From Candidatus Levyibacteriota bacterium (GTDB lineage: Bacteria > Patescibacteriota > Microgenomatia > Levybacterales > UBA12049): DNA of 64,000 nt. The stretch spans positions 317,681 to 381,680 of the forward strand of contig CAWBPM010000003.1 in the NCBI GenBank assembly GCA_963790825.1, written 5' to 3'. The position numbers were made by a program, and so were the translations under genes. Under the pieces are notes generated by a model. The model searched no databases and was not told where the DNA came from. It worked only from the letters and a program-made list of their open reading frames with translations. Shown in pieces: positions 1 to 64,000 of this stretch; positions within the stretch are counted from its first letter, which is position 1; each line of letters starts with the position of its first letter.

Positions 1-267
1 TTGAATTATTTTTAACTCTCATATTGACTTGTAAAGTCTACCACCTGAAGAAGTCATTTCAAAAGTCCTTTTAAACTCAGGTTTGACAGGCTAAATTAGC
101 GGAATTTTTCGAGTTTTGAAATGAGTAAAAAGGGGTTCTAGCTTTACGTATATTTATCAATTTTCTTCTGAATCTTAATGGTTTCATTTCATAGCTCACA
201 TTTTATAGAAAATCTGGCAAGTGTAGATTTATTACCCTTAAACTTTCACAGTTTCATTTATATACTT

Positions 268-1029
268 TTAAATACAATTTTTAATAATGCCGTTCTCTTT
301 AAAACTAAAATATTCATCTGAAGTAACTATCAGATGATCTAGTATAGAAATACCCACTAGCTTACCTGCTTCTACAAGTCTATTTGTTGTGGATATATCT
401 TCCTGTGATGGTCTGTAGTCTTCAGATGGATGATTATGAGAAATAATAATCTGTGCGACATTTTCTTTTATAGCTTTTTTAAAAACTTCTCTTGGATGCA
501 CTAAACTGGAATTTAATGTGCCTACGCTAATTTCTTCATTAATTAATTTATTTCGTGTATCAAAATACAGAATAGTAAAGTGTTCTTCTTTTTTACTTCC
601 TATTTTTGATTGAAGGTATTCGGCAACTAACTTAGGAGAATTTAATAAAATTTTAGGAGATATTTTTTCCTTTGAGTATCGTTCGTAAATCGCTTTAAAT
701 AGAATCAATCCCAAAGCACTGGAACGCCCAATTCCCTTAATTGTAATTAGTTCAGTTATGTCTGCATCTAAAGCCCCTTTAAGGTTTTTGAATTTCTTTA
801 TAGCTTCTTTAGCCATGGGTTTACAATCTTTACGAGGTGTACCCAGAGTCAATAGCAATTCGATTATTTCGTAATCCAAAAAACCGTCTAGCCCAGCCTC
901 AATAAATTTTTCTCGAAGTCTTTTCCTATGCCCTTCGGCTGAATTTATTTTTTTGGTAATTAAATCAGAAGAATCGTTACTTTTCATTATTCTCTTGATC
1001 GACATTGAATGAAGCACCGCCAGCGTCAT
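268..1029 (-). CDS. radC: RadC-like JAB-domain protein (UPF0758). The likely true start is the internal Met near 987, because the upstream ORF ends at 977.
   Basis: C-terminal JAB/MPN motif ...IIISHNHPSEDYRPSQEDISTTNRL... (HNHPSG-type). N-terminal helix-hairpin-helix-like region. Overlaps the stop of the upstream DUF2075 gene, suggesting an operon. Confidence 0.8.
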   Translation of the reverse strand: MTLAVLHSMSIKRIMKSNDSSDLITKKINSAEGHRKRLREKFIEAGLDGFLDYEIIELLLTLGTPRKDCKPMAKEAIKKFKNLKGALDADITELITIKGIGRSSALGLILFKAIYERYSKEKISPKILLNSPKLVAEYLQSKIGSKKEEHFTILYFDTRNKLINEEISVGTLNSSLVHPREVFKKAIKENVAQIIISHNHPSEDYRPSQEDISTTNRLVEAGKLVGISILDHLIVTSDEYFSFKENGIIKNCI

Positions 1030-2902
1030 TATCGTATAAAGCAGAATTCATATTTTTGTTGTTTAAATGATTTTTAAAATATTCTTGTGTTTCTCTATCA
1101 ACTGAGTAAATGTAGCATCCCTTCATCCCTCTAGTCATAAGTGTCCTATATGTATTTTTAATAATCGTATCCACCATTATCTTTGCTGATTCTGGATTTT
1201 CTTTAAGCATATTCTTTATTCCTTTTACTGATTGATCTGTAGATGCACGCTTTGTCGCATCTGTAATAATCTTGCCGTTACGGATTATCATATCTGGACC
1301 GATTATTACCCCGACATAATCTAACTCCAATCCTTGAGAAGTGTGGATACAACCTACCTCTTTAACAGAATCAGGATGAATTATCCAAGCCTGACCGTGG
1401 GAGTTCAGATTCCAAGTAGCTTTATAATCTCCGATCACTATATCTTTTAATTCAGTATTATTCTTACTTATCCACTTCCAGCAATAACCGGCTAGTAATC
1501 TTGACTTATTGTTTTTCTGATTTAGGCCAATTATTTTTTCATGAAGAACACTGGGACTGTCTATAACTTTAAAGTCGAAATTAATATCTTCTAATGATTC
1601 ATTCGCCGTTTCTCTTATTTGTAATAGATTATCAATCCAAGCTAGATAACCGTCTGACCCATTACATCTAAACTGAGACTCTAATGTTAAAGATGTAACC
1701 TTTGCGTCAGCGTTTTTTGCCCAATTAATAATTTCCGATTTTTTACCTATATCTTTCAATGTAACTCTTTGATCCTCGTCAATAAAAAAAATACAAAGTT
1801 TGGAAGCATTTATTAACTCTTTTATTTGGTTTTCTCCTAGGTGACTAAATAAACCCGACTTTGCATTAAGTCTATGTGCTTCATCAACAATAAGCGAATC
1901 AAATGTATTAGCTCCGATATCATAAAATGAGCCCGATGAAGTAAATAAATTTGAAATACGGGTCTTTGTAAATTTCCCACTTAGTTTCACTTGGTAGACT
2001 TCTCGAGGTGCTGAATTTTTCGTAACGTATTGTGTTACGTCTCCTCTTTTTGTCAGTTCGGTAAGTAAATTTATCGCAACGACTGATTTTCCTGTACCAG
2101 GCCCTCCTTCCACTATTAGCACATTTTTATTAAAGTCAGACGATTCTTTTGCTAATTCAAGGGCAGTTTCGTATACAATTTTTTGATCGTCAATTAATAT
2201 AAATTCCTTATTGCCCTCAAGCATCGAAGCAAGGTTATCAGCTAATGCCTTAGATGGTCTAATTTTCCCATTCTCAATGTCATACAATATATTTGTTTTG
2301 TCACCAAATTTTACGAATCGTTTTATAAATAGTTGCAGTTTTAAGGCATCAGTTTTTAAAAATACAGGAGCCTTATCTGTGTATTCTTTATAAAAATTGT
2401 TATTAATAATTTCATAGCTGTCATAATTATGTAGGTATGCGCATGGAACTAAAGATATATTATTTTCCTGAACAGTACTGTTAAAGTCTTCTAATAATGT
2501 TGCGTATGACCAAACTTGATATGATGGGTGAGCAACTTCTCCATAAAAAGTTGTATTAAGAACGCCGTCTTTTTCAGATAAACTTACACCATCGCTCCAT
2601 TGTTTCAGCTCTACAATTACTGCTACTTTTCTATTCTCACTATTTGTGCCGGTAATTATAAAATCTATTCTTTTAGATGTTTGTGGAATCTTATATTCAA
2701 TTGCGATACCGGCATCATCGGGGATACTTGAATCGTTAATAACATTACTCATGTAAGGCATAGATTTACGCCATGAATTAATTTCACTTTTACCTGTCGA
2801 ATGTCCCATCTCTCGCACAAATGATGTAAGAATTTGTTGCTCTACTTGTCCAGACAATACATCGCTGAGGAAGTCTTTTTTGTTAGATGAATAAACAATC
2901 AT
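977..2902 (-). CDS. DUF2075-type (Schlafen/Nhi-like) P-loop NTPase with an N-terminal PD-(D/E)xK-like nuclease module
   Basis: N-terminus ...RIDFIITGTNS...VAVIVELKQW (D...ELK restriction-endonuclease-like core). Walker A GGPGTGKS, then DEAHRL (Walker B/DEAD-like). C-terminal GCIHTSQGLELDYVGVII...YRTLMTRGMKGCYIY, typical of DUF2075 helicase-like ATPases. Confidence 0.6.
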   Translation of the reverse strand: MIVYSSNKKDFLSDVLSGQVEQQILTSFVREMGHSTGKSEINSWRKSMPYMSNVINDSSIPDDAGIAIEYKIPQTSKRIDFIITGTNSENRKVAVIVELKQWSDGVSLSEKDGVLNTTFYGEVAHPSYQVWSYATLLEDFNSTVQENNISLVPCAYLHNYDSYEIINNNFYKEYTDKAPVFLKTDALKLQLFIKRFVKFGDKTNILYDIENGKIRPSKALADNLASMLEGNKEFILIDDQKIVYETALELAKESSDFNKNVLIVEGGPGTGKSVVAINLLTELTKRGDVTQYVTKNSAPREVYQVKLSGKFTKTRISNLFTSSGSFYDIGANTFDSLIVDEAHRLNAKSGLFSHLGENQIKELINASKLCIFFIDEDQRVTLKDIGKKSEIINWAKNADAKVTSLTLESQFRCNGSDGYLAWIDNLLQIRETANESLEDINFDFKVIDSPSVLHEKIIGLNQKNNKSRLLAGYCWKWISKNNTELKDIVIGDYKATWNLNSHGQAWIIHPDSVKEVGCIHTSQGLELDYVGVIIGPDMIIRNGKIITDATKRASTDQSVKGIKNMLKENPESAKIMVDTIIKNTYRTLMTRGMKGCYIYSVDRETQEYFKNHLNNKNMNSALYDNDAGGASFNVDQENNEK

Positions 2903-2905
2903 AAA

Positions 2906-3253
2906 TTATAATTCAGTATATTTTGTGTGTTTTCCTTTTGCTTTTTCGACAGGATATTTTTTTTTATTTTTTTTAAGTTTTTTTTCTAAGGCTATTGTAG
3001 GATCAATACTTAAGTCGTGACTAGCGAGTAAAACCCAATACAAAACATCTGCAAGTTCTTCACCAATTGCTTCTCTATTTTTCTTTATATACTCTTCCAT
3101 TTCTTTCTCGTTTTTCCATTGAAAATGTTCCATAAATTCTCCCGCTTCAAGTGAGAGAGATAGCGCAACGTCTTTAGGATTATGAAATTGTTTCCAATTT
3201 CTTGCATCGCGAAATTTTATTATTTTTTCTGTTAATTGTTTTATACTGGACAT
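2906..3253 (-). CDS. MazG-like nucleoside triphosphate pyrophosphohydrolase (all-alpha NTP-PPase)
   Basis: Motifs LSLEAGEFMEHF and GEELADVLYWVLLAS match the EExxE/D metal-binding helices of MazG/dUTPase-like NTP-PPases. Stop is 3 nt from the DUF2075 gene start. Confidence 0.65.
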   Translation of the reverse strand: MSSIKQLTEKIIKFRDARNWKQFHNPKDVALSLSLEAGEFMEHFQWKNEKEMEEYIKKNREAIGEELADVLYWVLLASHDLSIDPTIALEKKLKKNKKKYPVEKAKGKHTKYTEL

Positions 3254-3382
3254 AAATATTAAACCTGATCCGTATTATACGCTTTTTGGGGGAGGTTTGG
3301 AAAATTAACCCGCTATTAACTTTCAACTAATAACCAATAACTTCGTTTCTGTGAGCTTTGAAATCAAGCGGGGTAAAAATTA

Positions 3383-3436
3383 GTTGATGTCTTTATTGAC
3401 AATATCAACTAAATAGTATAATATGTTGATATTACT
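3383..3436 (+). promoter_or_regulatory. Sigma70-like promoter (TTGACA at 3396-3401; TATAAT/TAATAT at 3417-3424). It is overlapped by three GTTGAT/ATCAAC half-sites (3384-3389, 3404-3409, 3425-3430), an operator-like arrangement upstream of fic.
   Basis: Read directly: agttgatgtctttaTTGACAatatcaactaaatagTATAATatgttgatattactATG. Inverted repeat AATATCAAC(15 nt)GTTGATATT brackets the -10 element. Confidence 0.5.
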
Positions 3437-4618
3437 ATGGATAATGTCAACTCAGTGCAAATAGGCCGCTATGTCCAACAAAGTCATGGCTATAAAGCCT
3501 TTACTCCTTTTGAATTTCCGCCAAAAGGCGGTTTTATAATCAGCCCAAAATTATACAAAAAGCACGAAGAGGCTATAAGATTAGTCGGTAAATTAGATGG
3601 TATCACCAGACTCCTTCCGGATAAAGATTTTTTTCTGTTAATGTTTATAAAAAAAGATGCCACCTATTCTAGTCAGATTGAGGGTACAAAAGCTACATTG
3701 CAGGATGCAGTAGCTGAGCCAGTTACAGAAGAAAAGTCTCGACGACACCCGGACGTTGATGATATTATCCATTATATTGATGCTTTAAATTATGGCATTG
3801 AAAGAACTAAAACTTTACCAATCTCACTAAGACTTATAAGAGAAATCCACGAGCGATTGATGACTGGTGCACGTTCAACTCAGCATGCATATCCAGGAGA
3901 ATTTCGTCATTCCCAAAACTGGATAGGAGGGAAGACTCCAGCCGATGCTTCATTTGTTCCTCCTGCTCCAGTAGATATGCATAAGTCATTAAATGATCTG
4001 GAAAAATTTATCCATACAATAGATGAATATCCATCTTTAGTAAAAGCAGGACTAATCCATGCACAATTTGAAACAATTCATCCTTTTACAGACGGTAATG
4101 GCAGAACAGGAAGGATGTTAATTGCCATGTATATCCATCATGCCAGACTTTTAGAAATACCAGTTCTATACTTATCTAGCTATTTTAAAAAGTATCAAAA
4201 ACTTTACTACCAAAAACTGCAGGATTATCATGATGAAAATACACAGATGGAAGCCTGGCTGGAGTTTTTTTTGGAAGGTATTGCAGAAATTGCAAATGCT
4301 TCTATAGAAACATGTACAAAAATAACTGTCCTGAGAGACTCAGACTTTGCCAAAATGCAAAAACTTGGGAAAAAATCAGCACAGTCCACTTTGGAAATAA
4401 TCCGTAGATTATTTGGTCAGCCAATTGTGGGAGTTGCGGAAATAATGAAATGGACAGGTTTCAGTCCGCAAGGAGCATATAATGTTATTAAGCGGCTTGA
4501 AGACTTAAAAATTCTGGAACCTCTTGGTGATGCTACGTATGGACAAAAATACATTTATGCTGATTATTATGAAATCTTTGATGATACTTTTAGAGAAGCT
4601 AGGAGAAAAAATACATGA
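3437..4618 (+). CDS. fic: Fic/Doc family protein (AMPylase-type, class II with N-terminal inhibitory helix)
   Basis: Canonical Fic motif HPFTDGNGRTGR. N-terminal Fic_N-like region. Inhibitory S/TxxIEG motif (SSQIEGT). C-terminal winged-helix-like tail. Confidence 0.85.
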   Translation: MDNVNSVQIGRYVQQSHGYKAFTPFEFPPKGGFIISPKLYKKHEEAIRLVGKLDGITRLLPDKDFFLLMFIKKDATYSSQIEGTKATLQDAVAEPVTEEKSRRHPDVDDIIHYIDALNYGIERTKTLPISLRLIREIHERLMTGARSTQHAYPGEFRHSQNWIGGKTPADASFVPPAPVDMHKSLNDLEKFIHTIDEYPSLVKAGLIHAQFETIHPFTDGNGRTGRMLIAMYIHHARLLEIPVLYLSSYFKKYQKLYYQKLQDYHDENTQMEAWLEFFLEGIAEIANASIETCTKITVLRDSDFAKMQKLGKKSAQSTLEIIRRLFGQPIVGVAEIMKWTGFSPQGAYNVIKRLEDLKILEPLGDATYGQKYIYADYYEIFDDTFREARRKNT

Positions 4619-5292
4619 TTAAACTATCAAGATCAAAAATAGAATTACTATTTGATTGTCCAAGATGCTTCTGGCTCTATGCCGGGAAGGGAATAGCAAG
4701 ACCCTTTGGTGCTCCTTATACTATCAATAACGCGGTGGATTTCCTTCTGAAGAAAGAATTTGACGAGCATAGAAAAAATGGAACAGCTCATTGGTTAATA
4801 AAAAGAGAAGGAATAGATGCGATTCCGTTTATGCATGAAGATATCGATAAATGGAGGAATAATTTTACAGGAATTCAATATTACGATGGGGATACAGACT
4901 TTCTTGTTTTTGGTGCAGTAGATGATATTTGGGTTGATTCGAAAGGTAGTTTAATGGTTGTTGATTATAAAGCATCCGGCGCAAAAGAAGGCGAGCTACA
5001 TGACAGCTACAAACGCCAGATGGAGATTTATCAATGGATACTTCGAAAGAACGGTTTCAAGGTATTAAATAGAGGTTATTTTGTTTATTGCCGAGTAAAT
5101 AAAGATAATGGATTCGCAGACGGAAAATTAAGTTTTGACATAAAAGTGCAGCCGTATGACGGAGATGATTCCTGGGTCGAAAAAACTATTAAAGAAGCAA
5201 TTGAGTGCTTAAAGAGTGATAAAATACCTGATCCGGGTCTGGATTGTGATTTTTGTAAATACAGAGAGGCAGTTAGGCAGTTTGAAAAATAA
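4615..5292 (+). CDS. PD-(D/E)xK nuclease, Cas4/RecB-like, with 2+2 cysteines (possible Fe-S cluster)
   Basis: N-terminal CPRCFW. Motif II D (GAVDDIWVD). Motif III VVDYK. QxxxY motif (YKRQMEIYQWIL). C-terminal CDFCKY. Start overlaps the fic stop (ATGA). Confidence 0.6.
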   Translation: MIKLSRSKIELLFDCPRCFWLYAGKGIARPFGAPYTINNAVDFLLKKEFDEHRKNGTAHWLIKREGIDAIPFMHEDIDKWRNNFTGIQYYDGDTDFLVFGAVDDIWVDSKGSLMVVDYKASGAKEGELHDSYKRQMEIYQWILRKNGFKVLNRGYFVYCRVNKDNGFADGKLSFDIKVQPYDGDDSWVEKTIKEAIECLKSDKIPDPGLDCDFCKYREAVRQFEK

Positions 5293-5310
5293 GAAATTAT
5301 AATATAAACA

Positions 5311-6174
5311 ATGCAAAATAACTATACAGCTACAGAAAAAGACTTTAAAGCTATCGAGGAAGGAATACAAACAGTTTGGAGCCCGAAGTTATCATTTATT
5401 TTTAAAGATAAAGATATAATAAGGAATAGCGCAATTGTTGCTTTCGACAGTAAATATATTTACATCTGGACGACAAAAAAACTTGATAATGTAGATAAAA
5501 TTTACTGTTCATTAAAAAACTACTTCGCATATAAATGCCCACATAATATTGACATAGAGAATATTGACCGGATGGGATGGCGGGCCGGAATTTGGCCCCT
5601 TGAGCTAAATAATTTCTTACCACGGGAGCTTAAAAAAAACGATTTTGAAATTCCAAAACCCTGCGGAAGTATGCTTGGGGATTTTATCGTAAACCAAAAA
5701 AAGATCAGAGGAGAAAAAAATAATCCATATATAACTCATGATAGTTACTTAGCTACTATCGTCCACGAATTTGGACATATTTATTACAATCAACACAGAC
5801 TTTGGTGGTATTCAGACAAAACAGAAAATATTGGATATTTGCAGACTGCTTTAAATTTATATCTGGGTAAAAAAACGGGTAAAATTAAAGTCAGAATGCC
5901 ATCACCTACGTTCTTTAATGAAATTTTTGCTTTTTGCTCAGAATATTCTGCCGCAAAGATATTTTGGCAACAGCACAAAGAGAATCTGGATAAATTTGCC
6001 GTAGAATTAATAAAAAATATAATCAAAGAAGAAGAGCAAAAAAATTTAGATAATGAAGATTCCGTATTACAAATAGAAAACGCACACTATGGATCTTTTG
6101 TTTTGGGAAAGATCCTAATAGAAGAATCTCCTGCCTCATGGCCTCAAAAACTGTTACAACAACAAATATTATAA
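5311..6174 (+). CDS. hypothetical protein with HExxH zinc-metallopeptidase-like motif
   Basis: IVHEFGHIYYNQH (HExxH). No other recognisable domain. Third gene of the fic operon, 18-nt gap. Confidence 0.4.
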   Translation: MQNNYTATEKDFKAIEEGIQTVWSPKLSFIFKDKDIIRNSAIVAFDSKYIYIWTTKKLDNVDKIYCSLKNYFAYKCPHNIDIENIDRMGWRAGIWPLELNNFLPRELKKNDFEIPKPCGSMLGDFIVNQKKIRGEKNNPYITHDSYLATIVHEFGHIYYNQHRLWWYSDKTENIGYLQTALNLYLGKKTGKIKVRMPSPTFFNEIFAFCSEYSAAKIFWQQHKENLDKFAVELIKNIIKEEEQKNLDNEDSVLQIENAHYGSFVLGKILIEESPASWPQKLLQQQIL

Positions 6175-6193
6175 GAGTTTTGTTTCTTTTGCC
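6171..6193. repeat. AAGAGTTTTG-family intergenic repeat, copy D (aagagttttgtttcttttgcc)
   Basis: Shares aagagttttgtttcttttg with 12317-12335. The AAGAGTTTTG core also occurs at 8471, 9213 and 9271. Confidence 0.6.
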
Positions 6194-6225
6194 GTGTTCG
6201 CGCAGCTGACTTTTCGTCTCTTTAC

Positions 6226-6861
6226 TTATTGGTTCTTAAGAACCATTTCCCGGATTTGTTGTCGTCTGGGTTTGACATACCAGGTCGTCCAAACAAGTGT
6301 CAGGATTGAAATTGCGGTGAGGATAATCGGTGAAACTACCAGGACTACCGGAGTAGGTAATGAATAAACCATGATAACCCGTAAAATGAACTCGCCGACA
6401 TACGCCACTCCCCAAATGAGCGTTATTAAGCGGAACAGATCAAGTGCGATTTTCATTTGTAAAGATTTGCTAAATCTTTTTCTTTTTTCCGGATCTTTTC
6501 CTGCCACAAATTCACGGGCGAAATAAAACATTAACGGTCTTTTCGTCGGTAATGTTAAAAAACAGGCGATTCCGAGAAATCCGGTAAAGAACGATTCGCG
6601 GATCAGTAAAAGGCGGGGGCTGCCGCCAAGCAAAACTCCGGCAATACTAGTGAGTGTCCCGAGTAGTACTGTCGTCGAAATGACGTTCAGCGTATGATCT
6701 TTCATAAATTCGACTAATGTATCAAAAATTGGATACAGTGATGCCAGACTAAGCGCGATTACTTCTGATGCGGCGAAATATTTTTTAGCAATCGTGTACA
6801 TTGCGAAAGGAATGATGATGTTTAATAGTAAATCTTTTAGTGTATCCCGGAATTTTAGCAT
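6226..6861 (-). CDS. hypothetical integral membrane protein (higher GC than flanks)
   Basis: Multiple hydrophobic helices. No recognised motif. GC about 47% versus about 31% in the adjacent island. Confidence 0.5.
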   Translation of the reverse strand: MLKFRDTLKDLLLNIIIPFAMYTIAKKYFAASEVIALSLASLYPIFDTLVEFMKDHTLNVISTTVLLGTLTSIAGVLLGGSPRLLLIRESFFTGFLGIACFLTLPTKRPLMFYFAREFVAGKDPEKRKRFSKSLQMKIALDLFRLITLIWGVAYVGEFILRVIMVYSLPTPVVLVVSPIILTAISILTLVWTTWYVKPRRQQIREMVLKNQ

Positions 6862-7151
6862 GACCTACCCAGACTAGCATATTTGAAGCTATTTTCCTAG
6901 GACCGTTTCCATCTAAGAGGTCATTTGCCATAGAAACCAACCGCGTTTCCGTCCTTTGGTATTTGCATTTTAAAGCAGTGATTCTTTTACAGAGTATATA
7001 TCTAAGGTCGTTTTTCGTTCTTTTTGTGAGCATTGAAACAAAGCGCGTTAAAAATTATGAAATGAGTTGTCAGGGGGATTCCGGCGAATTGCCGGAGGGG
7101 GTGATATAACCCGATCAGTTCGCGAAAGCATTTTAGCTGACCGTTCACTGG

Positions 7152-7232
7152 CAAGAGAGCTTTGGTACTTTCTCGGCAGAAAGTATAGAAATAAAAAACG
7201 GGACGTTACTTAAAAATCCCCGAGGGGCGGAA
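7152..7232. repeat. Hairpin-containing intergenic repeat, copy A. 8-bp stem TACTTTCT-cggc-AGAAAGTA at 7166-7185, then a degenerate second module ending CGAGGGG.
   Basis: Direct comparison with 8432-8508 and 9170-9282. Confidence 0.6.
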
Positions 7233-7290
7233 GCGTTATATTTCTTATTCTATTGACAAGTCGTTGGGTTTGGGCCAAGATTAAATTGTA

Positions 7291-7869
7291 ATGGTAAAAC
7301 CTAATATCTATGCAGTTATTCTGGTCGGACTTTTAGCTGGATTAGCACAGTATACCGCTACAACTGCGTCTTTTTATCTGGTTGAGTTTTCAGGAATATT
7401 TTTCGGATTGTTCATGGGAACTTACTACTGTGTATTTTATAAACAGTCAGTCGCGAAAGCACTTTTATATATGCTAATTTCAGGCGTGTGTTTTTATGTA
7501 TCATGTTTGGTTTTTACTTTTATCAATCCCATATCATTCACATCTGGATATGATGAGACGAACTGGCTGAGATCAATAATGGCATTGTTGTGGGCTGGGG
7601 GAATCGGTGCTTTCGGTTTAGCCTTAGGTTTTCATTTTCTCTACAGCAAAATTACATCTCAGCGTTTCCTCGCGATTGTTGTAGTTGGGGGACTTCTAAG
7701 TTTTTTCTTTCTTTTAAATGGCGGTCCGATTTTCAATGAGTCAGGAAGCTCAAATCAATCCATACAGATTTTCTGGAGTTGGCTCTGGCTGTTTTTCGTC
7801 TGGCAAACCGGAGTGGCACTTACATTAACTTTTACGTTTCCCCAAAAGTCAGTAAATTCTAAATTCTAA
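7291..7869 (+). CDS. hypothetical integral membrane protein
   Basis: About 6 predicted TM helices. No motif. Confidence 0.5.
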   Translation: MVKPNIYAVILVGLLAGLAQYTATTASFYLVEFSGIFFGLFMGTYYCVFYKQSVAKALLYMLISGVCFYVSCLVFTFINPISFTSGYDETNWLRSIMALLWAGGIGAFGLALGFHFLYSKITSQRFLAIVVVGGLLSFFFLLNGGPIFNESGSSNQSIQIFWSWLWLFFVWQTGVALTLTFTFPQKSVNSKF

Positions 7870-7926
7870 CCCCCGGAGTTAAATAACTTCAAACCCCGGG
7901 TAGTTTCTACCTGGAAGGTGGAATAG

Positions 7927-8346
7927 CTACTGGTGAATGAATCTTTTTATTCCGAAACCGAATTGGGCAACCATTACCCAATATCCAATAAGAAGCATTA
8001 TGATATCTCCTCCGGATATAGTAGTAACGGAAATTTGCCAGAGAGATAGAAGTGTTGCTGCAATAAGATTTGCCAATCCCCAACGAAAGTTAACTTTCGG
8101 TTTTGTTTGTTGACCAAAAGGACTACGAGCAATAGTGTTTGACCGTCCCCAAATAAAATGAGGCATACCGTTCCCAAGAAAAGCACCGATTAAGAAATAC
8201 AAAAAGTAAGAGAGGAACATAATTAGACTGTAACAAATGTGCAGCGGATTATCAAGATAAATAATTTCCACCCTCCAGGTGGAATAGCAAGCTAAGTCTT
8301 GTGTTCCCATCGCGTTTCCATTCTTGGTAAATATAATATTGATCAT
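7927..8346 (-). CDS. hypothetical integral membrane protein
   Basis: Hydrophobic 139-aa ORF. No motif. Confidence 0.45.
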   Translation of the reverse strand: MINIIFTKNGNAMGTQDLACYSTWRVEIIYLDNPLHICYSLIMFLSYFLYFLIGAFLGNGMPHFIWGRSNTIARSPFGQQTKPKVNFRWGLANLIAATLLSLWQISVTTISGGDIIMLLIGYWVMVAQFGFGIKRFIHQ

Positions 8347-8431
8347 TCATTGAAAATTGCCATTGGTTCTGAGCGTAGCCAAGTTAAGCTTGGCGGAGTT
8401 GAAGGAAAAATTGGATTTTGAAAATTTATAT

Positions 8432-8508
8432 CCGCTTTCTCGGCAGAAAGTACAATAAAAAGGGTTGCAAAGAGTTTTGGGCGTCTTTTTAAAAAGACGC
8501 GAGGGGAA
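8432..8508. repeat. Hairpin-containing intergenic repeat, copy B. Hairpin 2 ctttct-cggc-agaaag at 8435-8450. AAGAGTTTTG at 8471-8480. Hairpin 1 gcgtcttttt/aaaaagacgc at 8481-8500. CGAGGGG at 8500-8506.
   Basis: Seen directly. Most complete copy of the unit. Confidence 0.65.
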
Positions 8509-8509
8509 T

Positions 8510-8782
8510 TTATTCATTTATCCGGGTGTAATTTTGAAGCAATATACTATACATTAATGCGTCTTCCGCAATTTTTTGTTTATCATCACCATCAAGAATT
8601 GTTTCCAGTTTCTCTAGGATTGTTTTTATATATGGTTTTATCTCTTCCTCATTAACCTCATTTCTTCGGGCGATTGCCTCTTGAGTGAAGCGTTTTGCCA
8701 TATTTATTGATCCTCTGTAATAGCCCAAGGCCACCCGTTTCAGATCCATACTTAAAGATTCTAATGCGATTTTATTATTCAT
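8510..8782 (-). CDS. hypothetical protein. Its stop overlaps the start of the upstream ORF by 8 nt.
   Basis: 90-aa ORF, translationally coupled with 8775..9116. Confidence 0.4.
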   Translation of the reverse strand: MNNKIALESLSMDLKRVALGYYRGSINMAKRFTQEAIARRNEVNEEEIKPYIKTILEKLETILDGDDKQKIAEDALMYSILLQNYTRINE

Positions 8783-9116
8783 ATAATTCCTTAAAGAAAA
8801 ATCGTGTTAACTTTTCAAATTTTTTCCTGATTGTTTTATCCTGAATTTCATTGCTTGTATTATTCAGAGCAGGCCGGATATTAATGAACGAGTTAAAATC
8901 AATAACTTTTGTCTCTAAATCTATGCCTCCGCCCCACAAATCATCTTGATTTGATCCGCTCTTTAACAATAGTTCTTCCGACTCAAAATGTCTGTCGCAT
9001 CCTGCAGAGCAAACTTTTTTCCCGATATCTATTACGGTTTTAATATATACATCAAACTGCTCGCGAAGTTTTTTAATTTCCTCTTTTGTATACGCATCGG
9101 ATTTGGTAATTATCAC
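8775..9116 (-). CDS. hypothetical protein (GTG start)
   Basis: 113-aa ORF overlapping the downstream 90-aa ORF. No confident family assignment. Confidence 0.4.
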   Translation of the reverse strand: MIITKSDAYTKEEIKKLREQFDVYIKTVIDIGKKVCSAGCDRHFESEELLLKSGSNQDDLWGGGIDLETKVIDFNSFINIRPALNNTSNEIQDKTIRKKFEKLTRFFFKELYE

Positions 9117-9169
9117 TGTCTTATTTTAGCAAATTATACTCTTTAAAACTATAAAGCCGTTTTTTCTTC

Positions 9170-9282
9170 TCAAAAAGTTTTGGGCCTCTTTTTAAAAAGA
9201 CGCAGGAAATATAAGAGTTTGCTCGCCTCGCTGCGAAGCAGGATACTTTCCCGGCAGAAAGTATAAAAATAAGAGTTTTGTC
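9170..9282. repeat. Hairpin-containing intergenic repeat, copy C, permuted order. Hairpin-1-like cctctttttaaaaagacgcagg at 9185-9206. AAGAGTTTG at 9213. Hairpin 2 tactttcc-cggc-agaaagta at 9245-9264. AAGAGTTTTG at 9271-9280.
   Basis: Seen directly. Confidence 0.6.
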
Positions 9283-9442
9283 CATTCTGCTCTAAACACA
9301 AAGATAACAGGGTCCGGCCCAAACCTTTAATCCAGAAAACCACATGTCCCGATGATTCCGCCATCCGGAACAAATCTGTTATGTGCCAGAATACGCTCCC
9401 GTTCAGCTTGACATTAATTTAATTTAATACAATAATCTCTAC

Positions 9443-10081
9443 ATGATTGAGGATCCCCTCTCCTTTACTATAGAACCTGAGAATTATGCCGAAACTGTTG
9501 TCAAACAAAACAGACAAATTGCGGAAAGTTTCCGCCTCAGTGTCTTAGCTGAAATTAAAAAGCGTAACTTAACTAAAGATGGAAATGAGATTGTAAGACA
9601 ACTGCTTGGGAGTGGCCAAGGTGGAGTTCTGGGAGTAATCAATAGTGAAGGACGTATGTTCCGACAAATGATGAAGACTATTCCTAATTCACACCCTGAT
9701 GCAATAGGAATAAATGTAGGAGGACTATCCGTATTTTATGCACTAGCCAACGGCAATAAAGCTAAATATAAAGAAGAAGGAGATGCTTTTGTTCGTGGAG
9801 TTGCCGGAAGAATGGGCTTTATTACACAGGACGATGATCCCTCCGCTTCAGAGCGAATAAGAATGGTCACAATTCCTGATGAGTTGGACCAGAAGCCTAA
9901 ATACAGCGTATCTATTCAGGATTTCCAATGGCTGGCGGGCACTCCATACTTAAGAGGACGGCAAATGTTTAAAGATAACAGACATCCCAGTCTGCCATAT
10001 GCCTTATCTACTTTTACTACTCTGGATATTGAACCGGATATGGTCTTTATCAGACGGTTACGCCTTCCATTCCTTTCTTGA
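9443..10081 (+). CDS. hypothetical protein
   Basis: 212-aa ORF. No motif. Confidence 0.4.
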   Translation: MIEDPLSFTIEPENYAETVVKQNRQIAESFRLSVLAEIKKRNLTKDGNEIVRQLLGSGQGGVLGVINSEGRMFRQMMKTIPNSHPDAIGINVGGLSVFYALANGNKAKYKEEGDAFVRGVAGRMGFITQDDDPSASERIRMVTIPDELDQKPKYSVSIQDFQWLAGTPYLRGRQMFKDNRHPSLPYALSTFTTLDIEPDMVFIRRLRLPFLS

Positions 10082-10096
10082 TGTTCCTGGCTTTGA

Positions 10097-10579
10097 CTAC
10101 GGTGTGACCTTACCCGCGCGTAGGATAGCCGAATTCAGTTCAACCGGGTATTCGACATCCAGGATCGTATCTCCACGTTCGGGGTAAAACTCATCCCAGC
10201 GACAGACTGACCTTACGATATGTGAACAATTAGGATCATCCATCTCCTGTAAAAGTTCCTCACCCCCTCCGGCAACAGCTTCTTCTCTGCTGAGTACCTC
10301 AGACCCTTTATAAAAATGGCGGGTGGTCTCATGATGCTCGGAACCGGCTATAGTTTCACCATCTATGGTACCTCTGTATATCCAGTATTTTTCCAGCGCA
10401 AATGTTGAGGCAGCTTGTTCGGCAATTTCATTAAGGGATTTTTCTCCAAGAAAAACTACTGTATCCGCTTGGGGACGACTAAGATTGTACCCTGTACCGC
10501 AAAGACGGACCGCCCAGACTTTTTGAACTTCGACACAGACCGGGTTGTTCGGCGGATTTTTTATTATTGATTCCTTCAT
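10097..10579 (-). CDS. hypothetical protein (about 50% GC)
   Basis: 160-aa ORF. No motif. Confidence 0.4.
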   Translation of the reverse strand: MKESIIKNPPNNPVCVEVQKVWAVRLCGTGYNLSRPQADTVVFLGEKSLNEIAEQAASTFALEKYWIYRGTIDGETIAGSEHHETTRHFYKGSEVLSREEAVAGGGEELLQEMDDPNCSHIVRSVCRWDEFYPERGDTILDVEYPVELNSAILRAGKVTP

Positions 10580-10782
10580 TTAATTTAATATATCGCGTGG
10601 ACAATATAACAAAAGCGCTATGAATTGTCAAAACTATAAGTCAAAGTGGGTGTAGTCTCCACCCTCCGGTGATTTAGCTTTGCACTTGTTTTAGAAGCTA
10701 AATTTTTGTAATTTGATATGCATGACGGGTAGTTTACCAGGCTGTGTGCGGATTGAAAGAAAAATGCTAAAATAGGGCTCAT

Positions 10783-11352
10783 ATGTTAGAAGGGTTTACT
10801 GAAAGTGAACGAAGAGCTTTAGAACGGCTCAGACGCAGGACGCAAGAATTGTCTCCAATTGAGAAAGAACGATTAAGGCAAAGAAAAGAGGGGTATAGTA
10901 GTCCCGTAAATACTAGGGATATTGATCCGCTTCGTGATGTAATAGCTGCTTATACTGCATTAAATACGTGGATGCGGAAAGAAGCCGGAGATATGACTAC
11001 TACTTCGGAGGGTGTGTTGATTAAAAAAAGCATTCAACGACAAACTCCGGCAGGAATGGTAGAAGTAGTGCAGCATTTTAACCAGCCATATAGCCCAATT
11101 TATGTCACTTCGATGACAACGGGAAGACAGGGCATTTCACAGGAAGACTCCTTTACGCTTAATAGTGCAAGTTTTTTCGATTTGCGGGAGAGAAAAAGCA
11201 GTACCGGAAAAGTAACTACTTACTCAGAAATGTATCTTGCTGTATCCGGAGACCTTTCAGCCCAAAATATGACGTATGGGCAACGAAAGGCAGTTTTTGC
11301 TATCCACCAAATAATTATTTCAATTGTAGCTCCTCATAATCCTTCCGGGTAA
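10783..11352 (+). CDS. hypothetical protein
   Basis: 189-aa ORF. No motif. Confidence 0.4.
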   Translation: MLEGFTESERRALERLRRRTQELSPIEKERLRQRKEGYSSPVNTRDIDPLRDVIAAYTALNTWMRKEAGDMTTTSEGVLIKKSIQRQTPAGMVEVVQHFNQPYSPIYVTSMTTGRQGISQEDSFTLNSASFFDLRERKSSTGKVTTYSEMYLAVSGDLSAQNMTYGQRKAVFAIHQIIISIVAPHNPSG

Positions 11353-11441
11353 AGAGCGGAAAAGAACAAAGAAAAAGTAACTTATAGCGTAATTTTCCCA
11401 TTTATGCTGATATATTTTCTAAAAAGGGTTTAATTTTATAA

Positions 11442-12317
11442 TTAGTAAGTCTTAAAAGAAGTCCTATTTTTTTTCACTCTCCTGTAAACTTCTATAGGAG
11501 TAACTTTGGGTATAGCGGCTGCTGCCAATACTGCCGCAGGAATTAGTCCTATTAATTTTTCCCTGGATACAATTCGGGACTTATCATCAATAAGCTCGCC
11601 TCTATTCGTATACCGGTTATACGCCGAATATAAATTAGCTACTATTTGCGCTGTGTCCAAAGCCGGCTGCCGTTCAGGCATGGCTCCACTGGCAGTATTC
11701 AGAAATATTCTTCCGATTCTGGAACCCGGAAAAGCCAGTACGTTAGTGCCCACTTCGCGCACTTCGTGTCCGTCAAGCCACATAGTCAATTCTCTGACTA
11801 TTGTAGGCAGAGATGTCGTGAGTGCAACGCCGTCTGCTGCCAGCATTCCCGGTAAATCGTTTCTTTCGGCTGCGGATTTGCTTCGCAATAATGCAAGGAA
11901 TGATTCCTGTAATCTGTCCGTGGTTACATCCAGTACTGCACCAAAAGCTTTATTATGCTTTCCCGGTGTTTCTTTCTCAATGATTCCGGCTACTCCTCCA
12001 TCAACTGCATCACAAGCATAGCCCAGCATTTGTAAAACTAAGCTTAACCACCACATGACCTTTCTGTCTTTTTTTGCTTTTTTATTTTCGCTTTCCATGA
12101 TTACTCCGCCAATACCGACGGAGACGAAGCCTGCAAGGGTAATTTCATTCGGTGTAGCGCCCGGGATTACTTCATGCAGATGCCGGCTTATTGAATTTAC
12201 CGGTCTTTTGAATATCTTTCTAAATGGAGAATTCTTTCCGGCATGTCCGGCGAAAGGTGATTCGGACTCAATTTTCTTCATGGCTGGTAATATACTATAA
12301 CTGAGAGAATTTTGCAA
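11442..12317 (-). CDS. CDP-alcohol phosphatidyltransferase family protein. The start is probably the internal Met near 12281.
   Basis: Signature D-x2-DG-x2-A(G)-x8-G-x3-D-x3-D: CDAVDGGVAG...GAVLDVTTD. Membrane helices. Confidence 0.55.
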   Translation of the reverse strand: MQNSLSYSILPAMKKIESESPFAGHAGKNSPFRKIFKRPVNSISRHLHEVIPGATPNEITLAGFVSVGIGGVIMESENKKAKKDRKVMWWLSLVLQMLGYACDAVDGGVAGIIEKETPGKHNKAFGAVLDVTTDRLQESFLALLRSKSAAERNDLPGMLAADGVALTTSLPTIVRELTMWLDGHEVREVGTNVLAFPGSRIGRIFLNTASGAMPERQPALDTAQIVANLYSAYNRYTNRGELIDDKSRIVSREKLIGLIPAAVLAAAAIPKVTPIEVYRRVKKNRTSFKTY

Positions 12318-12338
12318 AGAGTTTTGTTTCTTTTGTAG
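12312..12338. repeat. AAGAGTTTTG-family repeat, copy E (tttgcaaagagttttgtttcttttgtag)
   Basis: tttgcaaagagttttg is shared with 8466-8480. aagagttttgtttcttttg is shared with 6173-6191. Confidence 0.6.
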
Positions 12339-12370
12339 AAAAAGAACAGGAGAAATAGTAATTTAATAAC

Positions 12371-13108
12371 CTATCTCTTTTTTCTTCCCCCTCCCCGATT
12401 TCTTAAATTGATATAGACTTGCTGTATTACGCCCAAAAGCAACATCGTCCCGGCGTCAACCGAATTAGCATAATTAAATAAGGGAGGCTGGACTCCTGTT
12501 GCCATAATTGCGACGTCAATTACCGCGATACCTAAACATGCATTTCTTAAGAGTCTGGCTACGGTGACATCTTTACTTTCATCCTTCCTTTTCTTTGAAT
12601 TTACCACAGTTGTTTCGATATAAGGAAATAACACTGTCGTTGATTTTACACTTTCTCTTTCCGCTTTCCTTCTTTCAAGAGTTGCTTTGATTATTGTTTT
12701 TTGTTCCTCACTAACTTCAGGATCTATGGGTAGTCTATCTAAAATTGTAATCGCCGTATCAAAGTCGGGTGGAGTCAGTTCGGCTTTATGAAATTTAGCA
12801 AATTCTTTTATGTCCTTACTGTTATTTATAAGACGGGCACCTGCTTCTACTTGTTGTTTCAGTTGAAAATTTATTCTGCCTACCACAGAGGGATCGATTT
12901 GTAAATTTTGTCCGAGTACATCATACAAGGCTAATTTTGTTGTTCCGTAAAATTCGGGAGCTCGGGGTGTGGCTTTTTCCACAGCTAAATCGGCTGACCC
13001 GGAATTTACAGCAGTATTGTCTGATTGCCCACTCGACTGTCCTGTTGCATCCGGATGTGGTTCAATTAAATGTCGAGGGGAAAGACGACCATGTTCTACT
13101 AATGGCAT
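12371..13108 (-). CDS. hypothetical protein
   Basis: 245-aa ORF. C-terminal hydrophobic segment. No motif. Confidence 0.4.
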   Translation of the reverse strand: MPLVEHGRLSPRHLIEPHPDATGQSSGQSDNTAVNSGSADLAVEKATPRAPEFYGTTKLALYDVLGQNLQIDPSVVGRINFQLKQQVEAGARLINNSKDIKEFAKFHKAELTPPDFDTAITILDRLPIDPEVSEEQKTIIKATLERRKAERESVKSTTVLFPYIETTVVNSKKRKDESKDVTVARLLRNACLGIAVIDVAIMATGVQPPLFNYANSVDAGTMLLLGVIQQVYINLRNRGGGRKKR

Positions 13109-13196
13109 CTTGAGGGAATTATACTAGGGGTTGGTATAATTTGCAATTATCTCTTTTTATGAGACTTTTGCAGCTAATTTTTTTCGATTCATAATT

Positions 13197-14111
13197 TCAG
13201 ACGGTTTTTTCTATTTGCTTCTCTGTTTCAAACTTCCTATAAGCTTTAAGTTTAGTTTGCAAAACCTGTGAGATAAACTCACGGTAGTCAAGGGGATGGA
13301 AAGCGAGGATATTTTTCGTTATTGTTTCGCGTGTGACGTGAGGACGCATATATCGTTTCTGCAGAATTTTTGCACCAACTTCAAACAAACGCAATAAAAA
13401 CGTAGCGGATTTACTAAGTTTAGTTGACATCTTATGAACCATCTTTTTGCGCCTAATTTTTAAACAATTGGGCATCCAGAACGTTACCCAGGAGTTGGCT
13501 TTTATAAATTTTTTGTAGGTGTCGTCCCGATCAAAAAGCGGCAGGAGTTGTACTACTTCGTGCGCACTGTACATATCCTGCCGGTTCAGAGGAAGATGAA
13601 GTGCGGATTCGTCTATCAGCATGTTTAAACAAATCTTATTTGCAGTTTTTTTCCGACTCGTTCGTTTTCTGCGAAGTCCTTTCATCTGAAGTATGCTAAG
13701 CAGGCATAATCTGCTAATCCATAACGTCCCCCTAGCCGCAATAATAAATAAATCAATGTCATCCTCCGGCTCTGCATTTAACATCGCGACACTTCCGCTG
13801 ATGCCTATCAGTTTAACTGTGGGAATTTTGCCTAAAAAGCGAATAAGTTTCTTTGCTTGATATACTTTTTTCTTGCTTTCTTTCTGTCTTTCAGCCCGAA
13901 TCTGCAAGGTAATTGCCTGGTCCCGCGGCGCATACCACCCGCGGCGCCGAACAAGTAGGAATGATAGTGCGCTGAGCGAATCTGCTACATTCTTTTTTGT
14001 AAATTTGTGAGAACTTAAAACATAGCGCCAGATTTCAGATTGAGACAGCGGATAGCGAAACATACTGCTATAGACAATCGTCCTTAGAACTACTTGAGAA
14101 TTATTTTCCAT
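13197..14111 (-). CDS. hypothetical protein with Pol-beta-like nucleotidyltransferase motif
   Basis: GISGSVAMLNAEPEDDIDLFI (GS...DxD). Confidence 0.45.
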   Translation of the reverse strand: MENNSQVVLRTIVYSSMFRYPLSQSEIWRYVLSSHKFTKKNVADSLSALSFLLVRRRGWYAPRDQAITLQIRAERQKESKKKVYQAKKLIRFLGKIPTVKLIGISGSVAMLNAEPEDDIDLFIIAARGTLWISRLCLLSILQMKGLRRKRTSRKKTANKICLNMLIDESALHLPLNRQDMYSAHEVVQLLPLFDRDDTYKKFIKANSWVTFWMPNCLKIRRKKMVHKMSTKLSKSATFLLRLFEVGAKILQKRYMRPHVTRETITKNILAFHPLDYREFISQVLQTKLKAYRKFETEKQIEKTV

Positions 14112-15522
14112 ACTGATTTAGTACTTGTGTCACGCCGTTTGTCAGCGTTCCGACAGCCGACTGGGCAGAGGTATTGCCAAGCATTGAGCGAACAGCGTTG
14201 CCCAGATATCCATTTGCCTGGTCATTTAATCCGTCATCATAGGTATCGCTCGCGAAAAACGTAGAAACAGCAGTCGGCGCTTGTTCTACGAAAGGATACA
14301 CAAGCGGGTTATCCTTTACCAGCGGCGCCAAATCGACCCTAGCATACGGTTCGCCGAAGGCGCGGAGTTTTGATTCTTCAGTAAATATTTTTTGCTGCGT
14401 ATCTTTCTGCGCTAAATAATGCATGAGAAGCATGGCCGCACCGGGATTTTTACTTTTACTCGAAACTCCCTCCACCCAATAGCTGGCAACTGTAAATCTT
14501 CTTCCTCCCAGTAAACGCGGGACGGGATTGACATGGAATTTGAGATTAGGATTTATAGACTTCATGGTAAAGATATCCCAGGAGTAACCGAAGTACATCC
14601 CGACACTTCCGCTGGCAAAGGCTTGAATTGAAGGTTCACGATTCGGATCCCATACGCTATTTGCAAACTGCATATAGTAGGTTAAGGCATCAGCTGTGTA
14701 GCTTTGCGATGAAGCCATTGATTTTAGGTCAACTCCATTTTGCAAAAACAGCAGTGAAATAATATCCGGAGCATGGGTAATATTATCGTATGCACCGAGT
14801 GCCGCTCCTGCTGTTTTCGTATTTCCGGTAATCGGATCAGTAACCGTCAGACTGTGGGCGACTTTACTAAAATCATCCCAGGTATCCGGAATTTTCGCTC
14901 CTGCCGCTTGAAACATATCGTCATTAGTAAAAAGTTCAAGAGTATCAATTTCCAATGGAATTCCGAATATCGCACCGCTACGCGTAATATCGGTTTTGGT
15001 AACGGGATAGTAGTATTTTTGGAAATCCTGCGGAGTGATAACACTTGTCGGCATTGGCAGCAGGTAACCGGAAAGCATGGGAAGCCAGGTATTATGGTAG
15101 CGGAAAATATCCGGACCGTCACCATTATTAATTCTGGTTGTCAGACGATCGCGGTATTGTTTGATATCCTGCTCAACGTAATTAACGCTAATATGCGGAT
15201 TTGCCCTATGGAAATCAGCAAAAATTCCTTGCATTACGCTGCTGTTTTCCCAGAGTCCCCAATATGTCAAAGTAACATTATTATTCAAATTTGGTCCATT
15301 TTTGAGTAACATAACAGCGCCAAAAAAAATAAGGAGTAGAATAATAACGCCTACTACCCCGGCAATAATGATTTTCAGCTTTGAGGAGCCGGGAGCCGGA
15401 GGAGAAGTTGCCGGTGGCTGAGCGGGTACACCCGGAGAAGGATTTCCCGTACTTGGCGGATAAGAAGGAGGCGGTGGCGGAACCAGCGGTTTATTTTGAG
15501 TGAAAATAACATCTTCATTCAT
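14101..15522 (-). CDS. extracellular solute-binding protein (ABC transporter SBP family 1-like) with Pro-rich N-terminal linker and TM anchor
   Basis: N-terminal PPPPPSYPPSTGNPSPGVPAQPP then TM helix. Periplasmic-binding-protein-like length and composition. Overlaps the upstream gene by 11 nt. Confidence 0.5.
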   Translation of the reverse strand: MNEDVIFTQNKPLVPPPPPSYPPSTGNPSPGVPAQPPATSPPAPGSSKLKIIIAGVVGVIILLLIFFGAVMLLKNGPNLNNNVTLTYWGLWENSSVMQGIFADFHRANPHISVNYVEQDIKQYRDRLTTRINNGDGPDIFRYHNTWLPMLSGYLLPMPTSVITPQDFQKYYYPVTKTDITRSGAIFGIPLEIDTLELFTNDDMFQAAGAKIPDTWDDFSKVAHSLTVTDPITGNTKTAGAALGAYDNITHAPDIISLLFLQNGVDLKSMASSQSYTADALTYYMQFANSVWDPNREPSIQAFASGSVGMYFGYSWDIFTMKSINPNLKFHVNPVPRLLGGRRFTVASYWVEGVSSKSKNPGAAMLLMHYLAQKDTQQKIFTEESKLRAFGEPYARVDLAPLVKDNPLVYPFVEQAPTAVSTFFASDTYDDGLNDQANGYLGNAVRSMLGNTSAQSAVGTLTNGVTQVLNQYGK

Positions 15523-15577
15523 AATGAGTTATCTTCTATAGTATAATACGATTATAGCCTTCGCCGCAATTATCCTT

Positions 15578-17002
15578 ATGAAAAAAACAAAAATATATAT
15601 CATGGACACGGTTATCAATTATAAAAAAATTATTTATGTCTTTTTTTGGTTTTTTCTGGGAGTAATTCTTGGTCTTTTCTTCTTTTTCAGCTTTTTATTT
15701 ATTTATTACCAAAATACTTATGCAAATAAAGTTTATCCCGGTGTTTTTGTGAACGGTATGGATTTTGGCGGAAAGACACAAAATGAAGTCAGACAATTTT
15801 TTGCCGGGAGAAATGCTTCATTTTCAGATACAAAATTTGTCTTTTCTGATAATACACACATCGCATCCGCTTCTGCTAATTACCTGGAATTTGGCTACGA
15901 TCAGAATCTTATTTCCCAGCAAGTTTACACTATCGGCAGATCTGACAGTTTACTGTCTAATATCAGCCTTCTCGTACAAGCGTATATTAACGGCATCAAC
16001 CTTCCCCCGTCTTTCCATTACTCCGATAACCAGCTTACCCGCGTTCTTACACTGATTATTAAACAGATAAATATAAAACCTGTTGATGGACTGTTTACTT
16101 TTAGCGGTGGAAGGGTATCGGCTTTCCGTCTCGCCCAGGACGGACAGGAGGTAGACATAGCCAGTATACAAAATAAACTTATGGACAGTGCATCTCTTAT
16201 GGCAAGCGGCAGAGAGAAAACAATTCTTATTCCCCTAACGATTAATACACTAAAACCGGCAGTAGCGAATGACAAGGTAAATAATTTGGGTATTAAAGAA
16301 TTGCTGGCGAGCGGTACTTCGTTATTTTTTGGTTCAATTGCAAATCGTATTTATAACATTACCCTGGCTGCGACCCGATTAAACGGTGTGCTTATTCCGC
16401 CCAACCAGGTTTTTTCCTTTGATCAAGCACTGGGTGATATTTCGGCTTTCAGCGGGTATAAACAAGCTTATGTTATTCAAAATGGCCATACTGTTTTAGG
16501 AGACGGCGGCGGCGTCTGTCAGGTTTCAACTACGTTTTTCCGCGCAGTCCTAAATGCCGGTTTTCCTATCGTCGAACGCCATGCTCACGCTTACAGAGTG
16601 CATTATTACGAGGAGGATTCAGGTCCGGGCATTGATGCGGCTGTCTATTCTCCGACTGTTGATTTAAAGTTTAAAAATGACAGCGGAAATTATTTGTTAA
16701 TCCAATCAATTGTCGATCCGGCAAATGACAGATTAACATTCCAATTGTACGGAACTAAAGACGGGAGAGAAGTTACTATCGGTAATCCTGTTATTGTGTC
16801 CCAAACCCCGGCTCCGCCTCCCCTATACCAGGATGACCCGGCGCTTCCTAAGGGCACGGTCCAGCAAACAGATTTCCAAGCCGACGGTGCATCTGTTTAC
16901 TTTAAAAGGGAAGTTAAGCAAAACGGAAAAATAATTATTTCCGATAAATTTGTTTCAAATTACCAACCGTGGCAAGCGGTCTATTTGAGAGGAACACAAT
17001 AA
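15578..17002 (+). CDS. VanW family protein
   Basis: C-terminal VanW signature ...GDGGGVCQVSTTFFRAVLNAGFPIVERHAHAY... N-terminal TM. Confidence 0.7.
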   Translation: MKKTKIYIMDTVINYKKIIYVFFWFFLGVILGLFFFFSFLFIYYQNTYANKVYPGVFVNGMDFGGKTQNEVRQFFAGRNASFSDTKFVFSDNTHIASASANYLEFGYDQNLISQQVYTIGRSDSLLSNISLLVQAYINGINLPPSFHYSDNQLTRVLTLIIKQINIKPVDGLFTFSGGRVSAFRLAQDGQEVDIASIQNKLMDSASLMASGREKTILIPLTINTLKPAVANDKVNNLGIKELLASGTSLFFGSIANRIYNITLAATRLNGVLIPPNQVFSFDQALGDISAFSGYKQAYVIQNGHTVLGDGGGVCQVSTTFFRAVLNAGFPIVERHAHAYRVHYYEEDSGPGIDAAVYSPTVDLKFKNDSGNYLLIQSIVDPANDRLTFQLYGTKDGREVTIGNPVIVSQTPAPPPLYQDDPALPKGTVQQTDFQADGASVYFKREVKQNGKIIISDKFVSNYQPWQAVYLRGTQ

Positions 17003-17083
17003 GAATTTAGAATTCAGAATTGAAAATTTAACATATAATTATTTTCCTGCAAACTCTGAATTCTAAACTCTGAATTTTAAATT
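17003..17083. repeat. AT-rich imperfect palindrome built from GAATTTAGAATTCAGAATT / CTGAATTCTAAACTCTGAATTTT units. Probable bidirectional terminator between the VanW gene and the next gene.
   Basis: Read directly. Related motif at 52829-52951. Confidence 0.4.
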
Positions 17084-17569
17084 ATGAATAAGATTCTTTC
17101 AATTAAACAGGTAACTTCAGAGATTAAACACTTAAGAAAAAATGGCAAAAAAATAGTTCTGGCCGGCGGTTGTTTTGATATTCTCCATAATGGTCATATT
17201 GCTTTTCTTAAAATGGCGAAAAAACAAGGAGACGTACTATTCGTATTTCTGGAGAGCGATGAGAAAATCCGGCAATTAAAGGGAGCAGGCAGGCCGATTA
17301 ATTCACAACCGGTTCGCGCCAGTCTTCTGTCTTTTCTTTCAAGTGTTGATTATGTTCTTCCTTTACCCTTCTTTAAAGACAACCTCGCCTATGACAGGCT
17401 GGTAAAAAAAATAAAACCTGATATAATTGCAACAACCAAGGGAGAGGCGGCAAATATTCACATTAGGCGTCAGGCCGTAGCGGTCAATGCTCGGGTTTGC
17501 GAAGTAACGGAGCGAATTCCCAATCAGTCCAGCAGCCGTTTTGCCTCCTCTATTCCGGATAAAAAATAA
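17084..17569 (+). CDS. cytidylyl/adenylyltransferase-like protein (RfaE domain II / TagD-like)
   Basis: Nucleotidyltransferase HxGH motif in GGCFDILHNGHIAFL. Confidence 0.6.
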   Translation: MNKILSIKQVTSEIKHLRKNGKKIVLAGGCFDILHNGHIAFLKMAKKQGDVLFVFLESDEKIRQLKGAGRPINSQPVRASLLSFLSSVDYVLPLPFFKDNLAYDRLVKKIKPDIIATTKGEAANIHIRRQAVAVNARVCEVTERIPNQSSSRFASSIPDKK

Positions 17570-17571
17570 TC

Positions 17572-18084
17572 ATGAAACTAATTTTGGCTGTTTTTGCCAT
17601 TTTACTTTTTCTTTTAGCTACTTTTGTTTTTATTACCTATCATGGAGTGTTAAAAAATCCTAAAAATACTGCTACTACTCAGAAAATAACAGCTACTATG
17701 CCGCCTATAAAGATGACGACGGGAACGGTAACTATACGGGGACACGCATTTAGCGTGGAAACTGTCAGATCTACTCATGATCAGGAAATCGGTCTTTCCG
17801 GAAGAGATTCGCTACCCTCTACTCATGGTATGCTTTTTCTTTTCTCTTCCCCGTCAGATCTTCGCTTCTGGATGAAAAATATGAAGTTTCCTTTGGATAT
17901 CATTTTCATAAACGGCAATACAATTAATACTATCAGGCAAAACCTTGCTCCGGTCAGCTCAAGTGAGCAAAATCCCCCCATTTATATGCCTGTAAAAGTT
18001 TCGGATAAAGTGCTTGAGATAAATGCTAATCTTTCGCAAAAATACGGCTTTCAAGTTGGAGATAACGTATCTATACAACCATGA
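17572..18084 (+). CDS. DUF192 family protein
   Basis: ...GLSGRDSLPSTHGMLFLFSSPSDLRFWMKNMKFPLDIIFINGN matches the DUF192 core. N-terminal TM. Confidence 0.6.
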   Translation: MKLILAVFAILLFLLATFVFITYHGVLKNPKNTATTQKITATMPPIKMTTGTVTIRGHAFSVETVRSTHDQEIGLSGRDSLPSTHGMLFLFSSPSDLRFWMKNMKFPLDIIFINGNTINTIRQNLAPVSSSEQNPPIYMPVKVSDKVLEINANLSQKYGFQVGDNVSIQP

Positions 18085-19121
18085 TTATCCTCGGTATTGA
18101 AACATCGTGCGACGAAACGTCCACCGGTATTATTGAAGTAATAGGGAAAACTCGAAAGATTACTCTGCTTTCAAATGTCGTTGCTACTTCACTCGCACTT
18201 CATAGTAAAACAGGCGGCATTATTCCGGAAATTGCAGCCAGAGAACAAATTAAATATATGCTTCCTGTTTTAGACCAAGCCTTACAAGAAGCATTCCAAT
18301 TATCAATTCCTCCTATCGATGCCATCTCAGTAACCTATGGACCCGGACTCATCGGCTCCCTTCTTGTGGGAGTAGAAACAGCAAGAACTTTGAGCTATAT
18401 ATGGAAAAAACCGCTAATTCCTGTCAATCATATGCTCGGTCATATTTACGCAAACTGGATTGGTGAAAAAAATATCGAGTTTCCTGCAATCGCGCTTGTT
18501 GTATCGGGAGGACATACTGATCTTTTACTGCTTAAGAATCACAAGGATATAACCCTTCTGGGAGGGACCAGGGACGATGCTGCAGGCGAAGCCTTTGATA
18601 AGATCGCCAGACTTTTGGGTCTTCCCTATCCGGGCGGTCCGGTAATTGAAAGACTGGCTAAGATGGGAAATGCCAAACAGTTTCGTTTTCCCCGTCCTCT
18701 CTGGGATTCCGGAGATTATGATTTCTCTTTTTCCGGTCTTAAAACAGCAGTGCTTCGGGTGGTAATAAATCTTTCTTCTTCGCTATCCAAAGAAGGCAAA
18801 CTTGACGGGGAAACTGTTAATAATATAGCTGCTTCTGTTCTGGAAGCTGTCGTCGATGTTTTAACTAATAAAACGCTTAGAGCAGTAAGGCAATACCAGG
18901 TAAAATCGTTACTATTAGCAGGAGGAGTCGCTGCCAATCAAACCCTGAAAGAGAAATTCGAAGCGAAGATTACAGAACAGCAGTTACCGGTACAATTATT
19001 TGTTCCCGATAAAAATTTATGTACCGACAACGGTGCCATGATCGCAGCGGCAGCCTATTTTAATTATCATCCAATTCCCTGGCAAGATATTACTCCCGAT
19101 CCTGAATTATATTTCGAGTAG
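18081..19121 (+). CDS. tsaD: tRNA N6-adenosine threonylcarbamoyltransferase TsaD (Kae1/Gcp)
   Basis: MIILGIETSCDETS start. HxxH metal site (HMLGH). ASKH-fold Gcp signatures. Confidence 0.85.
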   Translation: MIILGIETSCDETSTGIIEVIGKTRKITLLSNVVATSLALHSKTGGIIPEIAAREQIKYMLPVLDQALQEAFQLSIPPIDAISVTYGPGLIGSLLVGVETARTLSYIWKKPLIPVNHMLGHIYANWIGEKNIEFPAIALVVSGGHTDLLLLKNHKDITLLGGTRDDAAGEAFDKIARLLGLPYPGGPVIERLAKMGNAKQFRFPRPLWDSGDYDFSFSGLKTAVLRVVINLSSSLSKEGKLDGETVNNIAASVLEAVVDVLTNKTLRAVRQYQVKSLLLAGGVAANQTLKEKFEAKITEQQLPVQLFVPDKNLCTDNGAMIAAAAYFNYHPIPWQDITPDPELYFE

Positions 19122-19139
19122 GCAAAGAGGTAATGATTT

Positions 19140-20117
19140 ATGTCAGTTGTAAAAGAAGCAGTTATTGGACTTGGAGAACGGGCACTTTTGACTCCGCAAA
19201 AAGAATTACTCAGAAGATTCCCGGGTATTGGAAATGGCTTTGTTCTAAGCGAGCAAACTGTTAAACATATGACAATACGTGTTTGCGGGGACAGTATTAT
19301 GTATCCATACGGTGTTCGGGGAAATGGATATAAAACGTTTAGTGACATACTAGCAGGGGCCGTTACTGCGAGTGGTATTGGGCAGTGGCAAAGCTATACT
19401 CATGCAGTTCCCGGCGCAGACAATGAGGAAATTATGGAGCAGTTGGAAAATCCTGAGACTAAAAAAGAGATCATTCAGGACAGAGGAAATGTGCTTGTTT
19501 TTCTGGGAGCAAACGGTAATCGCTTTAGAAGAATGATAAAAACAGAACAAGATTTTGCGACAATGAGATCGCTGGCGGACAATCCATTTCAGAGAGAAGC
19601 AGCGGGTAAATTAAAAGAATTTTTTGAGATAAAGGCTGACTTTGGCAGAACTTTTTCCCATATGCTTCGCGCTATTCATAAGATGAGCGAAGATCGTCTG
19701 CAAAGAGGAAACTCACAAATAATGCTTTTTATTGAATTACCATATGATTACGGTGAAGCTTCCGCCATTCATTGCGTTCCGCCCAACTCGGCAAATTTCC
19801 AAGAGACTCATGATATTAATCTTAAAGATTATCTTTACGGAAAAAAGTTCGGCTATGCACCGACTGTTGCGATGATTAAGCAAATCGGGAGACGGGTTTC
19901 CCGCTTTAAAGCCTCACCTTCCAAACTTCTCTTGGCTACACTTTCGACATTTGGCTTAGAAAAACACTGCACGCAAGATGAACATTTAGACCAAAGCGGG
20001 CATTACGAGCTGGCAAAGCGTACTGCGGAAAGAATTGCAATTATGGATAAATCGGGTACTATTCGGAAACTTTCTTCACTGCCTAAAATTCAGGAGGTCT
20101 TTGTAAATTCCGTCTGA
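19140..20117 (+). CDS. hypothetical protein, SGNH/GDSL-hydrolase-like
   Basis: Block I CGDSI. Block III VFLGANGN. C-terminal DQSGHY. Confidence 0.4.
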   Translation: MSVVKEAVIGLGERALLTPQKELLRRFPGIGNGFVLSEQTVKHMTIRVCGDSIMYPYGVRGNGYKTFSDILAGAVTASGIGQWQSYTHAVPGADNEEIMEQLENPETKKEIIQDRGNVLVFLGANGNRFRRMIKTEQDFATMRSLADNPFQREAAGKLKEFFEIKADFGRTFSHMLRAIHKMSEDRLQRGNSQIMLFIELPYDYGEASAIHCVPPNSANFQETHDINLKDYLYGKKFGYAPTVAMIKQIGRRVSRFKASPSKLLLATLSTFGLEKHCTQDEHLDQSGHYELAKRTAERIAIMDKSGTIRKLSSLPKIQEVFVNSV

Positions 20118-20168
20118 CAATATGATGTTTATCTTGACAAATCAGGATAAATCACACAAACTATAGAT

Positions 20169-20375
20169 ATGCTAAGAAAACTCGCCTCTTTTATGGAAGT
20201 AATCGGCCTATGCCTTTTTCTTCTTTCTGCCATGTATTACCTTTTACCAGCCAAAGAGCTCCTTTCATTTATACCGGGCTACATTGCCGGAAGCACACTT
20301 CATCATCCGCATGAAGCACTCTTAAGCCTCGGCGGGGGGCTTTTCCTCTTCTTCATTTCATTTTTTATAAAATAA
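20169..20375 (+). CDS. small hydrophobic membrane protein (68 aa)
   Basis: Two TM segments. Its last ~58 bp are duplicated at 21263-21321. Confidence 0.4.
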   Translation: MLRKLASFMEVIGLCLFLLSAMYYLLPAKELLSFIPGYIAGSTLHHPHEALLSLGGGLFLFFISFFIK

Positions 20376-20378
20376 ATT
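20321..20378 (+). repeat. Direct repeat copy 1 (about 58 bp), about 85% identical to 21263-21321
   Basis: cttaagcctcggcggggggcttttcctcttcttcatttcattttttataaaataaatt versus ttttaagcctgggcggcagcattctccttttcttcatttcgttttttattaaataaatt. Confidence 0.7.
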
Positions 20379-20400
20379 CTAGGTAAATTGAAGTCTTTAA

Positions 20401-21180
20401 CTAATGCGCCATTGCAGGAGGAATTGAAGATTTATTGATTGTATTTCTGAATGTTCGCCTTGAAATATCCGGCCTGATTGTATTGGTCCATGAGCCTGTG
20501 TTAGCAACAAAGACCATATAGCCCTGATCGTCCCGAATAATAAAATTACTCTTTGGATCAGACGGATCGTAGCTCGTAAAAGTGCTGGAACCGCTCGGGA
20601 TATATGATATATTATTCACTGTCAAACCGCTTGCCGTCATGCTTTGATATAAATCCGAAGCTCGTCCGACATAATCATTAAAAGGAGATATTGGAGCAGC
20701 GCTTATAAGATACCATGTTGACTGCGCAAATGTAATTGTTGTTGCCGGTGCAAGAGTACCTGTGAATGTTACATACGTCGCAACGTCGCTATAGAGAAGA
20801 TAACCTACTCCTGGTTGTAACGGAAAATCGGTTCCAACTTCTCCGATATTATCCTCATCTGCTATCAAATAACTCTGCTTCCATAACCCGCTTTTCATAG
20901 AATAGATTGACACATATTTTCCGTTTCCATTGGCTTTTATACTTTCCGTTAAACTTTTTGCACTAACAGGACTCGTGCTCACAACCGGTAATGCAAAAAT
21001 GCTCCAACCCTGTGATATGCTAACTGTTTTTATTCGAGGTCTCACAATTGTTGAAGCGTCTGAATTGAGCTGCGTTTGCCTCTGAACAACTAATACAGTG
21101 CCAAATGTCAGCATAATTAACGACATAAAAATAACGGATCCTAGTAATACTTCTGGTAGGGAATTTTTAGTCTTTACCAT
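20401..21180 (-). CDS. hypothetical secreted/cell-surface protein (N-terminal TM or signal, S/T-rich)
   Basis: N-terminal hydrophobic segment. No catalytic motif. Flanked by the direct repeat. Confidence 0.45.
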   Translation of the reverse strand: MVKTKNSLPEVLLGSVIFMSLIMLTFGTVLVVQRQTQLNSDASTIVRPRIKTVSISQGWSIFALPVVSTSPVSAKSLTESIKANGNGKYVSIYSMKSGLWKQSYLIADEDNIGEVGTDFPLQPGVGYLLYSDVATYVTFTGTLAPATTITFAQSTWYLISAAPISPFNDYVGRASDLYQSMTASGLTVNNISYIPSGSSTFTSYDPSDPKSNFIIRDDQGYMVFVANTGSWTNTIRPDISRRTFRNTINKSSIPPAMAH

Positions 21181-21262
21181 GGCTTATCTTCTATTATGAC
21201 CACATATAATTTACTGTGTCAATAGTTGCTAATAATTAAGCTATAATACGTGGCGATGGCAG

Positions 21263-21321
21263 TTTTAAGCCTGGGCGGCAGCATTCTCCTTTTCTTCATT
21301 TCGTTTTTTATTAAATAAATT
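21263..21321 (+). repeat. Direct repeat copy 2
   Basis: See 20321-20378. Confidence 0.7.
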
Positions 21322-21340
21322 TTCGTGATACAATACGCGT

Positions 21341-22363
21341 ATGACTGAGACTGCTCTTTTTCTTCTGGTAATTATACTTGGATTTGTTATTCTTTTCTTT
21401 TTCCTTAATAAACGTTTAAATGATTTGAAGAAACAAGATCCCAACCAAACGCTTCTCGAGTGGCTTAGGACTATACAAGCTTCCATGGATAATACAAATA
21501 AAACACTAAGTTCGGCTATGCAATCAAATTCATCCCACATGGTGCGTACTCTTCAGGAAAATTCCCGGCAGCTGAATGAGCGACTGGACAAAGCTGCAGA
21601 AGTGATTCGGGACGTCGGAAAAGAAGTGGGGCAGATGAGCGAGATCGGCAGAAGCATGCGGGATCTCCAGGATCTTCTGAAAAGCCCGAAACTTCGGGGA
21701 AATATCGGAGAAGAAGTGCTGAAAGATCTTATCGCTCAGATGTTTCCCAAAAACAGTTTCTTTCTGCAATATGAATTCCGCTCGGGAGATAAAGTCGACG
21801 CGGCGATAAAAACCGACGGTGGCATTCTGCCGATTGATTCGAAATTCCCCATGGAAAATTTTCAGAAGATGGTTAAGTCCGAAACAGAAAACGAACAGCT
21901 GCAATATCGGAAAGAATTTATTAAAGATGTGAAGAAGCATATTGATGCAATTGCGAAAAAATATATCTTGCCGGATGAAGGAACCATGGATTTTGCTCTG
22001 ATGTATGTCCCGAGTGAAGCGGTATTTTACGAGCTTTGTAATGATATCTCTCTTATGGATTATGCCAGAAAATTAAGGATTTATACGGTTTCTCCCAGTA
22101 CGCTATATGCTCATTTACAAACAATATTACTGTCTTTTGAAGGCAAAAAGATTGAAAGTAGGTCGAAAGAAGTTTTTCAGCTTCTCCGCGCGATCCAAAT
22201 TGATTACGATAAGTTAAATGAGAATATGCAAACATTGGGTAAACATCTAACGAATGCTTCTGCAAAATATACGGAGGTTAATCATGATTTTGCCCAAATC
22301 GGAAGCAAGATCCAATCCACCCGTTTTATTGAAGAAAAAGAAGTGAAAAAGGTCGGGGGGTAA
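21341..22363 (+). CDS. rmuC: DNA recombination protein RmuC homolog
   Basis: N-terminal TM, long coiled-coil, C-terminal RmuC-like region (...ALMYVPSEAVFYEL...). Confidence 0.55.
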   Translation: MTETALFLLVIILGFVILFFFLNKRLNDLKKQDPNQTLLEWLRTIQASMDNTNKTLSSAMQSNSSHMVRTLQENSRQLNERLDKAAEVIRDVGKEVGQMSEIGRSMRDLQDLLKSPKLRGNIGEEVLKDLIAQMFPKNSFFLQYEFRSGDKVDAAIKTDGGILPIDSKFPMENFQKMVKSETENEQLQYRKEFIKDVKKHIDAIAKKYILPDEGTMDFALMYVPSEAVFYELCNDISLMDYARKLRIYTVSPSTLYAHLQTILLSFEGKKIESRSKEVFQLLRAIQIDYDKLNENMQTLGKHLTNASAKYTEVNHDFAQIGSKIQSTRFIEEKEVKKVGG

Positions 22364-22415
22364 ATTCAAAGTCTTCTTCTTGTACTCTCCATAAATTCTC
22401 TCTATACTAAAAACA

Positions 22416-22841
22416 ATGAGGTTTACTGCTATGAATAAAAAAACGCTTCTACTGAGTATCTTAGCTGTATTATTAATTGTTGCCTCGATTGTTTTTATAG
22501 TTGAACAAATATCCAAAACAGCAAAGCAACCAATTTCCAAAGGCAGGGTTAATGAATTACTTATGCCGCACCCGATTCAAATTGTAAACGTTACCAAGTC
22601 CGGTTTTGATCCGGCTACGATCAGAATTAAAGCAGGAACAGTTATACTCTGGAAAAACCAAAGTGGTGAAATCGTAACAGTTAATTCCGACCCATACCCG
22701 ACAAATAAAAAATACCCTGCACTTAATCTTGGTGCTTTCGCAACCGGATCTTCAGTTCAGCTTTTGTTTAGCACTCCGGGTGTATACACATACCACGATC
22801 AGTATCATCCCGGCAGGGGAGGAAACGTCGTCGTCGAGTAA
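22416..22841 (+). CDS. hypothetical secreted protein, cupredoxin-like fold (no Cu ligands seen)
   Basis: Signal/TM. Beta-rich ...IRIKAGTVILWKNQSGEIVTVNSD... Confidence 0.35.
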   Translation: MRFTAMNKKTLLLSILAVLLIVASIVFIVEQISKTAKQPISKGRVNELLMPHPIQIVNVTKSGFDPATIRIKAGTVILWKNQSGEIVTVNSDPYPTNKKYPALNLGAFATGSSVQLLFSTPGVYTYHDQYHPGRGGNVVVE

Positions 22842-22887
22842 TATCCACACTTTTTCTTCGTGTTTTTTTATGCTAAGATAATATCCC

Positions 22888-25809
22888 ATGAAAGATTCTC
22901 TCCGCCTTAATCCGGAACAGCGACAAGCAGTACGCCACGGGGATGGACCACTTTTGATTATTGCCGGAGCCGGAACCGGAAAAACAACTGTTATAACGCA
23001 GCGGATCACGCATTTAATTCTTGAAAAACAGGTCCTGCCTTCTGAGATTCTGGCATTAACCTTTACTGAAAAAGCAGCCCGGGAAATGGAAGAGCGGGTA
23101 GATATCGCGCTTCCCTACGGCTATACACAGCTTTGGATTTCTACTTTCCACGCATTTTGCGACCGGATACTCAGAGATGAAGTAGTGCATATCGGCCTAA
23201 ACCCCGGATTCAGGCTGATGACAGAAGCTGAGGCAATGCTTTTTTTACGAAAAAATCTTTTCCAGCTGCATCTGGAATATTTCCGGCCGCTGGGCAACCC
23301 GTATAAATTCATCCAGGGACTTCTCACTCATTTTAATAGATTGAAAGATGATGATATTACGCCTGTTGATTATCTGTCTTTTGTAAAAAAGAAGGAGAAA
23401 GATCCTGCGCTTGATAGCGCGGAAATAAAAAAGTTACAGGAATTATCCCAAGCATACAGCACATATGAAACTCTTAAGACAAAGGAGGGCGTTATGGATT
23501 TTTCCGATCTGAACGCCAATGCCCTAAAGCTTTTTCGCGAACGTAAGAATATCTTATCAATTTACCAAAAAAAGTTTAAATATATTCTCGTCGATGAGTT
23601 TCAGGATACTAATTTCGCCCAAAATGAGCTGGCTATTCTTCTTGCCAGAAAAAGAAAAAATATTACCGTCGTCGGCGATGACGACCAGGCAATTTACCGT
23701 TGGCGGGGAGCGGCAATTGCCAATATAATTCAATTTAGACAGCATTATCCCGAGGGAAAAGTTATAGCTCTCACCAGAAATTACCGCTCGACTGAAGAAA
23801 TTTTAAAAAAATCCCATACACTTATCCAAGCGAACAATCCTGACCGGCTGGAAGTGCAGGAAAAAATAAATAAATCCCTGACTTCCGAGCGGGGAGTTCG
23901 CGGAGAGCCGATAGAATTCATTTTCGCAGACAGAGTGGAAAATGAAGCGGATCTGGTTGCGCAAAAAATTAAGTTGCTGGTAAAAAAGAAGCAATATACT
24001 TATAAAGATTTCGCGATTTTGGTTCGCGCAAATGATCATTCCCAGCCGTTCGTTAGGGCATTTGAACGGGAAAAAATTCCCTTTCAATTTTTAGGTCCCG
24101 GGCATTTATTTCATCAGGAAGAAATAAAAGACCTTATCGCCTATTTAAAAGTGCTGTACAACTTCGAAGATAATGCTTCGCTTTACCGGGTCCTGACATT
24201 TTCAATATTCAACCTCGAAGCCCGTGACGTTGCGTCTATTTTAAACTTTGCCAAAAAGAAAAACCTGCTGCTGTTTGAAGCACTTGAGCAAATCTCGGAT
24301 ACGTATTTGCCAGTTGAAACAAAAGAGAAAGTAACGCATCTGGTCGACATGATAAAAAGACATCTGAAAAAAGTACCGAAAAGTACCGGCGGACAAATGC
24401 TCTATTACTTCGTCGAAGATTCAGGGCTGCTTCGTAAGTATATTGAAGCTAAATCAGGAGTAGAGGAGAAGCAAGCGCAAAACGTGGCGAAACTTTTTGA
24501 GAGGTTAAAGTCATATGAGAGCGAGCATAGCGATGCATCGGTTTTTGCGGTTGTTGACTGGATTGATCTCTCCATGCAGCTGGGAGAAAGTCCGATGAGC
24601 TCGGATATGGATTGGTCCGAGAACAATGCAGTTAATATTCTAACTATCCATTCGAGTAAAGGACTCGAGTTTCCTGTTGTTTTCATTGTTAATCTGGTCA
24701 CGCAGCGTTTTCCAACCCGCGAGAGGAAAGAACAAATCCCGATTTCCGACGATTTGATTAAAGAGCAATTGCCGGAGGGCGATGCCACCCTGCAGGAAGA
24801 GCGAAGGCTTTTCTATGTCGCTATGACGCGGGCAAAAGACCTGCTTTTTTTAACCTCCGCCAATTACTATGGTGAGGGGAAAAGAGAGCGGAAAATATCA
24901 CCGTTTGTGTACGAGACGCTGGGAGTCGATTATGTAAATCTTCTCTTAACCAAACACAGGGAGAAAACTTCGGTTTCTCAACTGACTCTCCCTGCTATTT
25001 TCCAGGAAATTGATTCTTCCGGGGAACCTGATTTTCTCCAAGTCGGAAAGCCAAAAATAACGCCGATTTCTTATATCTCCTACTCCCAGATTCAGACATT
25101 TGATATGTGTCCCCTGCATTATAAATTAAGATATCTGTTGAAAATTCCCGGTATTCCTTCCTCTGCTTTAAGTTTCGGAACCAGCGTCCATGCTGTTCTT
25201 CGCGATATATACCAGCTGGCAATGCGGGGAGAAAAAGTAACGAAAGAACAAATCCCGGAATTTCTCTCCCGGGACTGGGTAAACCAGGGTTTTGAGAGTA
25301 AATCGCATCAACAAACAGCTTTACAGCAAGCCAAAAAAATTCTTTTTTCTTACTTTGAAGAAAATTTTCCGGTTAAAAATCAGGTGCTTGCTGTTGAAGC
25401 GCCGTTTTCTTTTTCTTTAGACGGACTTCGGGTTGGGGGAAGAATTGACCGGGTTGATAAACTGAAAAATAACAATATTGAAATTATTGATTATAAAACC
25501 GGCAACCGGACGCTTCCCGACGAAAAGAAACTTTTGACTGATTTACAAATGACATTTTACGGCTTGGCCGGAACAGAGGTCCATGACGAAATATTTGCCA
25601 GGCAGCCGGACGAGGTGCTTCTTTCGCTCTTTTTTTTGGAAGCAAATAAAAAAGTCACGACAATGCGGACAAAAGAGCAACTTGTTGAAGCAAAAAAACT
25701 CATTCTTCAGAAAGTGGAGGAGATCGAACACAGCGACTTCTTATGTAACGGCTCCCTAAACTGCAAGAATTGTGAATATAAAATGCTCTGCACTACCTTC
25801 GCAAGCTAG
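22888..25809 (+). CDS. UvrD/PcrA-family SF1 helicase fused to a C-terminal Cas4/RecB-like PD-(D/E)xK nuclease domain (AddA-like)
   Basis: Walker A AGAGTGKT. UvrD motifs (DEFQDT, VVGDDDQAIYRWRGA, TIHSSKGLEF, FYVAMTRAK). C-terminus CPLHYKLRY...RIDRVD...IIDYKTG...LQMTFY...CNGSLNCKNCEYKMLC. Confidence 0.85.
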   Translation: MKDSLRLNPEQRQAVRHGDGPLLIIAGAGTGKTTVITQRITHLILEKQVLPSEILALTFTEKAAREMEERVDIALPYGYTQLWISTFHAFCDRILRDEVVHIGLNPGFRLMTEAEAMLFLRKNLFQLHLEYFRPLGNPYKFIQGLLTHFNRLKDDDITPVDYLSFVKKKEKDPALDSAEIKKLQELSQAYSTYETLKTKEGVMDFSDLNANALKLFRERKNILSIYQKKFKYILVDEFQDTNFAQNELAILLARKRKNITVVGDDDQAIYRWRGAAIANIIQFRQHYPEGKVIALTRNYRSTEEILKKSHTLIQANNPDRLEVQEKINKSLTSERGVRGEPIEFIFADRVENEADLVAQKIKLLVKKKQYTYKDFAILVRANDHSQPFVRAFEREKIPFQFLGPGHLFHQEEIKDLIAYLKVLYNFEDNASLYRVLTFSIFNLEARDVASILNFAKKKNLLLFEALEQISDTYLPVETKEKVTHLVDMIKRHLKKVPKSTGGQMLYYFVEDSGLLRKYIEAKSGVEEKQAQNVAKLFERLKSYESEHSDASVFAVVDWIDLSMQLGESPMSSDMDWSENNAVNILTIHSSKGLEFPVVFIVNLVTQRFPTRERKEQIPISDDLIKEQLPEGDATLQEERRLFYVAMTRAKDLLFLTSANYYGEGKRERKISPFVYETLGVDYVNLLLTKHREKTSVSQLTLPAIFQEIDSSGEPDFLQVGKPKITPISYISYSQIQTFDMCPLHYKLRYLLKIPGIPSSALSFGTSVHAVLRDIYQLAMRGEKVTKEQIPEFLSRDWVNQGFESKSHQQTALQQAKKILFSYFEENFPVKNQVLAVEAPFSFSLDGLRVGGRIDRVDKLKNNNIEIIDYKTGNRTLPDEKKLLTDLQMTFYGLAGTEVHDEIFARQPDEVLLSLFFLEANKKVTTMRTKEQLVEAKKLILQKVEEIEHSDFLCNGSLNCKNCEYKMLCTTFAS

Positions 25810-25867
25810 GATTTATTCCCACTCCTTTATAAGTTGCTTTCTCCGATTCCGCTTGCTAAAATACCTA

Positions 25868-26300
25868 TAGTCCTAGGAAGAAGGATCGCTAGTACGTTCA
25901 GTTACATGAACGTACAGGAAAGTCCAGACAGATGTATGCCGGGGATGGAGCGTAAGCTCCGATGATAATCCCGATTTAATCGGGACTAAACACTGGTGCT
26001 TTTAGTTTAAAAAGACTGAAAGACTCTGCGAGAATTGACTCAAAGAGAGAGCCACAGAGACGAGCGGTAACCTAAAGCGTAAGCAATGGTTACTGAGTGA
26101 AACGAGGCAATCCCACCTGCTGCAACTTCCGAATGATGCGCAATGCCCTTCGTAGCTTTTTGCGAAGGAGGGCTACTACCTGTATACGGGAGCATCGAGG
26201 AGAAGGCATTTCGCCGAGTAGGCGGACGGGATGAGAAGATCATCATCGAGAGAGATTGCGGTCTAAAACAGAATCTGGCTTACCACCTTCCTAGGACCCT
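25868..26300 (+). ncRNA. rnpB: RNase P RNA (bacterial type)
   Basis: P4 strands GGAAAGTCCAGAC (25916-) and ACAGAATCTGGCTTACCACC (26270-). P1 pairing gtcctaggaag / cttcctaggac at the two ends. Followed by a T7 run (terminator). Confidence 0.75.
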
Positions 26301-26334
26301 TTTTTTAGAGCGTCTAGGGACTAGTATTTAGCGT

Positions 26335-26697
26335 CTAGCTGTTTTTCATTTTTGTCGTCATAGAATTTAACATACGTAAAACTTCTTCTAACAGTTGATC
26401 TACTTTTATAAAATATTTTGCTTTAGAGAATTGTAGTTCTTTTGTGATGATAATCTGTGTTTCGAGTTCAAGAGCAGAACCATATGAAACTGAAAGCGCA
26501 TAAGAATATTCTTTTCGTGATTTTCTTCCATAACCTTCAGCAATATTGGATGGAATAGATATTGCAGCTCTTCGCATCTGAGAAGTTATTCCATAAAGTT
26601 CTGATTTGGGGAATTTATTGGTGAGGACAAAAACTTCTTTAACAAGTTGGACTGATTTTTGCCAAACGATTAAATCTTTATAAGATCTGATATACAT
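26335..26697 (-). CDS. four-helix-bundle protein (23S rRNA intervening-sequence protein family)
   Basis: YKDLIVWQKS...FPKSELYGITSQMRRAAISIPSNIAEGYGRKS...GSALELETQ matches the family consensus. Confidence 0.8.
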   Translation of the reverse strand: MYIRSYKDLIVWQKSVQLVKEVFVLTNKFPKSELYGITSQMRRAAISIPSNIAEGYGRKSRKEYSYALSVSYGSALELETQIIITKELQFSKAKYFIKVDQLLEEVLRMLNSMTTKMKNS

Positions 26698-26751
26698 AAA
26701 TTAGCAGCTGTTATCTAGCTACTAGACGCTAATTTACTAAACGCTCGTTTT

Positions 26752-27024
26752 TTACCGGACTGCTTTCTTAAATGTCTTCCCCGGAGTAAAGCCCGGTGCC
26801 TTTCTCGCGTTAAGAGTAATTTTCGCACCTGTTTTTGGATTGCGCCCGACTCTTTGCACCCGATTTCGTACACTGAATGTGCCAAAACCGGTCAAAACTA
26901 CTTTTTCCCCACGCTTTAATGAATCACGAATAGTATTAAGCATAGTCTGTACAGAATCCCTTGCAGCTTTATTGGTTAGATTTGATTTTTTCGCAACTAT
27001 TTCTATAATGTCTTTTTTTGTCAA
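26752..27024 (-). CDS. hup: DNA-binding protein HU
   Basis: MTKKDIIE...LTGFGTFSVRNRVQRVGRNPKTGAKI. Typical HU arm. Confidence 0.85.
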   Translation of the reverse strand: MTKKDIIEIVAKKSNLTNKAARDSVQTMLNTIRDSLKRGEKVVLTGFGTFSVRNRVQRVGRNPKTGAKITLNARKAPGFTPGKTFKKAVR

Positions 27025-27137
27025 CTTTTTTTCGCCTCCTTTCGCACGTTTAGAAAATAATTTTTATATAATAAAACATCGATTAGATTAACAGTACAAT
27101 GAAAACGAAAACTTGTCAAGAGTTATAAAAAGAAAAA

Positions 27138-27773
27138 TTATTTTAATGAAGGAGAAACTACGGGACACCAACCGCTAATTGGTACAACGATTTCGCAGGC
27201 AGGTTTGGAATTTAAACATGCAGGTCTCGGTATGCAACTAGGCGTCCGTATAGGAAATTGTGATGGCGAAAATGTCGGGTGAAGTAGTGGGGAAATTGTT
27301 GGGAATTCCGATGGTAAATTGATTACTCCAGTACTAACCGTTATTTGCGCAGATGTTGCAATAAGAGTAGTTCCCGAAAAAAGACGATATTCATAGATAC
27401 CTGCTACGTTTGGCATGACAAACGTACATGTTCCGAAATGAATATTCCCGGGACCTTTTGAATTCTGACAGTCGCTTGTCAGCACTTTATTTAGATATCC
27501 TGAGTCGCTCGCTCCTTCTGCGTATAAGCCAATCCAATCGCTGCTAGTGGGACTGGACATAAACCAGATTGCATAGTCTTTGTTATTTGTAAATACATTT
27601 TCCGGTGTCGCATGAACAGCAGCCAGACTTCTCGTATAATTTGCATGGGAACTCTCCGTTTGTTGGTTTTGCGAAACAAGAACAGTTATCGGAACTACGA
27701 GAAGGAGTATGAGGAATGCAGCAATCTTAAAAACCTTGGCGTTATGAGAAGATGAACTTTCTCGAGTCAACAT
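27138..27773 (-). CDS. hypothetical secreted protein
   Basis: N-terminal TM. Cys-rich C-terminus. Confidence 0.4.
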   Translation of the reverse strand: MLTRESSSSHNAKVFKIAAFLILLLVVPITVLVSQNQQTESSHANYTRSLAAVHATPENVFTNNKDYAIWFMSSPTSSDWIGLYAEGASDSGYLNKVLTSDCQNSKGPGNIHFGTCTFVMPNVAGIYEYRLFSGTTLIATSAQITVSTGVINLPSEFPTISPLLHPTFSPSQFPIRTPSCIPRPACLNSKPACEIVVPISGWCPVVSPSLK

Positions 27774-27898
27774 ACCACTAGCATAAGAGAAGAGCTAGCT
27801 ATTGTCAAGGGAGGTTACAATTGATGTATCTGTCGTGAGTTTTATCCGAAAACTTTTTGATAATTTTATTATCTGTTTTGCCAGCTGATATTAATAGT

Positions 27899-28144
27899 CT
27901 AAATTTGTAATAACCGTGCTAATCTTGGACGATCAAACCCAATGATAACATGTTCTTTTTTCGCTTCGTCAGTAATAATCGTTACCGGAACGCCCATTTG
28001 TCCGGTTTTTTGGACCATTTCACCGGCTTTTTCCCAATTTTCATCCAGCAAAATATCTTCATATTGTACTCCATTTTTCCGTAAGTATTGTTTCTCCATG
28101 ATACAGAATGGACACCTTTTGGTAGAATAAACTTTGACGCTCAT
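27899..28144 (-). CDS. glutaredoxin/NrdH-like thiol-disulfide protein
   Basis: CPFC active site at the N-terminus. 81 aa. Confidence 0.7.
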   Translation of the reverse strand: MSVKVYSTKRCPFCIMEKQYLRKNGVQYEDILLDENWEKAGEMVQKTGQMGVPVTIITDEAKKEHVIIGFDRPRLARLLQI

Positions 28145-28416
28145 TTCTTTTCTCTCCCCACCTTTACAAACTCCTCAATTTCATGAGCAAGTTTGGCAGC
28201 TTTTATATTAATCAGTGAATAATAAACATACTTTCCTTCTTTTTCATCTCTGACTAAACCAGCATTTCGCAATTTCATCAGATGCTGAGACACCGCGGAT
28301 TGAGAAAGACCGCAATTGCCAATTAGTTCCTGAACATTCTTTCTGCCTTTGGAAAGGCAACAAAGAAGTTTTAATCTGACCGGATTTGCCAAAGCAGTAA
28401 CTACAGCGTATTCCAT
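28141..28416 (-). CDS. ArsR/SmtB family transcriptional regulator
   Basis: PVRLKLLCCL...LSQSAVSQHLMKLRNAGLV. 4-nt overlap with the glutaredoxin gene. Confidence 0.7.
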   Translation of the reverse strand: MEYAVVTALANPVRLKLLCCLSKGRKNVQELIGNCGLSQSAVSQHLMKLRNAGLVRDEKEGKYVYYSLINIKAAKLAHEIEEFVKVGREKK

Positions 28417-28438
28417 ATTGACATATTAGCATTTACTA

Positions 28439-28795
28439 ATGTATCATGTCAATATGATTGATTTATCAAATCAGAAAATTCCCCAAGTTAGTGCCAGTGA
28501 TGTTTATCGGGCGGTTACGGAGAAAAACGAATGCGTTATTTTAGATGTCCGCACTCCTCAGGAATATGCAAGGGGAAAAATTGCGGGAAGCATAAATGTT
28601 CCCCTTAGCGACATAGGGAAAAATATACAAAACATCATTCCTGATAAATCCGTAACTATTTATGTGTATTGTCTTAGCGGATCACGAAGTGTGCTTGCAG
28701 TGGATACTATGACACATATGGGGTATACTCATGTGTATAATATAATAAGCGGACTCTTAGCCTGGCGGGGTAGTAAATATCTCTTGGTAATATAA
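28439..28795 (+). CDS. rhodanese-domain protein
   Basis: ILDVRTPQEYARGKIAGSINVP...YVYCLSGSRS (active-site Cys loop). Confidence 0.7.
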   Translation: MYHVNMIDLSNQKIPQVSASDVYRAVTEKNECVILDVRTPQEYARGKIAGSINVPLSDIGKNIQNIIPDKSVTIYVYCLSGSRSVLAVDTMTHMGYTHVYNIISGLLAWRGSKYLLVI

Positions 28796-28799
28796 ATTT

Positions 28800-29240
28800 A
28801 TGTCCAAAATTATTTTTGTCATAATTGTCTTAACGGTTGCGGCTTTTAGTCTGGGAGAATTTGTTTCCTCAAGTCAGTATAAAGGAAATTCAAGTTCCGC
28901 TGTGTTAGACGAAACAAGTTCTTTTACTAATCTTTCTCCCGAAGAATTTCTTCAGTCACTTTCGACTGATCAATATAAACTGTTAGATGTCAGAACAGAG
29001 AGCGAATATGCTGCCGGGCATTTAAAAAATGCAATACAAATTGATTACTATCAAACGCAGAGATTTTCCGATTATTTAGATTCTTTAAATAAAAAAGCAA
29101 AGTATCTGATTTACTGCCGTACCGGACACCGCTCTGCTGCCGCGATGCAGATCATGAAAGAGAAAGGATTTCAAAACGTCTCGGATTTAGCCGGTGGATA
29201 TAACGCCTGGATCGCAAGCGGCTTACCGGTTGTGAAATAA
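28800..29240 (+). CDS. rhodanese-domain protein with N-terminal TM
   Basis: LLDVRTESEYAAGHLKNAIQID...IYCRTGHRSA. Confidence 0.7.
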   Translation: MSKIIFVIIVLTVAAFSLGEFVSSSQYKGNSSSAVLDETSSFTNLSPEEFLQSLSTDQYKLLDVRTESEYAAGHLKNAIQIDYYQTQRFSDYLDSLNKKAKYLIYCRTGHRSAAAMQIMKEKGFQNVSDLAGGYNAWIASGLPVVK

Positions 29241-29286
29241 AATTTTTATTACAATCTTTTTATTCGAAGGTTTTGGCTACAAAAAA

Positions 29287-29484
29287 TCAGCTGATTGTCA
29301 CGATTAAGATTTGGTGCTTCTCATTTCCTGAGCTGTCAATTTTGTTTAACACTATCTTAAATCCTACTTTCTCAACTAACTTAGTGAAAGCTTCTAAATA
29401 CTTTATGCTTTCGAACTGGTTCCGTCTCATTGCATAATCATCAGCAGCCTTTTCGTATCCTTGTTTAACAAAATCATTAGACAT
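29287..29484 (-). CDS. small hypothetical protein (65 aa)
   Basis: ORF only. Tandem with the GNAT gene. Confidence 0.25.
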   Translation of the reverse strand: MSNDFVKQGYEKAADDYAMRRNQFESIKYLEAFTKLVEKVGFKIVLNKIDSSGNEKHQILIVTIS

Positions 29485-29491
29485 ATATAAA

Positions 29492-29959
29492 TTATAGCTC
29501 CATCTGTAGCGTCACATCAAAATCACTAAATCCGCAGGCATGGTAAAAATGAATCGCTTTTTCGTTTTGAGCTGCTGCTTCCACTTTAAATCTGGTTGCA
29601 CCTTTTTCTTTCGCAAGTTTTCTTGCTTCCACCATTAATCTTTTGCCAACCCCATTTCTCCTATATGTTTCTTCTATAAACATATTATCCAGTTCTGCAA
29701 TCGGATTTTGTTTCCGAAATGGAAGATTATAAATTGATACGGCAATATATCCGATGATTTTTTTATCAACCTCGGCAACCAGCGCAATACCTTTTTCGCC
29801 CTCTATGGCTTTTTTAAATGCACCCCTTCCAACTTCCGAATATGTCCAATCTAGATTATATTCGTCGTTGAAAATAGTCTCGTAATCAAAAAGCATTTTA
29901 TTTAATCTTAGAATTTCTTCCAAGTCTCTCATTGTCGCTGGTCTTATTCGTATATCCAT
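29492..29959 (-). CDS. GNAT family N-acetyltransferase
   Basis: Motif A RRNGVGKRLMVEARKLAKEKG. ...FYHACGF. Confidence 0.7.
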   Translation of the reverse strand: MDIRIRPATMRDLEEILRLNKMLFDYETIFNDEYNLDWTYSEVGRGAFKKAIEGEKGIALVAEVDKKIIGYIAVSIYNLPFRKQNPIAELDNMFIEETYRRNGVGKRLMVEARKLAKEKGATRFKVEAAAQNEKAIHFYHACGFSDFDVTLQMEL

Positions 29960-30018
29960 ACCAGGATTATATCATTGATTCATCAAACCAGAGAGTTGTT
30001 TTAATTCTGGAAGATTAT

Positions 30019-31296
30019 TTATACCGAAGTTTCCGGGTAAACGGAGCGGAATTCGCGAATTGCAGTTACTTTTACTTCTCCCGGCACTGCCATGGACTTA
30101 CTGATTTCTTCTTGGAGTTTACGGGCAAGAATTGTAGTCTGGGCATCATCGAGTCTCCCGGGATTAATAATAACCCGAAGCTCCCGACCTGCTTCAAACG
30201 CGAATGCTCCTTCAACACCTTCATATTTCTTCGCCAGTTCTTCCATGTCTTTTAAGCGTTTGGCATAATTTTCAATGTCGGCAAACCGCGCTCCTGGCCT
30301 GGCAGCTGAAACTGCATCTGCAATGTGAACAATAATAGATTCTACGGAAGAAAACGGCTTATCTTCATGATGCTCTGCGACAATGTTAATAACAAGCTCT
30401 GGAAAATTATACTTTTTTAGAAGTTCAACGCCTAATTTTACATGGCTGCCGTCTCCTTCAACAATTTTTCCGATATCATGAAACAGTCCTGCCAGACGAA
30501 CGATATTTACATCCGCGCCAACTTCCTGCGCCAGGTGTACGGCTATTTTTCCAACCTCCAGAGAATGAACTGCCAGATTCTGACCGTAGGAAGTTCTGAA
30601 TTTAAATCTCCCAAGCATCGTATATAAATCAGCCGGTAAATTGTAAACATTCATTTCTGAGGCTATTTTTTCGCCTTCCGCGAACATGATTTTATCCAGT
30701 TCTTCTCTGGTCTGCTCAACTATTTCCTCAATTCTAAATGGTTGGATACGCGTATCTTTCAGAAGTTTTTCCAAGGAGCGCCTGGCAACTTCTCTTCGGA
30801 TTTGATCAAAACAGGAAAGGCGGATTATTCCTTCTTCGTCCAGATCGACATCAACTCCTGTAGCCTGTTCAAACGCCCGTATATTTCGCCCTTCTTTCCC
30901 GATAATTCTGCCTTTCATTTCTTCATCGGGTACTTTCACAATGGAAACAGTAAATTCCGCCACATAATTTAAAGCACCATGCTGGATGCTATCAACCAGA
31001 ATTTCCTGACCCTTTTTATCGGCAGTTCTTTTCGCTTCTTCTTCTTTTTCTTTAATAATCTTGGCAATCTGTTGCGTGGAATTTCTTTCAGTTTCCGTTA
31101 GAAGTTCGGATCTTGCTTCATCCTGCGTCAGACCTGAAGCTTTCTCAAGTTTCTGTACGTATTCTTTTCGCTTATTTTCAAGCTCTTCACGTCCGCGGTT
31201 TAGCTCCTCTGTTTTCTGTTCGAGTTTTTCCTGACGTTCCAAAAGCTTTTTTTCGAGTTCTAATAAATCCTGATGTGTACTGTTATTATCAGACAT
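30019..31296 (-). CDS. rny: ribonuclease Y (KH + HD domains). The N-terminal TM anchor is apparently absent.
   Basis: KH GKEGRNIRAFEQATGVDV. HD HSLEVGKIAVHLA...LFHDIGK. N-terminal coiled coil. Confidence 0.8.
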   Translation of the reverse strand: MSDNNSTHQDLLELEKKLLERQEKLEQKTEELNRGREELENKRKEYVQKLEKASGLTQDEARSELLTETERNSTQQIAKIIKEKEEEAKRTADKKGQEILVDSIQHGALNYVAEFTVSIVKVPDEEMKGRIIGKEGRNIRAFEQATGVDVDLDEEGIIRLSCFDQIRREVARRSLEKLLKDTRIQPFRIEEIVEQTREELDKIMFAEGEKIASEMNVYNLPADLYTMLGRFKFRTSYGQNLAVHSLEVGKIAVHLAQEVGADVNIVRLAGLFHDIGKIVEGDGSHVKLGVELLKKYNFPELVINIVAEHHEDKPFSSVESIIVHIADAVSAARPGARFADIENYAKRLKDMEELAKKYEGVEGAFAFEAGRELRVIINPGRLDDAQTTILARKLQEEISKSMAVPGEVKVTAIREFRSVYPETSV

Positions 31297-31420
31297 AAAA
31301 ATTGCAGCAATAGAGGAGGGCTTTTAGAGCCCCAGTAAAAGTGTACTATAATTAGCTTGATCTATGATTTGCATAAATCCCCAACAATTTCTATTGCCAC
31401 CAGTTATTATTATACGTTAC

Positions 31421-31888
31421 TTAAAAAGTATCGTCAATCGCTTTTTTAATAATCTCCCATCTAAATCCCCGACGAGCCAGGAATGCACCGGCTTTTTGAT
31501 ATAATTCTTGCTTTGTCAGTCCTGTATATCGATCTCTACGGCTCTTAAGTAGATTTTTAGCCAGCGTATAATCGTCAGGCTTCTCTGAGTCGTCTTCAAA
31601 AGAAGCAAATGCCTCCTCTATCGTGTCTTTATTTACTCCTTTTAGCCGAAGTTCGAATTCCACAACACTTCGACTTTTGGGCTTATAGGTAGTCCTGCTT
31701 CGTATCCACGACTTGGCAAATTCCAGGTCGCTCAGGAATTTTTGCTGCTTTAAAACGCTAATTACTTTTTCTATTACTTCCTCCGAGGCTTGATGTTTTA
31801 AGAGATTATCGCGAACTTCTTTCTCGGAGCGGGAACGAATAGATAAAAATCTGATCGCGAGATTAAGATACCTTTGGTAGTGTTCCAT
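31421..31888 (-). CDS. recX: regulatory protein RecX
   Basis: Three-helix-repeat protein of RecX size, immediately downstream of recA. Confidence 0.6.
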   Translation of the reverse strand: MEHYQRYLNLAIRFLSIRSRSEKEVRDNLLKHQASEEVIEKVISVLKQQKFLSDLEFAKSWIRSRTTYKPKSRSVVEFELRLKGVNKDTIEEAFASFEDDSEKPDDYTLAKNLLKSRRDRYTGLTKQELYQKAGAFLARRGFRWEIIKKAIDDTF

Positions 31889-31921
31889 AACTTTTAGCCA
31901 ATTATAGCATTAAAGAGGAAT

Positions 31922-33037
31922 TTAGGTTGATTTTGTGGAGTTATTATTTCCCGTTTCTTCGTCACTTTCTTCCATACCGACTGCCACCGGCATTGGGACG
32001 GCTCCGTCTTTTGATTTGGCCATAATTTCCGAAACAATTTTTTTCGTTTGATCCGGATTTTCTTTCAGCCAATCCATGGCAGCAAGTTTACCCTGTCCCA
32101 TCATCGTTTCGCCATATCTGTAAAACGCCCCTGATTTTTGAACAATTCCCATTTCAACGCCGACATCCATAATCCCGCCCTCCCGGGAAATTCCTGCTCC
32201 TGTAACATCAAATTCTGCCAATCTGAAAGGCGAGGATACTTTATTTTTTACCACCTTCACACGGTGCCGGGAACCTACTGCTCTATCTCCTTCCTTAATC
32301 GTTTCTATTTTACGAACATCCATACGAATAGTCGCGTAAAACTTAAGTGCAAGTCCGCCTGTTGTGGTTTCAGGATTACCAAACATCACGCCGATTTTCT
32401 GGCGCAATTGATTGGTAAAAATTACCACGGTTTTTGATTTCGAGATAACGCCGGTCAGTTTTCTTAATGCCTGTGACATAAGCCTTGCTTGGAGTCCCAT
32501 CACCGATTCTCCCATTTCTCCTTCAATCTCAGCTCGTGGAACGAGCGCTGCTACCGAGTCAATAACCAACACATCAACCGCTCCCGAACGAACCAAACTT
32601 TCGGTAATTTCAAGCGCCTGTTCTCCTGTATCCGGTTGGGAGATAAGAAGATCATCCAGTTTTACACCTAACCGCGCAGCCCACAATGGATCAAGCGCGT
32701 GCTCCGCGTCGATAAACGCAGCAATCCCGCCATGCTTTTGCGCTTGGGCAATTGTTGAGAGACAAACCGTAGTTTTTCCCGACGACTCAGGACCATAAAT
32801 TTCGATAATCCTGCCCCGCGGAAGTCCCCCGACACCAAGTGCTATATCTAAAGGCAAACAGCCGGTTGAAATAACTGAAATATCCAGTTTTTGTGCCGCT
32901 TCGCCAAAACGCATGATAGAACCCCTGCCATACTGTTTCTCAATTTGGTCCATGGCTATACGGATTGATTCTAATTTCGCGGAAGCGTCACTGGGGGCTT
33001 GCATTGTTTTCGCATTATTCGTGTGTGTCCGTGCCAT
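31922..33037 (-). CDS. recA: recombinase RecA
   Basis: Walker [11 protein letters not shown]1/L2 loop consensus. Typical length. Confidence 0.95.
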
Positions 33038-33140
33038 AATATGTGTAAAATATATACGAGATTATGCTAAAATACAAGATAGCAAAATCAGTTATCGGTT
33101 ATTAATTTTTTGCTTGAAAATGCAAATTAAAAATTTAAAA

Positions 33141-33211
33141 CGGGGAATAGTATAGCGGTAGTACGCCGCGCTGGGGGTGCGGTAGCGGGAGTTCAATTCT
33201 CCCTTCCCCGA
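33141..33211 (+). tRNA. tRNA-Pro (anticodon GGG), no encoded CCA
   Basis: Acceptor CGGGGAA/TTCCCCG. Anticodon stem ccgcg/tgcgg with loop cTGGGgg. T-arm gggag-TTCAATT-ctccc. Discriminator A. Confidence 0.75.
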
Positions 33212-33215
33212 CACT

Positions 33216-34364
33216 AGAAGCGTATCAAAAATGGCAGTTAGAAATTAAAAAAACGTTGGCAGGACAACGTCGTGTTTTTTAGTCATACTTACCCCTGTTT
33301 TCCCGTTCATGTATCTAAATTTACCTCTGCAATCAGTGTATTTAGTAAAACGTCGTTTCAGGATATATCCGTTAAACCATAATCTAGCATGAGTTAGGGA
33401 TTGGAATGAACGAAGCGAGAAAAGCCGGGCTTCAAGATGACCATTTAAGCCTTCAATCATATTTGAGGTAATAGGTGCTCGCGGTATATTCCTGTAGGCT
33501 GTAAGTTCCGGTTTGTATTTCTCAATATTTGTCAGTATAGATAGACAGAGAGGATCCGTATGATAGTCTTTGTAAAGAGCAAATAACTTTTTATTCATAG
33601 CATCATCTGATAGTTTTTCAGTGAGTATATCCTCAATTCTTCTCATAAAGGGTTTATAGGTAGTATCTGATCTGACCTTGAGGTTCCCTCTGATATTTTC
33701 TTTGAAATGGTTAAAGCAGGTTTGAATCTTAACCTCCGGAAAGCTGTTTCTGGCAGCCAGCTTAAGATTAGTATTATCATCACAAACTAATAATTCTATA
33801 TATCTATTTAGAATTCTAAAGATAGAGAAATACGTTGCCCAGGCTGAATAGTTTTCAGAAGGTGCAAGGATAAATACAGGGATATCATGTTTGAAATAAT
33901 CAATTCCCCAAAGCAGTGCATAATCATATTCAAATCCTTTGATATTAAAATACTTCCCATCGCAGACATAGATATTGGAAAATCTATTACAATACTTAAA
34001 GCTAAACTTATTATTATCAGGCAGCTTTAGCAGTGCTTCCTCACATACTCTCCAGGCTGTCATGGAAGAGGTATCATACTTTATAGCTAGTTTTCGAAAG
34101 GATAAACCATCCAAATGATCATTCAATATTGCTTTTGAATCCAGATGAATTGTCTTAATGGAAAAATATATTACGCACTTTTTACATTTATAGCGAATGG
34201 AGTTTCCTCGTTTTGTATGACGGATAACAGACCTTGTTGATTGACACGTGGGGCATTTGTATTTCTTCATACTGAAAGTACTTTACGTATACCCCATCTT
34301 TTACTTGTTTATATTGCAATGTCAAGTAATACTACCTATTGCAACTGCCATTTTTGATACGCTG
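33216..34364 (-). mobile_element. IS element (IS1595-family-like) with perfect 20-bp terminal inverted repeats (33220-33239 GCGTATCAAAAATGGCAGTT; 34343-34362 AACTGCCATTTTTGATACGC)
   Basis: TIRs read directly. A single transposase ORF lies inside. TCCCCGACACT (the tRNA 3-prime end) is present at both outer flanks (33205-33215 and 34365-34375). Confidence 0.7.
33245..34270 (-). CDS. transposase with N-terminal zinc ribbon (IS1595-like DDE family)
   Basis: CPTCQS...CKKC zinc finger. Acidic residues in VCDGKYFN, LVCDDNTNLK, FNHFKENIRG. Confidence 0.55.
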   Translation of the reverse strand: MKKYKCPTCQSTRSVIRHTKRGNSIRYKCKKCVIYFSIKTIHLDSKAILNDHLDGLSFRKLAIKYDTSSMTAWRVCEEALLKLPDNNKFSFKYCNRFSNIYVCDGKYFNIKGFEYDYALLWGIDYFKHDIPVFILAPSENYSAWATYFSIFRILNRYIELLVCDDNTNLKLAARNSFPEVKIQTCFNHFKENIRGNLKVRSDTTYKPFMRRIEDILTEKLSDDAMNKKLFALYKDYHTDPLCLSILTNIEKYKPELTAYRNIPRAPITSNMIEGLNGHLEARLFSLRSFQSLTHARLWFNGYILKRRFTKYTDCRGKFRYMNGKTGVSMTKKHDVVLPTFF

Positions 34365-34501
34365 TCCCCGACACTTCGACTCACAAGGAGAAGTGCCCTG
34401 AACCTGCCGAAGGACAATTTAAACTATAACTCTTCGATCTTATGAAAAATAAACTTCTTAAAAATATACGCCTGCAGTTATTAATTAGTATGAATTTTCA
34501 A

Positions 34502-35929
34502 TCAGGTATTAATGTGCTTTCCTTGGAGAGTTTGCCAAAGTATTTTTAGAGAGCCTCGCCATTTCTTCATCTTATATCTTCCCTTAACGTGAGTTTTTGT
34601 CCATACATCGGGAAATACATTTGAGGCTTTATATTTTTCTCTTAACTTTTTGTACCAATCGTAATCGTAAATCTGCCAGAATTCATTTTCTGTATAATAC
34701 TGATGAGCATAAAGCATTTTACGGCCATCCATCTTTTTTATTTCTGCTTCAAATTCTCTATTTATTCGAATTGGATCTTTAAGATATTTCTCTGTTTGAC
34801 CCCACACCCCAACATCAATTAAAAAATCGTCTGTGTCAATAAAATGGGGAGATAATTTTTGTAGAGTTTCGCTTGGTTTTATCGGACAGAGCCATATAGG
34901 CCAAATATCAACTGTTTTTGCAGAATATTCAAGGAAACCAGCTGTTTTATTCCATGGCAGATAAAAATCCTGCACTAACCAATCTTGGCCCATATTTACA
35001 GCGTGTAATCCATCAAATAATTTTCTTGTATTCATCAGTGGATTTAGTAGATATCTGATCAGTTTATTGTTCGGGATATGAAAGAAGGGAAATACGAATT
35101 CTCCTGTCCAAAATGCGCCACGATTGTATCTGAATAGATAATCAACAATAGGAATTAGCTCTTCGCTGTCTTTTAAAGAATTGGCAATATTTCTTGCCCG
35201 TTCATAAAACCAAAGATCTCTGGCTTTGGAGTATGTTTTTATTGCTAACGTCCCGTTTTCTACTAATTCTCCCGTAATTATAACTGAGCGATTTGGACTA
35301 AAAATAATACCTTCCAGAAAATCTATGTTTCTATCATCAAGAAGTTTATGTATTTTAGCCAAAGTTTCTTTATAACTATTCGTTACCGTATGTTTTACTC
35401 GCACGTACTTTGACGCTTTACTGAGACGTAGTTTAATTAGGCTTAAAAGACCTAGGCTTCCGTAAGCTCCGGAAATAGCAGAGAAAATATCTTGATTTTG
35501 TTTTGCAGATGCCTTAATAATTTCTCCGCTACCTAAAATAATTTCATACTCCTGAGCATTATCATTGAATTGTCCGAATCTAAATGACGAGCTTTCGAGA
35601 GCTGTTCCGTTAACTGCCCCTCCTACGCTAATCCCCGGAAATTCCATAACAACGGGAGGTATTAGACCGAAACGCAGTGTAGCGGCAACTAATTTATCCA
35701 TCGGAACATTTGGCTCTACGAGAACAAATCCGTCCTCAGCGTTAATCTCGATAACTTCATCTAAATGAGATATGTTTATCCAATGATATTCGTTCTGGCT
35801 GTTTTCCCTGGTCGAGTTACTATTACCGTGATAAAAACGAAGTTTTTTATCTTTTCTTGACTTACCGTATTCTTTTATTTGTCTTGCTATAGCCGCAATT
35901 TTTTTTTCATGTTTTTCTAATGATTTCAT
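34502..35929 (-). CDS. FAD-binding oxidoreductase (PCMH-type FAD domain; DprE1/GlcD/ALO-like)
   Basis: ...FPGISVGGAVNGTALESSS... FAD-binding region. About 475 aa. Confidence 0.55.
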   Translation of the reverse strand: MKSLEKHEKKIAAIARQIKEYGKSRKDKKLRFYHGNSNSTRENSQNEYHWINISHLDEVIEINAEDGFVLVEPNVPMDKLVAATLRFGLIPPVVMEFPGISVGGAVNGTALESSSFRFGQFNDNAQEYEIILGSGEIIKASAKQNQDIFSAISGAYGSLGLLSLIKLRLSKASKYVRVKHTVTNSYKETLAKIHKLLDDRNIDFLEGIIFSPNRSVIITGELVENGTLAIKTYSKARDLWFYERARNIANSLKDSEELIPIVDYLFRYNRGAFWTGEFVFPFFHIPNNKLIRYLLNPLMNTRKLFDGLHAVNMGQDWLVQDFYLPWNKTAGFLEYSAKTVDIWPIWLCPIKPSETLQKLSPHFIDTDDFLIDVGVWGQTEKYLKDPIRINREFEAEIKKMDGRKMLYAHQYYTENEFWQIYDYDWYKKLREKYKASNVFPDVWTKTHVKGRYKMKKWRGSLKILWQTLQGKHINT

Positions 35930-36026
35930 AAATACTATATTTATTTTATATAAAAAGTATAGCAGAGATACTCTGCGCTTTGAACATTGTGGTGTGAATA
36001 AAAATTAGTAATAAATAACGAAAGAT

Positions 36027-36515
36027 TTATGTGGAATGTGCTGTGGATTCAAGTTTGGTAAGCCTTTTCCCATGATCTTTTACTGTTATTTCCAATTCTC
36101 TTGTATGATGGACACCCACCTCATTATCTATTCTTAAATCATCAACTACTTTTACAAACCCATCGAGTGTCGTAATAACTCTGTCTATTTTTAAACTTAA
36201 TCGTTCTTCGACAGTGTCAATTTTTGCTTCAAGTCTTGATTCTACTCCGTCAATTTTTTTCTCAAGTCGGCTCTGACCATCTTCTATATTCCCTACTTTA
36301 CCCTCTATGTTTTCAATTCGTTCTTCAACCTGCAGGATTTCTCCCCGTAAATTTTTTTCGACTTGTTTCAATTCTGTTTTTGTGGAGAATTTTTTTAAAT
36401 CTTTTTTTGTGGCAAACTGTTTGAGATCGTCCTTAGTCGCAAAGTTTTTTAGACTTTTTTGAAGAGAAGAGATATCCTGTTTGGTTGCAGGTTGCAAGGT
36501 AGTTGCGTGATTCAT
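36027..36515 (-). CDS. coiled-coil protein with tandem KxFATKxDLKxF repeats
   Basis: KNFATKDDLKQFATKKDLKKFSTKTELKQ, then heptad-like EExIExxEGKV repeats. Confidence 0.4.
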   Translation of the reverse strand: MNHATTLQPATKQDISSLQKSLKNFATKDDLKQFATKKDLKKFSTKTELKQVEKNLRGEILQVEERIENIEGKVGNIEDGQSRLEKKIDGVESRLEAKIDTVEERLSLKIDRVITTLDGFVKVVDDLRIDNEVGVHHTRELEITVKDHGKRLTKLESTAHST

Positions 36516-36630
36516 AATGCAAATTAGTATATCACCGAGTATTCTGATCGTGTCAATAGATCAACAAACAGTATTTTGATAATGTTTCTCCTCACACAAC
36601 TTATTATTTCACCATATTAATACGCCCGGA

Positions 36631-37536
36631 TTGACAGGAAAGCCTTACCGTCTCTATGATGAAAGTACTATGGCTTCTTCGCATTTTACACATTTAAAAA
36701 AGAAGTGGCTCAGGAAACACCAAGTACTTCAGAAAAAATTATTGACCGCTCATAAAGATGTTTTGCGGAATCTTGACAGTAGGCAACACCTTATCGCAAC
36801 ATTGATGCTTGCAAGTACTCCATTTTTGAGTATTTCGCCGGCAATGGCAGAGGCTGCACTTAGCACATACCAGACAACAAATACAAATAATCAGACCACT
36901 CCTCCTCTGACACGTGAAAGTCTTAGTGCTCTACTAAGCAGTAAATTACCACCCGTTGTACGGGTATTAACTCCCAATGAAGAAAATGATATTGCCGCTT
37001 CTCTTTCTGCTAATCTGCATATGAAAATTACCGCCGAACTTCAAGGAATTCGTTTGAATAGAAGTTATGGAATCATCGGAAAAGAGCAGCATCTGCGAAG
37101 GTTTCCCGGAGATTCGATCTATGACCATATTGATTCTGAAAGCAATGTGCCGGTTTCAGACGGCGTAGCACCGGGGCTTGGCGCGTGGGGTTATTTCGCA
37201 TCCAGTAAAGAACAAATGACGATTGAGGATAGTTTACGGGAAAAATATTATATTGCTGTTCCGACGTTTCTTTCTCCCGGCTGGAATGAGCATATCGGTG
37301 AGTATGGTATTTTTTTTAAATATCGAAAAATGATTGTTATTAATCCGGATAACGGAAAAGCAATTGTTGCGGATATCGCAGATGCCGGACCTGCTCCGTT
37401 TACCGGCAAGAACCTCGGCGGTTCTCCTGAAGTGATGCAGTATCTGGAACGGGTTGACGGGGCAGGACGAGGACCGGTATTATATTTTTTTATCGATGAT
37501 CCGCATGATACAATTCCGTTAGGACCGGTCTTATGA
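36631..37536 (+). CDS. hypothetical protein with C-terminal RlpA-like double-psi beta-barrel-like segment
   Basis: ...KMIVINPDNGKAIVADIADAGPAPFTGKNLGGSPEVMQYL resembles DPBB/RlpA cores. Low certainty. Confidence 0.35.
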   Translation: MTGKPYRLYDESTMASSHFTHLKKKWLRKHQVLQKKLLTAHKDVLRNLDSRQHLIATLMLASTPFLSISPAMAEAALSTYQTTNTNNQTTPPLTRESLSALLSSKLPPVVRVLTPNEENDIAASLSANLHMKITAELQGIRLNRSYGIIGKEQHLRRFPGDSIYDHIDSESNVPVSDGVAPGLGAWGYFASSKEQMTIEDSLREKYYIAVPTFLSPGWNEHIGEYGIFFKYRKMIVINPDNGKAIVADIADAGPAPFTGKNLGGSPEVMQYLERVDGAGRGPVLYFFIDDPHDTIPLGPVL

Positions 37537-37883
37537 ACAAAACAATGAACAAACATTTTTATACCCATCTTATTTCTCTTGATTTAGTTAACCGTGAGTT
37601 ACTTAGTCTTACTATTTCTGAAGATGAGCGAGTAGAGTTAATTAGTATTATCCATTCCAGTCTTCACTATACGATTATCAATCTTGTACTTTCCCATTTG
37701 GAAACAAAAGACAAAAAAACTTTTTTAGCCCAGGCAGCGAAAAATGATCACACTAAAACCTGGACGTTTCTAAAAGCAAAAACAGAACACATGGAAGAGG
37801 AAATTATCAAAGCTGTAAAAAATTTGGAAAAGGAATTTCTACAAGATATCGAGGAGCTACGCAAAGAAAAGTCTCTAAAATAG
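37533..37883 (+). CDS. hypothetical protein (4-nt overlap with the upstream gene)
   Basis: ORF only. Confidence 0.35.
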   Translation: MNKTMNKHFYTHLISLDLVNRELLSLTISEDERVELISIIHSSLHYTIINLVLSHLETKDKKTFLAQAAKNDHTKTWTFLKAKTEHMEEEIIKAVKNLEKEFLQDIEELRKEKSLK

Positions 37884-38432
37884 TTTTGAGAAGAAGTTTT
37901 TGAGCGATTCAAGTTCTGTTTGAAAGAATGTTTTTAGATCATATTGTTTTGTCTCTGCCAGCTGTTTCTTTGCATTTGCTTTCGCTTTCGCCTGAGCAAT
38001 TTGTTGTTTAATCTTTGCCTCTTGAGAGCTAATTTGCTCTTTTGCTGCACCAGGCGTAAGAGTTGAGGCAGGACTTCCTGTAATTATTTGTGTACTTGAT
38101 GAATTATCGTTTGTATTGTCGACGTGAACTGTAGTATTGCCGTCATCCGATTTAATAGTCACATCCCCCGGAGTGTCGGATTCATAAACTTTTCCATTTT
38201 CATTAATATATGTATGTGTCGTTGAGTTATTAGTCGAAGTATTACTGGAACTTGAATTTACACTACTATTTACATTGACACTTGAATCTCCAGTTGTCGA
38301 AACGTTAACTGTTGAGGTAACTGCGAAAGCTTTTGAGGGAAGGAGAAACAGAAGTGACACAATGAGCATATAGCCTGATCGTCTCATATAATTGTTACTA
38401 TAACACATTATACGCAGTAGCCGCAAGGACAT
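37875..38432 (-). CDS. secreted Ser/Thr/Asn-rich low-complexity protein
   Basis: Signal/TM, then NSS/STN-rich tract. C-terminal coiled segment. Confidence 0.4.
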   Translation of the reverse strand: MSLRLLRIMCYSNNYMRRSGYMLIVSLLFLLPSKAFAVTSTVNVSTTGDSSVNVNSSVNSSSSNTSTNNSTTHTYINENGKVYESDTPGDVTIKSDDGNTTVHVDNTNDNSSSTQIITGSPASTLTPGAAKEQISSQEAKIKQQIAQAKAKANAKKQLAETKQYDLKTFFQTELESLKNFFSKLF

Positions 38433-38497
38433 TGTTGTAAATTATTAATGACCTTGCAAGAACCCGTACAGTTGCTGTAGTATAATACTCTTACCTA

Positions 38498-39337
38498 TTG
38501 ATTATGACAAGTGATAAATATAAATACTCAGCTACCTGGGTCTCATATTCGTCCATAAATGATTTTCTCAAATGTCCCAGGTTGTATTATTTACATAATA
38601 TATATCGGGATCCGAAAACCGGGCGGAAAATAAATCTGATTAATCCCTCACTTGCGCTTGGACAAATTATTCATGAGGTACTTGAGGATCTCTCGTTTTT
38701 AAAAACCGAAGACCGGATGAAAGAACCGCTTATTACCGTTTACGAAGCTGCTTGGGAAAAAATACAGGGTAAAAAAGGCGGGTTCACGGATAAATCCGAG
38801 GAGGAAACAATAAAAGAACACGGTAGGCAAATGTTGCAACGCATCCAAAATAATCCCGGACCGCTGCTTAGAAAAGCAATAAAAATCCGCAAAGATTTGC
38901 CAAATTACTACCTGTCTATAGAAGATGATATTATTCTCTGTGGAAAAATTGACTGGCTGGAGTATTTACCGGAGTCTGACAGTGTCCATGTGATTGATTT
39001 CAAAACCGGTAAACATGAAGAAAAAGCAGATTCGCTGCAATTGCCTATTTATCATCTCTTAGTTCATAATTGCCAAAAAAGAAATGTAACGAAAGCCAGT
39101 TATTGGTACCTGGATAAAGCCGATTCACCCAGCGAAGTTTCTCTGCCGGATCTGGAAGTTGCTAAAACTTCGGTATTAGATCTGGCACGCCGCGTAAAAC
39201 TCGCCAGAACGAATAAGGAGTTTCATTGCCCCACTTCCAAATGTCGGGAATGTGAGCCATATGAGGCAATCCTAAGAGGAGACGGGGAATTTGTCGGTGT
39301 AGGAGAATATAATCAGGATATCTACGTTAAAAACTAA
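38498..39337 (+). CDS. PD-(D/E)xK nuclease, Cas4-like, with 1+3 cysteine cluster (orphan; no cas genes nearby)
   Basis: N-terminal CPRLYY. IHEVLE. IDWLEY...VHVIDFKTGK. LQLPIYHLLV (QxxxY). C-terminal CPTSKCRECEPY. Confidence 0.6.
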   Translation: MIMTSDKYKYSATWVSYSSINDFLKCPRLYYLHNIYRDPKTGRKINLINPSLALGQIIHEVLEDLSFLKTEDRMKEPLITVYEAAWEKIQGKKGGFTDKSEEETIKEHGRQMLQRIQNNPGPLLRKAIKIRKDLPNYYLSIEDDIILCGKIDWLEYLPESDSVHVIDFKTGKHEEKADSLQLPIYHLLVHNCQKRNVTKASYWYLDKADSPSEVSLPDLEVAKTSVLDLARRVKLARTNKEFHCPTSKCRECEPYEAILRGDGEFVGVGEYNQDIYVKN

Positions 39338-39382
39338 ATTTGTAATTTTTAAATTTATTGTATAATACATTGTTTCCTATTT

Positions 39383-39979
39383 ATGAAAAAGAAAACTACT
39401 GCTTTTTGCTCGATTGAACCGACTTATCCCCAAAGTGGCTACATCACACTGCTTTTTATCACGAGCGATAATGAAATTACCAATATTTATCCCATGATGC
39501 CGATTTTTGAACAAGTTGATCAAATTACTCCTTCAATTATGGAAGTGGTTAAAAATATCGATAAAAACTATGACTATCGAATCCACGAAAATGCTGTTCT
39601 TATTCCAATTACTTATCATGCTCGCTTTCCCTTAAAGCGGGCATATTGGAAAAATCCTATCCAACATTTTGACGAGATAGACCGGCTGAAAATTTTTATG
39701 CCGGTAGTTCGTAATCCTGCATTTTATAAACTTCTCGTTACCCCGACATTTCTCGACGAAAAAAACCTCTGGCACTTGCACGCAACTCTGCCAATACTTA
39801 TTTCAAGTAAAGATGAGATCATTGAGCGTTTTATGTGCACGTCCGATCATCCGGTTGATGAGAGAGCTAAATCCGCAGCGCTTTATCTGCTTGGAACACC
39901 GGTGAAGTTTAATTGGAATACCAGGAAAATTACCGGTATTCATGTTGAACTGCAAAGAACCGAGGAAGAACGAAATTAA
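39383..39979 (+). CDS. hypothetical protein
   Basis: ORF only. Confidence 0.35.
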   Translation: MKKKTTAFCSIEPTYPQSGYITLLFITSDNEITNIYPMMPIFEQVDQITPSIMEVVKNIDKNYDYRIHENAVLIPITYHARFPLKRAYWKNPIQHFDEIDRLKIFMPVVRNPAFYKLLVTPTFLDEKNLWHLHATLPILISSKDEIIERFMCTSDHPVDERAKSAALYLLGTPVKFNWNTRKITGIHVELQRTEEERN

Positions 39980-39997
39980 CAAACAATACCAGGCGAT

Positions 39998-40669
39998 ATG
40001 CTGACTCTTTTATTATTTTTGGCTGTTTTATTGTTACTTTTTCTTTTGTCCCGTACGCTTACCAGGGAACTTTCACAGCTTTTTTTTCGTTTAATAAAAA
40101 GCGTAGGACTTACCAGCTATCTGATGGCGTTTCTTTTTTTACCCGGAACAATTATCCATGAGTTGGCGCATTTTTTTATGGCAAAGATTCTTTTTGTTTA
40201 TGCGGGGAAAATAGAGCTTTGGCCGAAAATGGAAGGAGACAGCCTAAAACTCGGCAGTGTACAAATCGGAAAAACAGATCCCTTTCGTAATATGCTTATC
40301 GGTGTTGCGCCTTTTTTACTGGGTACACTGCTTATTCTTTTAATACTTTTTTTCTCCGGTTCGTATCGCCTTTTTCAAAGCAATTTATATCTTTTTTTGC
40401 TTTTTTATCTGATTTTTGAGATTGGCAATACGATGTTTTCAAGCAGAAAAGATCTTGAAGGAACAGTAAAATTATTTTTCATTGTCATTATTTTTGCTGC
40501 TCTTTTCTTTCTTTTCGGTTTTCGCATTCCGCAGTTAAGTCTTGAGACCCGGTTTCCGGCAAATTTAGAGCAGGCACTTAATATCGGCAGTTGGTTTCTT
40601 CTTCTTCCTATCGGCATAGATCTGGTTATCATTATTTTCCTGAAGCTTTTCAACCGTTTATTAGTGTAA
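39998..40669 (+). CDS. hypothetical polytopic membrane protein with HExxH motif in the first TM region (putative intramembrane metalloprotease-like)
   Basis: IIHELAHFFMAK. About 6 TM helices. Confidence 0.35.
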   Translation: MLTLLLFLAVLLLLFLLSRTLTRELSQLFFRLIKSVGLTSYLMAFLFLPGTIIHELAHFFMAKILFVYAGKIELWPKMEGDSLKLGSVQIGKTDPFRNMLIGVAPFLLGTLLILLILFFSGSYRLFQSNLYLFLLFYLIFEIGNTMFSSRKDLEGTVKLFFIVIIFAALFFLFGFRIPQLSLETRFPANLEQALNIGSWFLLLPIGIDLVIIIFLKLFNRLLV

Positions 40670-40735
40670 ATATGTTGCTTCGAGTAACGGCGGGTATTTA
40701 CGATTTACCTTTCAGTAGTTTTTCAAATATCTTTA

Positions 40736-42463
40736 TTAGGGTGATTGAAACTGAAGAGGTTCATTATTCAGAATTTGCCTATAAATGTAATCAGTCGTTT
40801 CATCAGGAAGAAGTGTCTTGCCTTTTCCCGCTGCCACAAGCGCCTCTTTCTTATTATGTAGTCTATATTCGTTAATTGCCAGAACTCCCCACAGTCTCCC
40901 ATTAGTAGGATAGCTTTGCAGGGCTTCTTTAACGAGCTTTATCGCCTCCTTTGGATTATTGTGGAATGTGAGTAAATCTGCCAAATTTTCATATGACATA
41001 AGTAAAGCATTTGTGAACCTGGTACCTTTGGAGTGTTGTATCGCTTTATAATAATAATCTTCAGCTTTTTGTGGATCATTCAGACCGTCATATACTCTCG
41101 CGAGATCAAAAAGATTATCAGCGTAGGGATACATTTCTACTGACTTTTTGTAATGATTCAGTGCTTCATTGTATTGCTGCTGGGAGAAATAAGTATTAGC
41201 AAGAAATGTTTCCGTCTCGAAATTATCCTCTATTTTACTGTCATGAGTAAAAAGTGTAGTATCGTCATACCAATTGGCACTTCGTACCATTGTTCTTGCA
41301 GAGAAAACAACAAGGATTGCGACAATACTAATTGTAGCTATTTTGCTAAATTTCTTGTTTTGAGAAGTTATCTCATGTGTTCCAACACCGATTATTCCTA
41401 GTAAACCGACTATAGGAAAATAAAACCAGTGATCTGCAACTGTCATATTTAATGGGATAATCTGCAAATGGAAAAAAAGCCCTGCCAGAAACCATATAAG
41501 AAAGAAGAGAAATATCGGAAAGTCTTTTTTGTTTGTTTTCAATATGTATCTTCCGAGTAATGCTAGAAGAGAAAAGAATAATAAATCTAGAAAAAGCGGC
41601 AAGTAAAAGTTTTGAAAATCCATCGCTGTAACAACCCACTGTTGATTAACTGCCAGTTGTACAGGTAAAAAAAATGTTTTTATATAATAGAAAATAATTG
41701 CCGGAATATTGATTATACGCGCTATAAGCGTTAGCTTATCAATAGGAACCAAGACTGATTTCCCGATACCTATTCCCGTCCAAAACCTCATAAGGTAAAA
41801 AAGAAAGACTGGTATTGATAACGCAATGAAGGGCAAAATAAATTTCCTTTTGAACAAAAAACGATAGAGTAAAATAATAGTGAGAAATAAAATACCCGTT
41901 TCTTTTGAAAGTATTGATAGAAAAAGTAAACCACTTACTGCAATAAACCTGATAAGAGTTATTTTCTCTTTTAAGCTTAAAAGAAGTGCCATGCTGCCAA
42001 AAAGGAAAAAGAGAAGATTATCAAAAGCTCCAATGTAGGAGACGGACTCAACCTGTATTGGTAATACGAGAAACAACAGAGAAAGACATAAAGAAACTTT
42101 TTTAGTAAAAAATCGAGTGAAGATAAGAAATAGTAAGATAGAATTGACGCTATGTAGAGTTATTTGGATAAAATGATAAAAAAATGGTGCTGTACTAAAT
42201 AGCGCATATAAGATGGCACTGTAAAGAGCAGTAACAGGCCGATATTGTCCCAACTGGTTAAATGTATTTTGTAAGCTAAATATAGCAAAAGTATGCCCCC
42301 AAGGATTATTGATAATTAACGTATTGTCTTCCCAAACAAACCCGTTAAAAAGTATATTGAAGTAAACAATAAATCCAACGATGATAATAATACGAATCGC
42401 TTTAAAGGTAGTTAGAGGAATAAAGAATTGCTTAAAAGTTAATTCCTGTTTTTGCTCTTGCAT
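40736..42463 (-). CDS. TPR-repeat membrane protein, GT39/PMT/ArnT-like N-terminal polytopic domain (paralog 1 of 3)
   Basis: N-terminus MQEQKQELTFKQFFIPLTTFKAIRIIIIVGFIVYFNILFNGFVWED is nearly identical to the 43494..45236 and 55922..57667 products. About 11 TM helices. C-terminal TPR-like repeats. Confidence 0.6.
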   Translation of the reverse strand: MQEQKQELTFKQFFIPLTTFKAIRIIIIVGFIVYFNILFNGFVWEDNTLIINNPWGHTFAIFSLQNTFNQLGQYRPVTALYSAILYALFSTAPFFYHFIQITLHSVNSILLFLIFTRFFTKKVSLCLSLLFLVLPIQVESVSYIGAFDNLLFFLFGSMALLLSLKEKITLIRFIAVSGLLFLSILSKETGILFLTIILLYRFLFKRKFILPFIALSIPVFLFYLMRFWTGIGIGKSVLVPIDKLTLIARIINIPAIIFYYIKTFFLPVQLAVNQQWVVTAMDFQNFYLPLFLDLLFFSLLALLGRYILKTNKKDFPIFLFFLIWFLAGLFFHLQIIPLNMTVADHWFYFPIVGLLGIIGVGTHEITSQNKKFSKIATISIVAILVVFSARTMVRSANWYDDTTLFTHDSKIEDNFETETFLANTYFSQQQYNEALNHYKKSVEMYPYADNLFDLARVYDGLNDPQKAEDYYYKAIQHSKGTRFTNALLMSYENLADLLTFHNNPKEAIKLVKEALQSYPTNGRLWGVLAINEYRLHNKKEALVAAGKGKTLLPDETTDYIYRQILNNEPLQFQSP

Positions 42464-42566
42464 AATACAATCTTATAATAGCAAAAATCTCGGGTCAGGG
42501 TTTAATACCTGTCGGTGGTTTTTTGTAATAATACTTTGTTTAAATACCATGAGTAGATTTTTGTTC
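42464..42566 (-). pseudogene. Remnant of a map 3-prime end: translation ...VFKQSIITKNHRQVLNP versus the Map C-terminus ...VFERSIAITKNGTRILTP
   Basis: DNA 42473-42535 aligns with 57675-57737 (upstream of paralog 3 and overlapping the real map 3-prime end). Confidence 0.55.
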
Positions 42567-42572
42567 ATGGTT

Positions 42573-43487
42573 TTATTTTCCGCTTGTAAAGCGGGCGAAA
42601 ATGCCGGTTGAAAGTAACCGTTTTCCGCTTTTTTCCTGAAGCGCAATTTCTCCGACTTCTATTTCTCCGGGGATATCACCAACTGCATCTTGCAAAACAT
42701 TCTCTAGCATTAAGCTACTCATAGACATAGCATAGGCATTGATGATAATAAAAAGCGGGTGGCTTGACAGAATCTTCCGCGTATCATGCAACAGTTTAGG
42801 GAAACTGACCGGAAAATTCCACACTTCACCATCCGGTCCGTGTCCATAAATTGGCGGATCCATAATAAGACCATCATATATATTCCCCCGTCTTACTTCG
42901 CGCTCGACAAATTTTACCACATCGTCCAGGATCCAACGGATTGGCTTATTTGTAAGATTTGACGCTTCCTGGTTTTCTCTGGCCCAATTGATTGCAGGGC
43001 GCGAGGCATCGACGTGTGTTACCTCAGCTCCCATAGACGCGCAAACCAAACTCGCAATTCCCGTATAACCAAACAGATTCAATATTTTTATTTTTTTATC
43101 TTGCGGCTGTGCGTTTTTAATTCTCTCCCGTATAAAATCCCACTGTATAACTTGCTCCGGGAATATTCCCGTATGTTTAAACGCTGTAAGCCGGGCAAAA
43201 AATGTTATTTCCTGATATTTCATTAGCCATTTTTCAGGCAGCGGGTTTTTTTGCAGCCATTTTCCTTTTGCTCCTTTTTCGTCTGTCTTTACATAAACAG
43301 CATCTGCGCTGTCCCATTCTTTTTGCGGTAAAGTCGGCAGCCAGATACACTGCGGATCAGGCCGACTTAAAAGAAATTTACCAAACTTCTCAAGCCGTCT
43401 TCCGTTTCCGCTATCGAGAAGAGAATAGCCATCTAAACCAGGGGTTGTAAGAATAGTCATATTATTATTTCTATAATAACAGATCAA
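42573..43487 (-). CDS. class I SAM-dependent methyltransferase (RlmI/YwbD-like, COG1092)
   Basis: SAM motif I LNLFGYTGIASL. DASRPAINWAREN. Motif IV-like MDPPIYGHG. Confidence 0.6.
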   Translation of the reverse strand: MICYYRNNNMTILTTPGLDGYSLLDSGNGRRLEKFGKFLLSRPDPQCIWLPTLPQKEWDSADAVYVKTDEKGAKGKWLQKNPLPEKWLMKYQEITFFARLTAFKHTGIFPEQVIQWDFIRERIKNAQPQDKKIKILNLFGYTGIASLVCASMGAEVTHVDASRPAINWARENQEASNLTNKPIRWILDDVVKFVEREVRRGNIYDGLIMDPPIYGHGPDGEVWNFPVSFPKLLHDTRKILSSHPLFIIINAYAMSMSSLMLENVLQDAVGDIPGEIEVGEIALQEKSGKRLLSTGIFARFTSGK

Positions 43488-43493
43488 TAGAAC

Positions 43494-45236
43494 CTATTGT
43501 TGTATTTTAATTTCTTGATTATTTGTAATCTGCTTTAGGACATATAGCGCCTCTGAGTTAGGAGATAGTTGATATGCTTTGGTCGCAATTTCAAGAGCAT
43601 TTTGTCTATTATGTAAATAATATTCACAATAAGCCAAGTATAACTGCGGTCTTTGAGATTGGGGATAACGCCCAACCCCTTCTTCATAAACTATTCTTGC
43701 TTCGTCTAATCGTCCTTCATTAACATACAGTTGTCCAAGTTTTTCATATCCCATCTCTAGTCCTCCAACCTCAACGGCCTTTTTAAAATTTTTCTCTGCA
43801 AGTTTTAAATTCCCTTTAGAGTAATAGGTTGCTCCAATATTAATCCAATTTCTCTCTTCTGAAGGATTAAGACTGGCAGCCTTGTTAAAATATTTTAAAG
43901 CCTCGTCATATTTTCCCATGCTCAGGTATTCATTGCCAAGTAAGCCATTAAGATAGACGTTATCTTTCTCAAGTACAATATCATGCGTATACAAAGAATA
44001 ACCGGTTCTCCAATTTTCGTTACGTACGATCGTTCTTACTGAAAGAATCAATAAAATTATTAAACTTAGCATTATAAGAATTTTTTGTTTAATTTTAATT
44101 CTTTCGATACATATCCCAATTAATCCAAGAAGTCCAATGACGGGGAAGTAAAACCATCGATCAGCCACTGTAAAGTCCAGGGGTATAATTTGCATAAGAA
44201 GTAATGACCCAATAAGAAACCAGAAAGAGAAAAAGAGAAATGTGGAAAATGTTTTTTTTGACATTCGATATGAATAAAGACCGAGAAATGCTATACAAGC
44301 AAAAAATCCTACATCTACTAATAAAGGGATATAAAACTCGACTGGGGTTATTGATGTAACAAGCCAATCTTGATGAGTAATTAGTGTCTTTGGGGAAAAA
44401 AATATTCCTAAATAATAAAAAATAACTTTTGGAATATTTATGAATCTAATATCTGCTGCTGCCCGAGAAATTGACGAAGGTTCTATAGCAAATGACACAT
44501 ATTGAGCAGCTTGCTTAAAAAAGAGATAGATTCCTACAGCTATACTTACTGCAATAAGATAGTTAAGAAACTGTTTTCTATCAAACAAAAGCAATCTAAA
44601 GAATAGAAGCAGAATAAATAAAACACCAGTAACTTTTGACATTAAAGATAAAAAGATAAGTAAGGATATGAGAATAATTTTTTTCCAAGAAGTATGTTTT
44701 CCCTCAGATCTTTGATAGTAAAATAATGCTAATAATCCAAAAAAAAGGAAAAGCACATCCTGTAAACTAGAGATATATGCTACAGTTTCCTGGTTTATCG
44801 GGTGAACTAAAAATATGAGAGATAAAAATAGAGAAATCCTTTTAGAAAAGAATGATAAAAATAATGAAAATAGTAATAATGTATTAACTATATGCAATAA
44901 AAGCTGGAAAGAATGGAAAAAAAACGCAATGTTACCAAAGAAGGTATATAAAAATGAAAAAAAGATAAGCATAAGCGGTCTATAATACCACCCAGTTAAT
45001 ATTCCTCCACCGCTGCTTACGCTTGAATTTGTTTGGAATAGAAGTATAGGAATATTACTGATCGAATGTATCGTTGAATTTGTAAGTATTTGTGTACCAT
45101 CATCAGCCACAAACCCATTAAAAAGCATGTTGAAGTAAACTAGAAATCCAACGATTACGATAATATGAATCACTCTGAGAGTAGTTAGGGGGATAAAGAG
45201 ACGCTTGAAGGAAAATTTGTGTCTTTGCTCTTGCAT
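43494..45236 (-). CDS. TPR-repeat membrane protein, GT39/PMT-like (paralog 2 of 3)
   Basis: MQEQRHKFSFKRLFIPLTTLRVIHIIVIVGFLVYFNMLFNGFVADD. Polytopic. C-terminal TPRs. Confidence 0.6.
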   Translation of the reverse strand: MQEQRHKFSFKRLFIPLTTLRVIHIIVIVGFLVYFNMLFNGFVADDGTQILTNSTIHSISNIPILLFQTNSSVSSGGGILTGWYYRPLMLIFFSFLYTFFGNIAFFFHSFQLLLHIVNTLLLFSLFLSFFSKRISLFLSLIFLVHPINQETVAYISSLQDVLFLFFGLLALFYYQRSEGKHTSWKKIILISLLIFLSLMSKVTGVLFILLLFFRLLLFDRKQFLNYLIAVSIAVGIYLFFKQAAQYVSFAIEPSSISRAAADIRFINIPKVIFYYLGIFFSPKTLITHQDWLVTSITPVEFYIPLLVDVGFFACIAFLGLYSYRMSKKTFSTFLFFSFWFLIGSLLLMQIIPLDFTVADRWFYFPVIGLLGLIGICIERIKIKQKILIMLSLIILLILSVRTIVRNENWRTGYSLYTHDIVLEKDNVYLNGLLGNEYLSMGKYDEALKYFNKAASLNPSEERNWINIGATYYSKGNLKLAEKNFKKAVEVGGLEMGYEKLGQLYVNEGRLDEARIVYEEGVGRYPQSQRPQLYLAYCEYYLHNRQNALEIATKAYQLSPNSEALYVLKQITNNQEIKIQQ

Positions 45237-45429
45237 ATTCTAATGGTATCATATCATTCCTTTATTATGGGCCGCGTAGTTAATAAGCAAAGGAATAAAT
45301 AAGTTAAGTCCCCATCCGATCAGTTCGAAAAATTCCGACTTTTAAAAAATAAAGCCTGAGTTAAGAAAGGCACTAACTACTTAACCAGTTGAAAAAAAGG
45401 GGAGATATGGTATACAATTAATTCTTATT

Positions 45430-45900
45430 ATGCGGAAAAAAATTATTATTGGTATAATCATTTTAGTAGTTGTAATCTTGGTGGTGTATGTAGCTTTATT
45501 TGCTCCATCCATCAATATTTCAGATAACACTGGCTCTATTACTCCAACTATTATGCAAGGAAACAGTACCGCAAATGATAAAGTAAAGATTGAAGACTTA
45601 AAAGTCGGCAGCGGACAAATGGTAAAATCCGGCGATACGATAGTAGTTAATTATAAAGGTACATTGACTAACGGTAAGCAATTTGACAGTTCTTATGATC
45701 GTCATCAGCCGTTTACCACTCAAATTGGCGTTGGACGAGTAATAAAAGGCTGGGACGAGGGAATTTTGGGCATGAAAGTAGGAGGTATTCGCCGCCTTAC
45801 TATTCCGCCAAGTCTGGGATACGGTTCGCAAGGCGCCGGGGCGGATATTCCTCCGAACGCGACACTTATTTTTGAAGTTGAACTCGTAAGTATTAAATAA
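45430..45900 (+). CDS. FKBP-type peptidyl-prolyl cis-trans isomerase, membrane-anchored
   Basis: ...GDTIVVNYKGTLTNGKQFDSSYDRHQPFTTQIGVGRVIKGWDEGILGMKVGGIRRLTIPPSLGYG... Confidence 0.8.
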   Translation: MRKKIIIGIIILVVVILVVYVALFAPSINISDNTGSITPTIMQGNSTANDKVKIEDLKVGSGQMVKSGDTIVVNYKGTLTNGKQFDSSYDRHQPFTTQIGVGRVIKGWDEGILGMKVGGIRRLTIPPSLGYGSQGAGADIPPNATLIFEVELVSIK

Positions 45901-45948
45901 TCAGCTTCCTCTGTTGTGTTTTCCCTAATCTTATAGTATAATTAGTTT

Positions 45949-46263
45949 ATGATAAAATCTGAATTACTTAATCAACCAGAAAAGAATGTAGGGAATCCTA
46001 TTATTCACTTACATCCTGAACTTAAGAGAACTGGCAGACTAGAACCTCTAAATATTAACCTTTATGATCCACTAACCTATAGCAGCGCTACAGGAGGAAT
46101 AATTTATTTACTGGCTTCCAATAATCTTAGCCGCGCAGGTGGAATACCCGAAGCTCTGCTTGCAACTGCCGCTTTAGTTCATGCAGTAATTCGTCCAATG
46201 ATAAGAGAAACTATGATTTTTTCCCAGAAAGATCAGTTTCAAAGTAATCTTAAAGATAAATAA
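45949..46263 (+). CDS. hypothetical protein
   Basis: ORF only. Confidence 0.3.
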   Translation: MIKSELLNQPEKNVGNPIIHLHPELKRTGRLEPLNINLYDPLTYSSATGGIIYLLASNNLSRAGGIPEALLATAALVHAVIRPMIRETMIFSQKDQFQSNLKDK

Positions 46264-46330
46264 TTATCTCATTTCAACCGAGTCGATTTTCGGAAAATAC
46301 AAACGTATTTCTTCCCGGAATCTATCTACG

Positions 46331-47359
46331 TTGAGTAAACTTAAGTCTTTGACATTTTTCCCTGCCTCATGTAGCATGCAAGCTGATATGAAAAATACGA
46401 ATTTTTGGCTTAAGTTAGTAAAGCCGATTTTGGCCCTGGCGCCTATGGAAGATGTGACAGATACGGTCTACCGGCAAATTATTGCACAAGCCGGAAAACC
46501 CGATGTGTTTTTTACAGAATTCACGAGTGTTGAAGGAATTTGTTCAAAAGGACGAGACCATATAATTAAACGCTTGCAATTTAGCGAAAAAGAACGGCCG
46601 ATTGTCGCACAAATCTGGGGGCTAAAACCTGAAAATTTTTATCAATCTGCAAAGTTGATACATGAATTAGGCTTTGACGGTATTGATTTAAATATGGGTT
46701 GCCCTGAAAAATCAGTGATTAAACGGGGATCATGTGGTGCGCTTATCAAAAATCCTGCACTTGCAAAAGAAATTATCCAGGCAACGAAAGAAGGAGCTGG
46801 TGGACTTCCTGTTAGTGTTAAAACAAGAATCGGTTTTGAGGAAATCCAAACCGAAGAATGGGTTGAATTTTTGTTGTCGCAAAATATCCAAGCGTTAACT
46901 TTGCATTTAAGAACTGTTAAAGAAGAATCAGAAGTTCCTACTCATTGGGAAGAAATTACAAAAGCAGTACGAATTCGAAATGATAAAAAATTATCAACTT
47001 TGATTTTAGGGAATGGCGATATAAAAAGCCGTGAGGAAGCGTTGGAAAAAGTAAATTTGTATGGTATTGACGGCGTGATGATCGGCAGAGGTATTTTTCA
47101 TAATCTTTGGCTGTTTAATAAAGAGATAAATATTTCAGATATTACTCCTCAAATGAAACTCACTATGCTTTTGGAACATGCCAAGCTTTTTCAAAAAACC
47201 TGGGGAAAGACGAAAAATTTCTCCGTTCTTAAACGTTTTTTTAAAGCGTATGTATCCGGTTTTACCCACGCGGCAGAACTGAGAGTAAAACTCATGGAGA
47301 CAAAAAATATTGAAGAAGTAATATCCTTCCTCGAAACAGTTCTAAAAAACCAAGTTTAG
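46331..47359 (+). CDS. dus: tRNA-dihydrouridine synthase (Dus family). The true start is probably an internal Met at 46376 or 46388.
   Basis: LAPMEDVTDTVYR. DLNMGCPEKSVIKRGSCGALIKNP (catalytic Cys loop). TIM-barrel FMN-binding pattern. Confidence 0.8.
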   Translation: MSKLKSLTFFPASCSMQADMKNTNFWLKLVKPILALAPMEDVTDTVYRQIIAQAGKPDVFFTEFTSVEGICSKGRDHIIKRLQFSEKERPIVAQIWGLKPENFYQSAKLIHELGFDGIDLNMGCPEKSVIKRGSCGALIKNPALAKEIIQATKEGAGGLPVSVKTRIGFEEIQTEEWVEFLLSQNIQALTLHLRTVKEESEVPTHWEEITKAVRIRNDKKLSTLILGNGDIKSREEALEKVNLYGIDGVMIGRGIFHNLWLFNKEINISDITPQMKLTMLLEHAKLFQKTWGKTKNFSVLKRFFKAYVSGFTHAAELRVKLMETKNIEEVISFLETVLKNQV

Positions 47360-47361
47360 TC

Positions 47362-48183
47362 TCAAAAAAGTACCTTTTCCTTCCCTAAATTATTATAGAG
47401 AGTAATCCACTCTTTAAGTGTTAAATGGCTTGGTTTTATATCTTTCGCCAACGAAAGTTTTTGAAAAACTTTGCTTATCGTACCCTTAGAGAAAAATTTT
47501 TGCAAATTTTGTTTAGCAGGTAATCCCTGTCCGAAACCGTAAGTCACAAACTGTTGATACTTTTTCTTTTCAGACATTGGCAGTAAAGGATTTTCTTTCA
47601 AGGTAAAACGAAATATTACTGTTCTTACTTTTGGTATTGGAGTAAAGTCGGTCTGATTGAAATGGTGATAAATTGAGAAATCAAACCATGGTTTGTGCAT
47701 AACAGAGAATTGGTTTTCCTTATATGGGGCTGCCAGGCGGTATGCAAGTTCTTTCATCATTACCAGATAACAATCTTGTGGAGGATTAGTATTATCAATA
47801 AGTTTACGAGTGATTTTCCCTTCAATAGTAAAGGGAATATTTGCAAATACTTTATAGGGAAACTTTGGCAGAGGTCTGTCTAAAAAATCTTCATGATATA
47901 AGGTGAGATTTTCTGCACTATTAAATTTACTGCTAAGATAGTTGTACCAATGCGTATCCAATTCTACTGCGATAACATGTCTTGCTTGTCGAATTAGTTG
48001 TTCTGTGATAATTCCTTTACCTGGACCGATTTCGAGAACAAGATCATTTTTAGTAATAGAGGAATTGCCTACAAGTTTACTTACTAACTTGCGGCTGTGA
48101 AGAAAGTTTTGTGATAGAAGCTTCCGCTGTAAGTTGTACATAGCGGAACCTCCCTGTGAACATGTTAGCCATAATTCACTCAC
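47362..48183 (-). CDS. rRNA adenine N6-methyltransferase, Erm-like (KsgA/Erm superfamily). The probable start is Met-15, about 48141.
   Basis: QNFLHS. LEIGPGKG. VIAVELD. KVFANIPF. FTPIPKVRTVIFRF. The C-terminal domain resembles Erm rather than KsgA. Confidence 0.6.
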   Translation of the reverse strand: MSELWLTCSQGGSAMYNLQRKLLSQNFLHSRKLVSKLVGNSSITKNDLVLEIGPGKGIITEQLIRQARHVIAVELDTHWYNYLSSKFNSAENLTLYHEDFLDRPLPKFPYKVFANIPFTIEGKITRKLIDNTNPPQDCYLVMMKELAYRLAAPYKENQFSVMHKPWFDFSIYHHFNQTDFTPIPKVRTVIFRFTLKENPLLPMSEKKKYQQFVTYGFGQGLPAKQNLQKFFSKGTISKVFQKLSLAKDIKPSHLTLKEWITLYNNLGKEKVLF

Positions 48184-48216
48184 AATTATATCATATCAGG
48201 AGTTATTTACAAAATT

Positions 48217-49423
48217 CCCGAGTTCTAGAAACGATCGCACCCCCCTGTAAGGTTTAATTAGGTACAATTCACTTCCTGAGGTAAGAGAGGGGGTGAATTA
48301 TGAAACACAAAAAGATAACGCAAACGGAACGGGAATTGTTAGGCCAGTGGAAGAAGGAAGGAGTAGCGAATAAAGAAATCGCCAGAAGACTGTCTCGTCC
48401 CGTCTTGACTATTCGTCGTGAGTTGAAAAGGAATAAAACCAAAGTTGCTGTTGGCAAAGAGTGGGAATGGATCTACGAACCAATCCATGCCCAGCATGTC
48501 GCGATGGAACGGAAACAAAATGCATGGTTGGCTAAAGAGCCGTTGAAAAACAAAAAAGTATACAAATACGTCATTGACCATCTTCGCGAGAGTTGGAGCC
48601 CTGAACAAATATCAGGAAGGCTCAAACATGAAGATCATCCGGATGATAAGTCGTGGCATATCTGTATGGAAACCATATACGCTTTTATCTACAAAGAAAA
48701 AACTGATATAACAAAACAAGGAATTAAACAACAAAGCATATTTAATAAACATCTGGCTGGAAAAGACAGAACGGTGGTAACAGTAACGGACTTTGACCGA
48801 CCATTATACGAGTATTTGAGGCGGAAACAGACAAGACGACGGAAAAGAAACGGCAGGAAAGTTCATAGGTCACATATACCTGATCGCGTCAGTATTCATA
48901 AAAGGCCATTGATTGTCGCCAGACGAAAACAATTTGGTCACTGGGAAGGAGACAGTATTGTTGGAGATAAACACGCCTCAGGGTTACATACAGAATATGA
49001 ACGGGTTTCAAGCCTTACCCGATTTGAGCGGATGGTTCGGATAACAGCGGCAGATACAGTTATTGCCGGTAAGAAAATATTTAGTCCCTTCCCTGAAAAA
49101 GCAAGGCGATCAACAACGCTTGATAACGGACCGGAAAACCATGGACATACAGAGCTTAAGAAAGACCTATCCATGCAGACATATTTTGCAGATCCATATT
49201 CCTCCTGGCAACGAGGAGGAAATGAGAATGCAAATCTTTGGATCAGATACTACTTTCCAAAAGGGACTGATTTTAGTACAATCTCAGATGAAGAATTAAA
49301 AGACGTTCAGGATGAAATAAACAACCGTCCCAGAAAACGTCTTAAATTCAGAACGCCTCAGGAAGTATTTTCTGAGTACCTCAATAAACCCTAAAGGGGT
49401 GCATTAGTTCCTAGAATACGGGA
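48217..49423 (+). mobile_element. IS30-family insertion sequence (about 1.2 kb) with about 27-bp imperfect terminal IRs. IR-L 48217-48245 cccgagttctagaaacgatcgcacccc. IR-R 49397-49423 ggggtgcattagttcctagaatacggg. Possible 3-bp TSD ATT.
   Basis: IRs read directly. A single IS30 transposase ORF lies inside. Confidence 0.7.
48300..49394 (+). CDS. IS30 family transposase
   Basis: N-terminal HTH. DDE region HWEGDSIVG...TLDNGPE...GGNENANLWIRYYFPKG... Confidence 0.85.
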   Translation: MKHKKITQTERELLGQWKKEGVANKEIARRLSRPVLTIRRELKRNKTKVAVGKEWEWIYEPIHAQHVAMERKQNAWLAKEPLKNKKVYKYVIDHLRESWSPEQISGRLKHEDHPDDKSWHICMETIYAFIYKEKTDITKQGIKQQSIFNKHLAGKDRTVVTVTDFDRPLYEYLRRKQTRRRKRNGRKVHRSHIPDRVSIHKRPLIVARRKQFGHWEGDSIVGDKHASGLHTEYERVSSLTRFERMVRITAADTVIAGKKIFSPFPEKARRSTTLDNGPENHGHTELKKDLSMQTYFADPYSSWQRGGNENANLWIRYYFPKGTDFSTISDEELKDVQDEINNRPRKRLKFRTPQEVFSEYLNKP

Positions 49424-49439
49424 TTTGTGGTTATCTATT

Positions 49440-50429
49440 TTACTTTGCTGCTTTTTCCAACATTTTTTCTAACTTCCCAATACTACTATCGTCGTAGACG
49501 GAAACAGCCAGGACTTCTTTTTTCAATTTTTTAAGCAAATTTAACTTTTTTTCAATTTCCTCCGGCTCTGCCAGATCGGTTTTTGTAAGTAAGATTATTT
49601 CGGATTTTTCCAAAAGCAATTTATTATATTCTGCAAATTCTTTTCGCACGACCTCGTAGGTCTTTATGGGATCTATATTTTCTACATCAATACAATGAAC
49701 CAATAATTTAGTTTTTTCAATATGTTTCAGAAATTTAATCCCCAGTCCCCGGCCATGACTAGCACCCTCAATAAGACCCGGAATATCGGCAATAATGATT
49801 CCTCCCATCATCCCGAGATTCGGCTCAAGCGTCGTAAACGGATAGTTGGCAATTTTCGGATGAGCATGGGTCAGAAGACTTAGTAAACTGCTTTTTCCGG
49901 CATTTGGCAGTCCGATAAGTCCGATATCGGCGATAAGCCTGAGTTCCAGATGCAGCTTTTTTTCCACACCGGGTTCTCCATATTCAAATTCTGTCGGTGT
50001 TTGGTTTGTTGCGGATTTAAATTCATTATTTCCCCGTCCTCCTTTTCCACCTTTAGCCAATAAAATTTGCTTTTTCGTATCTAAAATCTCATGTGTATTT
50101 CCGTTTTCTTCACTAATACAGGTTCCAACTGGAATCCGAATTGTGAGACTTTGACCGTTCCTGCCATAGAGGTTCTTTCTTTTTCCGCTCACTCCATCTT
50201 CTGCTTTCCATACTTTTTTATACCGGAATATCTGAAGCCCCATGATATCATCTATTCCTTGGACGAAAAGATCGCCGCCGTTTCCGCCGTTTCCACCGTC
50301 TGGACCACCCCTCGGATTTCCTTCATTTTGCCGAAACGTTGCTGCGCCGTTTCCGCCGTTTCCCGCTTTTACCGTAATTGTGACATCATCAATAAGCATA
50401 ATGCGTATTGTATACTCCTCCATAAACAA
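49440..50429 (-). CDS. obg: GTPase Obg (short form without C-terminal OCT/TGS domain)
   Basis: Gly-rich Obg fold (GGNGGNGG...). G1 GLPNAGKSS. G3 DIPG. G4 TKTD. Confidence 0.9.
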   Translation of the reverse strand: MFMEEYTIRIMLIDDVTITVKAGNGGNGAATFRQNEGNPRGGPDGGNGGNGGDLFVQGIDDIMGLQIFRYKKVWKAEDGVSGKRKNLYGRNGQSLTIRIPVGTCISEENGNTHEILDTKKQILLAKGGKGGRGNNEFKSATNQTPTEFEYGEPGVEKKLHLELRLIADIGLIGLPNAGKSSLLSLLTHAHPKIANYPFTTLEPNLGMMGGIIIADIPGLIEGASHGRGLGIKFLKHIEKTKLLVHCIDVENIDPIKTYEVVRKEFAEYNKLLLEKSEIILLTKTDLAEPEEIEKKLNLLKKLKKEVLAVSVYDDSSIGKLEKMLEKAAK

Positions 50430-50655
50430 AATACAATATACTTTTATTATAAGTTGGAAAGATATTGTTGACTAAGCCGAAAATAGTCTATAATAAAAGT
50501 ACTATATGCCGGCAGAATTCAAATTCCTAAACCAGCTTGGTTTTATTTCACTAATTTTTTTCTTACTTTCTCATCTTCTAAAAAATAAAATACATACAAA
50601 TTGTTCGGATAAGATTCTTGTTTAGAAAAAGATCAGCGTTTATTTTATAACTATT

Positions 50656-51351
50656 ATGGCTTGTTTTGAAAGACAAGAAGCATATACAGCTAGTAGTAAG
50701 TCTTCAGTTTCTTCTTTTTATCTTCACCCATCTCCGCGCGAAGTTATTAAATCCCGTGCACTTCGGAAAAGATTAAGATATACCATTAAAAAATCTCTTT
50801 CTGTTTCTGAGTCAGAAGATCAACGGTTTATTATTCATGAATACGAAACCCAGAGACATGCGATATGGAAACTGCGTGTACCCAAGTCGCTTAATCTGCT
50901 TAGTATAGCGGGTAGGGAAAATTTTTATTCGGCAAATATTGAACAGGATATGGAGAAAAGGCAGAAATTCCATATGCTTTATAAAACTGATAGTATGAAG
51001 CGGAAACATGATAGGGTAATTCAATTTGTAGCTGCTAATTGTGAAACTATTGTTCATGACATCTTTCCCAACACTGATACCTCAAAAAATCCTGTAGTTT
51101 GTATGACGGAAGTTGATTGCGGTATGTATAGAAGCCAGATTGACACGGTTATTTTAAACGGACATATTTTAATATTTGAAATCGGTAATATGGCCAGTAA
51201 AAATGAACAGCTACTCAGACAAAGACGAGAATTAGCAGAAGTATATAGTTTACCTAAATATATGGTACTACCATATATTATCAATTACCAAACTACTGAT
51301 AATACTAACTATACTTTAACATTGCAAGAACCGGTTATGAATAGAATATAA
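50656..51351 (+). CDS. hypothetical protein
   Basis: ORF only. Confidence 0.35.
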   Translation: MACFERQEAYTASSKSSVSSFYLHPSPREVIKSRALRKRLRYTIKKSLSVSESEDQRFIIHEYETQRHAIWKLRVPKSLNLLSIAGRENFYSANIEQDMEKRQKFHMLYKTDSMKRKHDRVIQFVAANCETIVHDIFPNTDTSKNPVVCMTEVDCGMYRSQIDTVILNGHILIFEIGNMASKNEQLLRQRRELAEVYSLPKYMVLPYIINYQTTDNTNYTLTLQEPVMNRI

Positions 51352-51365
51352 AAAAAAGAAAACTG

Positions 51366-51854
51366 TTAGCGTTTTGGAGATTGCATTTTTCGTCTCGCTT
51401 TTCCTTTCATGCCGACTTTTCTCCGTTCCCTGACTCTACTGTCCCTTGTGAGAAAGCCTTTTTTCTTTAGAATCAAGTGAAACTCATCGTTATTCAGTTT
51501 ATCTAAAGCACGAGCTATGCCGCTTATTACCGCGTCAAGCTGTCCTGAGTGTCCGCCGCCTTTGACTTTAATCAGAAATGTATATTTATTTGTCGTATTG
51601 GTAATCCGCATCGGCTCGGCATACATCCGGCGCATAACCTTACTTGGAAAACAATCTGAGATAGGCTTATTGTTAACCAAGATATCGCCTTTTCTAACTT
51701 CGGTTGTATTCCAGGAGAGTTCATCCCGAACGTGCTCATACAGCCGAACACGTGCAACTGCCTCGCGTCTTCTGCCGATTGCCGAAATATAGTCTTTTTT
51801 CGTAACTTTCTCTTTTGTAGGTTCGTTTGCTTGTATTACTTGTTTATCAGGCAT
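51366..51854 (-). CDS. rpsI: 30S ribosomal protein S9
   Basis: GRRREAVARV...GGGHSGQ...C-terminal KARRKMQSPKR. Confidence 0.95.
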   Translation of the reverse strand: MPDKQVIQANEPTKEKVTKKDYISAIGRRREAVARVRLYEHVRDELSWNTTEVRKGDILVNNKPISDCFPSKVMRRMYAEPMRITNTTNKYTFLIKVKGGGHSGQLDAVISGIARALDKLNNDEFHLILKKKGFLTRDSRVRERRKVGMKGKARRKMQSPKR

Positions 51855-51860
51855 AGTATT

Positions 51861-52301
51861 TTATACTGCAATTTCTGCATGTGTTGTTTGGGTTTTAAAT
51901 TTATCCGTATATGTATGCTCTGTATCTGGAAAAACAAAGAGCCTTTTAAGCATTGGATCTCTCAGCCTATTTTGGGGCAACATGCCTTTTACGGCACGTT
52001 TTATAATTTCCTCAGGCCGGCGTTCCCGTAACTCCTTTAGTGTTTCTGATTTAAATCCACCCGGATAACCGGAATGCCTAAAATAACTTTTTTGCTCTTC
52101 TTTTTTTCCGGTTACTTTTATTTTCTTCGCGTTGACGACTACGACATAATCACCACAATCCAGATTACGCACAAAATATGCTTTACCTTTTCCCATCAAA
52201 AGTTCTGCTATTTTTGTCGCACTTCTCCCCAATATTTTGTCATTTACATCAATCAGATGCCATACTCGTTTTATATCGCTTTGTTTGGTTGATACTGTCA
52301 T
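51861..52301 (-). CDS. rplM: 50S ribosomal protein L13
   Basis: KRVWHLIDVNDKILGRSATKIAELL... Confidence 0.95.
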   Translation of the reverse strand: MTVSTKQSDIKRVWHLIDVNDKILGRSATKIAELLMGKGKAYFVRNLDCGDYVVVVNAKKIKVTGKKEEQKSYFRHSGYPGGFKSETLKELRERRPEEIIKRAVKGMLPQNRLRDPMLKRLFVFPDTEHTYTDKFKTQTTHAEIAV

Positions 52302-52302
52302 A

Positions 52303-52827
52303 TTATTTAGTATGTTTTTCTTCCTTTTTGCTTTTCGTTTCTTTTTTCTCCGTCTTAGATGTCGGTTTTTTCACTTGTTTTTTTGCAATAACTGAAACTT
52401 TCGCTTCTTTTTTCACTACATCATTATTTTCCTTATCTTTCCCTTCCAGCGATTTTTCTGCCCTTACCGGCATTTCTGTCCACTCTAAAATCGCCATTGA
52501 TGCATCATCATTAAACCTGCGTCCCAGTTTAATAACCCGCGTATAGCCTCCTTGCCTATTGGCAAAACGAGGAGCTATCTCGTCAACCATTTTCACAACG
52601 GCTGACTCAATTAAATCCGCTCTTAAAAGTCCCCTCGCGTGCTGGCTGTTTTTTTTCACTTTTGTTACCAACTTGTCAGCTTCAGATTTAATTGCTTTTG
52701 CTTTTTGTTCAGTCGTTTGAATCCTATTATGAAGCACAAGCTCTGATAAGAGCCCTTTAAATAATGATTTTCTTTCGTTTGTATCCCTTTTGAATTTTTT
52801 ACCAAAAACATTTTTTCTCATATACAA
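52303..52827 (-). CDS. rplQ: 50S ribosomal protein L17 (with Lys-rich C-terminal extension)
   Basis: RDTNERKSLFKGLLSELVLHNRIQTTEQKAKA...GGYTRVIKLGRR. Confidence 0.9.
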   Translation of the reverse strand: MYMRKNVFGKKFKRDTNERKSLFKGLLSELVLHNRIQTTEQKAKAIKSEADKLVTKVKKNSQHARGLLRADLIESAVVKMVDEIAPRFANRQGGYTRVIKLGRRFNDDASMAILEWTEMPVRAEKSLEGKDKENNDVVKKEAKVSVIAKKQVKKPTSKTEKKETKSKKEEKHTK

Positions 52828-52828
52828 A

Positions 52829-52951
52829 AAATCCTAAATTCTAATATCTAAATCATAAATAAATTCTAGATAAAAACTTGCAAATTTTTGAGATTTGGTT
52901 ATTTTAATTTTGATATTATCTGGAATTTAGGATTTGGAATTTAGGATTTTT
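52829..52951. repeat. AT-rich inverted/tandem repeat: aaatcctaaattctaa (52829-52844) versus 2x ggaatttaggattt (52922-52951), in the rpoA-rplQ spacer
   Basis: Read directly. Motif GAATTTAGRATT is related to 17003-17083. Confidence 0.4.
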
Positions 52952-52980
52952 ATTAGTCTTCCTAGTGTTTTTCCAAACAA

Positions 52981-53940
52981 CTAAACAGTTAATGATACAC
53001 CTTTTTGTCGGAGTTTTTCTTCAATCACCATGATTGATTTTCCGCCCATATTACGCATTGATATCAAATCTTTTCTGGGAGTGGTAAGGAGTTGCTCTAC
53101 AGTCTCAACTCCACCGTTTCGAAGACTATTATAAATCCTGGTTGGCAAATCTAATTCGTCAATCGTCATATGAAGGGTTTCTTGGGGAATAGAAGATGTT
53201 TGTGCGGCTTTTTCTTCAACTATTGCTGCTTTCGGCTGGTAAATCTGGAGGAAATAAGAAGCTAGTGTTTTACTTGCTTCGTCAAGCGCAACACGCGGAG
53301 CGACAGCGCCATTTGTCCAGATCTTTATAATTAACTTATCAAGATTGGTTTGTCTTCCCACACGGGTTGCTTCAACAGCATACGTAACACGCTTGATCGG
53401 AGTAAAAATCGCATCTGTCGGAATAACTCCCAAGGTTGCTGCTTTTTTCTCTTCTAAAAGTGCGTAGCTAAAGCCGCGCTCAACGGTCATTTCTACCTCA
53501 AGTCTAGATTTATCGCCTGAAAGTGTACCGAGATATTGATCTTTATTAACGACTTCAACGCCGCCTTCCACCTCAAGGTCTTCTGCGGTAATTTCTTTTG
53601 CTCCTCTAATCGAAAGTCTGATAATACCGCTATTTTGTTCATCCGGCAAGCGGAGGCTTAACTCTTTAATATTAAGTAAAAAGTCAACAACGTTTTCTTT
53701 GAGGCCGGGAACTGTTGAAAAACGATGTTTTACACCGTTAATTTTTACCGAAGTAACTGCAGCACCCGAAATAGAAGTATAGAGTACACGACGAAGCGCA
53801 TGCCCTATAGTATATCCATAGCCCGGGGCAAGCGGTTCAATGGCAAATTCTCCAAAGTCCGGAGTCAATGTAATATCCTTAACGGTAAAGTTTAAATCTT
53901 GCATAACGCGTATTGTACCATTATCTGGAATAATATTCAA
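52981..53940 (-). CDS. rpoA: DNA-directed RNA polymerase subunit alpha. The start is possibly the internal Met at about 53904, which would avoid overlap with rpsD.
   Basis: N-terminal and C-terminal RpoA domains (...YGYTIGHALRRVL... and the C-terminal HhH region). Confidence 0.9.
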   Translation of the reverse strand: MNIIPDNGTIRVMQDLNFTVKDITLTPDFGEFAIEPLAPGYGYTIGHALRRVLYTSISGAAVTSVKINGVKHRFSTVPGLKENVVDFLLNIKELSLRLPDEQNSGIIRLSIRGAKEITAEDLEVEGGVEVVNKDQYLGTLSGDKSRLEVEMTVERGFSYALLEEKKAATLGVIPTDAIFTPIKRVTYAVEATRVGRQTNLDKLIIKIWTNGAVAPRVALDEASKTLASYFLQIYQPKAAIVEEKAAQTSSIPQETLHMTIDELDLPTRIYNSLRNGGVETVEQLLTTPRKDLISMRNMGGKSIMVIEEKLRQKGVSLTV

Positions 53941-54526
53941 TAATCTGTTGCGTATTGAACGGAACTTCTACATCTTCGCGCTTTGGCATACGCGTTAGCT
54001 TCCCGGCAATGCCTTTTTTGGTCAGAAACGGCAAGAGTACGCCCGAATCTTCTTCCATGAGTTTCACAATGTGCGTATTTTTTTGCATCTTGGGTGAGAG
54101 TGTTATAACATCTGTCTCCTGCACTTGATAAGATGGGATGTTTAAGCGTTTACCATTCACCTGAATATGCCCATGTGATACAAGTTGTCTGGACATAAAA
54201 CGCGTTTTGGCAAATCCTAGCCGGTAAACAACATTATCAAGCCGTGTTTCAAGGAGCGATAGCAGAAGCTCTCCTGTGTCGCCCTTTTGCTTGGCAACCA
54301 TGTCAACTAGGCGTTTAAACTGTTTTTCTAAAATTCCATACATTGCTTTGGCTTTTTGTTTTTCTCGAAGTTGTGTACCGAATTCCGACAAACGTCTCTT
54401 CCGTTTCGCGCCATGCATGCCGGGAGGCGTATTGAGCCGACGCATAAGACTACTTGACGTTTTATCAAGAATATTGACTCCTTCACGACGCGCTAATTTA
54501 TGTTTTGGTCCGGTATATCTCGCCAT
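53921..54526 (-). CDS. rpsD: 30S ribosomal protein S4
   Basis: MARYTGPKHKLARREG... Confidence 0.95.
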   Translation of the reverse strand: MARYTGPKHKLARREGVNILDKTSSSLMRRLNTPPGMHGAKRKRRLSEFGTQLREKQKAKAMYGILEKQFKRLVDMVAKQKGDTGELLLSLLETRLDNVVYRLGFAKTRFMSRQLVSHGHIQVNGKRLNIPSYQVQETDVITLSPKMQKNTHIVKLMEEDSGVLLPFLTKKGIAGKLTRMPKREDVEVPFNTQQIIEYYSR

Positions 54527-54529
54527 AGA

Positions 54530-54931
54530 TTAAGTTCTCCGTCTGTTTTTACTCCGCGGTCCGTTATGCGGAATCGGCGTAATGTCGGCAATTGAAATAA
54601 TTGACAATCCGCCGCTCTTAATTGCCCGAAGGGACGAATCTCGTCCCGAACCGGGACCTTTTACAAATACATCCACTGTCTTCATACCCCTGTTAATTGC
54701 CTTTTTTACTGCATCTTCTACGGCTAAAGTTGCGGCATAAGGAGTAGATTTTCTGGCGCCCTTAAAACCGCGTGCGCCTGATGAGCTCCAAGAAATTGTA
54801 CTTCCTGTCTGATCAGTAATTGTTACTAAGGTATTATTGAATGTTGCGGTAATATATACATGTCCATGTTCAGAAGTCTGAATTGATGATTTCTTTGCTG
54901 ATTTTGTATCTTTGGTTGTCTTAACTGCCAT
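54530..54931 (-). CDS. rpsK: 30S ribosomal protein S11
   Basis: ...[17 protein letters not shown]...[10 protein letters not shown]... Confidence 0.95.
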
Positions 54932-54944
54932 ATATATTTTGATT

Positions 54945-55358
54945 TTATTTCCCTGCTTCTTTCGTTTTTGCAGCTGTCTCTATTTTCGCTGCAAGATCTT
55001 TTTTAATAGCACCAATTGTTACTCTCTTGCCTCGTTTTGTACGCGCATTTGACCTTGTCCGCTGTCCGTGAGACGGTAAATTCTTACTATGCCTTGTCCC
55101 GCGGTAAGAGCCGGTGTCTTTCAGTCTTCGAATATTTCCCAGTACATCTGCGCGTAAATCTCCCTCCAATTTATGGGCTGATAATACGTCTGAGATACGT
55201 TTTACTTCCTCTTCGCTAAGCTCATGCGTCCTTTTTGACGGGTCTATTTGCGCTTTTGTTAATACACCACGAACATTACTTCTTCCAATCCCATAGAGAT
55301 AGGTTAAAGCAATATCAACTCGTTTTCCATCCGGTATTGTTACACCTGCTACTCGCAT
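54945..55358 (-). CDS. rpsM: 30S ribosomal protein S13
   Basis: [27 protein letters not shown]... Confidence 0.95.
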
Positions 55359-55363
55359 AATTA

Positions 55364-55477
55364 TTAACCTTGTCGCTGCTTATGTTTCGGCGTTACGCAC
55401 GTAACAAACAATACGCCTTCACGCTTCACTATTTTACATTTAATACACCGTTTTTTAATACTGGCTTGTACTTTCAT
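55364..55477 (-). CDS. rpmJ: 50S ribosomal protein L36 (37 aa; not in the supplied ORF track)
   Basis: Manual translation of the minus strand: [37 protein letters not shown] (C-x2-C...C...H zinc ribbon). Confidence 0.8.
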
Positions 55478-55481
55478 AATT

Positions 55482-55700
55482 TTATCGATAACGGAAAGTT
55501 ATTCTGCCTTTCCCCGTATCATAGGGTGTCATCTCAACTTTTACTCTGTCTCCAGGTAAAATCTTAATAAAATGCATCCGCATTTTTCCCGAAAGGTGAC
55601 AAAGAATTACCGTTCCATCTTCTAATTCGACTCGAAATAACGTATTCGGCAATGCTTCTCTTACTACTCCGTCTTTTTCAGTTGACCCAAGGTGTGCCAT
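55482..55700 (-). CDS. infA: translation initiation factor IF-1
   Basis: ...[51 protein letters not shown]... Confidence 0.9.
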
Positions 55701-55921
55701 ACCACAAAAAAATAAGACTATCTGTCTTAGCCTCGATTGTTTATATCGCTTTTATGTTGCTAAGTCAAGTACCTAGTTCTTAAATCGTGCAATTATTATA
55801 GCAAACCAGCCGCAAAAGAGCAAGAATTGTTATTAGAAAAGAAGCAGTACTAATAATTATTTCTTATATTTCTGGTACGTATTGGATTTGTCTAATATAT
55901 AACTCGAAATATAGCTTCAGA

Positions 55922-57667
55922 CTAGTTGGTAATATTTAAGTTAAGCGGTTGATTATTGCTGACTCTGTTGTAGACAGTTTGAGAAATATCGGAAGGAGCT
56001 AGGGTATAGGCTTTTTTTGCCGCAATTAATGCCAGGTTTACTTTTCGTAATTTATATTCTAGGTATGCTTTGTAGAGCCACATCCTAGGAGAACTTGGAT
56101 AATCTTGTATTCCTATTTCAGTAATATGTTCGGCGGATTTCATTTCATTAAATCGTATTAATTCCTCAACATATCCAATGTAAGTTTCTTCCCCGTGGGA
56201 ATGGTTTCCAATATTATAGCCTTTAGAGATAATTGCCATATGATAATAAAAGAGCGCTTGTTTTGAATCATTTAGGTGTTGATAGACAAGGGCGAGGTTT
56301 GCATAACTTATCTCCTCCGGAAATAAGTTAATGGATTTTTCCAGATGAGGAAGTGCTTGTTTGTAATCTCCTGCGAATCCAAGTTCTGCGCCCAATGTAT
56401 TTTCAATGTCAAAGTTATCTTCAATTTTGGCATCATGACTATACAGGGTAATTGCGTCATGCCAATTAGTATTTCTCACCACAGTTCTAATAGAAAGAAT
56501 GAGAATAATAGCAATACAAACTACAAAAATTGCGTTTGATTTCGTAACACCCTGGACACTTTGATGCTTTTGCACAATAACACCCAGCATTCCCAGTAGT
56601 CCTACCATGGGAAAATAAAACCACCTGTCGGCAACAGTCATATCCAGCGGAACGATTTGAGAAACCATTAAGATACCTAAAGCAAACCATACAAAAAAGA
56701 AGCAATATAATTTAAATCTTTCTTTGTCATTCTTATAAATGTTTAACATAAATAAACAGAGAATCAGGAAAAATATGAAATCCATAAAAAGAGGCAGGTA
56801 AAAGCTTTGCAGGCTAAGAGAGGTAACCAGCCAATGCTGTTCAATAACAAGTTTTGCAGGATAAAAAAATGTTTTAATATAGTACCATATTACCTCCGGC
56901 ACATTAAGTAATCTTTGTGGTAAGGAGAGGCGCATAATTGGAACAAATTCTATTTTCTCAAAGTACACATTGCCTATAAAAAAACGGATAAATAAATAAA
57001 GAGCAACTACAAGTCCGGATAAAGCTGTAAATAATTGCAAATCTTTTTTGAAAAAATATCGATAGAGTAAAATCATAATTACAAATAGTATTGCCGTTTC
57101 CTTTGTGAGAAGTGACAGCAAAAGAAGTCCAAAAATAATTACAATGTCACGGCGAATTAACTTACTTTTTCTACTCAGCAGCAATGCTGACATTCCTGAT
57201 GAAAAAAATAGGACGGTAATAGAATTATCTATATATGACACCGACTCAACATTTATAGGATGAACTAAAAAAATAAGAGATAGAAATAAAGCCAATGACT
57301 TTTTAAAATAGGCCTTAAAAAAAAAGAAGAGTAGAATACTATTAATTATCTGAAGTGTCATTTGAAGCAGGTGATAAAAAAATACGTTGTTATTAAATAG
57401 AGAGTAAAGTATGGCAAAATAAACCGCCGGTATTGGTCGATAATATGAACCGTAATTAAAGTCGTTGACCCCAAATAACAAGGGGATGTTAATTGCATGG
57501 ACTAGTGGATTATTTGAAATAAATGCTATATCATCCCACACAAACCCGTTAAAAAGCATGTTGAAGTAAACTATAAATCCGACGATAACAATAATATGGA
57601 TTGCTTTAAGAGTGGTTAGAGGAACGAAGAGATGCTTTAAGGAAAAGTCCTGTCTTTGGTCTTGCAT
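55922..57667 (-). CDS. TPR-repeat membrane protein, GT39/PMT-like (paralog 3 of 3), inserted between map and infA
   Basis: MQDQRQDFSLKHLFVPLTTLKAIHIIVIVGFIVYFNMLFNGFVWDD. Polytopic. C-terminal TPRs. Confidence 0.6.
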   Translation of the reverse strand: MQDQRQDFSLKHLFVPLTTLKAIHIIVIVGFIVYFNMLFNGFVWDDIAFISNNPLVHAINIPLLFGVNDFNYGSYYRPIPAVYFAILYSLFNNNVFFYHLLQMTLQIINSILLFFFFKAYFKKSLALFLSLIFLVHPINVESVSYIDNSITVLFFSSGMSALLLSRKSKLIRRDIVIIFGLLLLSLLTKETAILFVIMILLYRYFFKKDLQLFTALSGLVVALYLFIRFFIGNVYFEKIEFVPIMRLSLPQRLLNVPEVIWYYIKTFFYPAKLVIEQHWLVTSLSLQSFYLPLFMDFIFFLILCLFMLNIYKNDKERFKLYCFFFVWFALGILMVSQIVPLDMTVADRWFYFPMVGLLGMLGVIVQKHQSVQGVTKSNAIFVVCIAIILILSIRTVVRNTNWHDAITLYSHDAKIEDNFDIENTLGAELGFAGDYKQALPHLEKSINLFPEEISYANLALVYQHLNDSKQALFYYHMAIISKGYNIGNHSHGEETYIGYVEELIRFNEMKSAEHITEIGIQDYPSSPRMWLYKAYLEYKLRKVNLALIAAKKAYTLAPSDISQTVYNRVSNNQPLNLNITN

Positions 57668-57698
57668 AGCACGACCTTATCATAGCAAAAATCTCAGG

Positions 57699-58457
57699 CT
57701 AGGGAGTTAGTATCCTGGTACCGTTTTTTGTAATTGCGATGCTTCGCTCGAAGACGGCAGAGAGACTGCTGTCTTCGGTCACAATTGTCCAACCGTCACG
57801 GTTAGCAGAATAGACAACTTCAGATCCTCCCATATTGTAAATAACCTCAATTGCAATTGTCATACCGACTTTTAGAAGCGGTGTTTTTTCAATTGGTTGA
57901 TCCAAAAAGCCCGGCACTTCAGGATCTTCATGCAGTTCCCGGCCTACGCCGTGACCGATAAGGCTTCTAGTTACCGAATAATGATTATCCTTCTCAATAA
58001 TATCCTGAATCGTTTTTGAGATATGACCGATACGGTTTCCTACTTTTGCTTGTTTTACTCCCTCGGCAAGTGCTAATTTTCCGACTTGCAAAAACTTTTC
58101 AACATCTGGTGGTATTTTTCCCACGGCGACTGTCTCACACATATCCGTATGCAGTCCGCCGTAAAATACTCCACAATCAATATCGACAATATCGCCCACT
58201 TTTAGTTTCCTCTGCGTCGGAATTCCATGCACCACGACATCGTTAGTACAAATACATGTTGCGTGGTGATATCCTTTCACTTTTTTAAACCCCGGGAATC
58301 CACCTTTTTTTGTAATTAATCTATCTGCCAACTGGTCGAGCTCTAATTCAGTCACACCAGGCCGTACAGCGCGACATACTTCCCACATAGTTTGGGAAAG
58401 TATTTTTCCACCTATTATCATTGCTTCAATTTGTTCCGCTGTTTTAATATGAATCAT
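57699..58457 (-). CDS. map: type I methionine aminopeptidase
   Basis: Metal-ligand pattern D...D...H...E...E. ...HGVGRELHEDP... About 252 aa. Confidence 0.9.
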   Translation of the reverse strand: MIHIKTAEQIEAMIIGGKILSQTMWEVCRAVRPGVTELELDQLADRLITKKGGFPGFKKVKGYHHATCICTNDVVVHGIPTQRKLKVGDIVDIDCGVFYGGLHTDMCETVAVGKIPPDVEKFLQVGKLALAEGVKQAKVGNRIGHISKTIQDIIEKDNHYSVTRSLIGHGVGRELHEDPEVPGFLDQPIEKTPLLKVGMTIAIEVIYNMGGSEVVYSANRDGWTIVTEDSSLSAVFERSIAITKNGTRILTP

Positions 58458-58504
58458 AGTTTTTTCTTATTATAATTGAATGGATAAGAACCATCGTTCA
58501 TGTA

Positions 58505-59201
58505 TTATACAGGATATAATCTCCTTTTTTGTAACTCTTTCATGGCTAATTTTACCGTCTGTCCTTCTGATAATTTTGAATCATCAAGAATGAAATATCT
58601 ATATTGTTTGGGATTTGCAACAAGAGGAAACTTTGGACGTTTCATGTCTCGTTCGTCTCGCTTTTTGATATCATTCGCAATGTCTGCCAGAGAAATATTG
58701 GTAATTCCTTTTTCTTTCCATTGGTCTAAACGTCTTTGTGCGCGGACGCTTAAATCTGCTGTTAAATATATTTTCATCGCAGCATCGGGAAATATTGCTG
58801 TTCCAGCGTTTCTTCCTTCAATAAGAACAATACTGCCTTGGTTTACTTTCTCTTTTGCGATTAATCGCTGTCTTCTTACCATTTCCACCTGAACATCGTC
58901 AAATACCGCAACCTGAGAAGATCCATTTGAAACCTCTGTTGTACGAATTACCTTACTTACATCCTCTTTATTCAGTAACACTCGTTTTCCCAGAAGAACA
59001 ATTTTAATATGCTTCATCGCGTCTACTACTTCTTTTTTACTCGTTAGATTAATCTTATTTCTAAGACAGAAGAGTGCTAAACAGCGGAAAAAAATTCCCG
59101 TATCAAGATAAAAACCGCTTAATTTTGAGGCTAAAAAGGGGAGTTAGGGTGCCTTTTCCTGAGGCAACAGGTCCGTCAATCGCAATTACAAATCCTTGCA
59201 T
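58505..59201 (-). CDS. cmk: cytidylate kinase, interrupted by an apparent +1 frameshift in an A5/T5 homopolymer at about 59134-59142
   Basis: N-terminal MQGFVIAIDGPVASGKGTLTPL (P-loop) in one frame (59201 to about 59140). Continuation ASKLSGFYLDTGIFFRCLAL...MKHIKIVLLGKRV... runs into the 170-aa ORF in the other frame. Confidence 0.65.
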
Positions 59202-59205
59202 ATGT

Positions 59206-59751
59206 TTATTTTTTAATTTTTGACAGAATTTCTTTGTGAATGTGTTCAATGCTTTGTTCGCCATCAATTTCATGAAGCTTATGTTGTTTTTTGTAGAATT
59301 CTATCACCGGCTCGGTATGTGTATGGAAAAGCTCGATCCGTTTCAGAATTGCTTTCAACGTTACGTCATTACGTGTCTCTCCCTCATTTTCTCTGCCCGC
59401 CAACCGCCATAGCGCTTCCTTATCCGATACCCTTAGATAGAACACGTAATCGATATGATTTTTAAATTGCTCTGCTTGCTTTACGGTTCTAGGAAAACCA
59501 TCAAGAATAAATCCATCTGCATATTCAGAGTGATGCAAATACTCAGTTACTATCGTAAGCGTTTTATGATCAGGAACCAGGTAACCGGCACTTGTCAGCT
59601 TTTTAATATACTGACCAAGCGGCGTATGTTCCTGAGACAAAATACGGAAAATATTACCGGTTGAGAGATAAGGAATATGCAACTTTTCAGAGAGTAAATT
59701 CCCCTGTGTTGATTTCCCGGAACCTTGTATGCCGATGATAATTATTTTCAT
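59206..59751 (-). CDS. adk: adenylate kinase (short form)
   Basis: MKIIIIGIQGSGKSTQGNLL. LID region absent or short. Confidence 0.9.
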   Translation of the reverse strand: MKIIIIGIQGSGKSTQGNLLSEKLHIPYLSTGNIFRILSQEHTPLGQYIKKLTSAGYLVPDHKTLTIVTEYLHHSEYADGFILDGFPRTVKQAEQFKNHIDYVFYLRVSDKEALWRLAGRENEGETRNDVTLKAILKRIELFHTHTEPVIEFYKKQHKLHEIDGEQSIEHIHKEILSKIKK

Positions 59752-59752
59752 G

Positions 59753-61042
59753 TTATTTATTTAAAAAACCTTCGTAATTACGCGTGACCAGACTCGCCTC
59801 AACTGCTTTAAATGTCTCCAGAACTACGCTTACAACGATAAGAATTCCTGTCCCGCCGAGAAGTAAAGTCTGTATGCCGGTAACAGCCCGGGCAATTGAG
59901 GGAAAAATTGCAATAATGCCTAAAAATATCGCGCCTGCCAGAGTAATTCTGGTTAAAATATAGTTGAGATACTTGGAGGTTTCTGTTCCCGGTCTGACAC
60001 CCGGAATAAAGCCACCATACTTTTGGATTTCATCGGCAATTTTTTTCGGATTGAAAATAACTGCCGTATAGAAATAGGTAAAGCCAACTACAAGTATGAA
60101 ATAGATAACGTTATATGAAATACTATTCTGGTTAAACCAGACGGATAGGAATTGGCCGACCGAGCTAAGCATGGCGTTTTTTGACGCTACAAAGTAGCTA
60201 CCGAGCAAGGAAGGCAGCAAAACGAGTGATACCGCAAAGATAATCGGTATTACCCCCGCCTGATTCAATCTGAGAGGCAAATGTGTAGATTCTCCTCCAT
60301 AGAGTTTGTTTCCCCGCATACGTTTCGCGTAATGCACGGTAATTTGCCTGGTCGCTTCATTAACAAGAATAATTGAAGAGATTACCACTAGACCCAAAAC
60401 AGCAAAGACAATAATATTAAAGGTACTTTGGCTAGTAGAAGCAGATGCTGTCTGGCCGAAAGCCACGGGAATTCTCCCCACAATACCGGCAAAAATAAGC
60501 AGTGATATGCCGTTTCCGACACCGTATTCGGTGATAAGCTCGCCAAACCAGACTAAAAGTATAGTACCGGCAGTCATAGTGAGAAGAAACGTTAATAGGT
60601 GAAGGGGATCAAGATTCGTAATAATTCCTTGACTGTGAAGAAGCGCATACATTCCGACAGCTTGCAGTGCAGCCAGGGGAACGCTTAAAAATCGGGTATA
60701 TTGGTTAATTTTTCGCCTGCCTGATTCCCCTTCTTTCTGCAATTCTTCCAGTTTTGGAAATACCATCGTTAACAGCTGGAGAATAATTGAAGCATTGATA
60801 TAAGGATTAAGTCCTAAAGCCATGATTGAGAAATTGGCCAAGGTTCCGCCGGAAAAAATATCTAAAAGTCCCAGGAATTGATTCTGGGAAAAAAGATTTT
60901 TCAATTGCGCCACATTTACACCCGACACCGGGATATGTGCAAAGATACGGAAAACGAAAAAGATCATTAGTGTAAATAGGATTTTCTTCCGAACCTCAGG
61001 GGTTTGGTAAATATTTCGGATAATAGAAAAAAATTTGTTCAT
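59753..61042 (-). CDS. secY: preprotein translocase subunit SecY
   Basis: 10-TM profile with conserved SecY segments (...[11 protein letters not shown]...). 429 aa. Confidence 0.9.
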
Positions 61043-61485
61043 GAAGCTAAGTCAACTTTTCCTCCAGCTTGTTCAATTTTAGATCGTGCGCCTTTAGAAA
61101 TCGGGAGTGTTACGGTTAATGCTTTTGTTATTTCTCCATCGCCTAGAATTTTCACTCCGAATTTATTTGCTTCCTTTTCCTCGACAATCCGATTTGCAAT
61201 AAGCGTTTTTATATTAACACTACTGCCTACGGGCAGAAGATTAAGTACTTTAACATTAACAGTTATTGGCTTTCTTTTAAACGTGTTATTTTTCCCTTTT
61301 CCCCTCCTAAAAGGAAGACGTTTAATTAAAGGGAGTGCTCCTCCCTCAAAAGATAGCTTAATTTTCGTCCGGGCTTTCTGTCCTTTTGTTCCGCGTCCGG
61401 CAGTTTTTACTCTTCCCGAACCATGACCTTGTCCTAGTCTGCGTTTCTTTTTGCTTGTTATTTTTTTTAAATCGGTTAAATTCAT
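61039..61485 (-). CDS. rplO: 50S ribosomal protein L15
   Basis: MNLTDLKK...[25 protein letters not shown]. Confidence 0.95.
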
Positions 61486-61489
61486 ATGT

Positions 61490-61987
61490 TTATTTTTGTT
61501 TTAGCTGATCGCGTTCCTGATATCTCTTGCTTAGAAGACGGAGTGCTTCGAGTGTCGCATAGACATTACTGGCTTGATTCTTGGTTCCCAAAACTTTGGA
61601 TGAAATATTTTGAATACCTGCAGCTGATACAACACTTCTTATTGCACCGCCTGCAATAACACCCGAACCGACCGGTGCGGGCTTGAGCATAATCTTTGCC
61701 GCGCCAAGCTTCAGATCAATTCGGAAGGGAATGGTTCCTTTAATAATCGGTACTTCAATTAAATGTTTTCTGGCTAAAAGAATTCCTTTTCTGATAGCAT
61801 TTGACACATCAGGGGCTTTACCAAGTCCGACGCCGACTTTGCCATTTTTGTCCCCTACCACTGCGAGGGCTGAAAATCCAATTTTGTTTCCTCCTTTAGT
61901 TTTTTTAGAAACCCGGTTAATCTTTACTACTTGCTCTGCGAAATTATCTTTCGGCTGATTATAATCTGTATTTCTTGGTCTATCCAT
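61490..61987 (-). CDS. rpsE: 30S ribosomal protein S5
   Basis: ...VVKINRVSKKTKGGNKIGFSALAVVGDKNGKVGVGLGKA... Confidence 0.95.
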   Translation of the reverse strand: MDRPRNTDYNQPKDNFAEQVVKINRVSKKTKGGNKIGFSALAVVGDKNGKVGVGLGKAPDVSNAIRKGILLARKHLIEVPIIKGTIPFRIDLKLGAAKIMLKPAPVGSGVIAGGAIRSVVSAAGIQNISSKVLGTKNQASNVYATLEALRLLSKRYQERDQLKQK

Positions 61988-61988
61988 A

Positions 61989-62342
61989 TTAGAATATCAA
62001 TCCTCCTTCTCTTGCGCCGTCTGCAACGCCCTTTATTCTTCCGTGATATGCATAAGATCCCTTATCAAATACCACTTTTGTAATTTTCTTTGCCGTTGCC
62101 CTCTTGGCTAAATATTTCCCGAGCTCCAAGGCTTGTTTTGTTTTTGTTGTATCTTTCCCGGACATTTTCTCTATTTCTTTATATGATACTCCCAGCAAGG
62201 TCTTTCTCGCTATGTCATCAATTAATTGAGCATATATCCCTTTATTTGAACGAAATACCGTAAGCCTAGGCATTTTTGCTGTCCCTTTAATTTTTTTTCT
62301 GATTCTTATTTGTCTTTTTATTTTTTGTGCATGTTTATTCAT
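61989..62342 (-). CDS. rplR: 50S ribosomal protein L18
   Basis: ...PRLTVFRSNKGIYAQLIDD... Confidence 0.9.
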   Translation of the reverse strand: MNKHAQKIKRQIRIRKKIKGTAKMPRLTVFRSNKGIYAQLIDDIARKTLLGVSYKEIEKMSGKDTTKTKQALELGKYLAKRATAKKITKVVFDKGSYAYHGRIKGVADGAREGGLIF

Positions 62343-62343
62343 A

Positions 62344-62913
62344 TTATTTTACTCCGACTGCCTTGGCTGCTTTCCCGGCTTTTCTGCGGATTTGTTCACC
62401 CTTATATTTAATTCCTTTCCCCTTATAAGGTTCAGGTGCCTTAATGTCTCGTATTTTTGCAGCGACTTGCCCAACCAGTGCTTTATCCATTCCTGAGATA
62501 CTAATAACGTTTTCTGACACGGAAATGGTAATGCCTGTAGGTGTTTTAAATTTAACCGGATGTGAATACCCTAACGATAATACCAGGTCAGATCCCTGCA
62601 TCAGAGCACGGTATCCGACACCTGATAATTCCAGTTTTTTCTCAAAATTTATATCCACACCTTTTACAATATTTGCCAGATTTGCGCGAGTTAAACCAAA
62701 AAGCGCCCGTGTCTCAGGATCGTTTGTTTGCTTCTGCTTCACTGCTAATTTCCCTTCCTGAAATAATACCTCCAGACTCTGCGGTACGGTATACATGCCC
62801 TCACCTTTAGGACCATGAATATTTACGTTCTGACCGGTAATTGCTACCGTTATTCCGTCTTTTACAATAATTGGCATTTTTCCTATTTTTGACATAATTT
62901 TTTTAAATAACAA
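62344..62913 (-). CDS. rplF: 50S ribosomal protein L6 (likely start MSKIGKMPI at about 62895)
   Basis: MSKIGKMPIIV...two L6 alpha/beta repeats. Confidence 0.9.
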   Translation of the reverse strand: MLFKKIMSKIGKMPIIVKDGITVAITGQNVNIHGPKGEGMYTVPQSLEVLFQEGKLAVKQKQTNDPETRALFGLTRANLANIVKGVDINFEKKLELSGVGYRALMQGSDLVLSLGYSHPVKFKTPTGITISVSENVISISGMDKALVGQVAAKIRDIKAPEPYKGKGIKYKGEQIRRKAGKAAKAVGVK

Positions 62914-62997
62914 ATTCTAATTTCCTTTCGGCATGAGCTCAAGGCAGAATGCTAAATCCTAAACATTTTTTTAATTTGTTTAGAATTTCTTCTAAAG

Positions 62998-63387
62998 TTA
63001 CCATATTTGGAAAAGAAGCTCTCCTCCGACTCCTTTTTTCGCTGCCTCCTTTCCTGTCATAATTCCCTGACTGGTTGAGAGAATCGTAGTCATGGATCTA
63101 TTTTGACTCTTTCCCAGCATTTTCATTCCTGTATATACACGAAGTGACGGCTTGGAAACAATTGCGACGCCGCCAATTACTGTTTTTCGCTGTACCAACC
63201 TAAGCATAGCTTTCAGCTGTTTCTTTCCTTCTATTGTTTCTAAAGTTATACTTGCGAGAAAGCCTTCTTTAACAAGTACTTTTCCAATCTGTAAATTAAT
63301 ATTGGAATAGGGCATTTTAACCTCACTGCGCCGTGCTCTTGCTGCATTTTTAATTCGTATAATAAAATCTGCTACATGATATTCCAT
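62998..63387 (-). CDS. rpsH: 30S ribosomal protein S8
   Basis: ...DFIIRIKNAARAR... Confidence 0.95.
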   Translation of the reverse strand: MEYHVADFIIRIKNAARARRSEVKMPYSNINLQIGKVLVKEGFLASITLETIEGKKQLKAMLRLVQRKTVIGGVAIVSKPSLRVYTGMKMLGKSQNRSMTTILSTSQGIMTGKEAAKKGVGGELLFQIW

Positions 63388-63399
63388 ATATTTTTTCCT

Positions 63400-63597
63400 T
63401 TACCAACTTGATTTAAATACTCCCGGTAACTCACCTTTCATAGCGCGTTCGCGAAAACAAAGCCTGCATAGGCCAAATCTACGCATGTACCCACGACTTC
63501 TGCCGCAAATACCACAACGGTTTACCATCCGCACCTCAAAACGTTGTTTTCTCTTAAATTTAACTATATCTGATGTTTTTGCCATAACGCTTTGCAA
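63400..63597 (-). CDS. rpsN: 30S ribosomal protein S14 type Z (zinc-binding)
   Basis: [23 protein letters not shown] (C4 zinc ribbon). 65 aa. Confidence 0.9.
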
Positions 63598-63637
63598 TTA
63601 TAATGAGTGCTGAGCTTAAATACAAGCTTCACCCCCT

Positions 63638-64000
63638 CTATTTACTCTCTCCTTTCGCAAACGGCATACCGAGTGTTTCAAGCAGACTCATTCCTTCTTC
63701 AGGTGTTTTTGCAGTTGTGACAATAACGATTTCCATTCCTTGCGTGCGGTCAACTGTCGCTATGTCAACTTCAGGGAAAACTGCATATTCACTAAGACCC
63801 AGCGTATAATTGCCTTTTGTATCAAAACTCGTCCGGCTCACACCACGAAAATCTTTCAAACGAGGCATGACAATATTTGTCAGTTTTTCAAAGAATGCGT
63901 ACATACGCTTCCCCCGAAGTGTTACTACAACACCGATTGGATCACCTTGACGAAGCTTAAATGTTGCGATTGATTTTTTAGCATGGGTGATTTTCGGTTT
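63638..64000 (-). CDS. rplE: 50S ribosomal protein L5 (5-prime partial; continues beyond the window end)
   Basis: The upstream in-frame translation ...[38 protein letters not shown]... continues past the Met reported in the ORF track, to the window edge. Confidence 0.85.

Follow-up and report, generated by a model that had tools for sequence, protein, structure and literature searches.

The locus studied here raises the question of whether an erm-like gene in a CPR genome, lying beside an insertion sequence, is a resistance gene, a housekeeping rRNA methyltransferase or part of a mobile unit. The presence of this erm-like family in CPR genomes has already been reported, with about one 'erm' match per genome in surveys (13,375 in 12,552; bioRxiv 10.64898/2026.07.13.738296). 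These large surveys, with their thousands of erm-like matches, left undecided whether the matches are resistance genes or ordinary rRNA/DNA methyltransferases. The latest CPR study leaned against a resistance role, with no MLS gene among those tested, and MLS genes were left out of one CPR expression study (bioRxiv 10.64898/2026.07.13.738296). The window, i.e., the whole stretch of DNA analyzed, comprises 64,000 nucleotides, and the genome has a size of about 1.17 Mb. Judged from its sequence, the gene probably encodes an Erm-type 23S rRNA A2058 methyltransferase that would form a self-contained chromosomal unit with a drug-responsive leader (Table 1).

Table 1. Positions of the methyltransferase gene, its upstream region and the adjacent features in the window.
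Feature	Position	Strand	Evidence and remarks
Erm-family rRNA adenine-N6 methyltransferase gene	47362..48141	−	259 aa; preferred start ATG 48141; ORF, NF000499 and PF00398
Shine-Dalgarno (SD) sequence AGGGAG of the methyltransferase gene	48150..48155	−	direct sequence reading
Hairpin enclosing the methyltransferase start codon	48116..48154	−	fold and pair counting over relatives
Upstream ORF (uORF), 31 codons, MANMFTGRFRYVQLTAEASITKLSSQPQVSK followed by the stop	48077..48172	−	translation; out of frame with the methyltransferase start, which it crosses
−10 box TATAAT with upstream TG (extended −10)	48185..48190	−	12 nt before the uORF ATG
−35 box TTGTAA	48207..48212	−	promoter scan; TTGAAA in relative L182
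Terminator-like hairpin followed by a T-run	47312..47332	−	pattern scan, weak; 30 nt past the methyltransferase stop
tRNA-dihydrouridine synthase (Dus)	46331..47359	+	PF01207, 184.5 bits; convergent, with 2 bp between its end and the methyltransferase stop
Target-site duplication ATT, left copy	48214..48216		sequence reading
IS30-family insertion sequence, 1,206 bp	48217..49422	+	IRL 48217–48243, IRR 49396–49422
IS30 transposase, 364 aa, intact	48300..49394	+	NF033563, 253.1 bits (cutoff 80); N-terminal HTH_38
Target-site duplication ATT, right copy	49423..49425		sequence reading
obg (GTPase Obg/CgtA)	49440..50429	−	TIGR02729, 368 bits

An open reading frame next to an intact IS30 element had been described in the initial annotation, and both could be confirmed, the frame spanning 47362..48183 on the reverse strand in the ORF list of the window. 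The product had been given as 273 aa with GTG 48183 as start codon, which adds 14 codons and is located directly 3′ of the predicted −10 box. The start is most likely ATG 48141, resulting in a protein of 259 aa: the SD sequence is located 6–7 nt upstream of it, the predicted N-terminus MY.LRRKL is conserved throughout the family, and the 259-aa form is the one called (P0001) on the 418,546-bp NCBI contig. With this start codon, the distance to the end of the IS is 75 bp instead of the 34 bp given before. Furthermore, the methyltransferase and transposase genes, which had been described as convergent, are divergent and oriented head-to-head. The AF2 model of the methyltransferase has a pLDDT of 92. 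The terminator-like hairpin behind the gene is not significant alone, since two such sites were found and 1.9 are expected by chance.

The best profile match of the methyltransferase was NF000499 (Erm23S_rRNA_broad, NCBIfam) with 227.6 bits at a cutoff of 212, followed by TIGR00755 (KsgA) with 168.8 bits, about 2 bits short of the cutoff of 171, and by an Erm42-specific model with 154.7 bits, far under the cutoff of 600. The RrnaAD family of Pfam (PF00398) scored 148.5 bits. The difference between the Erm and KsgA scores amounts to +59 bits, on a scale on which true KsgAs are found at −105 and −163 and validated Erms at +126 to +144. All 10 diverse family members examined score 49–80 bits higher on the Erm than on the KsgA model. 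Five of 10 other family members are located just under the NF000499 cutoff, and none of 10 relatives reaches that of TIGR00755 (127.7–164.8 bits).

It is improbable, in our judgment, that the protein is a divergent housekeeping KsgA/RsmA, which dimethylates A1518/A1519 of the 16S rRNA and merely resembles Erm. The narrowly missed TIGR00755 cutoff would agree with such a protein, as would the pairwise comparison, in which B. subtilis KsgA (BsKsgA) gives a full-length match of 85 bits, similar to those of Erm(38) with 87 and ErmE with 82 bits. Erm(42) also matches over the full length, and the match to ErmC′ is confined to residues 10–202, so that the earlier statement of a match to ErmC, and not to KsgA, along the whole protein did not hold. 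By fold (Foldseek), the protein is as similar to KsgA as to ErmE, and neither the pairwise PDB comparison nor Foldseek separated Erm from KsgA. Against a KsgA stand the score difference and the alignments themselves, which are nearly gap-free for Erm(38) and ErmE, whereas BsKsgA requires a 9-residue insertion, a 3-residue insertion in loop 12 and C-terminal insertions. Loop 12 of the methyltransferase is three residues shorter than in BsKsgA and lacks the Y-G-x-L-S. Its motif X reads SQNF, and S/T/A/C-Q-N/H-F is found in 80 of 80 GTDB members, none of which has the G of the KsgA motif G-Q-(N/H)-(F/W) (PMC7998614). Of the motifs quoted in the initial annotation, SQNFLHS, EIGPGKG, ELDTH, NIPF and KKYQQFV are present, and the supposed PKPKV reads PIPKV.

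A neighbor-joining tree of 54 sequences with Erm and KsgA references, a check that had been suggested earlier, did not place the protein inside KsgA. The three KsgAs were split from all other sequences in 100% of 200 bootstraps, in a distance-based tree with only these three KsgA references, none of them from CPR, and a poorly supported interior. The validated Erms (A, B, C and 42) are located within or beside the clade of the methyltransferase, the grouping of the family with Erm(42) having 54% bootstrap support. HMM cutoffs and calibration, motif X, indels and tree agree, and the placement with the Erms instead of KsgA within the Erm/KsgA family, proposed before, is supported by these comparisons. 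The methyltransferase is nevertheless the most KsgA-like among the Erm-side proteins tested.

The residues for SAM binding and catalysis (G39, G41, E60, D85, N101, P103 and F104) are intact, with full or at least 90% conservation across the family; they match G40, G42, E61, D92, N108, P110 and F111 of Erm38 (PMC8844858). Since these residues are common to KsgA, they indicate an active enzyme and not Erm specificity. The basic residues of the RNA site needed for activity are R112, K133 and R134 in ErmC, equivalent to R119, R140 and R141 in Erm38 (PMC8844858). The first is matched by R112 of the methyltransferase, at a position where BsKsgA has Met, and R135 is likewise present, which is also Arg in KsgA. 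At the remaining position, Y134 replaces K133 of ErmC or R140 of Erm38, so that one of the three is missing.

This missing residue and the scores intermediate between Erm and KsgA would fit an Erm-like paralog with a non-classical role, possibly a constitutive or growth-regulated housekeeping methylation of A2058 or of another rRNA adenine, with a leader that serves translational coupling, autoregulation or ribosome-status sensing instead of the sensing of antibiotics. Such a role is conceivable but rather unlikely. The position of the validated Erms in the tree speaks against it, as does the score above the cutoff of the curated Erm model.

In total, 432 relatives were found among 185,579 species genomes with a patchy distribution. 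The neighboring genes differ in every relative, including the closest one with 80% identity, and are ordinary chromosomal genes, which would suit a paralog with another role. Since there is no conserved neighborhood, synteny gives no hint to the function. Based on the patchy distribution and the variable neighbors, the methyltransferase does not appear to be a core housekeeping gene, and both points count against a KsgA. The same applies to the Chloroflexota members of the family, which belong to multi-megabase genomes, and to the TIGRFAM-type KsgA reported near virB4/dnaA (origin) in Microgenomatia (PMC12102498). In favor of a KsgA, no second RrnaAD gene was detected in the window by BLASTP of its ORFs, no ksgA or second paralog in 1.34 Mb of related loci by TBLASTN, for which three KsgAs and the methyltransferase served as queries, and the surveys count only about one 'erm' match per CPR genome. 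This absence is uninformative, however, because less than one KsgA is expected by chance in the sampled flanks.

The region upstream of the gene contains the best promoter-like site between positions 47200 and 49600, with 10 of 12 matches plus the TG. In 44 of 51 relatives, a TATAAT-like box precedes the uORF ATG by 8–11 nt, most frequently by 9 nt. The uORF is near-leaderless, as it has no SD sequence of its own and starts 8–12 nt past the −10 box. In the window it includes MANMFTGRFR, of which the R-F-R overlies the spacer between SD and ATG, and uORFs of this type stop about 45–65 nt inside the methyltransferase gene. A uORF in the same frame was found in 53 of 65 unique CPR-type upstream regions; the other two frames gave 5 and 8, and shuffled sequences 9.7 ± 3.0. 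Substitutions by codon position amount to 47:71:107, an excess at the third position, and to 154:150:128 in a non-coding control. We infer that the uORF is a translated leader of the CPR-type genes. The N-terminal parts are 56% hydrophobic and rich in M/F/I and T/N. R-x-R/K (+x+) occurs in 20 of the 53 uORFs, a low share that would agree with the paralog in another role, and the others end with V-F-R, I-L-R or similar. A palindrome GAACA...TGTTC inside the uORF was considered as a repressor operator and rejected, as it is not general across the clade.

The hairpin around the start codon consists of the 5′ arms 48154–48150, overlapping the SD sequence, and 48148–48142, and the 3′ arms 48128–48122 and 48120–48116 inside the coding sequence. 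It folds with −29.5 kcal/mol (z = −3.0). Over 51 relatives, 77.6% of the cells pair, compared to 43–52% when the arms are slid, none of 500 shuffles reaches the observed pairing, and compensatory changes are found at three pairs. All 48 hairpin cores fold individually; RNAalifold gave no consensus structure for either the leader alignment or the hairpin core alone. Part of the conservation of uORF and hairpin is forced by the SD sequence and the Arg-Arg-Lys codons. The leader was further searched for a classical four-segment attenuator or an alternative pairing that frees the RBS, and for a leader peptide that ends before the RBS, neither of which was found; the uORF crosses both SD and AUG.

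The conserved leader of the CPR clade, with its fixed-frame uORF and covarying hairpin, is newly described here. Rfam contains no family for it, nor for the leader of the Chloroflexota relatives, which is a different, independent and attenuator-like one that contains a terminator as well as an anti-SD segment. The ermBL2 paper (PMC8274638) offered no earlier example of a leader ORF that extends over the start site. In the classical control of erm genes, ribosomes arrest on leader uORFs in the presence of a macrolide, e.g., at R-L-R of ErmDL (PMC8298421), and a leader uORF with a hairpin at the RBS is typical of inducible erm genes (PMC8298421, PMC11264731). The conserved, attenuator-like leader argues for a drug-responsive Erm and not for a housekeeping KsgA. 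A paralog with another role is disfavored by the same leader and by the independent one of the Chloroflexota relatives. It is favored by the overlap of uORF and RBS, with which a simple arrest-induced unmasking fails.

For the Erm reading preferred here, the unit would consist of a sigma-70-type promoter, the near-leaderless uORF, the hairpin that buries SD and start codon, and the enzyme gene. In the absence of a drug, the hairpin would keep the translation of the enzyme low. Ribosomes on the uORF may respond, at the hydrophobic-then-R-x-R peptide, to an antibiotic bound in their tunnel, and an arrest or abortive event, with the hairpin melted on that mRNA, would increase the expression of the enzyme. 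The presumed methylation of A2058 in the 23S rRNA would in turn protect the ribosome from macrolides, lincosamides and streptogramin B. If the leader is drug-responsive, the mechanism must differ from known attenuators, because the uORF crosses SD and AUG and no alternative pairing was found. Given this span of the uORF, ribosomes stalled at R-F-R would occupy the start site themselves. A tentative proposal, to which we give a low probability, is that the CPR erm-like clade uses an undescribed minimal antibiotic sensor, with the near-leaderless uORF translated across the masked SD and AUG: a drug-bound ribosome may arrest or drop its short peptidyl-tRNA on the opened start site and thereby make the mRNA available for initiation at the enzyme gene, or the arrested ribosome may shield the 5′ end from decay.

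The IS30 element is intact with its inverted repeats, as stated in the initial annotation: the terminal repeats match at 22 of 30 positions, ATT is present on both sides, and the transposase reaches 253 bits on NF033563. BLASTN of the window revealed only the self-match, i.e., a single copy. An identical transposase is encoded on another contig (751,017 bp), so that the genome contains at least two copies of the IS; the same sample also yielded the element as a repeat contig of its own (1,205 bp). The element is positioned 1 nt upstream of the −35 box, between obg and the methyltransferase's own promoter. In the reconstructed empty site, obg is the upstream neighbor on the same strand, its stop about 19 nt from the −35 box. 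The insertion separated the gene from obg read-through, with promoter and leader left intact.

That IS30 and the methyltransferase gene form a mobile resistance unit, with the gene brought in, mobilized or activated by the IS, is very improbable. The intact element with its multiple copies and its distance of 1 nt to the −35 box would fit such a unit, as would the presence of an IS30-like gene (29% identity) at a distance of 1.5 kb from the L006 homolog. No IS flanking the gene was found at the other loci examined. One IS copy on one side only and a perfect 3-bp target duplication point to a simple insertion, and the promoter of the gene is located on the gene side of the insertion point. In the closest relative, the same promoter, leader and gene are found in another context without an IS, and the homology runs through the insertion point; the unit of promoter, leader and gene occurs without an IS in L182. 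A composite transposon was rejected on the single copy in the window and the lack of IS-gene linkage in relatives. On this sequence evidence, IS30 is a later, incidental insertion unrelated to the function of the methyltransferase, and the link between element and gene drawn earlier could not be maintained.

A resistance-gene reservoir had been suggested as well, and recent exchange is not supported by the comparison with mobile genes. The nearest of these, also the best named or mobile matches, are Erm(42) and two unnamed plasmid genes (E. coli NZ_CP122644.1, Salmonella NZ_OR095745.1) with 36–41% identity over 93–95% of the protein, and their closest sampled relatives are not from CPR. With an identity of at most 41%, an origin of Erm(42) in CPR was rejected. 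The concern for surveillance is low, because the gene is chromosomal, its nearest mobile counterparts on enteric plasmids are this distant and IS30 does not mobilize it. The conserved erm-type leader offers independent sequence-level evidence that the clade may respond to ribosome-targeting antibiotics. If this holds true, ultra-small episymbiotic bacteria keep a drug-inducible macrolide resistance gene, which would imply regular exposure to such antibiotics from hosts or neighbors. The leader geometry, with a near-leaderless uORF over the start site, is outside textbook attenuation and would represent a new mechanism if functional.

Compared to known systems, the methyltransferase shares with KsgA/RsmA (TIGR00755) the fold, the two-domain architecture (TM-scores 0.74–0.84), the SAM and catalytic motifs and a similar length. 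It differs in the S instead of G of motif X and in the lack of the insertion before beta-4 and of the loop-12 Y-G-x-L-S. With the Erm(42) group it has the SQNFLH of motif X and the side of the tree in common; Erm(42), H1 and H2 carry a basic C-terminal tail of about 40 residues, which the methyltransferase lacks. The mobile Erm(42)-type genes, carried by conjugative plasmids, are surrounded by IS26, IS91 and ISVsa3 elements and lack a leader of this kind. The IS30 element itself, with a single transposase with N-terminal HTH, a length of about 1.2 kb, imperfect inverted repeats of about 27 bp and a 3-bp duplication, shows nothing unusual for its family.

The hydrophobic N-termini of the uORFs resemble MsrDL (MYLIFM, the leader of msrD), a very short, mostly hydrophobic macrolide-sensing peptide (PMC10314930). 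MsrDL controls an ABC-F gene via a Rho-independent terminator and stalls at the stop codon, whereas the CPR-type leader has no terminator; the terminator of the msrD leader finds its counterpart in the leader of the Chloroflexota relatives. The arrangement of ErmDL-ermD, and also of ErmCL and ErmBL, is similar in the short leader ORF upstream of the gene and in the SD and start codon enclosed in a hairpin, and the R-x-R (+X+) of the uORF in the window is of the type that arrests macrolide- or ketolide-bound ribosomes (PMC8298421). In contrast to the ErmDL type, the uORF described here has no SD sequence, is near-leaderless and out of frame, and overlaps the start of the methyltransferase gene; +x+ is present in the minority of uORFs counted above, four-segment pairing is not evident, and the whole leader has a length of about 45 nt instead of at least 140 nt.

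The open frame 47362..48183 (-) encodes a methyltransferase of the RrnaAD family (PF00398, 148.5 bits), which the initial annotation had started at GTG 48183 to give a 273-aa product. This codon sits directly 3′ of the predicted -10 box, and ATG 48141 is the better start: it is preceded at the right distance by AGGGAG, it yields the N-terminus MY.LRRKL of almost every homolog, and a 418,546-bp NCBI contig carries the gene call in this 259-aa form. Since, in addition, only 5 of 65 relatives allow an in-frame extension upstream, the product was taken as 259 aa. Both of the closest sequences, the window (48142-48183, MSELWLTCSQGGSA) and its 80%-identical relative L182 (6001-6042, MDELWLLCSQGDSA), have the 14-codon extension open, and gene callers used it. 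Since it overlaps the -10 box and a short upstream ORF (uORF) and is not kept across the wider family, entries of 268-273 aa in databases probably have the wrong start.

Features of the window with their positions
Feature	Position	Strand	Remarks
Methyltransferase, preferred model	47362..48141	-	259 aa, start ATG 48141
Promoter-like site	48212..48185	-	TTGTAA, 16 nt, TG-n-TATAAT
uORF	starts ATG 48172	-	31 codons, MANMFTGRFRYVQLTAEASITKLSSQPQVSK; 12 nt after -10 box
IS30 transposase	48300..49394	+	NF033563, 253 bits; N-terminal HTH_38
Terminal inverted repeats, imperfect	48217-48243 and 49396-49422		22/30 positions match
Defence/mobile-type cluster	268-6174		RadC-like JAB, Schlafen-group-3-like helicase, Fic/DOC, PD-(D/E)XK/Cas4-like nuclease
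Seven ORFs without Pfam match (within 5311-14111)	5311-6174, 6226-6861, 7291-7869, 9443-10081, 11442-12317, 12371-13108, 13197-14111		190-300 aa
VanW-like protein	15578-17002		with peptidoglycan-binding domain
tRNA gene	33141..33211		only one in the window
Mutator/IS256-like transposase	33245..34270	-	weak Pfam match, 32 bits; adjoins tRNA gene
Two large TPR proteins	40736-45236		575 and 580 aa, 38% mutual identity
SAM-dependent methyltransferase	42573..43487		between the TPR proteins

Pairwise comparisons with PDB sequences do not decide between Erm and KsgA (Erm(38) 87 bits, B. subtilis KsgA 85, ErmE 82, ErmAM 73, ErmC' 72, E. coli KsgA 53), and ErmC', for whose type a whole-length match was described initially, is matched over residues 10-202 only. 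The AlphaFold model (pLDDT 92) has ErmE as its best structural match (E 9e-25), with equal TM-scores for KsgA structures. At the level of sequence, the question is decided in favour of the Erm side by curated profiles, using the score of the Erm model (NF000499, cutoff 212) minus that of the KsgA model (TIGR00755, cutoff 171). This difference is -163 bits for E. coli KsgA, -105 for Listeria KsgA, +126 to +144 for Erm(42), ErmC and ErmX, +89 for two plasmid-borne relatives (E. coli NZ_CP122644.1, Salmonella NZ_OR095745.1), +59 for the window protein (227.6 vs 168.8) and +49 to +80 for ten diverse family members, of which five reach the Erm cutoff and none the KsgA cutoff. Judged by these differences, the family is on the Erm side and is its most KsgA-like branch.

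Motif X of the window protein is SQNF, and its variable position is S, T, A or C in 80/80 homologs from species-representative genomes and never the G found in sampled KsgA/Dim1 proteins (PMC7998614). Erm(38) and ErmE align with almost no gaps, whereas B. subtilis KsgA has to be fitted with 9 inserted residues before beta-4, a loop 12 (K-E-Y-G-S-L-S segment) longer by three residues, and insertions at the C-terminus; according to PMC7998614, which cites Bhujbalrao and Anand, loop 12 belongs to a pair of loops that reportedly switch the specificity of KsgA toward Erm. Every SAM-binding and catalytic residue listed for Erms (PMC8844858) is present, as are two (R112, R135) of the three basic RNA-site residues required in ErmC and Erm38 (PMC8844858), the third position being Y134. 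A phylogeny, as suggested in the initial annotation, placed the protein outside KsgA: in a neighbour-joining tree of 54 sequences, three KsgAs were split from all Erms and the family in 100% of 200 bootstraps. Within the Erm side the tree gave no firm order, the family plus the Erm(42) group having 54% support. A KsgA, with which the pairwise bits and TM-scores would also agree, is unlikely given this split and the profile scores, as judged from the window rather than the whole genome; the Erm interpretation is supported with high confidence at the family level and with moderate confidence as a function.

In a 90%-clustered database, 2,271 homologs were found at E <= 1e-10; identity is 53% or more throughout the best 120, the named ones coming from Microgenomates-type lineages of the ultra-small uncultivated bacteria (CPR). 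IMG annotates homologs as 23S rRNA dimethyltransferase, and NCBI names one 'Erm'. An exhaustive library contained about 325 clusters (50% identity, E <= 1e-30), JGI metagenomes at least 536 relatives, and 185,579 species genomes at least 432, a lower bound from a scan with two peptide patterns; given that the lineage has thousands of genomes, the distribution is patchy. Identity is 45-65% for CPR members, followed by a second tier from Chloroflexota (35-42%). Among 'binchicken' MAG records, several whose titles read 'uncultured Gammaproteobacteria' or 'Pseudomonadales' (L003, L007-L010, L012, L013, L017 and others) contain homologs of 52-63% identity that have the CPR-type leader, and these labels are probably wrong.

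The gene neighbourhood differs in every relative examined, including the 80%-identical one (yqeY upstream, NUDIX gene downstream), and consists of ordinary chromosomal genes, at times acetyltransferases or an APH-family kinase. Such a kinase lies 1.6 kb upstream of the erm-like gene in locus L096 (614-1552), and GNAT acetyltransferases lie near it in locus L092 (10741-11310 and 6374-6916), one overlapping its 3′ end; both kinds belong to families of resistance enzymes, though their proximity may be due to chance. The TIGRFAM-type KsgA of Microgenomatia is reported to be among the commonest families near virB4/dnaA/rpmH (PMC12102498), a location unlike that of any homolog examined. Housekeeping genes make up the surroundings in the window (recA, RNase Y, tsaD, rpoA, secY, rpsI, obg, dus). 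Its defence/mobile-type cluster has a lower GC content (31-36%) than the rest, the transposase at the tRNA gene may mark a second mobile element or integration site, and the VanW-like protein is of a type that surveys of the CPR resistome class as 'glycopeptide resistance-like'.

The intact IS30 element reported beside the gene was recovered with transposase, inverted repeats and an ATT directly bordering both ends, the 3-bp target duplication typical of the IS30 family. It is complete at 1,206 bp, with a single copy in the window; the two genes, described initially as convergent, are head-to-head. When the IS and one ATT were removed in silico, the obg stop lay about 19 nt from the methyltransferase -35 box, so the insertion took place in the short spacer between obg and the methyltransferase, 1 nt before the -35 hexamer. 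In L182, the closest relative, the promoter, leader and gene recur at another genomic place without any IS, and the homology of L182 (AAATTTTG[A/T]AAATAACTCCTGATATGATATA) continues straight across the insertion point. An identical transposase copy is present on a 751,017-bp contig, and the Logan assembly made from the same sample, ERR11594402, shows the IS as a separate 1,205-bp contig, the methyltransferase contig breaking within the IS inverted repeat. The element is therefore multi-copy and probably active. The two contigs of 418,546 and 751,017 bp probably make up the source genome, at about 1.17 Mb. Its association with the erm-like gene is incidental, as nothing ties it functionally to the gene; a composite transposon was rejected. 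Taken as a whole, the initial observation was partly confirmed: it stood for the Erm family level and the presence of IS30, and was revised in orientation, start and length, and extent of the ErmC match.

The promoter-like site is the best sigma-70-like site within 47200-49600. The uORF behind it uses another reading frame than the methyltransferase and crosses that gene's Shine-Dalgarno (SD) sequence and ATG, both held in a predicted hairpin (-29.5 kcal/mol, z = -3.0) in which GGGAG pairs with CUUCU and UUCCGCU with AGCGGAA, the 3′ arms being the Gln-Arg-Lys-Leu codons of the methyltransferase. Among 65 unique upstream regions of CPR-type homologs, an ATG-initiated ORF in this frame runs through the main start in 53 (other frames 5 and 8; shuffled sequence 9.7 +/- 3.0, maximum 19), or in 59 when 1-nt spacer variants are counted. 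A TATAAT-like box lies 8-11 nt before its ATG in 44/51 (mode 9 nt), so the uORF would be essentially leaderless. Substitutions at codon positions 1:2:3, counted over sequence pairs that are not independent, were 47:71:107 in the 5′ part of the uORF, upstream of the SD, and 154:150:128 in an equal-length non-coding stretch just upstream. The uORF peptides, short and hydrophobic, end in R-F-R, R-L-R, V-F-R, I-L-R or similar directly before the main ATG, and 20/53 contain a +x+ motif. In a 51-sequence alignment, the hairpin pairs in 77.6% of cells, compared to 43-52% with the partners slid, and 0/500 shuffles scored as high in pairing or covariation. At one pair the alignment has CG (34), AU (4), GC (3) and UA (2), reflecting synonymous Arg-codon changes compensated in the 5′UTR. 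RNAalifold predicted no consensus structure for the CPR-type leader alignment.

Chloroflexota relatives (L146, L028, L053, L133, L140, L054, L043 and many other loci) have a distinct conserved leader, which spans about positions -130 to -1 counted from the start of the erm-like gene. Here an anti-SD segment UCUUUUCAAG pairs with the SD region CUUGAAAGGA, and between them lies a terminator-like hairpin with UUUUUU behind it (…GUCGCA…UGCGGCUUUUUUG…); in some, a short ORF (MSQLALRLFC…) passes over the U-run. The arrangement resembles an element for transcription attenuation and SD sequestration. Neither leader was found in plasmid-borne relatives, and neither had an Rfam match.

Erm-like hits in CPR were reported in bulk before, with 3,077 in 4,062 genomes (PMC8651080) and 13,375 in 12,552 genomes, where MLS genes were not tested (bioRxiv 10.64898/2026.07.13.738296), and two phylogenetic studies placed genes of 'Candidatus' phyla and Chloroflexota inside the Erm radiation, apart from KsgA (PMC8914350; PMC11264731). 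The gene itself thus adds a member to a group that had already been noticed, and the original claim is largely known or trivial. No evidence of recent flow to pathogens was found, since the closest mobile genes are only 36-41% identical to the window protein; their nearest sampled relatives are not CPR. PMC11264731 mentions sporadic uORFs and palindromes in erm homologs, but the CPR-type leader is not described in its text. This compact, near-leaderless, start-overlapping leader is new, a variation on the erm attenuator theme, and offers a direct and testable way to ask if the erm-like genes of CPR are genuine resistance genes that respond to antibiotics.

Typically, erm genes are held off by mRNA structure over the ribosome binding site and turned on when a macrolide-bound ribosome arrests on the leader peptide (PMC8298421). 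This classical model leaves the step from arrest to expression in the CPR-type leader unexplained: with the Phe codon (48148-48146) in its P site, the arrested ribosome would itself sit on the SD and ATG. Abortive release on the melted hairpin could lead to re-initiation at the adjacent ATG, the mRNA 5′ end might be shielded from decay, or coupling could be based on unwinding and unrelated to the drug. The arrest site of ErmDL is R6-L7-R8 (PMC8298421), and short hydrophobic leaders such as MsrDL (MYLIFM) act likewise for other resistance genes (PMC10314930). As the CPR-type unit has the same ingredients as these inducible systems, a leader ORF and structure over the ribosome binding site, its best reading is a drug-responsive Erm-type methyltransferase.
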